In this document: positions 1 to 64,000 of the stretch, piece by piece
How positions within the stretch are numbered: the first letter of the stretch is position 1
Layout: each line of letters begins with the position of its first letter
Position numbers and translations under genes: made by a program
Notes under the pieces: model-generated
Databases searched by the model: none
Told to the model about the DNA's origin: nothing
Seen by the model: only the letters and a program-made list of their open reading frames with translations
Assembly (NCBI RefSeq): GCF_963676685.1
Contig: NC_092351.1
Span: 31,000,001 to 31,064,000, forward strand
Length of the DNA: 64,000 nt
Source: Mytilus edulis
Taxonomy: Eukaryota
Direction of reading: 5' to 3'

Positions 1-1154
1 TATTGCATAGAAAATTATTGCCGTCTAGATATGCTTAGTTAAAACTGACGAGATTTTTGACCGGAAACGATCATTTGGTAAGCATATTTTTCTTGAATGC
101 ATTCTTATTTTCGTTATTATTTCATATTTACTTTAGTGTTATTGAAACAAAGTTTTAAAACAGTTTCTTTCGTGTTTATATTATGGAATTTGATTAAAAA
201 TAAACCTCGATGTCTGCACAGGTAAAGTTTCCCATGTTCTATTTTAAGCCTCGAGGTCATAAAAATGTCAAACAGATAATTGTTGTAAAAACACTGACCA
301 TTCTACTTCAAAGGGTGTTAATAATTGATTGGATTTAAACAATTGTCCATAGATTACATTTGGGGTTAATTTTTAAAACAAAAACTCCTGTTAATTATCG
401 ATCATAACCAATGTGAACTCTATTGGGCTTGGGGTGATCTTTATTAATGTTAATATTATAGGGCATTTACATATGGTTAAAAGAATTTTATACATCAATC
501 ATTTGTTTTTAAAATTTTATGAAAAGAGCATTTACTTTTAATTATTATATTTTCTCACTTTCAACACTTGTGTCCAGCAATTAACCCGTACAGGACCCCA
601 CCATTACTGCTTTGCATATACGAAACTAACAAGTTGTTACTTCAGTGCCCAACTGCATAATTCATTACACATCTATTGTTAAAATAATTATAAACTGTGA
701 AGTATTGTTTAAAAGTTTATTTTAATCAAAGCCTAACAATGTACATTGTACATATGGGTCATAGAAACAAATCTATTTTTAGAACAGTTTATTTTCGTAT
801 CCCAGGTAAAGGAAAGTCTGAATGCAAATAAACTAAAACTAAATGTGTTTATAATCTTTATTTAAAGAAACAAAATAAAATAACACATATGACACTAGAG
901 TAGACATAAAAAATTTATTATAATAAATCATCATTCAGTATATTGTATGTGGATTACAGACGTTCATCTTTCTTCAGGGATTTCTTTTACTGATCTGTTC
1001 TATCGATGTTATTTGACTCTGTCATTTGGCATTTCGGATATAAGCATACTCCGCTTTATTGCATAATTTTGTCTGACAAATAGACTATGCAAATAACAGG
1101 AATCTACTGTACAAACTTTTTTTTTTCTTATGGCTTTCAATATTTTAAAGGTTA

Positions 1155-1348
1155 GGGCTATTCCAGAAAAAAATGTAGGGGGGGGGGGGTGTTGGAAGGC
1201 ACATTATATTAATAATACATGGGTGATGGGTATCAGAGCAACTTTTCACACTATAATGTACTATAATTCTCAATTACAAGTGTCTGGGTGGTGGGTGCTG
1301 ACAAAAACTGCCTTCCAACCCCCCATACATTTTTTTCTTGAATAGCCC
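1155..1348. mobile_element. PIF/Harbinger (Tourist-like) MITE
   Basis: About 40-bp TIRs: GGGCTATTCCAGAAAAAAATGTA..GTTGGAAGGCA and TGCCTTCCAACC..TACATTTTTTTCTTGAATAGCCC. TTA target-site duplication at 1152-1154 and 1349-1351. Confidence 0.8.
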
Positions 1349-1669
1349 TTAGCTAACTTCTTCTTGTTGCAGGTCATGACAGAGCTAAAAATAAAAAAAA
1401 AATAATAAAAGAATTCCTTGCTCCTGTATTGAATTAACAGACATGAGTTTGAGCTATAAGCTTTGAGAATACACTAATGCTCTGAAAAGAAAGGTCACTT
1501 ATGTTAAAAATAGTACTTGTTTTTCATTTTCTTATAATTATCTAATGGTGACTAACTAAATTTTCAATTTTAGAAATCTGCCTGCAATGCTTTTCACACA
1601 AAACAAAACTTTTAAATATAACATTGCCAATAATTTAACAAATGATTTTAAATTAATTTTATTTTACAG

Positions 1670-4600
1670 ATCAGAATATTCCGTCCTCCTAACTATTCAG
1701 GAACACTTGCTTTAGCATTGCTGTTTGCCTTGATTGGTGGATTGCTGTATTTAAAGAGAAACAATTTAGAATTTATCTACAACAAAACATTTTGGGGAAT
1801 CGGTGCACTGGTAAGATATTTTTTTAAAATAAAGGTTTGAAATTTGTAGGACATTACCTAAAAAAAATGAGGTAACTTTTGCATCAAATCAATGAGTTGA
1901 TATTCTGATAAAAAATGTTTGAATTATTTGTTCCCCAAGTGCATTTGATAATTATGTACATTTGAAAGTGATCGAAAAATTATGAAAAATATTTGTTTTT
2001 TTAAATATTTACTGGTACAATTGTGTGTTGTCAAATATTAACACATAGTTTGACATATTCCTAGTTTTTCTTTATGAGTAATGAAATTACTATTAATAAC
2101 CTGACATAGGGAAAATACTATTGATCTTGTCTAGGAGGACATTTTATCTGATTCCAAAAACATGAACATACTTCTTGATAGGTTATTGCACATGAATTTT
2201 TCTTAAATTGCCGGGCCACACTCATGATCGTCTATTTAAATACAAGTGCCTTTATATTTGCACACAAGATTAGTTACTGGGACAGCCTGTAATTTTCAGA
2301 GCTTCACTGACTATCTATATTTAAACAATTTGTAGGTTATAATTTTCGCCATGACATCAGGACAGATGTGGAACCATATCAGAGGACCTCCTGTAATGCA
2401 TAAAAATCCACAAACTGGCCAGATTGTAAGTTTTTGTTTTTACGTGATGGTTTTAATTTGGTGATTTTATTTCTTATTTCTTAAAAATATAAAATTATAT
2501 TGCATGTTTTTCTCTCCTGAAATTGTAATGAAAACCCAAACATTTTTATTGTTAAAAGATAAACTGTAAAAAAAGGACCAGGATGTTCAGAGATGTCAAT
2601 TTTTTTTATAAGTTTTTTACTATTGAAAAATAGAAAATTTGTTCAGAATTTGTGAATAGTATTGTAAGTTTTCAGAAAATGGTTTTCAAATTCTTAAAAC
2701 CAAGAAGCTTAAGAGAAAAAAAGTTGAGAAAAATAGCTGTCCACTTTAACCATATACAGTACACAATGTACAGTATGTCATAGAAGATTTTGTGTGATTC
2801 ACTTTGAACTGAAGCAGGGTGATTGCCGGTAATATCATACATCTAATTAATGATTTTTTTCACACAATTACATTTTGCCTATAGAATATTTAAAAAGCTA
2901 TATCTGCATTCACTGAGGTAATTTCCTGTTTTGTTTTAATCTGATTATCGAGTGGATTTGATGACATTACTAGGCAATCCCTAACTTGTTATATCTTGGC
3001 AAGCAACAGTGTGATTTCCCCAATTAATGAAACTGATATGTAATTATACATATATATATATGAAGAAAAATTATGTTAAACTTAAATAGATAAACAAAGA
3101 ATCTTTTATATTTTTAAGGCATGGGTCTTTTGCATGACTTTTTAAACTTATTAAATTTTTAAGGAATTTGCACTAACAAACATGATAAATATGAATGTGA
3201 TCTAACATTTTATTTACTTTGATATTTGCATGTTTTTTTTCTATGTTTTGCAGAATTACATACATGGTAGTAGCCAAGGACAATTTGTTGCAGAAACATA
3301 TATAGTATTTTTATTGAGTATCCTGCAATTAGAATCAGGTCATATAGTTGGTTTCATAATTTCTAGAAAAATGTTTAAATAAAATATCAATCAATCATTG
3401 GAATTTCAAATTTTAAATGATAATAGATAAATCCCTTTATTAACATACTGCTATCTTTTCAAAAGTGAGGATGTTAAAATGTTAATGTTACATAAAAACA
3501 AATATAAGAAGAGTGTTTAACATTTTGAAAGTCGGGTAGTATGTTGATTTTCAAACGTATATACATTTTGGAGATACCAAGATAATCATACCTCTGTGAT
3601 TTGATACTTTTACATTTATAATTCTCAAATTGTGGTTTTCAAACAATAATATTTAAATTCAGCTTTTTTTTTTATGTTTTGAGGAGGTAGATATTTTCAG
3701 AACTAAGAAATATTAAACATTCCTTCCTGCCTGTACATAAATGCGTGTATGGTATAATAACAAAAGTACTGCGATTAAAAAAAATTAAGCTAATTCATTA
3801 ATAGTGCACTACATGTAGTGTGTTTAATGTATGTGAGTCTTAACATTTGTGTTGTTGCTACCATACTCATGTTAAATCTAGACTGATTGTTCTAATAACA
3901 TACAGGTAGACTCTGACCCTATGAAACAGACAATCCTAGAATCGGGTATAGTTTGTTTACTTTGTATCTTTAATGTTGCTCACATTTTGCTGGTTTAAGG
4001 TGACATATTAACTGATACTGGCAATCATACTAACTTTTTATTATTTTCTCTTTTATTATACTTTTTTTCTGATATTTTGGCAACTGGTCAGTGGATATTT
4101 ATTTGTTTTTAAGAGCAATGTTAACAGTTGTTAGTATTGATCTCAATATTATTCAGCTATAATGGTTTCCTCAAGATGAAGTTACCTTGGATAGTCCAAT
4201 AATTGCATTTTGGGTTTAACTTTTAAAATTTTTATTAAACAATTTGAAACATGGTAGTATTTCAAATTTCTGGAATTATTTTGAACAAGTTGCTGATACA
4301 TGTATTTAGAATATATTGCATGCATGATAAGGTAATTGATGTATGTTTTATTTTTATTTTTTATAAAATTACAACAAATAATCATATGGAATTAACAACT
4401 TTAATGAAATGTAAAAGGCTTGCAGAATTTTATTTGATTTACTTTTTTCAAACTTATTATGTATTATATATACCACGCTATTTACGAGTTAACATATTTA
4501 AACGACGAATCCACAGGATGAGTTCGTTTAAATATGTTAATGAGTAATACATGGTATATATGTTTTGTAACATCATTTAAAAGTGGCCTGGTGATTTTTA

Positions 4601-7268
4601 TCCAATAAAAAGCAGTGGGAGTGTTGATCTAGCCCCCTGCTTAGCATGTGCACGAGAAAATCGATCCAGTCAATTTTTCAACATATCAATCTTTATATTA
4701 AACCATGCTTTTTCAGAAACCAAACTATTAAGCAGATTAATGTAATTATAATTGTAACATAATACAGCATTTTTCCTTTGAGGTTTTTAAGTGATAATCT
4801 GCTTAATAGTTCGGTTTCTGAAAAACCATGGTTTAATATAAAGATTGATATGTTATTCCATTTAAAAGAATCATGATGTACTTTGTGCTTGTAACTTCAT
4901 GTAGATAGACAGAGCTTGGACTATGGTTTAATCTGATATTTTTCATGTTAAACCATGATTTAAACTCCGCCTCTTTGTAACATCTCTATGTGACTGACAG
5001 TTAAGTGAATGCAGGAGGACAAGGATTTCTGAATGAACCTGCTGATTTTCGAAAAATTGACTTGATCGATTTTCTCATGCATGTGCTAAGCAGGGGGCTA
5101 AAACGACACTCCAACTGCTTTTTATTGGATAAAAATCACCAGGCCACTTTCAAATGATGTTACAAAACATATATACCACGTATTACTCATTAACATATAT
5201 AAACGAACTCATCCTGTGGATTAGTCGTTTAATTATGTTAACTCGTAAATAGCGTGCTATATATAATACTTACATTAAAACCATGAAAACAGGATTTTAG
5301 TTCATTTAGATATTTCAAAAACGATTGTTTGATAAAAACATTCGGAGATGAGGTTTGCTTGCTGTTTAGGCAAGTATCCAGCAGAGTTAGAATGAAGCGT
5401 ATGTAGAGTTGTCAGAATTAAAATCAGCTATTATCTGAACTTTTTTAGTTTCAACTCATAATAGAAGAGGAACATTAAATTCCATATATTACATTAGAAT
5501 TTTCTTCACAAATGAATAATTTGTAAATGAAGATTGAAAAAATAATAAAGTATCTCAATAAGATTAATACAAAAAATACTAGATCTTGATTCTTTCTGTT
5601 GATCTTGATTTTATGAGAGTAAGAGAAGATTGGAAAGTTTTTGGAAAAAAAGACTTCGAAGTAAATCACTAGCATGACTAGGGGGAAAATTAGAATGTAA
5701 AAGAGATGAAGAAAGTATAAGAGGGTTTAGGGGGACGAAATAAGAGACTGATAGACATGGTAATAATATTTAAAGCTATACATGTGAAAATGATCCTTAA
5801 CCAGATTTTAGATGCAGCAGTTGTTGGAGGGTTTATCATGTTGAATGAAGCCAATAATATCAAAGGCGACAGTGGAAAAAGAAGAAGTAAGTGAATGGCT
5901 GAACATTAGTTAGTTGTTTAAGACTTTTTTTGTATCTAGAATATTTAAATGCTGATCAATAAAGTATGTAAAATGGAATGCAATTGTCTGTATGTTTCTG
6001 ATCAAGAATGTCACACTTTCTTGTTCCTAAAAAATTATAACAAAGTTTTTGCACTGACGATTAGCTCCCTTTTGATTTTAACGATTTTCAGTATTGTAGC
6101 TCTAGAATTATGGGTCTTTAATTGTAGCCAATGTGTTAAACAAAGTCAAGAATATGACCAGCTTCTGATTTTTTTCTTCATTGTTATATAGAACTATTTA
6201 AAATTGCTTTGAATATTTTAACTCTTGGGAGCTTGTCTTCTGATTAATTAACATAACTTTAGTTATTGTGTCTTTTTGAAATACTTCTACCATTCCAGTG
6301 TTCAATCCATTGAAGCAAGCTTCATTCTGATTGTGATGATTTATAATTGTTTTTCTTTCCAAGTAATCAACAGACATTTATTCATAGTATCACAAAAATA
6401 TGTTCTATGAAACCCAGTGTGCTTTCCATTTTGATGTTTTTAATTATTTTGTTCCAGAGTAAATAAACTTTAATGTTATCTTAAAAACTGTAATGAATTC
6501 AATCATGCATACTGTCAGAATCTTAATTATTTTTAATCGATAAATTTTTGGGCATAATGTAAATGAGATGATTTTTAATAAATTTTTGTTCTTATTTCAG
6601 TAATAGCATTAGTTGGCCTAGGACTAGTTGCCTTCTTCTTTAGTTTACTGTTATCTGTGTTTCGGTCCAAATATCAAGGATATCCTTACAGGTTTGTATG
6701 CATACCATATATTGTTACAAAATAAAGCCCTTACATTCATGTTTTAAATTAATAAAAAAACTATTGCAATCAATTTGGGAAAAACAAAACTTTTAATATT
6801 TGCCTCCAGCCATGCCCATAATTCAATAGATGTTTTTAAGATGTCTTTTGGATTATATTAAGACTTTGAAAACAAATTTCTCCATCCTTCATTCTGGCTA
6901 TTATGCTTTTTCCTATCGCTTTGGATGAGTTCAAAATCAAGAAAAATTTAAATGTTGTACAATTTAGTAAGGGATTTATAGTATTTTGGTATACCATTGT
7001 CTGTTCATCCATCCATTCATCTGTCTGTATGTCAACACTACATAAAATAGCTTTAAACAATTCATATGAAATCTTAACACAAAATTTAAGACATAAAGCT
7101 GACACACCTATAAAGGTTGTATCAAGCATATGATAAAATTTGATTTGCTTTACAAAAAAGAATTATATCTTATCGTTGGTCTGTATGAAACTTCGTGAGA
7201 AGCACTTTTTAAATTAATTAAACGATATGTATTTCTGTTCTTTCTTTTTCAGCTTTTTATTCAAGTAG
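1670..7268 (+). CDS. TUSC3: Oligosaccharyltransferase subunit TUSC3/MAGT1 (OST3/OST6 family), 3' exons; 5' exons lie upstream of the window
   Basis: Exons 1670-1810 ([47 protein letters not shown]), 2336-2425 ([30 protein letters not shown]), 3254-3317 ([21 protein letters not shown]), 5812-5886 ([25 protein letters not shown]), 6601-6691 ([30 protein letters not shown]) and 7253-7268 (SFLFK*). All are GT-AG bounded and in phase. The motifs match TUSC3/MAGT1; this is probably the invertebrate co-orthologue of both. Confidence 0.96.
3318..5811 (+). other. U12-type (minor spliceosome) GT-AG intron
   Basis: Donor GTATCCTG at 3318. Branch-site TCCTTAAC at 5794-5801, 10 nt before the 3' splice site. 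No long polypyrimidine tract. Confidence 0.88.
4461..5269. mobile_element. Foldback / long-TIR non-autonomous DNA element
   Basis: 4461-4680 is the reverse complement of about 5051-5269. An inner pair, 4681-4739 and 4795-4853, is also inverted. TA-rich termini and no ORF. Confidence 0.8.
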
Positions 7269-8770
7269 AGCATTAGTAGGACGCAATGCTGATTTTTATG
7301 TGTGGATGTCGTGAAGATGCAATCAAGGACTGCCTAAGACATTTTATTAAAATTTATATTGTTGAAAGCTAGAATATGAATGTTGACTGACAGTTTGTCT
7401 GCAAAAGTTGTTGAATTATTTACAGTACTGTACATCCACAGTTTAGCATTATAAGCAGAAAGTTTTTGGATGAATAGAGTCTTTACAGTTATCAATTAAA
7501 CAATGTATGATATGGCACTTTTTTTGGCCCCTAATATTTGGAAATCACAAACTATTATAAATCTATCAAAACACATTCAGATAAGTAAAAAAGAAAGTAA
7601 TTTTAATTTAAGTAGGCACATACGTACAATACAAAAGAGTAACATGAGCTCTAATTATAAGGAGCTTAAAAATATTGGACATTATTAATAAATTCTTTTA
7701 TCAATGTTTGTTCTCTTTTGTTAATTGAATCCCTGAAATTTCTTGATTTTCAAGAAAAACTACTTTCAACTAGGAAATGAGAGAAATGAAGTATATTTTT
7801 GCCACATATTGTTTTGAAAAATTTGAATGTGATATTGTTGTTTGTAGGCCTGAAGATTCTATATGATTTAACCCCAAACTGTTTTTATTTAGTATATTTT
7901 GTGGTAATTTTGTCAATCATAACTTGTTTATCATCACAGATGACATTTGTTTGGTAGTATCCTATTCATTTATCAATAAAATTAACATAGTTTAAAAAGT
8001 GTTGGAAGAAATGTACTCTCTTTGGAATATCAAGGGCCAGATAAAGACCCTGATCATACCTCCTTCGTTGACTTTATAGTGTACACACAATTACGGATAA
8101 GAAAAAGATTTAAATAATCCAAGAAAAGGATTAGCTCTCCAATGTGAATTTAGAAAAATATTAATTAGTTTGAATATTGGTTCTATCGATTTTGTATTAG
8201 CATTTGAAAGGGCAAATATTGAAAATTGTAATTATTGTTAATTGTTGTCAGGTTTATACATTAATTAATGGGAGATATCTTTTTTAATAAAAGTAAAATC
8301 TATCTGTTGTTTGTGTTATATTATTTATTTATACATGTACCATGTGGCATTTATTTGACTTTTTCATCATCTGCAAATTTAATTTACTCCCTTATGAGTA
8401 AAAGAATACTATATTTCGTATACTGTTCCATCAGACAGGATTCACCTGACCTCAACCTCATTTTATAGATCAGTGATCAAGGTTAAGTTTTTGTGGTCAA
8501 GTCCATATTTCAGATATACAATAATCAAAATGGTCATCTACATTAGGTGCCTCTGGAATGATTGTAAAGTGAATATGTCTGTTTGGCAGGGTTCATTTGA
8601 TGCTGACCACATGTTTATGGTACATTAGACTCATTATAATTAGTCAATGTTAAGTTTTCATGACAGATACCATATGCAATAGGCCAACTTTTATTTGGTG
8701 TATAAAATGATTGTATGCTGTCTTGCAATGTTCATCTGAACTTGACCTCATTTTTATGGTTGATTGTTCA

Positions 8771-8847
8771 TTTTTATGCCCCACCTACGATAGTAGAGGG
8801 GCATTATGTTTTCTGGTCTGTGCGTCCGTTCGTCCGTCCGTCCGTTC

Positions 8848-8878
<31 letters not shown>

Positions 8879-9087
8879 TGTCCCGCTTCAGGTTAAAGTT
8901 TTTGGTCGAGGTAGTTTTTGATGAAGTTGAAGTCCAATCGACTTCAAACTTGGTACACATGTTCCCTATGATATGATCTTTCTAATTTTAATGCCAAATT
9001 AGAGATTTTACCCCAATTTCACGGTCCACTGAACATAGAAAATGATAGTGCGAGTGGGGCATTCGTGTACTGAGGACACATTCTTGT
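8771..9087 (+). mobile_element. Helentron-associated HINE (DINE-1/pearl-like)
   Basis: T-run plus subterminal repeat ATGCCCCAC, nearby inverted GGGGCAT, (CGTC/CGTT)n microsatellite, 3' GTGGGGCAT, short stem-loop GTGT..ACAC, and a CTTGT end inserted in a T-run. Confidence 0.85.
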
Positions 9088-9111
9088 TTTTTTAAATTTT
9101 CGTATTTAGAA

Positions 9112-9237
9112 GTGCCAATGAGAAAACTCTCCATCCAAGTCGCAATTTATAAAAGTAAACCATTATAGGTCCATGTACGGTCTTCAACACAGAGCCTTGG
9201 CTCAAACTGAACAGCAAGCTATAAAGGGCCCCAAAAA
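9112..9237. repeat. Interspersed repeat fragment (reverse-complement copy at about 45465-45605)
   Basis: TGCCAATGAGAAAACTCTCCATCCAA...GCTATAAAGGGCCCCAAAA matches the reverse complement of 45465-45590. Confidence 0.7.
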
Positions 9238-9899
9238 AGTGCTGTTTCTCAGATGTTTCATTTTTATACACGAGTCCTAACTATATTTGGTGTATGGCAT
9301 TAGTTTTGTTCTCTGGTAAGGTTTGTCTTTGAGTCATGCATCTGCTTCTCTTATATTGTAAGTTTTATTATGTTATTTTTAAATTCTGTTTAATGTCTTG
9401 AAAAGACTATTTGGACGATCATATTAACTTTAAACCCATTTAAGAACAAACTAGAGCGTAATATTAATTATCAACATAACTGATAAAATGAATGACATTT
9501 AACATTTTCTTACGCGATTTTTTGACCTGAAATGACATTTTTTTTTACCATTTATTGTACGTTTGCTTAGCTATAAGCCTGCATTTGGAAACAGATGAAC
9601 AGAAATTGTTGACGGCCAATAATTCAGCAGTTCAAGATCTACAAATATGATCTTTAATTAAATCCTTATAGAAATGATATATTGTTTTAAATTACGAGAA
9701 TTAATTTTTTTTAAATCTTTTTGTGTGTGCATAAGTATAAGTATGTATGTCTTCTTAACAACTTCTAATGAGAGACCAAAGGTCGAATATATAAATAACT
9801 ACAAGTCGCCGTATAAACTTCAACAATGATCAAAACCAATACTGTATAGTCCACTTTAAAAAGCACGGTTATGACGAAAATGTGAAACAATTCAAAAGA

Positions 9900-10102
9900 T
9901 AATGGAATTTGATGCCAATGTCATACAATGAGAGGTTTAGCTAACTATAAAACCAGGTTCAATCCACCATTGTCTACACAAGAAAATGCCTGTACCAAGT
10001 CAGGAATATGACAGTTGTTATCCATTCGTTTGGTGTGTTTGTGCTTTCGATTATATCATTTGATTAGGGACTTTCCGTTTTGAATTTTCCTCCGAGATCA
10101 GT
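9900..10102. repeat. Interspersed repeat fragment sharing the CCAAGTCAGGA motif with about 20940, 23535 and 29620
   Basis: AACCAGGTTCAATCCACC..CCTGTACCAAGTCAGGAATATG and related reverse-complement motifs recur several times in the window. Confidence 0.55.
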
Positions 10103-11334
10103 ACTTTTGTGATTTTACTTTTGACCTATTCTGTAATAATTGAATACACTCGTTGTACAGTCGATACTCAGGATTTCAGACTGAAACCATTTTAACCGGT
10201 TTTTTTTTAGAAAGAGTAATATAGTGTAGTTATGTTTTTTTTCTACACAAAGTTCATTCATTTACTCCACACTCTTAAACTTCACTACTTAATTCATTTT
10301 TTCACCCATTTTAAACTCGATGCATTAGATTTTTGTAAAGCCTAAACTGTTTATCCATATTCAAATGAGATGTAGAGTGGTTTTTTTTTCGTAAATTTGT
10401 TTTGTCCATTTATACCTTATGAATGATAAGTTGACATCTCATGATATAAACAAAATCTTTAATGCTCTATTATATTGTGAATTTCCTATGTGTTGAAATT
10501 TTCGAGAAAGAGTTATATAGCGATCAATATATTTTTTGTCTGCATCTCTTATTACCTGTAGATCCTTCAATATCGATTCTTATATTTAACAATATGATGG
10601 ACAAATCGTCCTCATATATTTACTTCCAATTTACATTACATATGTTTTCATTTGTTTTATGATGCTTTTTTTCCCCTCGACTGTATTTTTGATATGGTTA
10701 TGAGAGTATTTATTACAAACCTACAGCCTTTAAAACTGAGATTTTTGTTATAAAATTTGAAACATAGGTTACTCACTTGCTTTTCTATGATGTGCTATTG
10801 TTTATTTTTTACCAAAAGTTCTAACCAACCTAGCTGTAAATTCCCAAATACCTCGTGCTGAGTCACAAAAGTCGAGCGCACCCTAAAAGGTGTACTTGAT
10901 TTGGTCCATATTTTTATCTGTTTTAACCAATAGCTACATTAATAAACTTGTTTACGCTAGCACAACATGCAATAATCCTATATCTATCAGTCATCAAATT
11001 GCTAAATATGATAGTACAAGGATAAAGGCTGTGGATTTTCTATAAAATTTCCATATGTTTAGCATTGAATCAACAGAAGGGTACATTATCCTTAAGAAAA
11101 TAATCTATTGATGTAGAAATGGAAAAGACAATAACTAATTTTGATTTTTATGAAGTTCTCCTTATGTTTGATTGAGCATTGTGCCAAGCAGTGTTTTTTT
11201 TTTTAATTTTGTTCTCTTAACATCAGACAATTTTAAAAATTACCTTTTATCGTGTTTATTAACAACATTATGTGCAAAACCAGTTTTAATGTTTCGAAAT
11301 CACTGGAGTTATATGATTAAAAATTATTCACTTG

Positions 11335-13647
11335 CTAACCAACAATTTGCCCAGTGCCAATATTTGACGGACGAAGCTCGACAACAACTGGATGTGCAGA
11401 CATTTTTATATCCAAGACGGTTCCGTTGACAGATACATTCGTCTTATTAATTGCGGGAAACTGACCTGTAAATTTATGTACCGAAACGTGATCGATGGCA
11501 CTACCTAGCTGTACACGAATCGTTGAGATAGACACTTCAGAAATATCTACAGGTTTCCATGCTACAATGTGTGAGGCATGCTGGAGGAGTTGTTGTCGTG
11601 ACATAGACGACCCTGTCACGTGAGCTTGAGATGACCCGAATAAATAAACATAACCATTGTCATTTTCTTGGTAAATTCCTAAGAAGTATTTGTCACCAAT
11701 AAGATTAAGTATTCCTTCAAAAGCATAAAATACATTTTTCTTCACAAAGTTATGCGTTGTGGAAGCAGTTAAGCCACTTCGACAGAACAATGTATGACAA
11801 TACTGCGAATTTGCATAGAAAAACCATGTGACTTTTTGGACGTTAGATCTCGCGAGAATTAGAAGTCCTCTTATACCGTACAATGCTTGCGCTGCTTCCG
11901 ATACACACTCAGGAAATGTGCAGCTTTCTCCTTTACCATCGGCATCCCATCCCCATTCAGTCACCCATATCGGCTTTGATGGCATATTACTATCTCTCCA
12001 TCGAACTATGTTTCTTATGCTGTTAAATGAAGAATCTGGGTGTTCTGGATAAGTTCCTATGCGAACTCCGTTACTGTTTGTTCTGAAGCTATAGGTGTGA
12101 AAATTAACCACACTAATGTTCACAGCAAGATTCTGTGTAACGCGAGTGCCAATGTAGTTTCCAGTATCATGCTTATCGTGAGCCTGGAAAGCGCCAGGAA
12201 GAATTTTGATTTTCGGATCGATTTCTTTTAGACCTGCACTCATACCTTTTAAAATCTTATTGTAAAAACTCGCCTCATAATCCCAAGGTTCGTTACCGAT
12301 TTCAACTGCGTCAACCAGGCCATTACCATGAGCTGCACCAAAATGGCGAGCAAAATGTTTCCCTAAATTGAACGCTTCTATTTCGGGGCTTTGCCAAACT
12401 TTCTGAGGAAAAGACTTATTCGTAAACTGAAATGAAACATCGATCACAAGGTTTGCTTTTCGCCATGCGGAATATTCAGTATCCCAATTAAGCCAACTTT
12501 TAGCCTGGGTACCATGGTTATTTTCCATTTCGCAATACTGAGGGTCTTTACTTGGACTTGTAACGTCCCAGTCTAAGTTATGATAATTTCTTGCATGTGA
12601 AGCAACGGCATTGTATAAATTTGGACCTTCATTGCTGTTCAACAAACTACTGTATTTACTGTGTTGCCACCCCCATATACCATTGACTCCAAGTATATTC
12701 CTTATTGTGTTTTTCTGTGTATTAGCAATAACTGGTTTGCCCCATAACGTTAAATGATCCCATGCGTCAATCTCCCAACAATAAACTTTTTCATAGTTCT
12801 TTTGGAACAGTTGATACTCTAGTTGGATGTATCGAACGGTCCTCGCTGGACTTAAGTCTGTGTTGACGGCATGCAGTGCATTTGGAATTAATGACACGTT
12901 ATGAGTAAAGGCAATGTTGTCAGCCGAAAATAGCATCGTTAGAACAGTTGCGGAATTAGACCCGGCCCAATGTCTTGTCCGAACCATTCCGACTTCTCTT
13001 AGCGTTCCCAAATCCACGGTTATACGTTCCCTGCAGCCCTTTGAGCCAATTGAGGCGATTTCTTTTAGCTGAAAGTTGCTATTTGATTCCAATAATATTT
13101 CTTTTACGTTGTCGAGAACCTTCGTGATTGTGATTTGTTTATAATTGTCAGCATGCTGCAAAGATTTCAAAACTTCTGTTGTTGCATTCCAGTAAGTAAC
13201 ACGTAGCTCTGTTTCAGTTTTATAGATACCCCATACCGATAATAAATGTAGATCTATTGGAGTTAGGAAATGTATCATCATTTTGGCTTTTTGTTGACCT
13301 GTTGTGTTAGTGTTTACATTTACATTTGACAATGTATAGAAATTTCCATCCGTCAACTTTACCAGGTCATTTGCAGGTCCACATTCAGCACTACAATGGC
13401 CATTGCTACAGGCATTTAGTAGGATGTTTTCGTCAGCACGTGGTACATACCCTGATGGAAGACATGATCCAGAAGTCCAATGTGTGTTGTCATCATTGTC
13501 TATTATATTTGCAGCATGGTTTGCACCAGATGTAGCCTTTACAGACACTCCCGGCATTTTGGTCCAAGATGGAACATACCCAGCATCAGGATCCCAAGAG
13601 TAAACCGACAGTATAAACACAAGAAGAAGCAGGCACTCTTTCTCCAT
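11335..13647 (-). CDS. Secreted 770-aa protein: F5/8-type C (discoidin/CBM32-like) domains plus a clan GH-A-like glycoside hydrolase domain
   Basis: Single long ORF. The true start is probably the ATG at 13647 (MEKECLLLLVFILSVYS, a signal peptide), just inside a splice acceptor (tttcag, exon starting 13659). Discoidin motifs: AANIIDNDDNTHWTS, ITVDLG, RYIQL, WEIDAW. Putative acid/base motif EIGNEP and nucleophile motif PIWVTEWGW. AATAAA on the minus strand near 11256-11261. Confidence 0.85.
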   Translation of the reverse strand: MEKECLLLLVFILSVYSWDPDAGYVPSWTKMPGVSVKATSGANHAANIIDNDDNTHWTSGSCLPSGYVPRADENILLNACSNGHCSAECGPANDLVKLTDGNFYTLSNVNVNTNTTGQQKAKMMIHFLTPIDLHLLSVWGIYKTETELRVTYWNATTEVLKSLQHADNYKQITITKVLDNVKEILLESNSNFQLKEIASIGSKGCRERITVDLGTLREVGMVRTRHWAGSNSATVLTMLFSADNIAFTHNVSLIPNALHAVNTDLSPARTVRYIQLEYQLFQKNYEKVYCWEIDAWDHLTLWGKPVIANTQKNTIRNILGVNGIWGWQHSKYSSLLNSNEGPNLYNAVASHARNYHNLDWDVTSPSKDPQYCEMENNHGTQAKSWLNWDTEYSAWRKANLVIDVSFQFTNKSFPQKVWQSPEIEAFNLGKHFARHFGAAHGNGLVDAVEIGNEPWDYEASFYNKILKGMSAGLKEIDPKIKILPGAFQAHDKHDTGNYIGTRVTQNLAVNISVVNFHTYSFRTNSNGVRIGTYPEHPDSSFNSIRNIVRWRDSNMPSKPIWVTEWGWDADGKGESCTFPECVSEAAQALYGIRGLLILARSNVQKVTWFFYANSQYCHTLFCRSGLTASTTHNFVKKNVFYAFEGILNLIGDKYFLGIYQENDNGYVYLFGSSQAHVTGSSMSRQQLLQHASHIVAWKPVDISEVSISTIRVQLGSAIDHVSVHKFTGQFPAINKTNVSVNGTVLDIKMSAHPVVVELRPSNIGTGQIVG

Positions 13648-15967
13648 CTCTGTTTTCACCTGAAACAATTAATTATTCTGGATGAGTATTTAAATCACAA
13701 CAACTACTAACGAGAGTTTGAGAGTAAATATAAATGAGACAGTATCTAATATGAAAATATACAGAAAATATACAGAAAATATACATCTGGCTGTTTATCA
13801 TTATTGTCTCGTTCAAAATACATACATGCATGTATTATAAGATTGTCACAGTGGAAAAATGGACAAAAATTGATTTGAGACTTTTCGGACATTTTGTAAA
13901 AGATTTTGTAAAATCACTGTTTTGTTATATTTGCAATATTTCACTAAGGGATTTTGTTATTTTTATTGTGCAAGCTTAAGATTTAAGTCAAGTTTAGAAA
14001 ATTAAGCTAATCTAATTTCATGTTTTAATTTTTTTTTCAATTAGCGACATTTTACTTCAAAATGATATATGAAAACCAAACATTTAATTCCATCAATAAG
14101 TCTGAATGTTCTTTTGTTAATTATTTTCTATGTGTTACTTTTTCTGTAATCCCTTAATTGAATTTTCTTACTCATTTAGAGAAATATTTGTCAAGTCTAT
14201 TCAAGTAGTTTTTGGTCTGTTATATAAACTATGTTGTTATTTTAATGTGGCAGATTGGATTTATTATTACACTGAGCAGTTCCAACTCTGTACAATTGTA
14301 TTCCATGCTGAACTTATTAAATTATACATCGCGCTAACCAGAGTCGTCTTTTGTTACAAGAGCTAGTCCCAGAGTTAGAGTCCGTGCAGACTTGTCATAC
14401 TGTTTATTGTGTGTGTGTGGTTCCAGGCCAACACATTTCCCAGTCACAGATACACCCAGTTTCTGTTTGTGACAAGATCATGCGCTTAGATAAAACCAAG
14501 AAGAAACAAATCAAATGTATCAAAATGATTAAAGCAGTAACCAATGTCTTACGCTAAAGTTAAACAATTAACCTCGTGTTTAAAATTATGAATATTATTC
14601 AATATAATCTTATGATAGATATTCACCAACTTACTTCAATCTTATCTCGTACACTGTATAAATTATGACAATATATGTGTCTGATAATTACAAGTTAGTA
14701 CATACTTCGAGACTTAAACACGAGGAGTTATTTCTAACCGGAATTACGACGGAAAGAAAAGGAAACTAACTACAATAAAATGTTGTTTAATGACAAATGT
14801 ATTCGTCAATCTGTTTAGGATGGTATCATATTGAGGAAACAATTTGATATGATACTTCTAGACATTAAACACGTTTCAGGATAGGGGTCAATTGTATTTA
14901 TCGTGCCACAGTTCCTTATAAATGGCAATTGGAAAGCACTTTGAACAATTATATTTCATATAGTGTTTAGAAATAACTCTTTGTTATTTAAAACATAAAA
15001 CTAGCAGTCAATTTTGTCAAAATAACTTTTAAATTTGTGTTAATGGCTATGCCTGTTGCCCAATCCAATTCAAATTATTTGAATAAAATAATTACTAAAC
15101 TAACACACACAAACACATGTCTATTATATAGTATTTATCAAAGTTACACCCATCATGTTCTTATTGTATGTTTATCTGTAAGAATTTATTTTGATTGTCT
15201 TATTAAGAATACGTACGAAAAGTAGAAATATCAAGCTAGAATATTACACAGAAGGGGCGATGTTGGATATGCAGGACATATAATTATGGGCCAAGAACAT
15301 CAAGCAGAACATATAGAAATGAGACTATTTTGGTGGGGGAAATAATGAATAAATAAATGAAAGCTCAAAATGGCATAAGCTTTAAGAAGACAGATATAAA
15401 GACCCTCTATCCAATATCTCAGATTATCTTCAATGTATATAAAATGGCTTATTCTTTTAAAGATATGATGTCATGTAATAATGTTATTCTTATTTCAGAA
15501 CATACAAATATTCTTATCTGGTCATATAGACACAAAAACACTGGAAATGGAAATTGAAAAATATAAACTTTCAGAATGTCGATGATTCTTATCAGCTGAT
15601 CGTTTGAGAATATATATACTTCGTCAACTTTTAAGTTCATGATTCATCTTCAATAACAAAAACTTAGAAAATCGGTAACCAACGAATGATAATGAATCCA
15701 CAGTATATAAATTTAAAATGCAGATGAAAATATAATGTATATTCCCATTTATTTAAAACGAGCACTCCACATCTTATTTTGAATGCAAACTATTTAAATG
15801 TATTAATCTATACAATGTAATAAAATATGTTTACATTTGTTCAGTATAATTGAATGTATAGAATAGAAAGTACCGAAAACCTTTCACAAAGAAAATATTT
15901 ATAGCAAGCGTAAAGAAGGAAGTTTATATACCAAAAAGTTAAAATGAGCCATACCAGCACTCTTTTG

Positions 15968-18900
15968 ATGGCACATACAGCAGTCGTTTGCCTGACAGTA
16001 TTCACAGTCATTATACAAAAAAGAGGTACATTTATAACTTCATAAAGCAACATTTTCTTAAAAAACTCATGGCTTAAGCTACACTCTCCTAAAAAAACAC
16101 ACACAAAAACAATACCACGAAACGATATATTTTTTTTTCAAAGTAAAGAATTATCATATCTCATGACTACACATCAATACAAATTGAGAATCGAAATTGC
16201 GAATAAGACTACAACCCCGACCAAAGACGGAAAAAAGAGTCCAAGTTCTAAAACGGATACCAGGAACAAACATAGGGAGAACATCCCACACCCTGCGGCG
16301 AGCGTCAGCTGGCCCCTAAACAAACATATGTACTAGTTCAGTTAAAATGCACGTCACACTAAACTTCGAAAGATATATACATGAACTAAAATGAAGAAAA
16401 TCATTCAATACTAACTCCTTTATGCCTCTATGTAATGAAGAACACAACATTACGCACAGTGAAATTCAATTTAAAAGAAGTCTGAGTCCGATGTCAGAAA
16501 AGAATACAGAAGAGAATAAGCAAAATGACAATAATACATAAATTGACAACAGACGACAAGCAGTTACTGACATGCCAGCTAATTTGTTTAATTCTCAATC
16601 TTTTGATGTCATTTTATTTTTGATCAATTGTTTTACCGTTTTAATCCCTAACAAGGGTTTTAAATTATGTGTTGATGTAAACTATCATTGATATAGTCAT
16701 GATTATAAATTTATCACAGGAATAAATAACCTTAGCTGAATTTGGCATCACATTTCGGAATTTTGGATGCTCAATTCACGGTAAATTCGTACTTTATTTG
16801 GCCGTTTCAACTTTTTTGATTCGAGCGTCATCGATAAGACGCATGTAGACGAAGATCAGTCTTGACTACACACTTTTAATAACTTTTTATAAACTGATTA
16901 ATTTCTTTTATAGATAATGTCAATGCTGCAATTCAACTGACAGCAACTCCTTACCTACAGACATTTGTATCACATGACACGTACAATGGAACAACTTATT
17001 ATCCGGAAGGGTAAGATAGACGGATGGATGTGCTTACCAAATCCCCTTAAAAGAAAAAAAAAGAAAACTTTTGAAGGCTTTGCACATATTAAATAAAATC
17101 AGCGATAGTAACACTTTAAGACGATATACTCAATAATCAATACTGTCCAAAAATAAATGTTACAAATTCTTTTAAGGAAATGAAAACATGCATTCTTTAC
17201 TGTCTTGTAATGATGTCTATATAGAATTAGATCGTTTGGGTCTTTAGGTGAGATTTATCACATACATTTTCTGAAAAACAAATACTACTGCATGCTGCTA
17301 AAAAAAATAAGTCATATAATAATACATCTAGAAAATTTGTAAGTACCAATGAAATACAACACAAAGTCTGTGTACCACATTTACATTTCGACATATTTCT
17401 TTAAATGAATAACAAAGCTTTCACCCTTTTACTGTAATAAATCAATTCTTTATGGTAAGTAAAATCACTATAAAATTCCAAAATCTTATACCAACGTTGA
17501 AGTGCTGATTAAAACAAAATGGGGAACGTCGAATTAGGACAAGATCTGCTGTAAAACTTATTGTAATATCTTCGATCAGTTTAAACATGTTTATTGATAG
17601 TGGATTGGGAAACAAGTTATTGCAACTTATATTAATCCCTTTCCACTTTGCGGGTGCGATTGATCCGGGAAAATACTATACAAATCTGCGGGACATTCAT
17701 TATTTAGTTGCGTCGTCACGGCGATACGACTTATATATTTGCCAGTCATTATTAAATTACTATCAGAACAATGGGCATTATCTTCGATTTAGACATCAAA
17801 ATAAATAAATACGAAATGTTTTGTTTCAAGTTTAAATAAAACCGAAATTTAAAAAAAACTAATTTTTTCGTATAAATAGAACATGATCATATTCATATTA
17901 TCGTCGGTAGTCTTCGGAGGTCATCTCGATGGTGAATTAGATGGCGTTTCGAATAAGATACACACGAAATGCTGATATATATGTTTGAATCCATACATGG
18001 TTAATTATTTATTTTAGACTTATTGTAATTTGGATGTACATTTATGTATTTTATTAATCAAATACGAGAATTTGAGTTAAATCAGTGAACATGAATTTGA
18101 CATAATGCCCCTTTAAAAAAAATTGTGACAAATTATCGAGAACATTTTTCTCAAGAACTAAATTAAATGATTGGAAACTACAAACTGCGAGTTGTCACAT
18201 ATAAGTTCTTTTTCAATTAACTTATACATATACATTCTATCATCATGATATTTGTGTTATGATACCAAACGTGTGGCTTTATACTCTGATGAGGCGAAAT
18301 TCTTTTTTTTTTATCTTGTACTAATGGTCATCACAGAGACATGATTTTGATATAAACATTGTGTTCTGTATAATGCTGATACTCGATTTTGCAGATTATA
18401 AAAAAAATAATTAAAATAGTACAGTTACATTTAAAGTGATGATTATGTGTAAACGAATATATAAATATATTTTAAATATGAAAACGTAGAATTGCGATGA
18501 CAAAAACCATTTGTAGTTCCGAATTTATATATAATTACTCAAAAGGGTAAATCACATTTTAAATGGTAAATAGTAGACATAATTTGTTAAGTCCGAGTCT
18601 AGCTAGGTACATGCAATATTATTTTTTCGTTTCAGAAATTATTCACGAGAGTGGTTAATAACAGGACAAACTCTGAATTACACTATCACGATAGAATTTA
18701 TAGTATGTGTCCTAGAGGATGCCAAAGGACATTGTTTATTTGATGAAATCTTTGTTTATGATGGTATGTGATAATTTCCTTATTGACTAAACGGTCGTTT
18801 TTCCCCCCTAAGATTGTCTTGGATAATCAACACAATCTAATACATTGATCTATGCTTGTGCCACACATTTCGTATACATATTATTTAATAGATACAATTT

Positions 18901-21900
18901 AAATCTGCAGAGATAAAAACAAGAGTAATACCAACAAAAACCTGGATGATAATGCCTCCGTCTTTGCGATGAATGAAAAGATTTGTTTTTAATCAACACA
19001 TCTATTGAACAATCTAAGTTCTACCACAGAAATAGATTATCCTAGCTATACGAGGCTAAACCTTTCGCAATATTTGTTCCTCATTACTCCACAACTTCCT
19101 ACTTTATTTGGTTTGTTTTAAAAATTTTGTTTATTCGAGCATCCATGACAACAGTCCATTATTTTAATAATGGTTATCTTTTTTTCAAAACGCGAATATA
19201 TTACTATTTATATTGACCTTAAGCAGTCATGATGACTTGCAAGAAATCAATTTTATTTTTGTATTTAGACAATTCCTAAGGACCTGCATTTTGAAAATAC
19301 AACATATAACTTGAAACTCGATCGAAGGTTTCTCTTTCGTGTGTACATATTTAATTTATAAAAAGTTGCAATTTTTTTTAATCGTAGAATGATTTGTTCA
19401 AAGCAAATATTTCATAGAAATTTATACATGTTTTATGTTGTCTTGGTTTTTTTCATAAAGTTTCAAAACTTATTGATATACTTGTTCTTATAAAGAGTAA
19501 ATTCAACTGGTGAAATATGTATGGGAAATCTTATGAATGGCGATTTAAAAGGGCAATATTTGTGTATTTGGACCCTGTAGTTCGAATAAAATATGGTTCT
19601 TTAATATTATTTGCCCAAAAAGTCATAGAGTGTTATGTTTCAAAAGCAAAATTAAATAGCTTGCATGATTTAAAACTGTATTGAACCAAAGCTTCTCACC
19701 AAAAATTTCTTTTGTGAATATGATTATTTTGGTTTGGAACATCATTGACGAGAAACAAATTTCAAAATGAGTATTTGGCATAGCAACTGATCTGGTATCG
19801 TTTATTGATATGCAAGGTATTGCATGTGCTACTAAACATTAAAAAAGGATGGTGGGTAATATTGAACATCGGAAAATATCTGTTGCTTCTTATTGATAAA
19901 AAATATTCAGTCAAATTTACTTTGATTATCAAACTTTTTTTTAATCACAGATGTTTAAGTAATGCACAAGTCCTTGATAATTTATATGCGCTTAAGTTCA
20001 AATTTCTTGACGATGTGATTCATATCTTTATGTTCATATATATCGTAGAGAAGCATCTGTTGACCGTCCAATACAATTTTTCTTGTTTTATTTGACAGGT
20101 ACAAACGCAAGCGCAGCTCTACTTAAAAAGACTTGCTGTGGACATCTTGACACAGTCCCGTTCACAGTGCAGAGTACATACGGCGAAATGTATGTTTTTT
20201 TCGTAACTGACAACACAGTTGCAAGGGAAGGTTTTCGTATAAGTTATATACTGGAAGGCGCACCAAATACAACTGCACGTGTGACCACAAGTAAACATTA
20301 AATTTTCACATTTCAAACTTTTCATAGCTATTCAGACTCAATTTCGACACTTTTCTATAACTAAGTTATATATGAATCATGTGTTGATTTCAACGTAAGT
20401 TTGATAGTGTTAAATTATAAAAAGTAGATATTTGCTGAAGAAATATTCATATTCAACTTATGTAGGCAGGCTTATTTGTTTAACGCAAATAATTGTGTTA
20501 CATTTTTATTCTTATATCATTCGTCCTATAGTGTGCAAGATTAATTTTTTAGTACCTTCCAGGACAGCATTTGTATTTCCCAAAACAATGATACTTTTAA
20601 TGTAGAGAACAAACAAATATTAAGAAAGAATTCTTTTTGGAGTGTGTAAAACACATTCTGATGAAGGAATAAAAAATGGACTGTTTGAAGATTTAAAGTA
20701 AAAAAAATAAATTAGGAAACAGGTGTCGTGAAATTGATTGGTTGTTTTGATTGACATTATATAAAGACAACAGTAGTATACTGCTGTTCGAAATTCATAA
20801 ACCGATTGAGAAAAAAAACAAATCCGGGTTACAAACTAAAACTGGGGGAAATCAAATATAAGAGGAGAACTACGACACAACAGAAACATTACATTAAAAT
20901 GTAACATACACAGAAACGTACTATAATATAACAATGGCCATTTTCCTGACTTAGTACAGGACATTTTAATAAAAAAAAATGGAGGGTTGAACCTGGTTTT
21001 GTGGCATGCCAAACCTCCCGCTTTAATTGCAATGTTAAATTTAACATTAAAATGACAACATTACATGATAGGTCTCCAATAAAAATAAATGGGAAGACAT
21101 AAAAGACAGAGAAACAAACGAATAATAGCTAACAAAAGGTGCAAGATTTAAAATTTGATACGACAGACGCGCGTTTCGTCCCCACACGACTAACCAGTGA
21201 CGCTCTGATGAAAAAAGTTCGAAAGCCAAAAAAAAGTACAAAGTTGAGGAGCAATGAGGACAAAAAGTTCCAAAAGGTTGTGCCCAATACGGCTAGGGTT
21301 TTCTGCCTGGGATAAGATATATTTGTTAGGTAAAATTAAAGTTAATTTCAACAGGTAGTTGTCATACCTCTGGAAACCAATTATGCATTTTTCAATACTG
21401 AATTTTTTCGAACGAATAGCTGCTTTAAAAAAGGAAATAAGCTACACATTGATAACTATTTTTCAACGCTTAGATTTCTACATCAAGTCGATACTTTAAG
21501 TTTGACATTGCACAATGTCATATATTGATAACCGATTCTAAAGAATTATTGACTTACAGTACTAGTTATTTACAGCTTTGCACAAGCTCATTAATTTGTC
21601 GAGTGGGGTAACGACGTCTTTATCCATTCGATATGTACTAATTGATACTTTTAAATTTTCTAAGGTACATGATTTTTATTTGTTTAATTGACATTTATGA
21701 AAATGCAGAACATAATAACAGATCGAATCAGTAGGAAAGAGTTTCAATCATCAGGCCGACACGAAACACAAATACTAATACAGAAGACACAATACATAAA
21801 GACCCGATATAGGAGAACTCGCAGTCACTGAAAGCTAATAAAGCCAACTACAACATTACATTTCCCTGAATTGAAACCAACACAAACACATACCAAGTAA

Positions 21901-22545
21901 AAGTGTAAAAAAAATAATAGAATGAAAAAAGCAGGACCTTGTGCATTCATTTAAAAAAAACCCAGATATTGGCATACTATAATGCAGGACCATAAGTGAT
22001 CATCAATATTTTTGAATTTCATATTGAGTCATGGATTAATTTATTAAAAACAGCATCAATTCGTTCCTTCATGTGTCTTTATTTGGATGTTTGAATGACG
22101 TGGTGATGCGTACAAGTTTCGTAAATTATTAGAACCTTTAATTTATTAATTAAACACTTACAGTTTACAAAAGGTACTGAATGTAGTATGAATATGATTG
22201 AATATAACAGGATAAATCAACAATAATATCAGAAGCTATGACAAATATTAAATATATGTTGATGATAACGTGTAAAAGTGCATTTCTAACTTAACTACCA
22301 TTACTTATTGTACACGGCTTTCTGATGGAACGTAGCTTCATCTTACAAGATCTCATATTTTGTATTTTTCAGGCACAAACCACGATAGAGAAGACAGTAA
22401 TAAAATACCAATGTATTTAGGTGTTGGATGTGCCATACTTGTAGCTTTAATCATACTAATTATTTCTGCTGTCTGTTATTACAAAAGGAAGACAACCAGT
22501 GGTGACAATACTCAATGCTATGAAAATTATGAAATAAAAACCTAA
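15968..22545 (+). CDS. Single-CUB-domain type I transmembrane protein (about 215 aa)
   Basis: Exons 15968-16025 (MAHTAVVCLTVFTVIIQKR), 16914-17010 (..TFVSHDTYNGTTYYPEG), 18636-18763 (NYSREWLITG..CLFDEIFVYDG), 20099-20290 (..KTCCG..STYGEMYVFFVTDNTVAREGFRISY..) and 22373-22545 (TM segment LGVGCAILVALIILIISAVCYY, tail ..QCYENYEIKT*). Phases are consistent and the total is 648 nt. Confidence 0.85.
16700..16860 (+). repeat. Degenerate retrozyme-family fragment
   Basis: AGGAATAAATAACCTTAGCTG...TTCGAGCGTCA..GTAGACGAA is similar to the 39-40 kb units; the hammerhead core is decayed. Confidence 0.6.
21155..21316 (-). repeat. Retrozyme-family fragment with a decayed hammerhead
   Basis: CAGACGCGCGTTTCGTC..CCAGTGACGCTC..GTACAAAGTTGAGGAGCA. 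The minus-strand core reads CUGGUUA. Confidence 0.65.
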
Positions 22546-24721
22546 AAGACTCCAATCAACAAAATTCGGAAAAAAGTGATAAACTGACAACATTGAACTA
22601 GTTAATGCATGATTAGCCATCATAATTCGATTTAAATACAGTATAGGTTTGATATAAGATTTTTATATACATTAATTGAATGACAGGATAAGTGAGGTAT
22701 GCATCACTGAAATAGCAGTTATAAGACACAAATAAATAAAAGCACGTAGGGGTAAGCGAACAGTGCACGACTATAAATTTGTGTCAAACAGTTAATGACC
22801 TTTATTGCAAGCCATAAAACTATGGAATAAAATTAAAATGGGGTTTAAAATAACATAAAACCATAATAAGCCATTTTCGTATAGCTACGAATATTCTTGG
22901 ATGTGGTATACTATTCTAGTAATTATTGATGTGTTTCCTCAAACCTGTGTTTTCATTTTTCTATTATTACTGTGTAAGATAGATATTTGATAAAGGTTTT
23001 TAGTGAACGCTTTCAATTTAACGTGTCTAAATCCACTAAACAATAGGATGAGTGCAACTAGACTAGTTTTACAACACACCACATATAGATGAGCCTTTCC
23101 AATGTTTAAAACATTGTCATTGGTTTTCTTCGTTAACGTATTTACCTTTGACGAATTGCGTGTTGATGGCGGAATTTTATATTCAAAGCTATTGAGCTAC
23201 AAATGATTTAGATCGTTAAATATGGTGAATATACTTTTCTATGTTTGAGACTTCAAGTTGGCTTCTAAATATTTTGTTTTAAGAACCTTAAATTACACAT
23301 TAGTGACGTATGCCTACCAATCCAAATCGTTTATGTACAGTTATGAAAATGCTTTCATAAAAAATTGTTGTTAAAATGTTACTTATGTACTTATTAGTTC
23401 ACAATATTCAAGGGAAAGTAGGATAACAAAAATACGGAATTTCGTAGGTAAATTTAAAACACGGAGAGTCCAAACTCAAATGGCATAATAAAAAAACCCC
23501 AATCACATCAACCGAATAGATATCTACTGTCATTTTCCTGACTTGATTCATATTGTCCAGTGGTTGTGATTCTAAATTTTCACATAGTAGTAATATACAA
23601 AATGTTATTGTTCAAATGACAAGACACTGTTGTAAAAAGTGCTGCATTTCTGTTGTCATTGATATGATGGCAAACTATTTAAAACACTAATTATTTTGGA
23701 AGTCCAAGAAAGTCCTCACGACAGTGTAAATGATTCCCAATATTCACTTATTATTGTATGTGCGTTTTAAGAACAATTTTCAATCAGTAATTTATAAAAT
23801 TTGAATAAATGTTTTCTGTTACTGAAATCTCCTTTTGATAGTACACGTGAATGATTGTTCATTTACATGTATTGTATTAGCTTATAACACATTGACTAGA
23901 CACAAGTAAAACTCATTTTTGAAGTCATTTGCGTACACAGTACAATGATGTATATTCCACCACAATACTTGAGCGAACATGTTTTTGTTATACAAATATC
24001 AATGGCATTGAGAATACAACTAAAAAAAGAAGGGGAAAAAGGACATGGCTTATGAGGACGGTGGGCGGCGGTACATCGTTACGCAAATATGACGTTATAA
24101 AAAAACAAAATTCGGTTTTGCCTGGGGGAAATATATTTATTTGAATGTCAAAATAGTTTTCAATTTTTGGAGAAGCAATCATATTAAACAGCGATATATG
24201 GTATACTAATAATTCAAAAACTAATTTAAAGCACCTTAGTTTTGCATACAACACGCCTCTGCGCTAATCATTTTATATATAAATAAACCAAGAAAAAAGA
24301 TACAGCAAAAATACAACACTCCAAGACAAATTCAAAAAGAGAGAGTCCAGGAATACTGATGAAATCAATAGCTATCATTCGACGAAACAATTTAAAAAAC
24401 AACTGACATATTTTTAACTTGAATAGAAAAGTAACATTCAATTTTGTAGCAAAATCGAGCTTTACGCTGTTTTTATCTACAAGCAAATATATAATTTATT
24501 AAACTAGGGTTATGTAATTGATCAACATATTTTATTACCACGTCCTTCAACACTTTATAAATTATACGGAGAAAACAGATACTTGTTTCCATGTAAATAA
24601 TTCTACAAGTAGAAGAAAAACATTGCAAGACATATTCAGTTTATATTTGCTATTATGTTAAGTAGGCTCACATAACAAAAACTAGTTCCTGGTCTTAATC
24701 AAGATTTTACAAAATTTTATA

Positions 24722-25301
24722 CACACAGAAAAAGATTAACCAACACCTGATATATTGCATTATAGTTTTAATCAAAAATATTAATTTGAATATAAATATT
24801 GATTTTAACAAGACCATTGTCCTTTCAAAGATGTGACCATACAGGTGTGACCGGTCATTAAGATATCGAGGTATAATGCACGCGAACCATGCCTTCCATG
24901 CAAACTACAAAATGCAGTTTCCCCGCGCTTCAAATTTGAGTATTTAAGTCCGAGGATTTGAAAAAATTATTCACACTCTGGGAACATGGTACGAAGACAA
25001 ACATCGGAGTTTCAAAGATGGCAGATTATCGGCATGTGGTCATCAGGGTTATCTTATAAAGCTATTGGACGTCAGATGGGCTTCCATTATTCTGAAGTCA
25101 TTTGGCTTATGCAGCAACACAATCTATTAAAAAAATATCGTTTTTTTGCAATTTGTTGTGTTTTTTCTTTAAGGTATTGTAATGTTATGTCCTAAGCTGC
25201 ATTACTATTGTTGCCACTACTTGTACCTGGATCCCATGACCCTTATCGTAATATTGGTCAATTCGAAAAAAACGCGGGAGTGCTTTACTTTTTTCTTTGT
25301 G
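24722..25301 (+). mobile_element. Internally deleted Tc1/mariner element
   Basis: The ORF from 24986 (MVRRQTSEFQRWQIIGMWSSGLSYKAIGRQMGFHYSEV) resembles the N-terminal HTH of Tc1 transposases. Imperfect CAC-starting TIRs are flanked by TA at 24720-24721 and 25302-25303. Confidence 0.7.
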
Positions 25302-27060
25302 TATATTACACTATACCTGAAAGATTCATTGATGATGTTTGGATTGTTTAAAATCAATTAACGATCAATTGAATAAGCTCAATCGATTATTGTTTATACA
25401 CAAACAGTGAAATAATAGTGTCTTGTTCATTATAATCAATCAAAACTTTTATATAATTTTCTGAAAATATTTTAAGATATATTTAAAACCAAGATGTTAC
25501 CATTGATACCCATAAACAAAATAATTTATGTAGCCTAGACCCTCGAACAAACAAATAAAAATGTCGCATAAAAACTAGCTATATATATAGGAGTCAGCTA
25601 TGTTTGCTAAAATGATAATCAACGGTGGACTTTGGAAATTTTAGTCATCAGAGTGAGAAGATAAGCGAACGATATTATCAATTAAAATGGAAACTGTTTT
25701 CAAATAGTTATCAAAAGTACCAGTCTTATAATGTATAAGCCAGACGCGCGTTTCAGATCAAAATAGTTTTAAAGCCAAACAAGTACAAAATGTGTTTTAG
25801 GGACGAACTCTTTTTGCCGGTCGTATGACTAGAGGGAATAAATTAAATATCATCAAACATGAACCAACTTGAAAAGTATATTCCAAATTGTAGAAAAATG
25901 ATGTGTGGCAATATTGCTTCAGTATTCCATAACTTAGTCGTCTTAAACATTTTAAATTTCAACAGGCTTTCTCACTTTTATTAAAATATATATATAAAAA
26001 ATGCTTGCACGTGATACTTTTGTATAATCAGCTGCATTTTCAAGGTCTTTCCTGAAGATGACGACACTGTATAGACTTCCCTGTCAAATTATGTAAAATG
26101 TCAAAGTTGAAACCATTGCTCAAATAACCATAAATATAAGCCAACATGGAGAAACACTACTTTAGAAATTAAACAAATCAAGTTTATTACCTTTTTTGGA
26201 CATATACTTTAACACATGACAACACTATAAAACATGCACAATTCCTTTAGCCGGTATCAATGAATCTACAGTTTCAAAGGTGAGTGTTTGAATTTAAAAG
26301 CTAAATGTTTATACAAGTAACATTTTTCAAATGTGCTGATTACAGTAGATATTTTTTTTAATCAAACTCCAGTACCAAAAAAAAAAAAAGAAAAAAAAAA
26401 GAAAAAAAAAAGACTTAACTAAAATGCTTTTGATCTCATACGTAGGCAATACGTTTCCCGTTTGACGCATACTACGGTTGAAGATGCATGTTTCATATGA
26501 ATGATAAATATTCAACACGATTTTGTCAATTAAATCTCAGAAAATGATGTTTGAAAGAATTTATAGGTACATATGATACCGGCAATACTCAACCTATTAA
26601 TGGACTTTTGCATTATTATTACTGTAAAAAATAAAACATTATGCATGCTGACTTATAACTTAAATATATAAGACTTTAATAAAACATTTCAAATTATTTT
26701 CAAATAAAACTAAGAGACAGTAAAATCAAAAATTGACAGAATTGAGTATTAAAAACTTATATGAAGTGAAAATTAATATGTTATTTGCATTACCTCATTT
26801 TTACTTACTAATGTAGAAGTTGTTATTCGAATAATATTTTCTTATTAACCTCCTAGTTTGTTCAATATAGCAACATTTAGTAATTTAGAGTTTTTAATGT
26901 TGTTACCGCCTAGAATTATTTATTGTTCTTTGTGTTATATCCACAGGTATTTAAACACTTCTCGTCAATTTGGCAGTATTTTGTTTTAAATAAGCAAATA
27001 CAGATAGCTTCAGGTAAGCAAATGTATCTTAAAAAAATAATTAAATAGCGAAGTTTCATA

Positions 27061-27256
27061 TAATTATCAAAGGTACCTACCAGGATTATAACGTAGTTCG
27101 CCAGACGCGCGTTTCGTCTACATAAGACTCATTAGTGACGCTCATATCAATATATTTATAAAGCCAAACTAGTACAAAGTTGTAGAGCATTGAGGATCCA
27201 AAATTCCAAAAAGTTGTGCCAAATACGGTTAAGGTAGTCTATGCCTGTGATAAGAA
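27061..27256 (-). repeat. Retrozyme-family fragment with a mutated hammerhead (CUAAUGA core)
   Basis: CGCCAGACGCGCGTTTCGTCTACATAAGACTCATTAGTGACGCTC; near-identical to the 41752-42092 copy. Confidence 0.75.
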
Positions 27257-27494
27257 TTTTTTTCCATCACTTTCATCTATCAAGTCTATATATATATACG
27301 CGCGCATAATAGACGTTTGGAATTGGTAACGCTTTATGCAATTATGTTATATTGTAAAAATTCATGTAGCAAAAAACAGATAATAAACAACAATAAGTTA
27401 TGACAACAGCTTTAACGGTTTGCTTGTTTTGTTTTTCATCATATTGCAATACTCAGTTGATTTCATTGCCTGATGCTCAATTTTATTTTTTAGG

Positions 27495-30400
27495 ATGCTT
27501 CTTATTCAGTTATCTCTGCAAATCATGGTAATAGTTTTGACTATCAATGTTGGGTTGATAGATGCAGGTAAGTTACAAAATCTTTTCAAATTTTAGAGAC
27601 AATGTTTCCGTTTCAAAACATAAAAGTTTTTAACAAGTCGGAGCTGTACAAGTTTATCTTATCGTAATGGGATAGTCAAAGATGCGTGTACGTTTAAATA
27701 GTTCCTGTGTGATCTATACACAAATAATGTATGTCGTTTGACATTTAAATTATAAGACCTGTAAGCCAATATGCGATAATCTTTTCTTATAAACGAATTA
27801 ATAATATTACAATTAAGACCAATCTCTGCCAGGCTTCGTGTTTTTCTCTATTTGTTACACTTCAATTAAATCAATTGGTATTTGGATGTGTACTAATTGT
27901 ATTAATGTTTATATACCCTTCCACGTCAGCAATATGTTTTATACGTGTTTCTGCCTTGTATCGATGTAATGTGTTAAGGTGGTACCCAACACTTTCACTA
28001 AAATTAATTTGGCTCGTTTAATTTTCATAAAATTTTGACAAAGTATTTACTTTGACCCTTTAACAAAAATATATGAATTTCAAAAATTTTGAACCAACCA
28101 TTTTATCAGAAAAATTACACTGGTTATATAGCAGTTTGACAAACACTTATTTTGATCATTGAGAAGCTTAATATTCCCTTAACAACACAACGTAATTAAA
28201 ACGTTTAGCTGATTTTACAGAGTTGTCTCCCTGTAGTGTTAGGTACCACCTTAAGCTCTTTTTATAATTTATTATTATATTGTATTATTTCACTGTCTAT
28301 TATAAAGGGGCGGGTTTGTCATTTGGTCTCTTGTAGATAATTGTCTCATAGGCATTTATAACTCATCTTATTATTTTCATATCTTAACTCTATCTAATAG
28401 GGCTATTAATTTTTATTTGCGACTTTTGGGAGTTGGATTAATCGTTGTAATGTTCAACTGAATACATGCTTAAACTTTGCAGTGTTAATGTCCTCATACT
28501 GAGGATTACAAACTAAAGTTAATAATCCTAGTCTCTTTTATTTCTATTTCAACCTAGCTATCACAAGTAAAAATCCTCTTCAGAGACACATATAATGGTA
28601 CTCAAATTCCTTGTAGTCTACCATTATTTCGAAGTTAAATTCAACATTCAATGTCGGGGCCTTTTATAGCCGACTATATTGCATGGATTTTTCGCATTGT
28701 TGAAGGCCACAAAGTTGCATTTTACTGCTTACATCTTCTTATTTCTGAATTGAACTATACATATATAAAATTGCTTTATATAAGTATTCATTTTTGATTA
28801 AATAAAATCATTAATTTAAACTATACCGTTACGTGAGAATTTCAAGACACATTGTAAATCTTATTCTGATTAAACGGACACATGATAGTTTTATGAACAA
28901 AGAGCAATTATTTTATACAATTATCTGAATCATTGAAAGAACAAAGAGTAAAAAAGGCATTGACACATATTGATATATATATATATATATAGCCGAATCG
29001 ATTTTATTTCCCCCTAACAAATTAGTTTTACTTTCAGGATTTCAAACACTTGCTTAGACTGTATTTGTGAAGTAAGTATATACTATCCTAGAGATTCCTA
29101 TACAAATAATTTTTTTTATTATCCCGCTTATAAGGTTATGCGATTTTCATTTAAAAATATTGATTGGACTAAAAGGCTTACTGTTTTAATTATGTTTTTT
29201 ATACAATGCTATAGATTTTCTTTGTAACTTCATTCCTGTTGATTGATTGATTGTTCGTTAAGCAACCAACAATCAATCAATCAATCATTCCTGTTGACTG
29301 ATGAAAGGAGAAAGAATATAGGTTAAAAAGATCTCATACTCTGTAGTTGTACCTGAAGTTTTCATCTTACAGTATATGTACACATGCTTTATTGCGGTAT
29401 TAAAATCTTGGTAGAATAAAAAAATATGCAAACTTGTATCATTGTTATTTTGCTTAGTTTCTTTTGTTATCTATTCTGTTATCGGTCTGGAACTTTTTTT
29501 AAACTGCATTTTACTGTTCGAATTGCTGTATATTTCTTTATTCTATATTGGCTAGAGGTATAGAGGGAGGACTGAGGTTTTAAAAACATGTTGAATCCGC
29601 CGCTTTTTTGCGCCTGTCCCAAGTCAGGAGCCTCTGACCTTTGCTAGATTTGTGTTTTTTTTTAATAATTGTAGTTCATTGTTATATTTTGGAGTTTAGT
29701 ATGACGACTATGTTCACCTCCGGGTGCGAGATTTTCTTACTGTTTTGAAGACACATTGGTGGCCCTTGCCTGTTATCTGCTTTTGATATATTCCCAATTT
29801 CTATTCTCAATTTTATAAATGACATTTGTTGTTTTTGTAATGGGAAAGTTGAATATTAGAATCAGTGTCCTTGCTCAGAAAATGTATAGTGTTATGTGTC
29901 ATTGCGTTGATTCCCGAATTAACCAAACATAAAACTGAAACAAATGGTGCATAAAGCTTTCATTTTATTTATTTAAAAATTGTAGGCTGTACTTACATCA
30001 AGAACTAAGAAAGTCAATCAATTACTCAATCATTCAAAACTATCAATCAGTTTCGTGATCATAACCTTATTAAAAGAGGCTGCCTCTAAAAAAAATGTTA
30101 TATTTCATTTTCAGTCTTTTCTATAGCCATGATACGAGTATATTCGCAGATTGCGTTCTCTTTTGCTAATATCAGTTGCTACGTACTATTAATTAGAATT
30201 TTAAAACAAAGTAACATAGCACTTTTATCTCAACCGTTTCATTCTAAACTTTCGATTAGTTGTATGACAGATTTGCTACTTACTTTATAGGTATAATCAA
30301 ATTGTGACAAAGAAACTGGATGTGCGGATGATGGCGGATCGGATTCCTGTGGACCATTTCAAATAAAGAAAGTGTACTGGATTGACTGTGGTAGACCAGG

Positions 30401-31489
30401 TGACAGTAAGTACAATTCAAGTTTAAGAAACGAGTCACTTAATCGGATGTGACAAGTTAAGTCGTCCTTCAATCGAAATTCTTTAATCGTCAAAGGCCTA
30501 CTTAAATTAAACTGAATTAAGAGGTAGTTAAATTTAGGTTGACATTTAAATGCAGAAATTTCCAATTTGTTCTTGGCAATTGTTAATTATAACTCTTTAG
30601 TTTAGGATATTTTCTCAACAAGAACTATCGTTTATTGTTACAATCTGCAAAGAGATTTTTCAGTACTATCATTATCACAAAAAGATATACCATACCTATT
30701 AAAGCACCGAATAGCCAAAACTTCGATACGTATAGAATTTTAAATGTTCAAACTTTTTTATATATTTAATTCTATGAGTAATTATCAATAGACTACGTAC
30801 TGACTTGTTCTACTAAAATTGCATGAGGTTACAATTTCACCTGATTAACTTACTCTTCGACTTTATAGCCAGTATGCCAATAGACTTATGATTTTGATGT
30901 TCCCAAATGTTTTATGAATTCTCCCTCTAAAACATTGTAACAATTACGCGCTCAAAGGAGAATATACAAAAAAGGCGACAGAATTATACCACTGTTCAAT
31001 AGTCATTATTCGATTAAGCTAAAACAAATCCGGGCGCAAACTTAAATCGAGAACAACACATCAACAAAACAACGGAACAACAAAAACACTGAAGTTCAAA
31101 AAAATCAAACGTCAACATACGTAGCAACCAGTGAAGATAAATTTTTAAAAAATGTCCCATTCCGGACATGTAACAGGACGTTTTAAGAAATATTGTTAAG
31201 TTGAACCTATTTTTACTGCTCACAAAAACGACTTTCAGACGAAAGTAGTTACAATTCCATAAAATTTATCTTTTGATTTTTTTCAGGTTATGAAGAGTGT
31301 ACAAAGGATTATGATTGTGCCAAAGGATGTGTTCAGACTTACATGAATCGTTATGGAGGCTGGAAATGTGGAACCACTTGTGAAGATTATGCACGCATGC
31401 ACAATGGAGGTCCAAGAGGCTGTAATAAAAGTGCCACTAATCGATATTGGAATAAGATAAAAATTGCTGGCTGTAGCAGAAATAGCTAA
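27495..31489 (+). pseudogene. Invertebrate (i-type/destabilase) lysozyme, disrupted
   Basis: Exons 27495-27567 (signal MLLIQLSLQIMVIVLTINVGLIDA), 29038-29071 (ISNTCLDCICE), 30291-30405 (V*SNCDKETGCADDGGSDSCGPFQIKKVYWIDCGRPGD) and 31287-31489 (SYEECTKDYDCAKGCVQTYMNRY..CEDYARMHNGGPRGC..YWNKIKIAGCSRNS*). In-frame TAA at 30294-30296 and a 1-nt phase mismatch between the first two coding exons. Probable 5' UTR exons end at 26279 and 27013, with a TATA-like CTATAAAA near 26225. Confidence 0.88.
27978..28250. mobile_element. TTAA-targeting MITE (Kolobok-like)
   Basis: TTAA at 27974-27977 and 28251-28254. TIRs GGTGGTACCCAACACT and AGTGTTAGGTACCACC. A decayed relative lies at about 49090-49227. Confidence 0.85.
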
Positions 31490-32034
31490 AATTATGATCT
31501 ATAAATTCGTTTTGAGACTTAATGTAATCGGCATTGTCACTTTTTTCATTGAATTTAGATATTAAACCTAACATTTCAGAAGCCTGACATACCTTGTATA
31601 TGTATTTCATCCTGATATCCAAAAAAATCTTAATCAATTATTTTTTTCTCTTTTCATTTTCTTAATAAATGCATCCTATATCGAAGTTTGAATTTCTTAT
31701 TCATTAACGATATTCATTGAGTTTTAGTTGAATGATCTGATTGCATTGTTCTGAATACAATAACCATGTGTAACGATGTTTTGAAAGTCGTTGCACTTTT
31801 TGTCTTAGTTTACAATCCCACCGCAAAATTAATTGGTTATAGAAATATAATGACAACGAATACGTAGAAAGTTAACCCTATATTTACGGATGACTTTGTT
31901 TGTAGAAAATGTATAAAGAGAAATAGAAAGATCCAATGTAAACAGTAAAATAGCAATGATACCGAGCTGAGGAAAATATAAAACGTAAAAATACTAATCA
32001 AATGTCAAAATTTTAAGCTCATACACACCATAAT

Positions 32035-32340
32035 CTATACTTCATGACCATCGTGTGATATTTTTGAAGTTGATACGGAATATTTATCAAATAGGGGTTG
32101 ATATCTTCCGATAAATCGTTTTAGAAAAAGGACGAGACGTTGTTTAATATACCCTTGGTTCATCAACTTTCTGTTTATACTCTGTTGACGTTTTGCAAAG
32201 TCTGAGTAGGTATCAGCTGCAAGCTCTTGAATATCGAATAAGTTTGATATTGTATATCCGATATGCACTATTTCAAAATTAAAATCGCCTCGTTTGTCAG
32301 TAATTAGATGTCAAATTCGAGATACAAGTATAGAAATAAG
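32035..32340 (-). mobile_element. Penelope-like retroelement RT C-terminal remnant
   Basis: Minus-strand translation ..YSDFAKRQQSINRKLMNQGYIKQRLVLFLKRFIGRYQPLFDKY resembles the PLE RT thumb region; degenerate upstream. Confidence 0.65.
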
Positions 32341-32396
32341 TGGAAAGAAGCGGAAGTCTTTTGTTTTGAGAGAACAAATTTCTGAAGAGATCTACC

Positions 32397-33080
32397 TATA
32401 TTCTCGGGCTTGTATTTCCTGTCATGATTTCCTTGATAGGGGATTGCTACTCAAAAGGAAGTTTAATTAAAAAATTGAAAACAACACGTTTAATTATTGT
32501 TCGCGTTCGAAGCGCTTTTCTGGATTTACCTTCATCAGGAACGCTCAAAGCCAAACATTTGAAATCCGAAGATGTATAATTACCGAAACCGTGGAAGAGT
32601 TTTATGACAAAAATACCTAAAATAAATAGCCAAATTCATCTAAAGTCATTAAACCAAGAGTTTCCAATGGTTAAGTTTAAATCATCCCTACTTAAATTTT
32701 ACGGACGCCATCACGAGTCGGTTGACCGGTATGGAATAATCGTTTCACAGATGATATCGGATATGTTCCTTATGTCGTAACTACAATACCCTTCCTTCTT
32801 CACGAATGTGACCTACCGAATTAGACTATTTACTGGATTTGTAATAACATAAGCAACACGACGAGTGACACATGTGGAGCATGATCTGCTTACCCTTCTG
32901 GAGCACCTGAGATCACCCCCAGTTTATGGTTGGGTTCGTATTGCTTAGTCTGTAATTTTCTATGTTGTGTCTTCTGTACTATTATTTGTCTGTTTGTCTT
33001 TTTATTTTTAGCCATGGCGTTGTCAGTTTATTTCAATCTAGGAGTTTGACATTCGCTCTGGTATCTTTCGTCCCTCTCCT
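32397..33080 (+). mobile_element. Second Penelope-like RT remnant plus 3' region, interrupted by an insertion
   Basis: YSRACISCHDFLDRGLLLKRK, then an insert at about 32462-32647, then LNQE..KFKSSLLKFYGRHHESVDRYGIIVSQM (with a frameshift). Confidence 0.65.
32503..32544 (-). ncRNA. Minimal type I hammerhead ribozyme, second family
   Basis: Minus strand reads GCGUUC-CUGAUGA-AGG UAAAU CCA-GAAA-A GCGC U-UC-GAACGC: a perfect 6-bp stem I, a palindromic loop III and a weak stem II. Confidence 0.7.
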
Positions 33081-34336
33081 TAACTTTATCCAGAAATTCT
33101 TTAGTTATATCGCCATGCAAGTAAGCAATTTCACAATATTTGATTACCCTCTTTCACAACAGGCAAATGTTTATCAATCAAATGAATAATTTGTTAGTCA
33201 AACATGCAGATGAGCCGTCAATGTAGCGTTTTTTTTGTACAAAATTGTGTAAAACTAAGGTACAAACAAGGTATGTCCTCTGATTTGCTGTTTAATGTTA
33301 TATTAATTGAAGCAGTGAAGGACATATGATTTGCCAAAATCTCGTCTTTGTCAAATGATAATATTTTTGTATCTGGGATTACACGAGGGCTTATTTATTC
33401 TCAGTCCTTTTACAAGACACTCGCAGTAGTTAGATTTCATACAAAGACAATATCATTTGAAGGTTTTTCAAACAACATACATACTGTGAAGAGATGATAG
33501 ACATTTCACAGCCTCTTTGTCTCTGAAAACGGTCGATTATTCACACATTGTTTTCCTTAAGAATGCGATCTTAATGTTTTTATCCATTCTATATAAGTGT
33601 CCATTTGAGCCTTTTCTTATTAATTATCCCATGATCTGGCGTAGTCCGCAATAGAATCTATAATTATTTGGAATATTTCCAATTACTGTGTTAGGGTTTT
33701 GCCTTTAAATTGTTCTAAATTAAGGTCCTGCAAAGCTTCTTTATAATTAAATACTTTGGGTACAATGGTTTGGAATAACTGTAGATTACAAAAGGATAAG
33801 ACTGATATGAAAATAAAGTGGACTTTTTGATGTAACCTTCTTGTATTTTAGAACGTTGCTGGTGTGGACTGTAGCCATTTCCATATAGATAAACGGAAAA
33901 GAAAGAATTTCCTCTTTTCCTCATGTAAAGGTTCCGATCTTACTGAATTAATAAGTCGGAAAAAAGCTACATCACAAATACTGACAAGTCTTTATATCGG
34001 AGAAATGTAATATTGCATCCTTTGTCAAGTGTATGATCTATCAAACATATTAGAAAAATCAACAGGCAGTGAAAGAGAAACGATCTGATACAATGTTACC
34101 CTAAAGGATGATTAAGATGTGAACAAAAGTAATCAAAGCTCCAAGAGGGCGATCTATATTCGGAAGACTTTTTTTTACAGTAGACCGATGGTTATGCTTT
34201 TGCTCCTGACTTCGTTGCTGTCGAAAAATTAAATTAGCCTATTACATTTTCATCACTGCAGGCTGTACTAAAACAATATCCTACTCCTTTGATGTAATCA
34301 TTACCCAGAAATGTTCTCTTTCTTTCCAGAAAGGTC

Positions 34337-34589
34337 TGATTTGATTTGATTTTAACGCCATTTTTAAGCACCGCATTTAGGCTATTTTGAAGCGGCCAGT
34401 TTTTATTGGTGGAGGAAGCCGAAGTGCCCGGAGAAAACCACTGACCTTCCACAGAAAAACTGACAATCCTAGTCAATTAAGATTGTAGTCGAGTGCACCG
34501 GCACGAGCGGGATTCGAACTCACAACCTCAATGTTGCTGGCTAGTGATTACAGTAGTAACTACTTAGACCACTCGGCCACCGAGGCGCC
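34337..34589 (-). mobile_element. tRNA-derived SINE with a V-domain-like central core
   Basis: Minus strand has A box TGGCCGAGTGG, B box GTTCGAATCC, core GGTTTTCTCCGGGCACTTCGGCTTCCTCCACC, and a short tandem-repeat tail (AATCA-type). Confidence 0.8.
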
Positions 34590-36069
34590 TCTTTTCGGAA
34601 ATGAGTACTTAGTGAACGGCTATTGGTGAGTAAATTTTCTTAATGATGTGTACTCTAATAGATAAAGATGCATAGACGGACAAGAATACATATTTAGCTA
34701 AGACGAATACCTAGTATTGCCAAAAAAAAAACAGCGATCCTACTAGTAACACACATTATGTTGCTCACGGGAAATACACATTCGGGGATAAGTCGCTGCA
34801 TGTGATATAACAATTGATAAGTGAGAAGAGGATTGTGAATTCGATTATTCGCCTTCTGGGAGGAAAACTATCCCACACAATTCGCGATTTGACTTTGAGT
34901 TAAATTGTTCTCAAACGATGTCTTGGTTAACATGGTATCAAAGGTATCATGTCGTTCAAGAAATGAGCATACACATAACGCCCTGCAAATAAGAAATCAG
35001 AAATAAGCAACCTAATCCAGGACTCAGATAAATCTGTAACCTCTTCCAATCAATGTCATGAATTGGTTTAAATACTTAGATACTGAAGCATTCTATGATA
35101 TTCTCTGATTTTATATGTCTAAAATTTAATCAAACTGTCACTTTCTTCACAATAGCATAGCCTACACATGTTATAAAATAAAATTGATTAAAAGGTTAAT
35201 TTCTTCTTAATCATCGTACCCTGTCGATACATCCGGGATCGCTTCTATTGGAGCTCATTCATTTCCCAAATTTAGTGTGATTTATCCTCTTAATTAATCG
35301 ATGTATGATATCCATGAATCTGTAAAGTATAAGTATTGTTGCCGTAATTTTAGACTGTAATACTGAAAAATTATGTAAGACCTATGCATGTCTGAGTTAA
35401 TCAAATTCTTAATTGGTAATTAAAACTCAAATTCTTAGGTTACTTAGATTTATTAATTTCATCTTTAAGTTTTCGTATGAATAATTACGATGCTCACACG
35501 ACCACTATTTTCAATAGTCAGCTATATTGAGTACATCTTAGAGGAGAGGAAGAATCAACAAACAAGGTGAGAATTTCTTTCATCTAAACCAATTATATAT
35601 GTTTGCTTTGATTTACTATTATTAAATTAATATCTATGCAGACTCGATGTACAACTTTCCTCACTTTAAAAAAAAATCCAATGTGGATGAATAGTCGCTG
35701 AAATTCCCGTAAAAAATATGTTAACTAAAGGTAGTGATTTGGAAATTCATATTGTTCAAACGCACACTTATCTTTTACTTTCAGTTTTGAATTGTCAGTT
35801 TTAAATAAAATTCACATATTTCTACAGGCCAAACATTTGTTGTATGCTTCTTCCTCTTCTATAGTTACGGAATACCATCAACTTTTTGAGGATTACTTTC
35901 CGGCGCATACCTGTATGAGGTCGTTTTAAGTTATTTTTTTTTTTTTTACTTTTATTTATATATGAAATTTACAATTTTTTAAGTTTTATTTTTTTACATT
36001 TTTTATATATATTTTTTATAACTATAAGATAAAAACAACAAGCACATTTAGTTTAGATGAGAGTATGTT

Positions 36070-36572
36070 TTAAGGAGCACCTCATTTCAGATACACTGCT
36101 GGTATTGTAATATCTGTTGCAAGTATATTGTGCAGTTCTTCTTTGTACTAGTTCCAATTTATACATATTTTCTGAGGTGTGTGGATCCCAAACTGTACAG
36201 CAGTACTCTAGTTTTGGTCTAACTATTGTTTGGTAGGCTCCTTCACTAATTTTGAATTTATTTTTAGATTACGTCTGATGAATGCTAATGATTGGTTTGC
36301 TTTTGCTGCTGATTGTTGAATGTGTTTGTTCCATTTGAGGTCTGAAGAAAGTGTAATGCCTAAATATATACTTGTTCTAAGATATGACCATGCATGTTAT
36401 AATAGAAATGTCTTTGATTTTTCTTTGTTGATACTCTAAAGATGTTACATTTGTCCTGGTGGAAAGACTAGCCAGTCTTTCTCCCATTTTATAGCTGCTT
36501 CTATGTTTTCTTGAAGCTTTATGCACTCACTTTGGCAGGTTATAGGCCGATAGATTATGCTGTCGCCTGCTT
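36070..36572 (-). mobile_element. CR1/L2-like LINE RT remnant
   Basis: Minus-strand fragments DSIIYRPITCQSECIKLQENIEAAIKWEKDW and AYQTIVRPKLEYCCTVWDPHTSENMYKLELVQRR; degenerate. Confidence 0.8.
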
Positions 36573-36713
36573 ACCCTGGCCTTGTGTAAACTGTCAACAC
36601 ATCTACGGCTTGCAAGGAATTTTTCATAAATAAATGATATCTTTTTCAGTGTATCCAGTTTAAAAAAAAGTTTACACGCCTAGAAGGTTTATGCGAGTAC
36701 CAATTATCAGAAG

Positions 36714-38418
36714 ATGTCACGTGCATTAACCATTTGCCTCATAGTTGTTGCAGTCATTATGCAAATGAAAGGTACATTTTAAAATCATAAATTTTATTAC
36801 ATGCAGTCGAAAATTACCTATTTGTCCAATATATATACCTCTTATTTATCTATTTCTTTAATGGCGAGTTTTATAATGAGAAATTGTTTTCCTTTTGATT
36901 TATTGGTAAAGTGATAAAAACTTGGTCATGTATCAGTGCATCCAAACATTGTTTCTGGAATTCCAATTAGTGGGTTCATTGAAGATGATTAAAGTGGGTA
37001 GAAAACTCCATCGAACATTAAGCAAATATGGAACAAATGAGTCAATATCATTTGTGGATGGTGATGAGTTGCCTAACATATGGTATCTGTATACTGTACC
37101 TCTACACCTTGTGTCTGTTTACTGTTCAATCTTTGTTGTTTGTTTTATGCATGTTTTGTATTGTTTTTGATCGTTAGATCTTTTTTTAGTATCGGCCACG
37201 ATTTTGTACTCCTGGTCGATTTTTCTGATTTTTTCTCTCGGTTAATTTAAGAACGTCAATATAAAAAAGGACATTAAAACACCAGACATTTGTAACGGTG
37301 AAGAACATTTTACACAGATTTTATACTTTCAATTGATGAATTACTAGCGATTTGAGACTGACATTAAACAAGAAACGGAACCGACACAAACGTATTTAAT
37401 TTGTCTGAAGATACTAATGCCAGTTGGCACGATGTCAGAAAATTGTCAATAATTTATGTTATGTTTATTGTGCAGCTTTTATAAACATAACATAAAACAG
37501 CTTGTATAATTGTACCCTTCGTTGAAGCAATTGATCATTTATTGCACTATAAGAATTTATTGTAAGTATAGAACGGATCCCACTAGGTATACCATAATGA
37601 GAAAACAAAAAACAAAAATCTTAATGACACAAAAATCTAAATCATTATTAGACATATGCATAGTACTTTACAATAAAAACAGAATTATCACAGTATGCTT
37701 AACTCTAAACCGTTCTGATTGTTGTCTATAACAAATACTCAAAAATTTTGGATTAATTGTATATTTCGCATTCGTTTTTACAGAAAATGCAAATGCCACA
37801 ATTCAACTAACAGCAACCTCTTACCTGCAAACATTTGTATCTCATGATACGTACGATGGAAAAATATATTATCCGGAAGGGTAAGTAAGATTGTAAAACT
37901 GAACTGTCTTATATAATAGACGAATCACAACGGAATTGAAATAAAAAGAAACAGAATTGTTTGCGTGTACACCTAAGGTAAAAACAAAAACGGTGTTCGA
38001 CGTCTGTCATGGAATAATTGTGTTTTTATACGAAACAAAACAAAAACAAAAACAATAAAAAAACGTTCTTGTCTGTTTACATTCATATCATTCAAAACGA
38101 TAACGAACATATAAGGGAGCTTCAAATATAAGAAACCGAGGTGTAGCGATTTTCATCTGTTATACTGATTAAAAAGACAAGCTATAACACAAGCATGCCT
38201 GCGAAACATTGTTTTTGAAAGTCTACATCGATTATAGAAAACAAAATATTTACTCCTTTGAGTCAATTTTATGTTCTTATTTCGTTTCAGAAATTATTCC
38301 CGCGACTGGTTGATTACAGGACATGAACTGAATAACGTTATCACATTAGAAATCCTAAACTGTACCCTAGAGACCGCTAAAGGAATGTGTTTATTTGATT
38401 ACATATTTATTTATGACG
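36714..38418 (+). CDS. Second CUB-domain paralogue; only coding exons 1-3 found (partial or pseudogene)
   Basis: Exons 36714-36771 (MSRALTICLIVVAVIMQMK), 37784-37880 (ENANATIQLTATSYLQTFVSHDTYDGKIYYPEG) and 38291-38418 (NYSRDWLITGHELNNVITLEILNCTLETAKGMCLFDYIFIYD). Exon sizes (58/97/128 nt) and phases equal those of the 15968-22545 gene. Confidence 0.82.
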
Positions 38419-38570
38419 GTATGTAGTAGTTTAAGTAACCGACTGAATTGCAGTCCGTCATTCTTTAATGATTCTTTATGTCTTTCGTTTTCTTATGACA
38501 CACTTTTTTTTATTACGGTGGTTAGTCATGTTAGTAATCAATGACAAAGATAAAAATAAAAAAGTGAAAT

Positions 38571-38648
38571 AGCGTCACTGATCAGTCTTATGTAGATGAA
38601 ACGCGCGTCTGGCGTACTAAATTATAATCCTGATAACTTTCATAACTA
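38571..38648 (+). repeat. Retrozyme fragment with a mutated hammerhead (CUGAUCA core)
   Basis: AGCGTCACTGATCAGTCTTATGTAGATGAAACGCGCGTCTGGCGT. Confidence 0.7.
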
Positions 38649-39075
38649 AATTCATAATTTAATCATGGTAACTCAATATCTTTTTTCCCTCAGTTGTATG
38701 ATTAATAATCAATAACCACATGTGTTACACAACATTTCATTAAGGGCATATGATACAGTTAAAAGGGAGGTAATGACGTTGCTAACGTAAGTCTTTATTT
38801 TTTCGCGACGTCAGACTATGATATTTCGGGAAAAGATGCATTTTTAATGATATGTATCATTCAAACTGATTTAGATTAAAAACGAGTTCGTGGATCCCCT
38901 CTATTCAAAATGACATTTGTACTTATTTTCATGATAACGTCAACTATGCAATTAAAAAAATTAAACAACAAATATACAGCACAACATGACGTTTCTTTCT
39001 AATTCATGAACATTGGATGAACATAAGTTATTTTCTTAAATTAAAAATGCCTAAATTAATATGATACTCTTTTGT

Positions 39076-40104
39076 CAATCCTGGTATCTATGATGTGCCC
39101 AATATTCAGCGCTTCTGTGTTGACTTGAGCTATCATTGACATGTTCATAATTATAAATTAACTGTTAACAAAACTTTGAATTTTTGAAATACTTAAGCTT
39201 TTCTACTTCAGGAATAGATAACCTTAGCTGTATTTGGCAAAACTTTTAGGAATTGTTTATTTTTGATTCGTGCGTCACTGATGAGTCTTTTGTAGACGAA
39301 ACGCGCGTCGTCTGGCGTAAATATAAAATTTCAATCCTTGTATCTACATTGTATGATGAGTTTACTTACAACCACTGGGTCGATGGCACTGTTGATGGAG
39401 ATTGATTCCCCCGAGGGTATCACCAGCCCAATAGTCAGCACTTCTGTGTTGACTTGATTTATCATTGACATGTTCATAATTATAAATTAACTGTTAACAA
39501 AACTCTGAATTTTTGAAAAACTGAGGCTTTTCTACTTTAGGAATAGCTTACCTTAGCTGTATTTGGCAAAACTTTAAGGAATTTTTGGTCCTCGATGATC
39601 TTCAACTTGGTATTTTTTTTGGCCTTTTAAACATGTTCGATTCGAGCGACACTGATGAGTCTTTTGTAGACGAAACGTGCGTCGTCTGGTGTAAATATAA
39701 AATTTCAATCCTGGTATTTATGATTAGTTTCTTTACAAACAACTGGGTCGATGCCACTGCTGGTGGAGATTTATTTCTCCGAGGGTATCACCAGCCTTAA
39801 TAGTCAGCACTTCTGTGTTGATTTGAGTTATCATTGAAATGTTCATAATTATAAATTAGCTGTTAACAAAACTTTGAATTTTTGAAATACTCAGGCTTTT
39901 ATTCTTCAGGAATAGATTACCTAAGCTGTATTTGACAAAACTTTTAGGAATTTTTGGTCCTCAATGCTCTTCAACTTGGTATTTTATTTGGCCTTTAAAT
40001 ATTTTTTATTCGAGCGTCACTGGTGAGTCTTTTGTGGACGAAACGCGCGTCGTCTGGTGTTAATATATTCAATTTTAATCCTGTTATCTATGATGAGTTT
40101 ATTT
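39076..40104 (+). repeat. Tandem non-LTR retrozyme array (about 370-nt units, three hammerhead motifs)
   Basis: Hammerhead motifs at 39272-39318 (intact CUGAUGA), 39646-39692 (intact core, weakened stem I) and 40014-40060 (CUGGUGA); spacings 374 and 368 nt. Confidence 0.88.
39272..39318 (+). ncRNA. Type I hammerhead ribozyme
   Basis: GCGUCA-CUGAUGA-GUCU UUUGU AGAC-GAAA-CGCGCGUCG-UC-UGGCGU. Confidence 0.85.
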
Positions 40105-41751
40105 ATAAAATTATAATTTCAAATAAATTAACAAAAGACAGCTTGTGTTTATCTTATAGTACGAAACAAGTTATGTATATCTGTCAAAGGAAAAATACGC
40201 CCACTTATCCGAATTTAGAGAAAATATCATTTTACTAAGAAAGTAGCACGTGAAGGTATATGTTTTTTACAACTTGTTTGATTGAATTCGGTAAAAATAG
40301 CCTATATCCAAATTTTCATCAAAATATCATCATGGAATCGAAACTGTATGTTGTGGCCTTAATGCGAACTGTACGTAATGAACTACGTACCCTACAGATC
40401 TTTTTAAAATTTTACATATGGAATCTGCTTGTAAAACTAAACTAGAAAATAAAATAATAAAGGGAGTAACCATCTAATCCAAAAAAATCGCAAGATATCT
40501 TTGTATTTTTAATATTCTATATTTTGGTTGATCCACACATTTCTTTTTAAAATTGATACAGTATTCAAAATTGATCGACGAGTCTGTTGATGCCAAACAA
40601 TCCTTAACAACTGTACTTCTTTTCAAGCTATTCGCTGTGGACGTTTTGTGTTTAGCAAGGGACATATTCGGCAACACTAATGTCGACACAACTAATACGT
40701 TAGAACTCTATTATACTTTGTTGTTCTCGCCTGCTCAGACGATCCGTAATTTTCGTATCATAGCTCTGAGTCGAGAGCAGGCATTATCGGCGATTTCATA
40801 ATGTATGAGAAGAAGTAATCAGCAACGTCCACGTGTGTGAGGAGACATTATCACGCTAAATTTCGTAAAACTGTCTTCGAAAGGGAGAACAAGACAACTT
40901 ATAGAACCATAAACAGATAATTTGGTTTACTTCGTATATATATCGTAAATATCAGCTGCTCGACACAATGTGAAGCGTTTTAGCTCGTTTACTGCGCTCA
41001 ATCGACAAAAGAGTCAAGATTATGGCTCGCAGCTGATATTTTACGATATCAATGTGTAGAAAATCCCAATAATCTATCGTATAGGGTCGTAATAAAATCG
41101 TGAATGTGCATCACCCACTTTCCTAATAAATGAAAATGCGCAAGTGTAATAAATTGATACAAATATAAACTGACTGTGCTGACAAAAATAGAGGCATCCC
41201 CGTAACAGTGAGGACAACCGAAATACTTATGTTTGTAATAATACTGAATCATGTATTTTTAACTTGTTTGTTATCTATACCAATTATTTTACGTTCTCTC
41301 AGTATGTCAGAGACCTTCCGGTGGGAAATTTAGATACTAAAAAGTTCATGCAGTGCAAGAAACGAAGAAAAAGATTTTTTAAGTAGTGAACATTAAAATC
41401 AACAAACTAGGGTAAGTCCTCTGCTGCAAGTGATTCGTATTATTTGATGTATGCGTTAAGAATCTTTGGTGGCCTCCCGGTTTGGATGTCTATAACAAGT
41501 ATGATGTGATAATCCAGCGTTGCAAAGTATTGTTCACATAATCTGACCTAGTCAATTTATTAAAACATACACCTAATATATGATACTTTAAGATGATGTC
41601 ATTTGTTTTTGAAGCAGTTCAGTGTTTCTGTGGTTCGGTTGTTTTCCTCTCAACGTTTATATGTTTCTAACAGTTTTGGTTTGTGACCCGAATTTGTTTT
41701 CGGTCAATCGACTTTTGAACAGCTGTATACTACTGTCGCCTTTTTATGGCA

Positions 41752-42092
41752 TAGTTATCAAAGGTACCAGGATTATAATTTAGTACGCCAGACGCGCGTT
41801 TCGTCTACATAAGACTCATCAGTGACGCTCAAATCAAAAATATTTATAAACCCAAACAAGTACAAAGTTGAAGAGCATTGAGGATCCAAAATTCCTAAAA
41901 GTTGTGCCAAATACGGCTAAAGTAATCTATGCCTGGCATAAGAAAATCCTTAGTTTTTCAAAAAAATTCAAAGTTTTGTATACAGGAAATTTATAAAAAT
42001 GACCACATTATTGATATTCCTGTCAACCCCGAAGTGTTGACTACTGGGCTGGTGATACCCTCGGGGACGAAACGTTCACCAGCAGTGGCATC
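41752..42092 (-). repeat. Retrozyme monomer (about 350-nt subfamily) with an intact hammerhead at 41785-41828
   Basis: Minus strand reads GCGUCA-CUGAUGA-GUCU UAUGU AGAC-GAAA-C GCGC G-UC-UGGCGU. Confidence 0.88.
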
Positions 42093-42155
42093 TGTATAGC
42101 ATTATGTAGATTGTGTTGCTACAGACATGTATAAAGTTAATATTATTAATGTACT

Positions 42156-42305
42156 TGTGTAATGCTCTATAAATGTACATATGGCGATGTTATGAGAATG
42201 TATCTAGTATTGCTAAAGAAATGTATATAATTTAATGTTATACATGTATGTGTGTAATGCTATATAAATGTACCTATGGCGATGTTATGGGAATGTATCC
42301 AGTAT
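42156..42305. repeat. Short tandem duplication (period about 95 nt)
   Basis: TGTGTAATGCT.TATAAATGTAC.TATGGCGATGTTATG.GAATGTATC.AGTAT occurs at 42156 and 42251. Confidence 0.75.
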
Positions 42306-42694
42306 AATGCAAAAATTAACCTAGTGTGTTTTTATCAATATAAGATATAAGCAAGGAAATGTGGTTTGATGATTCCAAATAAGACAATTACCCGCAACTG
42401 TTCACTGCCTTAATACGATAATGATGATAATGCCGCCGATGACGATGCTTAGTTTCTATGTAATGTTTTGTTTGATGTCTTTGATTGTTTAAAGTCATAG
42501 AGAACCCTTATTCAACGTCTTGCTTGATCAACACACACATTCTTATGTTGTTTGATAATTCGTGATCTCCAATTAAGCGCCACTATGAGTAATTCAGTCC
42601 AGTGGAAACTCAATTCTTCCCAAAACATTTGTGATATCAATTCTGGTTTGATTTTGATTAATTTCGTAGGAATATAAGCATAATTGTCGCATTT

Positions 42695-43106
42695 TTATGT
42701 AGACGAAACGCGTGTCTGGCGTATCAAATTATAATCCTGGTACCTTTGATAACTATTTACACCACTGGGTCGATGCCACTGCTGGTGGACGTTTCGTCCC
42801 CACGGGTATCACCAGCCCAGTAGTCAGCACTTCGGTGTTGACATGAATATCAATTATGGGGTCATTTTTGTAAATTTCCTGTTACAAAACTTTGAATTTT
42901 TCAAAAACCTAAGGATTTTCTTATTCCAGGAATAGATTACCTGAGCCGTATTTGGCAACTCTTTGGAAATTTTGGGTCCTCATTGCTCTTCAACTTTGTA
43001 CTTGTTTGGCTTTATAAATATTTTGATCTGAGCGTCACTGATGAGTCTTATGTAGACGAAACGTGCGTCTGGCGTATTAAATTATAATCCTGGTACCTTT
43101 GATAAC
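42695..43106 (+). repeat. Retrozyme copy: 353-nt unit between a 5'-truncated hammerhead and an intact one (43032-43075)
   Basis: GTAGACGAAACGCGTGTCTGGCGT ends at 42722 and GCGTCACTGATGAGTCTTATGTAGACGAAACGTGCGTCTGGCGT ends at 43075. Confidence 0.88.
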
Positions 43107-43200
43107 CATTTGTTCATATTTTTTTTAAAGCCGTTTTACTTGTATTGTGTACTTTCTTCTGCGTGCCTAAAACATAAAGTAACATCAAAATAGTACTGAA

Positions 43201-44620
43201 CTCAGAGACACTTGTCTCAGAATTATTTTCTCTATATACCTTAATATAACACAAGGTACTTAACTAAATATTTTGAAAAATGACACCCAGTCCCGAATTC
43301 CCGTTATTTTTCGATTTCTCGGTTGTCAAACCTACTTAAACTTAATATGCCGTAAATCTAAATTGATTTATCTACACAATGGTATATGACACGACTATCA
43401 TTGTTGTCGGGATCATTAGTAGCAGGTCTCAGAAGTCGGTCAACGGGATTTTTTTTGCATTCGTCTCAAGCTTTGGCAACACCCAGTCCGCATGTAATTT
43501 TATACTGGTTTCTCATTGATCAATCGTCTGGCTAAACATTAATGTGGGAAATTTTGGTCAATTTATAACTCTACATTAGTGTCATTGTGTACACGTGTGT
43601 TTCATAACAAAATGAATGTCAAACAGCTTATAGCATTGAATGAGGTAAAAAATGGTCATAACCTTTTGCTTCTGGGGCAAAGTGGAACGGGGAAGAGCCA
43701 TTTGGTCTGTACTATAGAACAATAACTAAAAAAAGGGGGGAAAACGGTCGCAGTCACAGGAACAACGGGAGTGGTTTCCTTGAATATAGGTGGGATTACT
43801 GTCCATTCCTTCTCCGGTATAGCAGATGGTCATTTTTCAAATGACAAACTATTACAACAATTGACTATTGATGAATATTTTCAAAAATACAAGGGGTTCT
43901 GCAAGTTTAGGATTTTAAAAATGTCAATTTACCATTCAAATAAGGATTGACATATGTTTTTGTTTTGTTTTCCCTACTCAAAATGATATCAAAATGTTAT
44001 TAGAAATATACATACCATGAACAAATAGCATTATTACCTGAATACATCTTTTCATTCAGTTCCATGATACTTCAAAATTTCTCGCTTTTCAAACCTTTTG
44101 GAGTTATCTCAATATCTTATGTAAAGTCCAGAGAGAGTCTGAATGATGTCAATAAAATGGGAAAATCTGAGTTCTAAAATTAGAAACTCCTGACACATTC
44201 GACAGACCTCAAAAAACACTTATTTGGGTTTGTTTCACATAATCTGTAAAGAATTTACAATAAAGATAATAATTTATAGTCAGAGGGAAGCTGACAGTTT
44301 GTATTTTAATAATTTTTATAATAATTCAATCACTGCGGGCTGGGTGTTGCCAAAGCTCGAGACGAATGCAAAAAAAAATCCCGTTGACCGATTTCTGAGA
44401 CCTGCTACTAATGATCCCGACAACAATGATAGTCGTGTTATATACCATTGTATAGATAAATCAATTTAGATTTACGGCATATTAAGTTTAAGTAGATTTG
44501 ACAACCGAGAAATCGAAAAATAACGGGAATTCGGGACTGGGTGTCATTTAAAAAAAAAAAAAGTACCTTGTGTTATATTAAGGTATATAGGAAATTTTTT
44601 TTCTGAGACAAGTGCCTGTG
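43201..44620. mobile_element. Long-TIR (about 290 bp) DNA element carrying a PIF1 helicase remnant
   Basis: 43201-43492 is the reverse complement of 44334-44620. The right terminus reads CACAGGCACTTG inward. Confidence 0.85.
43612..43893 (+). pseudogene. PIF1-family helicase N-terminal fragment
   Basis: MNVKQLIALNEVKNGHNLLLLGQSGTGKSHLVCTIEQ*LKKGGKTVAVTGTTGVVSLNIGGITVHSFSGIADG contains motifs I, Ia and Ib. Stop at 43723-43725; truncated before Walker B. Confidence 0.85.
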
Positions 44621-47191
44621 GATTTCTCACAAAATTTGATATTTGAATATTGAAAAGTATGACTATAAAGTAAACAAACATACAACAACAATCCTCTGGA
44701 GCTCTGTTTCACTTTTACCCGTGTAATGATTGCTACTTAGTTCACACTCCCGTTAAGGACTTCACGATGAACTAGCCTAATTTCGCTTCTGAAATAACAT
44801 TTTTCGTGAATGGAGCTTTTGATTCAAATTAAGTCAGTAATAGACATTTACCTGACTGGAATTATTTTCACAGGTGCCTATTTTGAATTCCGCCAAAAAG
44901 GCAATGATAATCGTTTTAATTCAATATTGAAATACTATCGTTCTGTGGTTTACATTATCTCCCTACATAGAAATAGTTTTAACCGATCGCTCTGTGTAAG
45001 TTTTGTCAAGAAAAATTTTATCATTCAATTTTGTTAGTTTGTGCGCGAATATTTCCTTATTGTAAACCATGTTAACTAGACACAGCCGACGTACCGTACG
45101 AAAAAAATCGTTACAAATTGAATTTTGTTCGAGTTGTGTTTTCAACAAAATGATTTAATATTGTCCGGTGCTCACGAAGGTTAATAAAAGCCTTCTTCTT
45201 CTTCTCATCCATCTTCACGTTATTTCCTCCGAACTTGGATCGTATACAGCGAGCTGTATTTATTTAACGGATCAGTTCAAAATTAATATATTCTCATAAA
45301 AGTTATATTTCATTGTTTAAATATTGCAAATCAAGAAACAATTATTTACGTAATCTGATGTACAGTAGTTGTCGTTTGTTTATGTAATTTATACGTGTTT
45401 CTCGTTTTTTATATAGATTAGACCGTTGGTTTTCCCGTTTGAATGGTTTTGCAAGTTAGTAATTTTGGGGCCCTTTATAGCTTGTTGTTCGGTGTGAGCC
45501 AAGGCTCCGTGTTGACGGCCGTACATTGACCTATAATGGTTTACTTTTATAAACTGTTATTTGGATGGAGAGTTGTCTCATTGGCACTCACACCACATCT
45601 TCCTATATATATATAAGCCTTGTATAATAAAAATTTATAGGACACCTCGTTGATGAACGCCGTGGTGTATATCATTAGACAAAGCTAATACTAACTTCTC
45701 CCTTCCATGCTACTAGTGAAGTACCATTGTTTTACAGGTTCTAAATAATGTTGCACAAATTCCAGATGAATTCTTATTTTATCCGTGATGATATAGCCTG
45801 TCCATTAATATTCCGAGACTAACGTCAAATGACTTCTGACTGTTTAAATTGTTTTTACAAGACAAGTCAATGAAAGAGACAAAGATAAAAAATAAACCCT
45901 GAAAAAAAAACATACAGACCAGAGGACAACACTATACAACAAAACAACGACTCCAAATTCAGCGGGATGTTCGATACCTGTTAAATGTCAAAAGTGAATT
46001 TGTAAGCTCTGAGAGATGTTTTTATCGTCACGAGAGTGGGCATTGGATAAGACAATGTCCAAATGCCACAGTAAATCAAAAGAAAAAGATTAGTATAAAT
46101 AATGCGTACACTTTTAGCTACCTTGAATCGAACGCACCTCTGTTGTGTAAACAAATATCAGCCGATTTGTAATGCAAAATACACACACTTATATGTTTCA
46201 AGGTAACGGTACATGTGTAGGCATTTTAGGTTCATGTGGACTGGGCTAAAATGTCATCTCAAAATTTTACTCCGAGTACATAAAGCATAAAACATATTTG
46301 AATTGTATTTATCTAGGGCATGCTATGCCTTTTAAAACTTTTCCAGATGATCAGGTTTGTGTGTACTCAGAGTAAATTTTGAGGTGAAATAACAGCCATT
46401 TTAGCCAAAGGGGCCCAAACGAAACTTAACAGAAAATGTAAACTGGCAGAAAGAGATAGGTGATACAAAGTGGTTTATATGATAGAAAATGGGTATACTA
46501 TACCATTAATTTAGCATTTAACATTCGAGAAAGAGAACAAGAAAACTATAAAACTGCACAGGACATATATAATTTTGTCGCCAGTGAGTTAAAAAAAACC
46601 TTTTAGAAAAAAAGGTTGTATACGTCTATTAAGAATCAAACCTCACGCAGTTAATCTATTGACTGTAGCAAATAACAAAGGCTCAAAATCAAGATTGGTT
46701 TTTAGATGCGAGACACTTAAACCCACATTTTGCAAAACTGAGACACACAAATGAAGACGACACAAATGCCAGACAGTTGTTTGAAAGAAGAAACTAGTGA
46801 TTTAATTTTTTTTTTAAATCTTACCAAATACAAAAATGTAAAGCAGATACATTTTATGTAATATTCATATAGGCAAATTTACTACGAGTAAAATGTTTTG
46901 CCATTTGGACTATTCTCTAGTGGGTATGTATTTACCAAAGTAATGAGACAGTTCGTTCGAAAATGGAGAGGAAGAGGAATTCAAATCGCTATACATTTGA
47001 ATGATGGTCTTGGTGGAGTTCATTGAAAACAATATACCAAATATAAAGTCAATCCCTTCAATCACGAAAAAAAAGTCTGGAAAACTGATTTTTCGGATTG
47101 ACAAACGGACTGACGGAGTGCAAACCTAGTCTCCTTCGACTGCGTAGGTAAGGTCATGAGAGCTCTGATGAACACAGCAATACGCACAGTT

Positions 47192-48409
47192 AACCAGATG
47201 CTCCACATGGATCAGCTTTATACGATCGCAGAAGTCGAACCCTGAACAGTTGGGGCAAGTATGGACACAACATTCAAGCTTGATACAGCTCTGAATTTGG
47301 ATTGTGATCAAATAGTTGACACAGCAAAGGTTTCTGACACAGAGTGAATGTGGTCTAATGAACTTATTTTTTTTTGCTTTTGAGCAATACACTAAAGTGT
47401 AAAATTATTTTTTTAACCCCCCCCCCCCAGTTTTATTTACCCCCCCTCTTTTCCATTTTATTTCACCTCCCCCTTTCCCTGATTCCAAAAATAATCTGAT
47501 TTCAAAATTCTAATGCAGTTGGCAACAATAACTGCTCATTTACATACATCATAAAATATCAAAATATAAAATGACATACAGTCATGTCGGTTAAAATTAG
47601 TATTAATTAATATAGTAACTTCTAAAAATGAATTTACAGCTATACATCTCAAGACAATCATCATTTCTTAATACAAAATTTTGTAGCAGTGTAAGGGAGG
47701 TAATAACACATATATATGTAACAGTATTCCTTAAATCTTAATTGAATTTTTTTGCTTACACTGCTTTAAAATTGTCTAAATTGTCCTTTAAACAGAAAAC
47801 CCCTTATTTGTTCCTTATTGCTAAATGAATTGAACTTTAGCCCTCCCATAACCATAATTTTTGGTCCCCAGTTTATTGGAAAACCCCTTGGAGCAAGAAC
47901 CCTTAAACTTATGTCCAGTCTTTCCTTTGTAGTAAGAAACCTTATTGTATAATTTCAGAGAGATCCATACACTTAAACACAAGTTATTGTCTGTAAACTA
48001 CTAAAATGCTTCTTCTTGGCCTTTTTTTTGCTGTTTATTCCTACGTGTCCAGGGAAATAAACCCCAAACTCAATCCCAGCCTTCCCTTTGTTATTTGGAA
48101 CCTTGTGGTACAATGTCATCTAGAGATTCATACAGTTACACACAAGTTATTGTCCAGAACCTAGAAAAATGCTTGTTTTTTGGCCCCTTTTTGGCCCTTA
48201 AATTCTAGACTGTTGGTATTAAATATTGTAATACAATTTCAGAGCAATTCAAATACTTTACACAACTTATTGTACTGACACTAAATAAATGCTGATTTTG
48301 TGCCTCTTTTTCCTAAACCTTTGGGACATAACCCCCAAAACTTATATAGGACGACCACATAATACCAATATAAGACTCTTTTTTTTTTAATTTTTGCGGT
48401 CGCATAAAA
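47192..48409 (-). mobile_element. Helentron-type HINE, degenerate, same family as 60962-62984
   Basis: Starts AACCAGATGCTCC..GCTTTATACGATCGC, ends GCGGTCGCATAAAA, with decayed internal repeats. Confidence 0.75.
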
Positions 48410-51063
48410 CATGTAAAAAGTTTAAAAGAAGTCTTTCTTCATAGCGGTTTTCGAAATAATAGGCAAAAATTGCATTTAACCGCTATGATTTCGTTTAAGT
48501 CATGTCAGCTAGCTTCATTGGCAGGCAGGCTCGACAAATATAAAAAATAATCTATACCTTTATAATGAAGAAAAGGCAACAGTAGTAAATCGCTGTTCAA
48601 AAGTCAAGTCGATTGAGAGAAAACAAATCCTTGTAACAAACTAAAACCGAGTGAAACACATCAACTATAAAAGGATTATATGTCCAAGTTTAGTTAAATT
48701 TGGTCAAGTAAGAAGATAATATTTTTAAATGTTAACGCACGACGAAAGCTAAGTGACAATTAAAAGTCACTTGGCCTTTCGACCAGGTGAACTAAAAAAC
48801 CCAATAAACAACTTATAAAAAGTAATATTTATTAAAATAAAAGAAAAGCTTAGTTTATTTCCATAACATTAACATAAAGCTATTAAAACACATTCTTTAC
48901 AAAAGGCTGTATAGTATCAAGATATAATGATGGATGAACAATTTTGATTTCTTAAACATGCAAAAGTAAAATAAAAAAAATACTGAACTCCGTGGAAATT
49001 TCAAAACGGAAATCCCCATTAAATACCAGAGAAAACACTTATTTATCTTGTACTTTCTGCCAAAATGAATCAAATGTATTGATCAGTTCAAAAGGGGTTA
49101 TTCTAAAAACAGCACACAACATTTTTTTTGTATTTTTGTTAAAGGGTAAGAGCTAATGTTTTGTCAAAATTTTATGGAGAGAAAACGAGTCAATTTTATT
49201 TAGTCAAGGTGTTTAGTATCTCCTTAACATGCTTAAGAAGACAAAAATATAACAAACTGCAATTTTACAGTTAACATAGTCAGTTTATAAACGTTCGGGT
49301 TATTGTCTCATGAGCATGTTTTTTTTATTTTTTTTATTTAGTTTTGAGTAAATGAGTATAACATTTAAAGTAAGTAAGTTAAAACTTATATTAATAAATA
49401 TTTTCATATCAAAATGTGATATATTTAAGTATTAAATATACAATGAATTTAAAAGGCATTAACATTTGTATTTATATACATTGTAAAATAATATTTGATT
49501 GAAATGTAACAGTTACACACAAAACAATGTTAACCGTATATTTCGGTATTGATTGACTGCAAGACCAGCATTCATTCTTTCAACCTCTAAAACTGTTTGC
49601 AAATACAGTATCACATCGCATAATGTCATGTTTACGGACACTGCACAACACGTGTAGTTTCCGTAACAATATATTTTTTGTACTCACTTGATTTTTATAA
49701 AAAATGCCAAATCTACAGAGAAAAATATTTTTTTTTAACTGTGGCTATTTTAACTACCAGGAAATAATACAAATTTTGAAGAAAAAAAAATTTTCTACTT
49801 CGAAATTTATGAATATCTTATATCAATCATATTATCAAATTAACTATAAAATTATATTTTAGAATTGCTACATTTGCGTATGATCTTTAATACATTTATG
49901 AGGGAAAAACTTGCACTACACTTCAAAAGTCCATAAAAAATCAGCACTACGCTTACAAATCCACATCTCACATGTAAGAGTTCACTACTCTTTGACTCTC
50001 TTTGTCAGATATTTGGAAGCCTCTAGTTTTATCCATGTAGTGCCAATAAAATATTTTGCCCGCTTTACCCTACTTTTCTTTTCCTCATTTGATAAAATAA
50101 AAATTATGAAGTTGGTTTTGAAAATCTTATAAAATACTGGTGATTATATTATAGTTTTTCAAAGTAACAGTTCCAACTTTTCAATGTTTGAAAAATCTAG
50201 AGAGATTCATTTTCCGCCAGATTTTAAATTGCTTATAATAATACCAAAATCAACGAAACTGACCCTTCTTTTGTGTTTTTTTCATACACTACCAATTTAT
50301 AACAGTCTTTTAAAACGCCCGTTATTTTGAAACAAAGAAGCAAACATCCCTAAATTGATAACTTAGCTCTAAAAAATAAATATGTTTTGCGGAACCCTGT
50401 GCCTCCTCTAGTATAACTGTAGTCAGAGTAAAAGAAAAATGTTGACATAAAAAAGTGAGTCCGTTTATCATTAAAATACAGAATAAAAAAAAATGTTTGG
50501 GTGCAATTCTCTCTTTCCAAAAATACTGGAAATGATTTTTTTTTATTTTACTTTAGAAATTTATTTTCTTATAATAAACAAGTATTTGCTGTAGCTTCAT
50601 AAAATTCTGTGAATGTTGAACGAAGTAATTGGTGTTTAAAAAATCTATAACCAAAGACTCGGCATAAATATTGACGTAACCGATGCCGACTACATGATCG
50701 ACAATCGCTATGTCTCACTTTTGTGACACTAATGTCGCTGGCTCGACTAAAATAGTATCAATTTAAATATGTATCGATTAATACTTAAATACGTAATACT
50801 AGATATACAAATTATAATCATTTTTCACGTTATAATGTACGTAAATTGTCCTGTCCAATGTTGTTAATGGGAAAGGACGCTATTTGGATTACTTATCTCT
50901 CTCAGTCTCCTTAACTGTTTACGTCAAGTACATGATTACCTACAATGTATTCAAAACCAATTTTTACTTGTTATTCGTTTCATACTTTATGAAGCAATAC
51001 TGATATGCGAATTATAAGTTTACCACGCATTGTTCACAGATTTGATTTCATTCAGTTTTTTTG

Positions 51064-54000
51064 TTATAAACTGTTTTTCGCATCCTCAGCTGTTACATCA
51101 TTCCAGTTTTCTGGCAATTCTGGTACTTTTGTGTTGCTTTTTTTCGAAATTTCATTTTTAAATGTTTTGAAATACCACATCCAGTATTTAGAAGGCTTAT
51201 AAATTGGCGTAATCTCCCAATCTGGAAACTTTGTTCTGTAATGTTTGTATTTATGGGTTTTGTTTGAGTCTGATAATATAAAATCCTTTCGACTTTGATG
51301 AATTAAATGGTTACATATATCAGTAACTAGCTCCCCACTGCCATTCTCCCATGCATATTCACCTACGCCTTGTGGACGATGTTGTTTACAACTGTGCTTT
51401 AATGAATCTAAGTGATTGTCATTGTATTCACAGGGTTCGCTACAAAAAGGACAGGTAGCACAACACCCCCAAAGTCTTTCAAATATAGAAGTGTATGGCT
51501 CTTTTTTCCATCGAATAGTTTCTTGTGTGGTATCAGTCACTATTTTCAATAGGCTTACTTTTGTTGAAGAAATCTCCTTAAGAACAGTTCTTCTAAAGTT
51601 TTCAATATCAGTAACATTTCTTTTCCCCACGTGTTTAAGTTTTTCCTTTGTAATCGGCAATAATTTTGAACTTGTAATGAACTCTTCAATCCACGCAGAT
51701 ATCCGATCACCGAACTTTCCTTTTATTTTATCAGTTGCGTTGTTTACAGAACTTATCACGTCCTCTATTGCGTTATCTACAATGAATTTACTTAATAATT
51801 TATAGTTCATGACTTTTTGCCCGTCCCTTTCAAATAAACATTTGTTTGTGTAGTTGAGAAGCCAAATTTCAACAAAAGAAGCAGGAGAAGTAATGTACAC
51901 ACTAAAATGGTCAAAACTGTTCTTGTCGATCAGATCTTTCATCACCGATTTAATTAAATTATATTTTGAATATTCAAATGATTTCCAAATTTCGGCCTCC
52001 ACTTTACTAGGTAAAATCTCGTATATTTGCTCCAACACACTAGATTTGATTGCCTTCTGAAAAAAATTCCCTGCTATAACGTCTTCAGTTTTCTTTTGAA
52101 CGAGATCCACAAACAATTTCAGGGCTGTTTCTTTATATTCCTCCAGTTTTATTCGTGGATTATGCTTTTGGTCATATTGTCTATTAATGTCTATAAATTC
52201 TTTGGTAGAGTAAGCTGCAATTTTTGTCAGTATCATGGCTTTATATTGTGCTTTTAATCGGAATTGATGATCATTGTCTTTATGGTCATTATGCTGAGTA
52301 ATTTCTGACTCAACCATTTTCATTATGTCACTCATAAAGACTACATTGAATTCCACGTCTTTAAAACGTAGCTTTTTCAAATAGGTCTCAATCTTTAAAA
52401 ATAACTTGTCAGTAAAATCCACAGTTTGATTGATGCATACCGCAGGCTTTTCTAAATTCATGCATCCTGTCAGCAAACTCTTCTTAATACTTATATGACT
52501 GTCCAAATGTATATCATTAAATACAACAAGACCATACAAGTTTGACATTTGTATGCAATCGTTAATTGTGAGATCTTCTAATTCTTTGTAAAAATTACCG
52601 TGTCCATAAATATTATTTCGAACTAATCTTTTTATTTCATCAAAAACCTCATCAGGCTCTTTGGCAGCATCTACTGGTGTCGTAGAGCATTTGGCAATCC
52701 ACGATAACCATCCTTCATCAAATCGAGCATGCAATATATTTTCAGAGACTGCAGTTTCATTGCTATCATTGAACTCTTCAGCTAGTGTAGTGGCATAGCT
52801 GTTTATTTCATCCTCGCATTTTTGTATTGCCTTTTCACATTCGGTGAATTGTTTTATCTCATTTTGAATCAACTCTATTTCCCTGCCTGACCTATCAGAA
52901 AGCGGTTTCATGGATGTCTGCAGCTTCAAGGAATATCCTTGTTTCCATTTCAACATTATATTCTTCAATGTATGTCTTTCAATGAATTCATCAAATTCGT
53001 TTTCTGCTTTTTCGAATTCATTGGTAAGAAATTCAGGTAAATTGTTTCGCACAGTCGCTATCAACCCGTCAAATTCTGATTCGCTTTTACATTTGAGAAG
53101 AAAACATCTCTTTTCCCGAACAAAGTTGTACAATTTCGATTCTAATCCCCAGTACAATTCTTGGTAATATTTATCTAATTTAGTAAATGCTTTAGCTTCA
53201 AGGTTATTTTTAAAGCTAAAAGCAAAATCCTCCGTTAGAATTCCATTCCAAATGTCTTCTATTTTTGATGCGGTGTCTTTGAGTGAAAAGTACGCTTGGC
53301 GCTTTCGTGCTATGTCATATATAATTGTCTCCCTAATCGTTGTTATATGTGCGCTGTAAGATGGACTAATCCGTGTAACTGGCTGTTCACCAGTAGAAAA
53401 ATTAGGCAAATACCACACGTACTTCTTATCAAAATCAATAACCTGATTAAAATAATTTATATCGGAGATATCGAGTTGATCTGCTGCTTCCGCTGTCATT
53501 TCATCTAGAGTGTTTATCATGTGTTGTATATTGTATTCCAAAGCACTATCGATGCCTCCTTCAGTCTTCACATTCTGGTGTATAAAAACACATGACTGTT
53601 TTAAGTTTAAACTATCACTCGCTGTTTTCATTTTCAAAAGTGCATGAACTACCATTTGCAGTACTTCTTTCATTTCGCCCTGTGATTCACCGTTAATGTT
53701 AACAATATTTATATCCGCTATGCCCATGATAAATGTTGCAAATTCGTTGTCATGCTGGTAGTTCTCGTGACCTAGTTCTGGTGCTCGCAGACCTTCAGTA
53801 TCAATAACTATAATGAATTCAAAATCAAGTTTTTCGTCATGGACAGGTATCAGCTGCATAAATGCTCCTTTTGTAACTCTTCCATGTCCAACAGGAAACT
53901 GGAGTCCAAACATGGTGTTTAGTAATGTCGACTTTCCTGAACTCTGTATTCCTACTACTGATACAACTAAACATTTCCTGTCGCAAATTAATTCTGCTAC

Positions 54001-57000
54001 CTCGTTCAAAACTGCTTTAACCCATACAATTGGTACATGTATAAGATCGCCATTCATCACTTCAAATTGTACTCCTCCTAAAAGAAGTTTAGCTGGTATG
54101 CAAGGGAAGTGTTTCACTAGATTCTTGGTTTCAACAGAGACTCGTGATTCTTGGTCTGCAGTTGCTTCATAAACTTGTCCCATTTCCCGAATAAAATGCT
54201 CAAATCCCAATTGTCCTGCAAGAAAGTCTAATTCATCATTGTGTACATTCGCCTTAAAAGCTTCAACTTCATTTGAATTACTCTGTTTTGCAGCCTTTAA
54301 CTTTTCTATACTTTTTATATATTTAGCATGACAAACAGACATGTTCTCCCGTGTAAGCTTTTCTAGATAAACTTTTAGCCAAAGGGCAAAGTTAATCAAT
54401 TCTTCTTCATCAAATTGAAGGTAATTGAGAACAGTTTCTAAAAATAAATGCATCAAAGGGTGCAGAATAGGTAACCTCTTCACTTGTTCCATTCGCAAAG
54501 ATGAAATTGCTTGCTTTATTTCTACTTTGTGCTTTGGGGATTTGTATTCAGAAGGTTTATATAACCTTTTCATATTCTTACTTAACAAATTCAAAATATC
54601 CCCCTGCATTGGAAGTACATCACGTTTGATACTAAAGGTAGTACTAAAACTGTCAAGCAATTCTTTTATTTTCCTCGTAACTCTCTGTCCTCGTTGACTA
54701 AAATCATTTTGCAAAACTATTTTTGATTCTCCTAATATAACTGTCAGACTTTTGGTTGGCACCTTACTAAATAAATCCTGAAATTTGAAATCAATATCAT
54801 TCTTTATATCAGCTGATTTTCTTTCTTGTCCATCCATCGAAATTAATCCAAATTTGGTCTTCTTATGGTCAATTGATTTCTCTTTATATTTGTCAGTGAT
54901 TTGTTTAACATTTTCTTTTGATCTCTTTTGTGCATCTATCATCAAAGCAACAGTTGATTTTGATGAATAAAATGTTTGAAGCAATTTCTGTGTTTCGTCA
55001 CTTTCAAGCGATTCGATAGTAATAAAAACCACTACACCGGAAGATAACAGAGATAATATATTTAACTGTTCTTTAAAACAAGTACCATCACCTCGTAAGT
55101 TCAGTATCATTGTTCTTTTCTCACAATTCCTTCCCTTTTCACTTTTCAGATATGGATTAAAAAAGGTAGCCTCAATTAGACCCTCGCCTATTGTTCTTTT
55201 GGAACGCCCAAATGGTGAACAGTAGTTTAAAAACACATCATGATTTTCGTTTGAAATTATATCATTAATGATTTTAGATTTTGAAACCTTTGGACAGCCA
55301 ACTCGGATAAAAGATAAAATGTTGCATGGACAGTCAGCTGCTGGAATTTGTTTGTTTCCCGACGTAGATATGAAAACAGAGTTGAAAAAGCTTACGGACG
55401 GAGCCGTTAAATATTCGTCGGGTAACACTAGTGGTACAGCTAATCTGCATGTATACATTTTTGAAGCAAGCGCCTGCTTTAAAGTCTCTGATGAACATAA
55501 AAACAGCGCGACCATCAAGTCCAAAGCATTCAAATTTTCAAATAAGTTGTCATTTTCATTTAACGTCGAAACATTATCATCTTCTTCAAAATCATCAAAG
55601 ATATCAAAATCATCCGAAGCTTTACGCTTATTTTCGTTTTGGAATTCTTGTACATGTTCCTCTAGAATTTTATATATAGAAGAATGCTGTGTCATTATTT
55701 TCTGTAACAAAAACCACAACAGATTTTGTTTCTTTTTATTAGTTGTTCTTTCATCAATTGTCACAGAATCAAGCACATTAACTGTTGATGGCATCCGCAT
55801 TTCGGTAAGAAAATTCTTAACTTTGTCTTGAACAGTTTTCCGAGATGATTTGGTAATTGGGATATCTCCCTTTTGGCCACTTTCGTTCTGTTTAATGATA
55901 AACTTTGGAAGTGAATACATTTTACGGTTTGTATGTGTTCCATTAATGAACGGTAATAGATCATCTTGAAGCTGAAGCCAGTTGTAGGGAGACTTCTCAG
56001 TATTTACGCCAATGGCCGATTTAATATCGTTTTCTAACACTGGTTCCAATGCATGGACGCATTTGATGAAGATTTTTTCGAATGATTTAGATTTGTTCCT
56101 TGTTATATTTTTCACGATGAAGTCTATAAGACATGCTTGATCTTGGACTTTAGATTTTTTTGGTAAGTTGTTAAATTCATGAATTATTTGTTCTGATTCC
56201 GCAATGAATGTTTTTAAATCTGATTCAGAAAGAAGTTGTGGAAATCCACATGTTTCATCAAAACGTAAGCGTGAGAGAATAGACATAAGAATGACAAATT
56301 CACGAACATTTTTTGATTTGAATTCTATTAATATTCGGTGGCATACAGTTGTCATTTCACTAGTGATGTAAAGTTCAGCTGTTTGTTGGCTCCTATGCCG
56401 TTCCATCGTATCAATGTCTTCTATTTCTGGAAGGAATTTCGTCTTCAACACAGACATAAACGTATTTATATCTTCTATGCTTTCAGTAGATAAGGCACTT
56501 GGCAGATCTTGGAACTTTGCATTCACTTTAGCAATCCATAACATCAACGTTGGTCTGTCTTTCAAGAAAACATACTTCAAATGACTTAATAATAAAGAAA
56601 TTTCGTGTTGCATCTTAGCGCATTGCATTTGATCCTGTAATTCATCAGAAAATGCAACCTGTTCAAAGAAGTGTTGTACCTTAACATTTGATTCTACTAA
56701 ACTTTTGAAAAATCCATCGTCTTTAGTAAGGTCGAATAATCTATCTATTGATTTACAAAGTGTTGGCAAAATGGAACTAAAGTCTGTTAATTCAAACGTG
56801 TCAATGCAGCTTTCAAATATTTCCATGTTCCACGCGCATTGCATAAAATCAGCTAAATCAAATACATTATAAAAGTCAGTTTTATGATTCTTAAGTACTT
56901 CCCAAATCCCAATGAATTCACCTCTTGAAATTAGCGACCAAGTTCCATTTTCTGTAGTCAATCTCTGAACCCATTTTCCATAATCAGTCTCATCATGTGG

Positions 57001-58395
57001 TCCTCCTATGGGATTAATGTTTAGCTGCACTTTTGACAATTCTTCCTCCGTATGATTTTTTACAATACTGCTGTTACCTGAGAGATACTTTCCTGATACA
57101 CCAATGCCAATAGCTGGTCCCGGCCCTGTATAACCCATGCTGGTAAATCCATCCAAGGAATCGTTTACTAATTCCTTTCTGGAATTATTTGAAGATTTAA
57201 TCGAAGAAGTATAAGAAGCTTTCCATTTAAAAACTCCACCAAAGTGCAGTATTCCCATGTTAATGTGACTACCATAATTTTGAAAGAACCTTTTGCATTG
57301 AGACAGACTTTTCATACAGATCGCATTACCCTGTAATCCAGATTCAATGGTTTGTAAGGTTTTAATAGCATTTGATATTAAATGAATATTTTCTATCTTA
57401 AATTCATAAGATTTGACTGGCACGAATGCATATTTTTCTCTTGACTGATAAAATTCTTCTGAACTGGTGGTGTTAGTATCGTCGATGTTCTTCATTGATG
57501 TGAAAGATCCTTGTAATTTCATGCTAAAAATTGGAAACCCAATATGAGCAAATAACCTTGCATTTTTGCCAGTTGTTTGCAAAGACCTCTGAAATGTATC
57601 ACTCTTCTCTCTAGACGAAAATTCAACAAACTGAACTTCCTGTTTCATTGATGGTCCCTGGAATGTTACATCACCGACTAAATCGATGACTATACCCTTC
57701 ATTTCTGTGATTGAATCTATACATTGATTTAAATGGATCCCCCTTAAGGCACAACTACTTGATGAATGACTTAAAACTTCTCTATCAGTTAAATGTGTCG
57801 TTTTTACGTCCCTACTACTGTGTATAGGTTGTAAATTTTTAAGTTTCGTGTCTAAATCCAGATCATGTCGGGAAGTTTTCCAAGATTCACCAGGTTCTAA
57901 TGCTGACGTCAGGGAACTGGCTGTATTATGGAAATCGTCCTTAAAATTATTGTTATCAGGTTGAAACTCATCTGATACTTCTTTTGCAGTTCTCTTCGGA
58001 GCAGCATTGTCGCTCTTGTCTTTTCCAAAATTGTCTTTTATAATTTGTTTCAAAGCTTCATTATCCAAATCATTGCGTATACTTGATTGAAGTTTTTTCA
58101 AATGACTGTCATTAAGATATTTTAGCTGTATGGTATTGGTTAAGCCAAGCTTTCTTTCAAATACTTCTGACCAATACTGATGATCTAGTCCATACTCATC
58201 CTTAAGTCTATTTTGCAACTTCAGTTTGTCAGCTTTCAGTTCGGTTTCTTGACTTGTTTCATGTGTTTTATTGTCATGCAATCCTCCTTTTGAGTGTTTC
58301 GACTCGCTATTTTTGTCATCAACTGCGACAGTCTCTGTGTTTGTGGCTTGTAACATATTTGAGGAAGGGTTTTGGCTGGTTTGTTGTGATGCCAT
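51064..58395 (-). CDS. GVIN1: Interferon-induced very large GTPase 1-like (GVIN/VLIG), 2443 aa, single coding exon
   Basis: VLIG-type GTPase motifs GIQSSGKSTLLNTMFG (G1), DTEGL (G3) and HQNV. GVIN-like N-terminus (YW..KLGL..LKYL) and C-terminal GCCATCPFCSEPC..H..HRPQG. Splice acceptor (ttttcag) 146 nt upstream of the ATG, with the exon starting at 58541. Confidence 0.93.
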   Translation of the reverse strand: MASQQTSQNPSSNMLQATNTETVAVDDKNSESKHSKGGLHDNKTHETSQETELKADKLKLQNRLKDEYGLDHQYWSEVFERKLGLTNTIQLKYLNDSHLKKLQSSIRNDLDNEALKQIIKDNFGKDKSDNAAPKRTAKEVSDEFQPDNNNFKDDFHNTASSLTSALEPGESWKTSRHDLDLDTKLKNLQPIHSSRDVKTTHLTDREVLSHSSSSCALRGIHLNQCIDSITEMKGIVIDLVGDVTFQGPSMKQEVQFVEFSSREKSDTFQRSLQTTGKNARLFAHIGFPIFSMKLQGSFTSMKNIDDTNTTSSEEFYQSREKYAFVPVKSYEFKIENIHLISNAIKTLQTIESGLQGNAICMKSLSQCKRFFQNYGSHINMGILHFGGVFKWKASYTSSIKSSNNSRKELVNDSLDGFTSMGYTGPGPAIGIGVSGKYLSGNSSIVKNHTEEELSKVQLNINPIGGPHDETDYGKWVQRLTTENGTWSLISRGEFIGIWEVLKNHKTDFYNVFDLADFMQCAWNMEIFESCIDTFELTDFSSILPTLCKSIDRLFDLTKDDGFFKSLVESNVKVQHFFEQVAFSDELQDQMQCAKMQHEISLLLSHLKYVFLKDRPTLMLWIAKVNAKFQDLPSALSTESIEDINTFMSVLKTKFLPEIEDIDTMERHRSQQTAELYITSEMTTVCHRILIEFKSKNVREFVILMSILSRLRFDETCGFPQLLSESDLKTFIAESEQIIHEFNNLPKKSKVQDQACLIDFIVKNITRNKSKSFEKIFIKCVHALEPVLENDIKSAIGVNTEKSPYNWLQLQDDLLPFINGTHTNRKMYSLPKFIIKQNESGQKGDIPITKSSRKTVQDKVKNFLTEMRMPSTVNVLDSVTIDERTTNKKKQNLLWFLLQKIMTQHSSIYKILEEHVQEFQNENKRKASDDFDIFDDFEEDDNVSTLNENDNLFENLNALDLMVALFLCSSETLKQALASKMYTCRLAVPLVLPDEYLTAPSVSFFNSVFISTSGNKQIPAADCPCNILSFIRVGCPKVSKSKIINDIISNENHDVFLNYCSPFGRSKRTIGEGLIEATFFNPYLKSEKGRNCEKRTMILNLRGDGTCFKEQLNILSLLSSGVVVFITIESLESDETQKLLQTFYSSKSTVALMIDAQKRSKENVKQITDKYKEKSIDHKKTKFGLISMDGQERKSADIKNDIDFKFQDLFSKVPTKSLTVILGESKIVLQNDFSQRGQRVTRKIKELLDSFSTTFSIKRDVLPMQGDILNLLSKNMKRLYKPSEYKSPKHKVEIKQAISSLRMEQVKRLPILHPLMHLFLETVLNYLQFDEEELINFALWLKVYLEKLTRENMSVCHAKYIKSIEKLKAAKQSNSNEVEAFKANVHNDELDFLAGQLGFEHFIREMGQVYEATADQESRVSVETKNLVKHFPCIPAKLLLGGVQFEVMNGDLIHVPIVWVKAVLNEVAELICDRKCLVVSVVGIQSSGKSTLLNTMFGLQFPVGHGRVTKGAFMQLIPVHDEKLDFEFIIVIDTEGLRAPELGHENYQHDNEFATFIMGIADINIVNINGESQGEMKEVLQMVVHALLKMKTASDSLNLKQSCVFIHQNVKTEGGIDSALEYNIQHMINTLDEMTAEAADQLDISDINYFNQVIDFDKKYVWYLPNFSTGEQPVTRISPSYSAHITTIRETIIYDIARKRQAYFSLKDTASKIEDIWNGILTEDFAFSFKNNLEAKAFTKLDKYYQELYWGLESKLYNFVREKRCFLLKCKSESEFDGLIATVRNNLPEFLTNEFEKAENEFDEFIERHTLKNIMLKWKQGYSLKLQTSMKPLSDRSGREIELIQNEIKQFTECEKAIQKCEDEINSYATTLAEEFNDSNETAVSENILHARFDEGWLSWIAKCSTTPVDAAKEPDEVFDEIKRLVRNNIYGHGNFYKELEDLTINDCIQMSNLYGLVVFNDIHLDSHISIKKSLLTGCMNLEKPAVCINQTVDFTDKLFLKIETYLKKLRFKDVEFNVVFMSDIMKMVESEITQHNDHKDNDHQFRLKAQYKAMILTKIAAYSTKEFIDINRQYDQKHNPRIKLEEYKETALKLFVDLVQKKTEDVIAGNFFQKAIKSSVLEQIYEILPSKVEAEIWKSFEYSKYNLIKSVMKDLIDKNSFDHFSVYITSPASFVEIWLLNYTNKCLFERDGQKVMNYKLLSKFIVDNAIEDVISSVNNATDKIKGKFGDRISAWIEEFITSSKLLPITKEKLKHVGKRNVTDIENFRRTVLKEISSTKVSLLKIVTDTTQETIRWKKEPYTSIFERLWGCCATCPFCSEPCEYNDNHLDSLKHSCKQHRPQGVGEYAWENGSGELVTDICNHLIHQSRKDFILSDSNKTHKYKHYRTKFPDWEITPIYKPSKYWMWYFKTFKNEISKKSNTKVPELPENWNDVTAEDAKNSL

Positions 58396-59074
58396 ATTCA
58401 GGTTTGTGATTTTATTGTTCTATTTAAGTTATATTAAGGTCGATATTGTTATTACGTGGTACAAAATTAATGTCTCCTTGATCTCCATTGTAGTTCCCAT
58501 TATCCATCATCTCTTACTATCTTTCATATCATTTGGGTGCTCTGAAAACAAAAGTTTGAGAAAATCAGGAAAATGACAGCTCAGTAACAATTGATACGAA
58601 AACAACACATTACATGTATATAAATTCTTTTAAATTCTTATAATACGTACATATTTGTAATGTAATTATATACATAAACTCAACATATATACCAGGACTA
58701 AATTTTGTATATATGCCAGACGCGCGTTTCGTCTACAAAAGACTTTTAAGTGACGCCCGAATCCAAAAAAGTTAAAAATGCCAAATAAAGTACGAAGCTG
58801 AAGAGTATTGAGGACCAAAATTCCAAAAAGTTTTGCCAAATACAGTTAAGGTAATCTATGCATGAAGAAGAACAGCCTTAGTATTTCAAAAGTTCTAAAT
58901 TTTCGAACAGTAAATTTATAAATATAACCATATCAATGATAACTCATGTCAGTACAAAAGTGCTGACTACTGGACTGGTGATACCCTCGGGGAAATAAAT
59001 CTCCACCAGCAGTGGCATCGACCCAGTGGTAGTAAATAAACTCATCATAGATACCACGACTAAATTTTGTATAT

Positions 59075-59118
59075 ACGCCAGACGCGCGTTTCGTCTACAA
59101 AAGACTCTTCAGTGACGC
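59075..59118 (-). ncRNA. Type I hammerhead ribozyme (intact CUGAAGA core)
   Basis: GCGUCA-CUGAAGA-GUCU UUUGU AGAC-GAAA-C GCGC G-UC-UGGCGU. Confidence 0.85.
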
Positions 59119-60161
59119 TCGAATCCAAAAAAGATTAAAATGCCAAATAAAGTACGAAGCTGAAGAGTATTGAGGACCAAAATTCCAAAAAGTTTTGCTA
59201 AATACAGCTAAGGTAATCTATGCCTGAGGTAGAACAGCCTTAGTATTTCAAAAATTCTAAGTTTTGTAAACAGTAAATTTATAAATATAACCATATCAAT
59301 GATAACTCATGTCAGTACAAAGGTTCTGACTACTGGGCTGGTGATACCCTCGGGGAAAAAAATCTCCACCAGCAGTGGCATCGACCCAGTGGTAGTAAAT
59401 AAACTCATCATAGATACCAGGACTAAATTTTGTATATATGCCAGACGCGCGTTTCGTCTACAAAAGACTTTTCAGTGACGCCCGAATCCAAAAAAGTAAA
59501 AAATGCCAAATAAAGTACGAAGCTGAAGAGTATTGAGGACCAAAATTCCAAAAAGTTTTGCCAAATACAGTTAAGGTAATCTATGCATGAAGAAGAACAG
59601 CCTTAGTATTTCAAAAGTTCTAAATTTTCGAACAGTAAATTTATAAATATAACCATATCAATGATAACTCATGTCAGTACAAAAGTGCTGACTACTGGAC
59701 TGGTGATACCCTCGGGGAAATAAATCTCCACCAGCAGTGGCATCGACCCAGTGGTAGTAAATAAACTCATCATAGATACCACGACTAAATTTTGTATATA
59801 CCCCAGACGCGCGTTTCGTCTACAAAAGACTCTTCAGTGACGCTCGAATCCAAAAAAGATTAAAATGCCAAATAAAGTACGAAGCTGAAGAGTATTGAGG
59901 ACCAAAATTCCAAAAAGTTTTGCCAAATACAGCTAAGGTAATCTATGCCTGAGGTAGAACAGCCTTAGTATTTCAAAATTCTAAGTTTTGTAAACAGTAA
60001 ATTTATAAATATAACCATATCAATGATAACTCATGTCAGTACAAAGGTTCTGACTACTGGACTGGTGATACCCTCGGGGAAATAAATCTCCACCAGCAGT
60101 GGCATCGACCCAGTGGTAGTAAATAAACTCATCATAGATACCAGGACTAAATTTTGTATAT

Positions 60162-60205
60162 ACGCCAGACGCGCGTTTCGTCTACAAAAGACTCTTCAGT
60201 GACGC
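60162..60205 (-). ncRNA. Type I hammerhead ribozyme (intact CUGAAGA core)
   Basis: Same sequence as 59075-59118. Confidence 0.85.
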
Positions 60206-60961
60206 TCGAATCCAAAAAAGTAAAAAATGCCAAATAAAGTACGAAGCTGAAGAGTATTGAGGACCAAAATTCCAAAAAGTTTTGAAAATACAGCTAAGGT
60301 TATCTATGCTTGAGGTAGAACAGTCTTAGTATTTCAAAATTTCAAAATTTTGTAAACAGTAAATTTATAAATATAACCATATCAATGATAACTCATGTCA
60401 GTACAAAAGTGCTGACTACTGGGCTGGTGATACATATTATCATCCTTATTACGATGATAATCGCTAGCTATGCTCAAAGTCCCATATCGCTCAAGTTTTA
60501 AAAAATACTTTTATCACGTCTGTAATCGTTGCTGTCAGTATAAAAGTGAAAAATCGGCTGCAAAAATTGAGTCAGATGCAAATGTTTGATCTTGAAAATT
60601 ATCTTCATGTCATTTTACATAACAATCTCTGAACATATTAAGTCAGTCGGAAATTTGTTATCCCATACTGCTTGTAATATGTGTAATTATGAAATCCCTC
60701 CCTAAAAAAAAAGATATATAATAAAGGAACAGTGTTCAAATGTCCTCAACGTTGTAATATTTTATCTTTTCAAGGTAAAGAGTCAATCTTTTAAAAAAAT
60801 GTGGTTCTTTAAAATTTATTTTCATTAATGTATTTGAGAAATAAAGGCCAAGCTGCAAATACGGTGTGATTTCCATCATAACATATATTTCCCAAGGACA
60901 TTCCTCTTTAATAAATGGGAAATATGTCCATGGGACATAGATGGTGCTCCCGATTGCATAT

Positions 60962-62984
60962 AAAAACCAGATGCTCCGCAGGGCCCAGCTTTATACGGCC
61001 GCGGAGGTTGAACCCTGAACAGTTGGGGCAAGTATGGACACAACATTCAAGCTGGATTCAGCTCTAAATTTTGATTGTGATTAAATAGTTGACACATCAT
61101 AGGTTTCTGACACAGAATGAATGTGGTCTAATGAACTTAAAAACTTTTGTTTTGCCTTTAAGCAATTCACTATGCTGTTGAATATTAATCCTCTCAAATA
61201 AATTGAAGAAATTTTCTTTTTATTTATGAAATCTGAAATGAGAAAAATTGACACACCCCCCAATTTTTTTTTCACAATCCCCTTTCCCTTATTCTAAAAC
61301 TGATCTCAATTCAAATTTCTAACGGTCCCTAGCAATAACTACTCATTTAAATACATCATAAAATATTAAAATGTAAAAAAACTGCTTGTTATCACTGAAT
61401 GGTAAAGATTGTTTTAATTTATCAGTTGGTAGTAAAAGTGAATATACATTGTCTATTGTATAAACCAATGATTTAAGTTGATTCAACTACTATTCTGGAC
61501 AAAGAAAGATAACTCTAGTTGAAATTTCTTGCTATTGCGCAATATTGTACAATTAGATATTTCTTGCTATTGCGCAATACTGTGCAATTGAAAATACTTC
61601 CCATTGCACAAAAATCGTGCAATTGAAGATTTCTTGCTATTGCGCAATACTGTGCAATTGAAAATTTCTTGCTATTAGACAATACTGTGCAATTGAAGAT
61701 TTCTTGCTATTACTGAATACTGTGCAATTGAAAATTTCTTGCTATTGCACAATACTTAATATAATAATTTTGGATCCTGATTTGCACCAACTTGAAAACT
61801 GGGACCATAATCAAAAACCTAAGTACATTTTTAGATTCAGCATATCAAAGAGGCCCAAGAATCCAATTTTTGTTAAAATCAAACTTAGTTTAATTTTGGA
61901 CCCTTTTGACGTTAATGTAGACCAATTTGAAAACGGGACCAAAAATTAAGAATCTACATACACAGTTAGATTTGGCATATCAAAGAACCCAAATCATTCA
62001 ATTTTTAATGAAATCAAACAAAGTTTAATTTTGGACCCTGATTTGGACCAACTTGAAAACTGGGCCAATAATCAAAAATCTAAGTACATTTTTAGATTCA
62101 GCATATCAAAGAACCCCAATCATTCAATTTTTGTTAAAATCAAACTAAGTTTAAATTTGGACCCTTTGGACCTTTATGTAGACCAATTTGAAAACGGGAC
62201 CAAAAATTAAGAATCTACATACACAGTTAGATTCGGCATAACAAAGAACCCATATTATTCAATTTTTGACGAAATCAAACAAAGTTAAATTTTGGACCCT
62301 TTGGGCCCCTAATTCCTAAACTGTTGGGACCAAAACTCCTACAATCAATCCCAACCTTCCTTATATGGTCATAAACCTTGTGTTCTAATTTCATAAATTT
62401 CTATTTACTTATACTAAAGTTATGGTGCGAAAACCAAGAAAATGCTTATTTGGGCCCCCTTTTGGACCCTTATTCCTAAACTGTTCGGACCTCAACTCCC
62501 AAAATCAATCCCAACTTCCTTTTGTGGTTATAAACCTTGTGTTTAAATTTCATTGATTTCTATTTACTTATACTAAAGTTATTGTGCGAAAACCAAGAAT
62601 AATGCTTATTTGGGCCCTTTTTTGGCCCCTAATTCCTAAACTGTTGGAACCAAAACTCCAAAAATCAATCCCAACCTTCCGTTTGTGGTCATAAACCTTG
62701 TGTCAAAATTTCATGGATTTCTATTTACTTAAACTAAAGTTATAGTGCGAAAACAAAGAAAATGCTTATTTGGGCCCTTTTTGGTCCCTAATTACTAAAA
62801 TGTTGGAACCAAAACTCCAAAAACCAATCCCAACCTTCCTTTTGTGGTTATAAACCTTAGGTTGAAATTTCATAGATTTCTATTCACTTTTACTAAAGTT
62901 GGAGTGCGAAAACTTAAAGTATTCGGACGACGACGACGCCAACGTGATACCAATATACGACCAAAAAATTTTTTCGTATAAAAA
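60962..62984 (-). mobile_element. Helentron-type HINE with internal tandem-repeat arrays
   Basis: Subterminal TATACG(A/G)CC motifs at both ends, A-runs at the termini, and a (GAC)n microsatellite near 62925. Internal tandem repeats of about 35 nt (61525-61755), about 230 nt composite (61770-62300) and about 153 nt (62300-62920). Confidence 0.8.
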
Positions 62985-63310
62985 GTTGTAAAGAACAACA
63001 CTGAAGAAAGGTAGAGACGCTATCCAAACTACTTGTTCTGAGTTTTGTGGTAATCAGTTATGTGCATATGTCTCATAACATTTGGTTAAGGCTAAATTAT
63101 GTTAGAGAACAGGAACAAATACATGGGATATGTATGTGTCAATAGGACACAGATGATGCCCAAACTTGCATTTATTGTCATAAAAGAAGATAACTTTAGA
63201 ACGGTAAAAGTAAAACTACCCTAGTCGTACTTGATCTTCGTCTTGTTGTTATTAGCATTGTGTATAAGTTCCATAAAATTTGCTTGAGAAGCAAATTCAA
63301 ATTAGAAAAC

Positions 63311-64000
63311 AACCAGATGCTCCACAGGGCGCAGCTTTATACGACCACAGAGGTCGAACCTTACACAGTTGGGGCAAGTATGGACACAACATTCAAGCTT
63401 GACACAGCTCTGAATTTGGAATGTGATTAAATAATTGACACAGCATTGGTTTCTGAAACAGAATGAATGTGGTCTAATAAATTTTGGATTGATTCAGCAT
63501 ATCAAAGAATCCCAACAAAGTTCAATTTTGGACCCTTTTGACCTCAATGTGGACCAATTTCATAACAGGGCACAACAATCAAAAATCTAAATACTCGGTT
63601 AGATTAATCATACCAAAGAACCCCATACATTCAATTTTTGTTGAAATCAAACTAAGTTAAATTTTCGACCCAAATTTGGACTAACTTGAAAACTGGGCCC
63701 ATAATCAAAAATCTAAATACATGTTTAAATTCAGCATTTCAATGAACCCCAAGAATTCATTTTTTTTATTAAAAACAAACTAAGTTTTATTTTGGACCCT
63801 TTGGACCATAATGTAGACCAATTTGAAAACGGGACCCAACATTAAAAATCTAAATACACCGTTAGATTCGGCATATCAAAGATAATAATAATTATTAATA
63901 ATTTTATTTTTGATGAAATCAAACAAGGTTTAATTTTGGACCATTTGGACCTCATGTGGACCAATTTAAAAAACGGGGACCAAATTTCAACCAGGTGCTC
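63311..64000 (-). mobile_element. Further copy or copies of the same HINE family, running off the window
   Basis: AACCAGATGCTCCACAGGGCGCAGCTTTATACGACCACAG at 63311. The terminal motif AACCAGGTGCTC restarts at the last bases of the window. Confidence 0.75.

Follow-up and report, generated by a model that had tools for sequence, protein, structure and literature searches.

The window, a 64,000-nucleotide stretch of Mytilus edulis contig NC_092351.1 (positions 31,000,001 to 31,064,000), encodes a GVIN/VLIG giant GTPase in which a region near the N terminus has a predicted MACPF/perforin fold with hairpins that, from their sequence pattern across relatives, look pore-competent. The reading that we favor, at a probability of roughly 0.5, is that a long GVIN is a cytosolic perforin that would be delivered to its target by the coat formed by its own GTPase. 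The hairpin analysis is new here, and the fold match itself is already known at the level of a supplement and of databases: an MACPF-fold match for mammalian GVIN1 was previously listed in a supplement (PMC8986115, S1 Table), with GVIN unnamed anywhere in the main text of that paper.

Gene structure and transcripts

All of the motifs quoted in the original prediction were located in one minus-strand ORF (Table 1), which forms a single coding exon and matches the single-exon trait of about 2,400 aa that is seen in the GVIN/VLIG family. The ORF is, by sequence, a GVIN/VLIG very large GTPase whose nearest match among named relatives is a protein from Mytilus edulis, with Pfam matches to URGCP (PF25496, E = 4.7e-45, 154.6 bits against a cut-off of 27) and URGCP_GTPase (PF25683, E = 4.4e-98, 329.1 bits against a cut-off of 55). 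The predicted fusion to a GTPase was borne out, as the MACPF domain is found in the same ORF as intact G1 and G3 motifs. Upstream of the MACPF domain, aa 55-200 are possibly SAM-like, which is offered as a lead only; sub-threshold SAM_TNK matches were obtained for this region in two relatives. The all-helical domain that follows the MACPF domain (AlphaFold2 pLDDT 86.8, with confidence low in a linker around aa 834-841) is a candidate brake or spacer. The C-terminal Cys/His-rich domain, with a mean identity of 32% to 43 relatives, is likely to bind metal, and its Cys/His cluster at aa 2310-2341 (51373-51468, minus strand), kept in mussel and bird GVINs, is a likely zinc site.

Table 1. Features of the GVIN/VLIG gene in the window (positions are those of the window)
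Feature	Position	Strand	Residues	Remarks
GVIN/VLIG giant GTPase coding sequence	51064..58395	(-)	2,443 aa + stop	one exon
Splice acceptor and 5' UTR	58396..58544	(-)		pyrimidine tract, CAG at 58544-58542
N-terminal region	57796..58233	(-)	aa 55-200	common to other long GVINs
MACPF domain (predicted fold)	56803..57795	(-)	aa 201-531	
TMH1	57454..57618	(-)	aa 260-314	between core strands 1-2
TMH1, predicted membrane-crossing hairpin	57505-57570	(-)	~aa 276-297	
MACPF signature variant	57235..57288	(-)	aa 370-387	YGSHI-x7-GG, FFQNYGSHINMGILHFGG
TMH2	57031..57204	(-)	aa 398-455	between core strands 3-4
TMH2, predicted membrane-crossing hairpin	57085-57156	(-)	~aa 414-437	
Core strand 4, GGP and following helix	56959..57030	(-)	aa 456-479	
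VQLNINPIGGP	56998-57030	(-)	aa 456-466	
W475..L479	within 56959..57030	(-)		helix after GGP
IGIWEVL	56893-56913	(-)	aa 495-501	
All-helical domain	55846..56802	(-)	aa 532-820	after MACPF; then linker to ~aa 850
URGCP domain	54724..55530	(-)	aa 956-1224	PF25496
URGCP/VLIG GTPase region	53353..54579	(-)	aa 1273-1681	PF25683
G1 motif	53929-53952	(-)	aa 1482-1489	intact
G3 motif		(-)	aa 1532-1535	intact
C-terminal Cys/His-rich domain	51067..51468	(-)	aa 2310-2443	

Transcript contigs from 4 of the 24 listed runs were compared with the window. The whole ORF is spanned by contigs X1 and X5, which come from two studies and are presumed to be of RNA origin, and X12, which is RNA-Seq on record, covers 54941-58155 in one piece; these contigs indicate presence only and are no measure of immune induction. 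X1 and X5 end at 58541 and 58542, respectively, and X5 carries 244 extra letters that are absent from the window. The part of the 5' UTR that belongs to the coding exon (58396-58541, minus strand; 146 nt) contains six upstream ATGs, the ORFs of which are 2-28 codons long and may serve to regulate translation of a protein that could do harm. Upstream of the gene, 58600-64000 is highly repetitive DNA with contig matches in the thousands.

The protein is likely to be cytosolic because its N terminus is polar and a stop codon lies in frame (58422-58420) between the acceptor and the ATG, so that an upstream exon could not add a signal peptide. Peak 9-residue hydropathy within aa 1-60 is 0.32, compared with 3.67 in a control ORF, and a value of at least 2.0 was reached at the N terminus of only 2 of 87 relatives. 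The expectation that no signal peptide is present was thus upheld: by N-terminal hydropathy and the in-frame stop, no sign was seen of the secretory entry typical of the MPEG1, perforin, and C6-C9 subfamilies. Elsewhere in the window, a 777-codon open frame (11335-13668, minus strand) has a hydrophobic, signal-peptide-like start and a sub-threshold F5/8 type C match, together with NEP and TEWG motifs in its C-terminal half that we take to be reminiscent of a clan-A glycoside hydrolase.

The predicted MACPF domain

A structural match to the MACPF fold, which had been named beforehand as the test, was found when the predicted model was searched with Foldseek. The best matches are to the pore-formers MPEG1, pleurotolysin B (the top match, E = 2.5e-12), C8, and C9, with astrotactin-2 also among them, and the closest fold is not a gasdermin N-terminal domain. 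The model contains the bent antiparallel sheet of four strands with two helical clusters at its flanks, and the alignment of the family profile with complement C8 alpha takes in the signature as well as TMH1 and TMH2. The original prediction had placed the region at aa 216-501; its position holds, and the folded domain is slightly larger, at about aa 201-531. The MACPF consensus, given as Y-X6-[FY]-G-T-H-[FY] in the accessible sections of PMC7593815, is present as the variant C-X6-Y-G-S-H-I, followed by GG 7 residues on.

Conservation was assessed in 132 whole-domain clusters among the 150 listed of 362, which together with the query gave 133 divergent domain sequences. Gly-375 and Gly-386 are present in all 133 and His-377 in 128, whereas Gly-464, Trp-475, and Trp-498 are each found in 132 and Gly-465 in 130; the pattern [FY]G[ST]H-x6-8-GG occurs in 124. 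Because they are near-invariant across such a divergent set, these motifs exceed chance. Mean identity to 43 full-length relatives is 31% in the MACPF core, 15% in the next domain, 24% in URGCP, and 45% in the GTPase core, and by these alignments the MACPF core is under constraint.

The domain is classed by fold and not as a member of PF01823, for which the window protein gave no match at the cut-off of 21.5 bits. A paralog reached 20 bits and one bird GVIN 23.1 bits, and PF01823 was matched at E <= 0.01 in 21 of 54 relatives. A sequence search of the PDB with the window protein alone returned no match, and a 5-sequence profile returned nothing for the domain. Matches of the family profile to gp41 (E = 2e-4) were set aside as coiled-coil, being confined to profile positions 75-142, most of which belong to the helical part that precedes the core sheet. 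Judging from coverage of partial proteins, PF26771-3 would lie outside the MACPF region. The lack of a Pfam or PDB sequence match for the window protein and the identity of only 8-16% to solved MACPFs are what might be expected if the motifs resembled those of a MACPF by chance and the region were something else; this explanation is computationally refuted and is considered highly improbable.

The TMH regions

In MACPFs, according to the sections of PMC7593815 available, two helical clusters unfurl to give amphipathic hairpins. The two Ser/Thr/Gly-rich stretches that had been proposed as TMH1 and TMH2 do occupy these places, between core strands 1-2 and 3-4, respectively; in the model, TMH1 runs between strands E53-59 and E115-132, with pLDDT below 50 in part. 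Across the 133 sequences both TMHs have a median length of 55, with at least 48 aa in 125 (TMH1) and 128 (TMH2). Identity in the TMHs to the 43 full-length relatives is 17-18%, the pattern being kept and the sequence not.

When sequences were taken singly, alternation of hydrophobicity was weak (mean z of 0.09 for TMH1 and 0.46 for TMH2), and the alternation of the window protein was matched by 9 of 60 and 28 of 60 shuffles, respectively. The family-averaged profile shows two adjacent alternating arms per TMH, at aa 276-283 with 288-295 in TMH1 and aa 414-421 with 427-434 in TMH2. On a binary scale none of 500 column shuffles reached this alternation for either TMH, and on the Kyte-Doolittle scale 17 (TMH1) and 0 (TMH2) of 500 did so, compared with 282-487 of 500 for three control segments; the family-average test was devised after the single-sequence test, and its statistics ignore relatedness. 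TMH1 and TMH2 are therefore, at the family level only, predicted to be able to form amphipathic beta-hairpins. A three-copy complex model of aa 201-528, run without an alignment and without controls, scored 0.00 against a mark of 0.32 and counts neither for nor against assembly.

These data bear on whether the domain might be a non-lytic MACPF, acting, in the way proposed for astrotactin-type MACPFs, as an oligomerization scaffold or shallow membrane anchor that stabilizes a GTPase coat. The weak per-sequence alternation agrees with such a role, as do the presence of astrotactin-2 in the fold-match list, the apparent functioning of the human protein without a MACPF, and the majority of VLIG loci in the genome that do without the domain. 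Set against this, the top fold matches are pore-formers, and near-constant TMH lengths with two-arm alternation persist at only 22-35% identity to the query, a persistence that is difficult to explain without membrane insertion. We regard a scaffold or anchor as unlikely, though the most serious competitor to the coat-delivered perforin.

Distribution of the domain

The suggestion that the motif may be general to GVINs stands in part: the domain occurs well beyond this locus, but among GVINs it is restricted to the long ones, and it is also found in proteins without a GTPase. PF25683 gave 21 matches in the M. edulis genome, two of which are adjacent pieces of one locus, giving at least 20 loci. 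With two different queries, the MACPF domain coincided with only 3 of 20 VLIG GTPase loci, the ORFs of which are 2,400-2,451 aa. No such domain was found at the other 17, and in the 4 of these that were inspected it is absent from both the ORF and the 3-4.5 kb upstream; generality to all GVINs is rejected on this count. By sequence comparison, then, the domain marks long GVINs and occurs in addition without a GTPase. Of the 150 cluster representatives listed (out of 362), 66 match the GTPase, 8 match URGCP only, 7 are long and match neither, and the other 69 end less than 450 aa past the MACPF domain. Of the 57 representatives that continue for 1,100 aa or more beyond the domain, 53 have a P-loop. 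A search with a bird GVIN domain gave 472 proteins; a precomputed PF01823 label is carried by 4 of the 120 matches listed, and in our local copy of Pfam it was reproduced for 1 of these 4 bird proteins and not for the other 3.

Several further proteins were noted. Two neighboring genes at 63.24 and 63.17 Mb (G000:C6; L008 2035-4776 and L009 1823-4696) have a GVIN-type MACPF and no GTPase in 9.9 kb, and both are interrupted, one by a stop and one by frameshifts. They are about 50% identical to a GTPase-less protein of 1,026 aa from Mytilus coruscus, the UniRef name of which is "MACPF domain-containing". The GTPase-less relatives P0129-P0132 (1,026-1,346 aa) have TMHs that are a little shorter, at 51 and 54 aa, and two of the four finish in a hydrophobic segment that might act as a tail anchor. 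P0135 (1,113 aa) has two MACPF-like stretches, either a tandem domain or a gene-calling artifact. At least 30 further Pfam MACPF matches were found in the whole genome, with no GVIN-type domain among them.

Proposed mechanism and significance

The perforin reading has its direct basis in an expressed ORF that lacks a signal peptide, intact GTPase motifs, the predicted fold, the conserved signature, and full-length TMHs that alternate at the family level; pore formation, regulation by GTP, and a microbial target are predicted from the hairpin anatomy and from one human study. As far as the available part of that study describes, the functional human GVIN1 ORF is 1,808 aa, and the construct coats bacteria and lowers bacterial numbers only modestly. 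This construct, on which the microbe-target reading draws, appears to start about 110 residues past the MACPF domain and so to lack it, an observation that is new here.

By analogy with human GVIN1, the C-terminal ~1,800 residues of a long GVIN would assemble as a coat on cytosolic microbes, replacing the membrane-binding domain used by perforin or MPEG1. Crowding in the coat would bring neighboring MACPF domains to join edge to edge, whereupon TMH1 and TMH2 could open out to build a beta-barrel or an arc within the outer membrane of the microbe. GTP would govern targeting and assembly and not the hairpins directly. Counted against this scheme are that human GVIN1 appears to function in the absence of the domain, that most VLIG loci of the genome are without it, and that a MACPF fold need not lyse, as in astrotactin.

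Alternatively, the pore might be directed at host membranes, with the GTPase sensing infection and the MACPF domain being freed or exposed, for instance through a cut C-terminal to the helical domain, to kill the infected cell or rupture a vacuole in the manner of a gasdermin. The cytosolic location fits this idea, as do the order of the parts, with the pore fold at the N terminus ahead of a compact helical domain and the low-confidence linker, and the existence of GTPase-less MACPF relatives, of which two out of four end in a hydrophobic segment. It is nevertheless judged improbable, somewhat more so than a scaffold or anchor.

Extended across species, the coat-delivered perforin reading would make long GVINs overlooked cytosolic perforins from molluscs to birds and rodents, with the human gene reduced to a coat, which we hold tentatively and a little less readily than the reading for a single long GVIN. 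The modest killing by human GVIN1 and its need for co-factors would then follow from only the coat being left. A coat-delivered perforin, with a human protein devoid of the payload, was not found in the literature searched. GVINs are described, in the source as far as accessible, as the least understood of four interferon-inducible GTPase families, and a fused, apparently pore-competent MACPF would give them a direct effector mechanism. If the reading is true, a species difference is expected, in which coated bacteria would be permeabilized by the full-length proteins of mouse, bird, and mussel but not by the human protein of 1,808 aa. With the fold match previously listed in a supplement, what is of value here is the mechanism rather than this locus. 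A cytosolic, microbe-directed member would also be added to the animal perforins, which to our knowledge are otherwise all secreted or lumenal.

Comparison with known systems

Pleurotolysin B and complement C8/C9 each rely on a partner for targeting. They are secreted and have separate targeting subunits, whereas in the window protein the likely targeting part is fused. MPEG1/perforin-2 (PDB 6SB3 and 6U23), in the accessible descriptions, has the phagolysosome as its site of action and carries both a lipid-binding MABP domain and a transmembrane anchor; the window protein, in contrast, has neither a signal peptide nor a MABP-type domain and has 1,900 extra residues that include the GTPase. In comparison with mammalian GVIN1/VLIG-1 (Q7Z2Y8, Q80SU7, and A0A0G2JTA4), where the human functional ORF appears to begin past the MACPF domain, the window gene is intact. 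Gasdermins resemble the window protein in being cytosolic and in placing a pore fold of this superfamily at the N terminus, ahead of a helical domain. GBP1 is described, in the portion of the preprint available, as a large GTPase that forms a coat on cytosolic Gram-negative bacteria and depends on co-factors to harm them (bioRxiv 10.1101/2025.03.24.645074). The likeness lies in a large-GTPase coat on cytosolic bacteria, coating by the window protein being proposed by analogy with human GVIN1. We know of no pore-forming domain in GBP1, whereas in long GVINs the coat and the lytic payload would belong to one chain.

Follow-up and report, generated by a model that had tools for sequence, protein, structure and literature searches.

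A haplotype-specific retrozyme array in the 5'-UTR intron of a large GTPase gene of Mytilus edulis, probably carried as a passenger

The GTPase gene and its 5'-UTR intron

The window analysed here, meaning the whole stretch of 64,000 nt of Mytilus edulis DNA (contig NC_092351.1, positions 31,000,001 to 31,064,000), carries a very large GTPase frame on its minus strand and, upstream of the splice acceptor of this frame, a tandem array of retrozyme units (Table 1). Extended coordinates beyond the window follow the same count, with the contig position equal to 31,000,000 plus the position given. The predicted protein matched the domain families PF25683 (E = 4e-98) and PF25496 (E = 5e-45). Proteins of the GVIN/VLIG-1 type are typically about 2,400 aa in size, and the mussel frame agrees with this in length, in its single exon and in its URGCP-like GTPase domain. 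Vertebrate GVIN1/VLIG-1 is likewise described, in the available text of a preprint (bioRxiv 10.1101/2025.03.24.645074), as a very large GTPase with one uninterrupted exon and URGCP-type domains. It is by this likeness to vertebrate GVIN1 only that the mussel gene may be assigned an immune role, and no paper on a mussel GVIN was found in a literature search that missed most subscription journals. A DNA search of this genome for a paralog or haplotig of the 5' region of the GTPase returned only the region itself.

Transcript evidence revealed that the acceptor is used in RNA. A single contig of run X1, 9,468 nt long, covers the whole frame. Over 8,542 nt, X1 and this genome differ by 7 letters (0.08%), and X1 was taken as RNA, its GT-AG joints being those of spliced RNA. 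RNA contigs stop at 58541/58542 in three of the four runs compared over 50000-58690, and a contig of run X4 continues past 58541 for 244 further letters, the first 30 of which have a single exact genome match, 8.9 kb upstream. Moreover, two small contigs of X1 join 58541 to exons ending at extended positions 67408 and 91138, both with GT donors. At least two further exons thus lie upstream, at distances of 8.9 and 32.6 kb, and because these are spliced to 58541 the array is intronic, in an intron of 8,866 or 32,596 nt. The preliminary description had treated the array as probably intronic provided that the acceptor was real, and both the acceptor and the intronic position are confirmed by these joints; a transcription start between acceptor and array, which would have spoken against that description, is ruled out by the two upstream exons. 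With regard to the 5' UTR itself, its part within the coding exon (58396-58541) contains several upstream ATGs. In this genome the donor at which X4 splices exon 2 (31067397-31067408) has AT rather than GT after it, and X1, which is of the same haplotype class as the genome, either splices from a GT donor 10 nt farther upstream or leaves exon 2 out; this looks like a haplotype-specific loss of the exon 2 donor with cryptic rescue in the 5' UTR.

Table 1. Coordinates of the GTPase gene, the retrozyme array and its hammerhead motifs in the window.
Feature	Position	Strand	Basis and remarks
Single-exon 2,443-aa ORF with URGCP and URGCP-like GTPase domains	51064..58395	-	GVIN/VLIG-type name inferred from size and domains
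Polypyrimidine tract and acceptor AG; exon start 58541	58542..58560	-	RNA contig ends, X1 spliced joints
5'-UTR intron, 3' part, holding the array	58542..64000	-	Extends past the window to 67407 (exon 2 donor) or 91137 (exon 1 donor)
Non-LTR retrozyme array, 4.9 x 362 nt	58674..60433	-	Repeat and hammerhead motif calls, unit comparison
Type I hammerhead 1	60162..60205	-	Core CUGAAGA complete, U7A; cut after 60168; 33.6 bits; 20.2 kcal/mol to catalytic fold (predicted)
Hammerhead 2	59800..59843	-	Core complete, U7A, one stem I mismatch; cut after 59806; 29.0 bits; 26.0 kcal/mol (predicted)
Hammerhead 3	59438..59481	-	Core broken, CUGAAAA (G8A; G8 lost); cut site after 59444; 28.5 bits
Hammerhead 4	59075..59118	-	Core complete, U7A; cut after 59081, 539 nt before acceptor; 33.6 bits; 21.1 kcal/mol (predicted)
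Hammerhead 5	58713..58756	-	Core broken, CUUAAAA (G5U, G8A); cut site after 58719; nearest to acceptor; 20.1 bits
Left 7-nt target-site duplication copy	58670..58676		Overlaps element end by microhomology; single in X19
Right 7-nt target-site duplication copy	60430..60436		Single in X19

Structure of the retrozyme array

Tandem Repeats Finder resolved the array with a period of 362 nt and 94% matches. It lies on the same strand as the GTPase and ends 132 nt before the acceptor, whose AG is at 58543-58542, in good agreement with the distance of about 130 nt described earlier. The first unit is 5'-truncated, and the 3' end of the array is ~45 nt beyond the last cut site. The units are of two types, ~5% apart, which alternate as A-B-A-B, and a two-unit block is present twice, with 6 substitutions and 1 gap in 724 nt between the copies. 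The GC content of the array is 0.34-0.37, no frame of at least 120 aa runs across it, and a PDB sequence search gave no match.

Most of the letters that set the B-type units apart are private. A mixed template was considered for the ~5% difference between neighbouring units and set aside, as decay in place fits equally well given that most B-type letters are private. No source or sister array of units with an A at position 7 of the hammerhead core (U7A) was found among 15 other U7A loci of the same loop type, two U7A-bearing arrays and three plain arrays, the best match to any copy compared being 94.8%. In addition, the antisense strand of each unit has two AATAAA signals, whereas the sense strand lacks them (counted over 59055-59416); judged from sequence, antisense intronic retrozyme copies could thereby cause early polyadenylation.

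Hammerhead motifs and their predicted activity

Five type I hammerhead-like motifs were detected in the array, all on the minus strand (Table 1). They align over the full length of the Rfam model Hammerhead_1 (RF00163), with matching core, stem II and CGCGCG stem III, but all score below its gathering score of 34 (20.1-33.6 bits), and Rfam at the gathering threshold returned zero matches across the window. The core CUGANGA / GAAA / NUH together with three stems is present in three of the five units, one of them with a stem I mismatch, and absent in the other two. In all five units U7 is replaced by A, a change seen in only 73 of the 11,995 intact cores genome-wide. Position 7 of minimal hammerheads accepts any base. 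In the folding model, however, the cost of reaching the catalytic fold is 20.2-26.0 kcal/mol for the three complete cores, compared with a median of 12.1 kcal/mol (range 8.3-24.0) for 21 natural U7 copies, because an A at position 7 is predicted to permit a competing hairpin; these values are thermodynamic predictions, and the model disfavours the catalytic fold in ordinary copies too. By minimum free energy, the five motifs folded no more stably than shuffled sequences (z -0.17 to 0.89), and folding therefore lends no independent support to a ribozyme structure. All five ribozymes are thus mutated or predicted to misfold, and self-cleavage of all five units is not confirmed. Intron 1 of the gene contains a second sense retrozyme piece (31086077-31086228), whose complete U7 core has a predicted folding cost of 17.4 kcal/mol.

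As for the RNA products, there is only one adjacent pair of complete cores, and a monomer circle could arise from this pair (60168/59806) only. According to the available text of Cervera and de la Pena 2020 (PMC7229834), a mussel retrozyme repeat cleaves in vitro at ~0.1/min, more slowly than that of a coral, and a blocked ribozyme is predicted for some of the mussel circles. A palindromic stem III may permit cleavage as dimers, that is, as double hammerheads (PMC7761336, in the part available).

Filled and empty alleles

The array is a polymorphic, haplotype-specific insertion, as evidenced by run X19, which bears another species label and is ~2% different here. One X19 contig covers 58252-58675 and continues without interruption at 60436, in the right flank, and the 7 letters that are doubled at 58670 and 60430 stand once in this empty allele. 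The empty site was seen in one of two runs of the other haplotype class that were compared across it, the contig of X20 stopping, uninformatively, at 58609, and the listed pieces of X2 do not reach the acceptor. Run X16 spans the left junction in one piece and without differences; it may be the source of the genome itself. Of 20 runs that contain the region, 3 share at least 95% of its words and the other 17 share 53-60%, and the genome's haplotype looks like a minority class among the runs listed. Since the distance of 0.08% between X1 and the genome is a tenth of the divergence between the duplicated dimers, X1 probably carries the array.

Retrozymes across the genome and at related genes

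Across the 1.37 Gb of the genome, 11,995 exact copies of the intact core were counted (6,131 on the plus and 5,864 on the minus strand; control 0), and a DNA search for the family yielded 4,648 candidates. This frequency of one core per 114 kb gives 0.14 sense cores expected in a span of 32.6 kb, and 16 family loci (9 minus, 7 plus) lie within 164 kb around the gene; the placement of the array is not beyond chance. Arrays of the same subfamily elsewhere contain 9, 5 and 4 cores. Four other genomic copies have 3' ends 28-51 nt beyond the cut site and variable 5' ends, and this combination, also found in the array, fits target-primed reverse transcription with 5' truncation. A cluster of older retrozyme copies in both orientations was also noted in the window (39097-40105, 41751-42092 and 42695-43110), including a 369-nt array in which a 3-letter duplication at the cut site breaks stem I.

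URGCP-GTPase matches number 21 in the genome. None of 19 related GTPase loci has an array of at least three units in the ~8 kb upstream, whereas 11 of the 19 have some retrozyme piece in either orientation, and the flanks of these insertions are unrelated. The upstream pieces comprise 16 sense and 5 antisense (p = 0.027), or 8 against 2 when counted by gene (p = 0.11), in stretches of ~8 kb each whose introns are putative. Sense copies with complete cores stand upstream of the open frame at the URGCP-GTPase loci L029, L031, L033 and L040, 341 nt before the frame at L029 and as a dimer 1.6-2.0 kb upstream at L031.

For comparison, 32 dynein and myosin gene bodies (1,322,039 nt) were surveyed, consisting of 19 of 21 dynein spans (one partial) and 13 of 22 myosin spans; the spans were set by pairing domain matches and include exons, with no exon-by-exon check. 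Of the 14 retrozyme loci in these spans, 4 are sense and 10 antisense (p = 0.18); exact cores number 0, where 11.6 would be expected from the genome mean. The general sense bias of intronic retrozymes suggested by the 16:5 ratio is thus not borne out by the 4:10 ratio. The depletion in conserved genes in both orientations points to some general cost of intronic copies, which leaves room for a small cost here, and suggests that such copies are often not harmless. No paper on the orientation of retrozymes in mussel host introns was found in a search that missed most subscription journals. Around the window, retrozyme loci occur about once per 10 kb, compared with the 14 in 1.32 Mb of these gene bodies.

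Comparison with known systems

By its features rather than by letter-by-letter identity, the array belongs to the published mussel non-LTR retrozymes, as the preliminary description had proposed. Its tandem units fall within the 150-450 bp of metazoan non-LTR retrozymes and bear type I hammerheads; it is non-coding with a GC content below 50%, belongs to a dispersed high-copy family, and is a mobile insertion with a target duplication longer than 4 bp. In particular, the available text on the non-LTR retrozymes of Mytilus galloprovincialis, of which ~5,000 copies were counted in the assembly used there, describes the same 350-390 bp tandem units, type I hammerheads with a short stem III, GC under 50% (36-37% here), thousands of copies without LTR or ORF, and target duplications longer than 4 bp (7 nt here), and family-level circular RNAs have been published for these elements (PMC7229834). 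The present array differs in its rare U7A in 5/5 units and its two dead cores, and the host-intron place and the presence or absence of copies are not treated in the available part of that source.

The CPEB3 ribozyme (PMC10274809, in part) and the amniote intronic hammerheads (PMC7761336, in part) are likewise sense intronic self-cleaving motifs that could race splicing, and the array shares with CPEB3 the sense position in an intron of an expressed gene. Those motifs, however, are single, species-conserved and tuned, whereas the array belongs to a mobile element of high copy number and is both polymorphic and decaying; conservation at the orthologous site and purifying selection on the core are contradicted by the empty X19 allele, the two broken cores out of five and the absence of arrays at all 19 related loci. 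According to the available text of PMC10274809, CPEB3, a natural intronic ribozyme, lowers its host mRNA, and slow intronic ribozymes left splicing unaffected (quoting Fong 2009). Non-engineered intronic hammerheads of the Schistosoma type caused less than 3-fold loss in zebrafish, against 20-fold for an engineered one (PMC11856399).

A tolerated passenger and its alternatives

The array is probably a haplotype-specific retrozyme insertion in the 5'-UTR intron that is tolerated as a passenger, its ribozymes being predicted to cut too little to matter. A 5'-truncated copy would have been inserted by target-primed reverse transcription, for which a Penelope-like helper has been proposed (PMC7229834, in part); the founder unit, already U7A, would then have expanded, and a two-unit block would later have been duplicated in place. 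The array would be transcribed as intron with the gene and, mostly uncut, removed with the lariat, because U7A favours the competing hairpin and splicing outpaces slow intronic ribozymes. What is directly observed comprises the array, its strand, its intron position, the empty allele, the spliced mRNA in a near-identical haplotype and the two broken cores; on the other side, the misfolding is a prediction, contig depths are no measure of expression, and the array genotype of X1 is deduced. Furthermore, a toy model with three cut sites gave 23-84% of transcripts cut before splicing at 0.1/min and 3-17% at 0.01/min, and cutting of 23-84% would not be neutral, which counts against a passenger, as do the depletion of the family in conserved gene bodies and the 16:5 sense lean of pieces at related GTPase loci. 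A modest cut in GTPase mRNA by the array is conceivable, though less probable than a tolerated passenger.

Such a cut would make the array a cis-acting damping allele, in which the three complete hammerheads cleave some pre-mRNA before splicing, alone or as double hammerheads via the palindromic stem III, and so lower the GTPase mRNA of the haplotype while freeing a little 362-nt monomer (60167-59806) or 725-nt dimer. This would be an accident with an effect, with no evolved coupling. We regard it as rather unlikely: three complete sense cores within 1.7 kb of the acceptor, the toy kinetics at 0.1/min, the CPEB3 precedent (PMC10274809, in part) and the depletion of the family in conserved genes speak for it, whereas the predicted U7A misfold, the spliced mRNA present in X1, the dead unit nearest the acceptor and the single adjacent complete-core pair with its stem I mismatch speak against it. 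A bolder form, to which we give a low probability, is a segregating self-cleaving intron allele that measurably lowers GTPase mRNA and frees array-marked RNA whenever the gene is on; the array would then survive beside the acceptor only because the founder U7A throttled its ribozymes. If so, some retrozyme circles would stem from read-through of host introns, and persistence in introns would favour attenuated hammerheads genome-wide. The preliminary description went further and coupled a viroid-like RNA to an immune effector gene, with GTPase induction freeing viroid-like circles in the immune response. The sense orientation, the intron position, the closeness to the acceptor, the 16:5 sense lean upstream of related GTPases and the L029 copy would suit such co-option, but it is very improbable and the coupling finds no support, given an array that is absent from the X19 haplotype and from all 19 related loci (where insertions have unrelated flanks), cores that are decayed rather than conserved and otherwise predicted to misfold, spliced mRNA, at most one monomer source against ~12,000 other cores, and 32 unrelated genes that show no sense bias (4:10, p = 0.18); that the gene is induced in immunity is itself a supposition by analogy. 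Finally, a collapsed or misplaced repeat in the assembly might be suspected, as none of the listed contigs spans the whole array, yet such an artefact is scarcely credible in view of the undisturbed left junction in X16 (with the reservation that X16 may be the genome's source), the target-site duplication that matches the empty allele, the private unit letters and the lack of any other compared copy above 94.8%.

Regarded as a passenger, the array represents a published element with thousands of copies, and its presence demonstrates that an expressed gene can carry a retrozyme array in sense and close to a splice acceptor. The pair of filled and empty alleles, together with letters private to the array (U7A and others) that tell its RNA from that of the other 12,000 copies, constitutes a natural experiment. 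It opens the questions of whether host-gene read-through feeds retrozyme circles, for which the available part of PMC7229834 names no promoter, and whether a natural minimal intronic hammerhead costs host mRNA.

Other features of the region

In addition to the array, the same intron contains a composite repeat (60970-62960) with internal tandem units of 35, 135 and 159 nt, which is repeated in locus L009 and occurs several times in this intron. Upstream of the gene's first exon, an intact minus-strand frame of 1,331 codons (31098528-31102520) looks by eye like an LTR-retrotransposon polyprotein. Elsewhere in the window, an intronless minus-strand frame (11335-13668) encodes a secreted-looking protein of 770 aa with a weak F5/8 type C match, the C-terminal region of which has, by eye, the look of a glycoside hydrolase.
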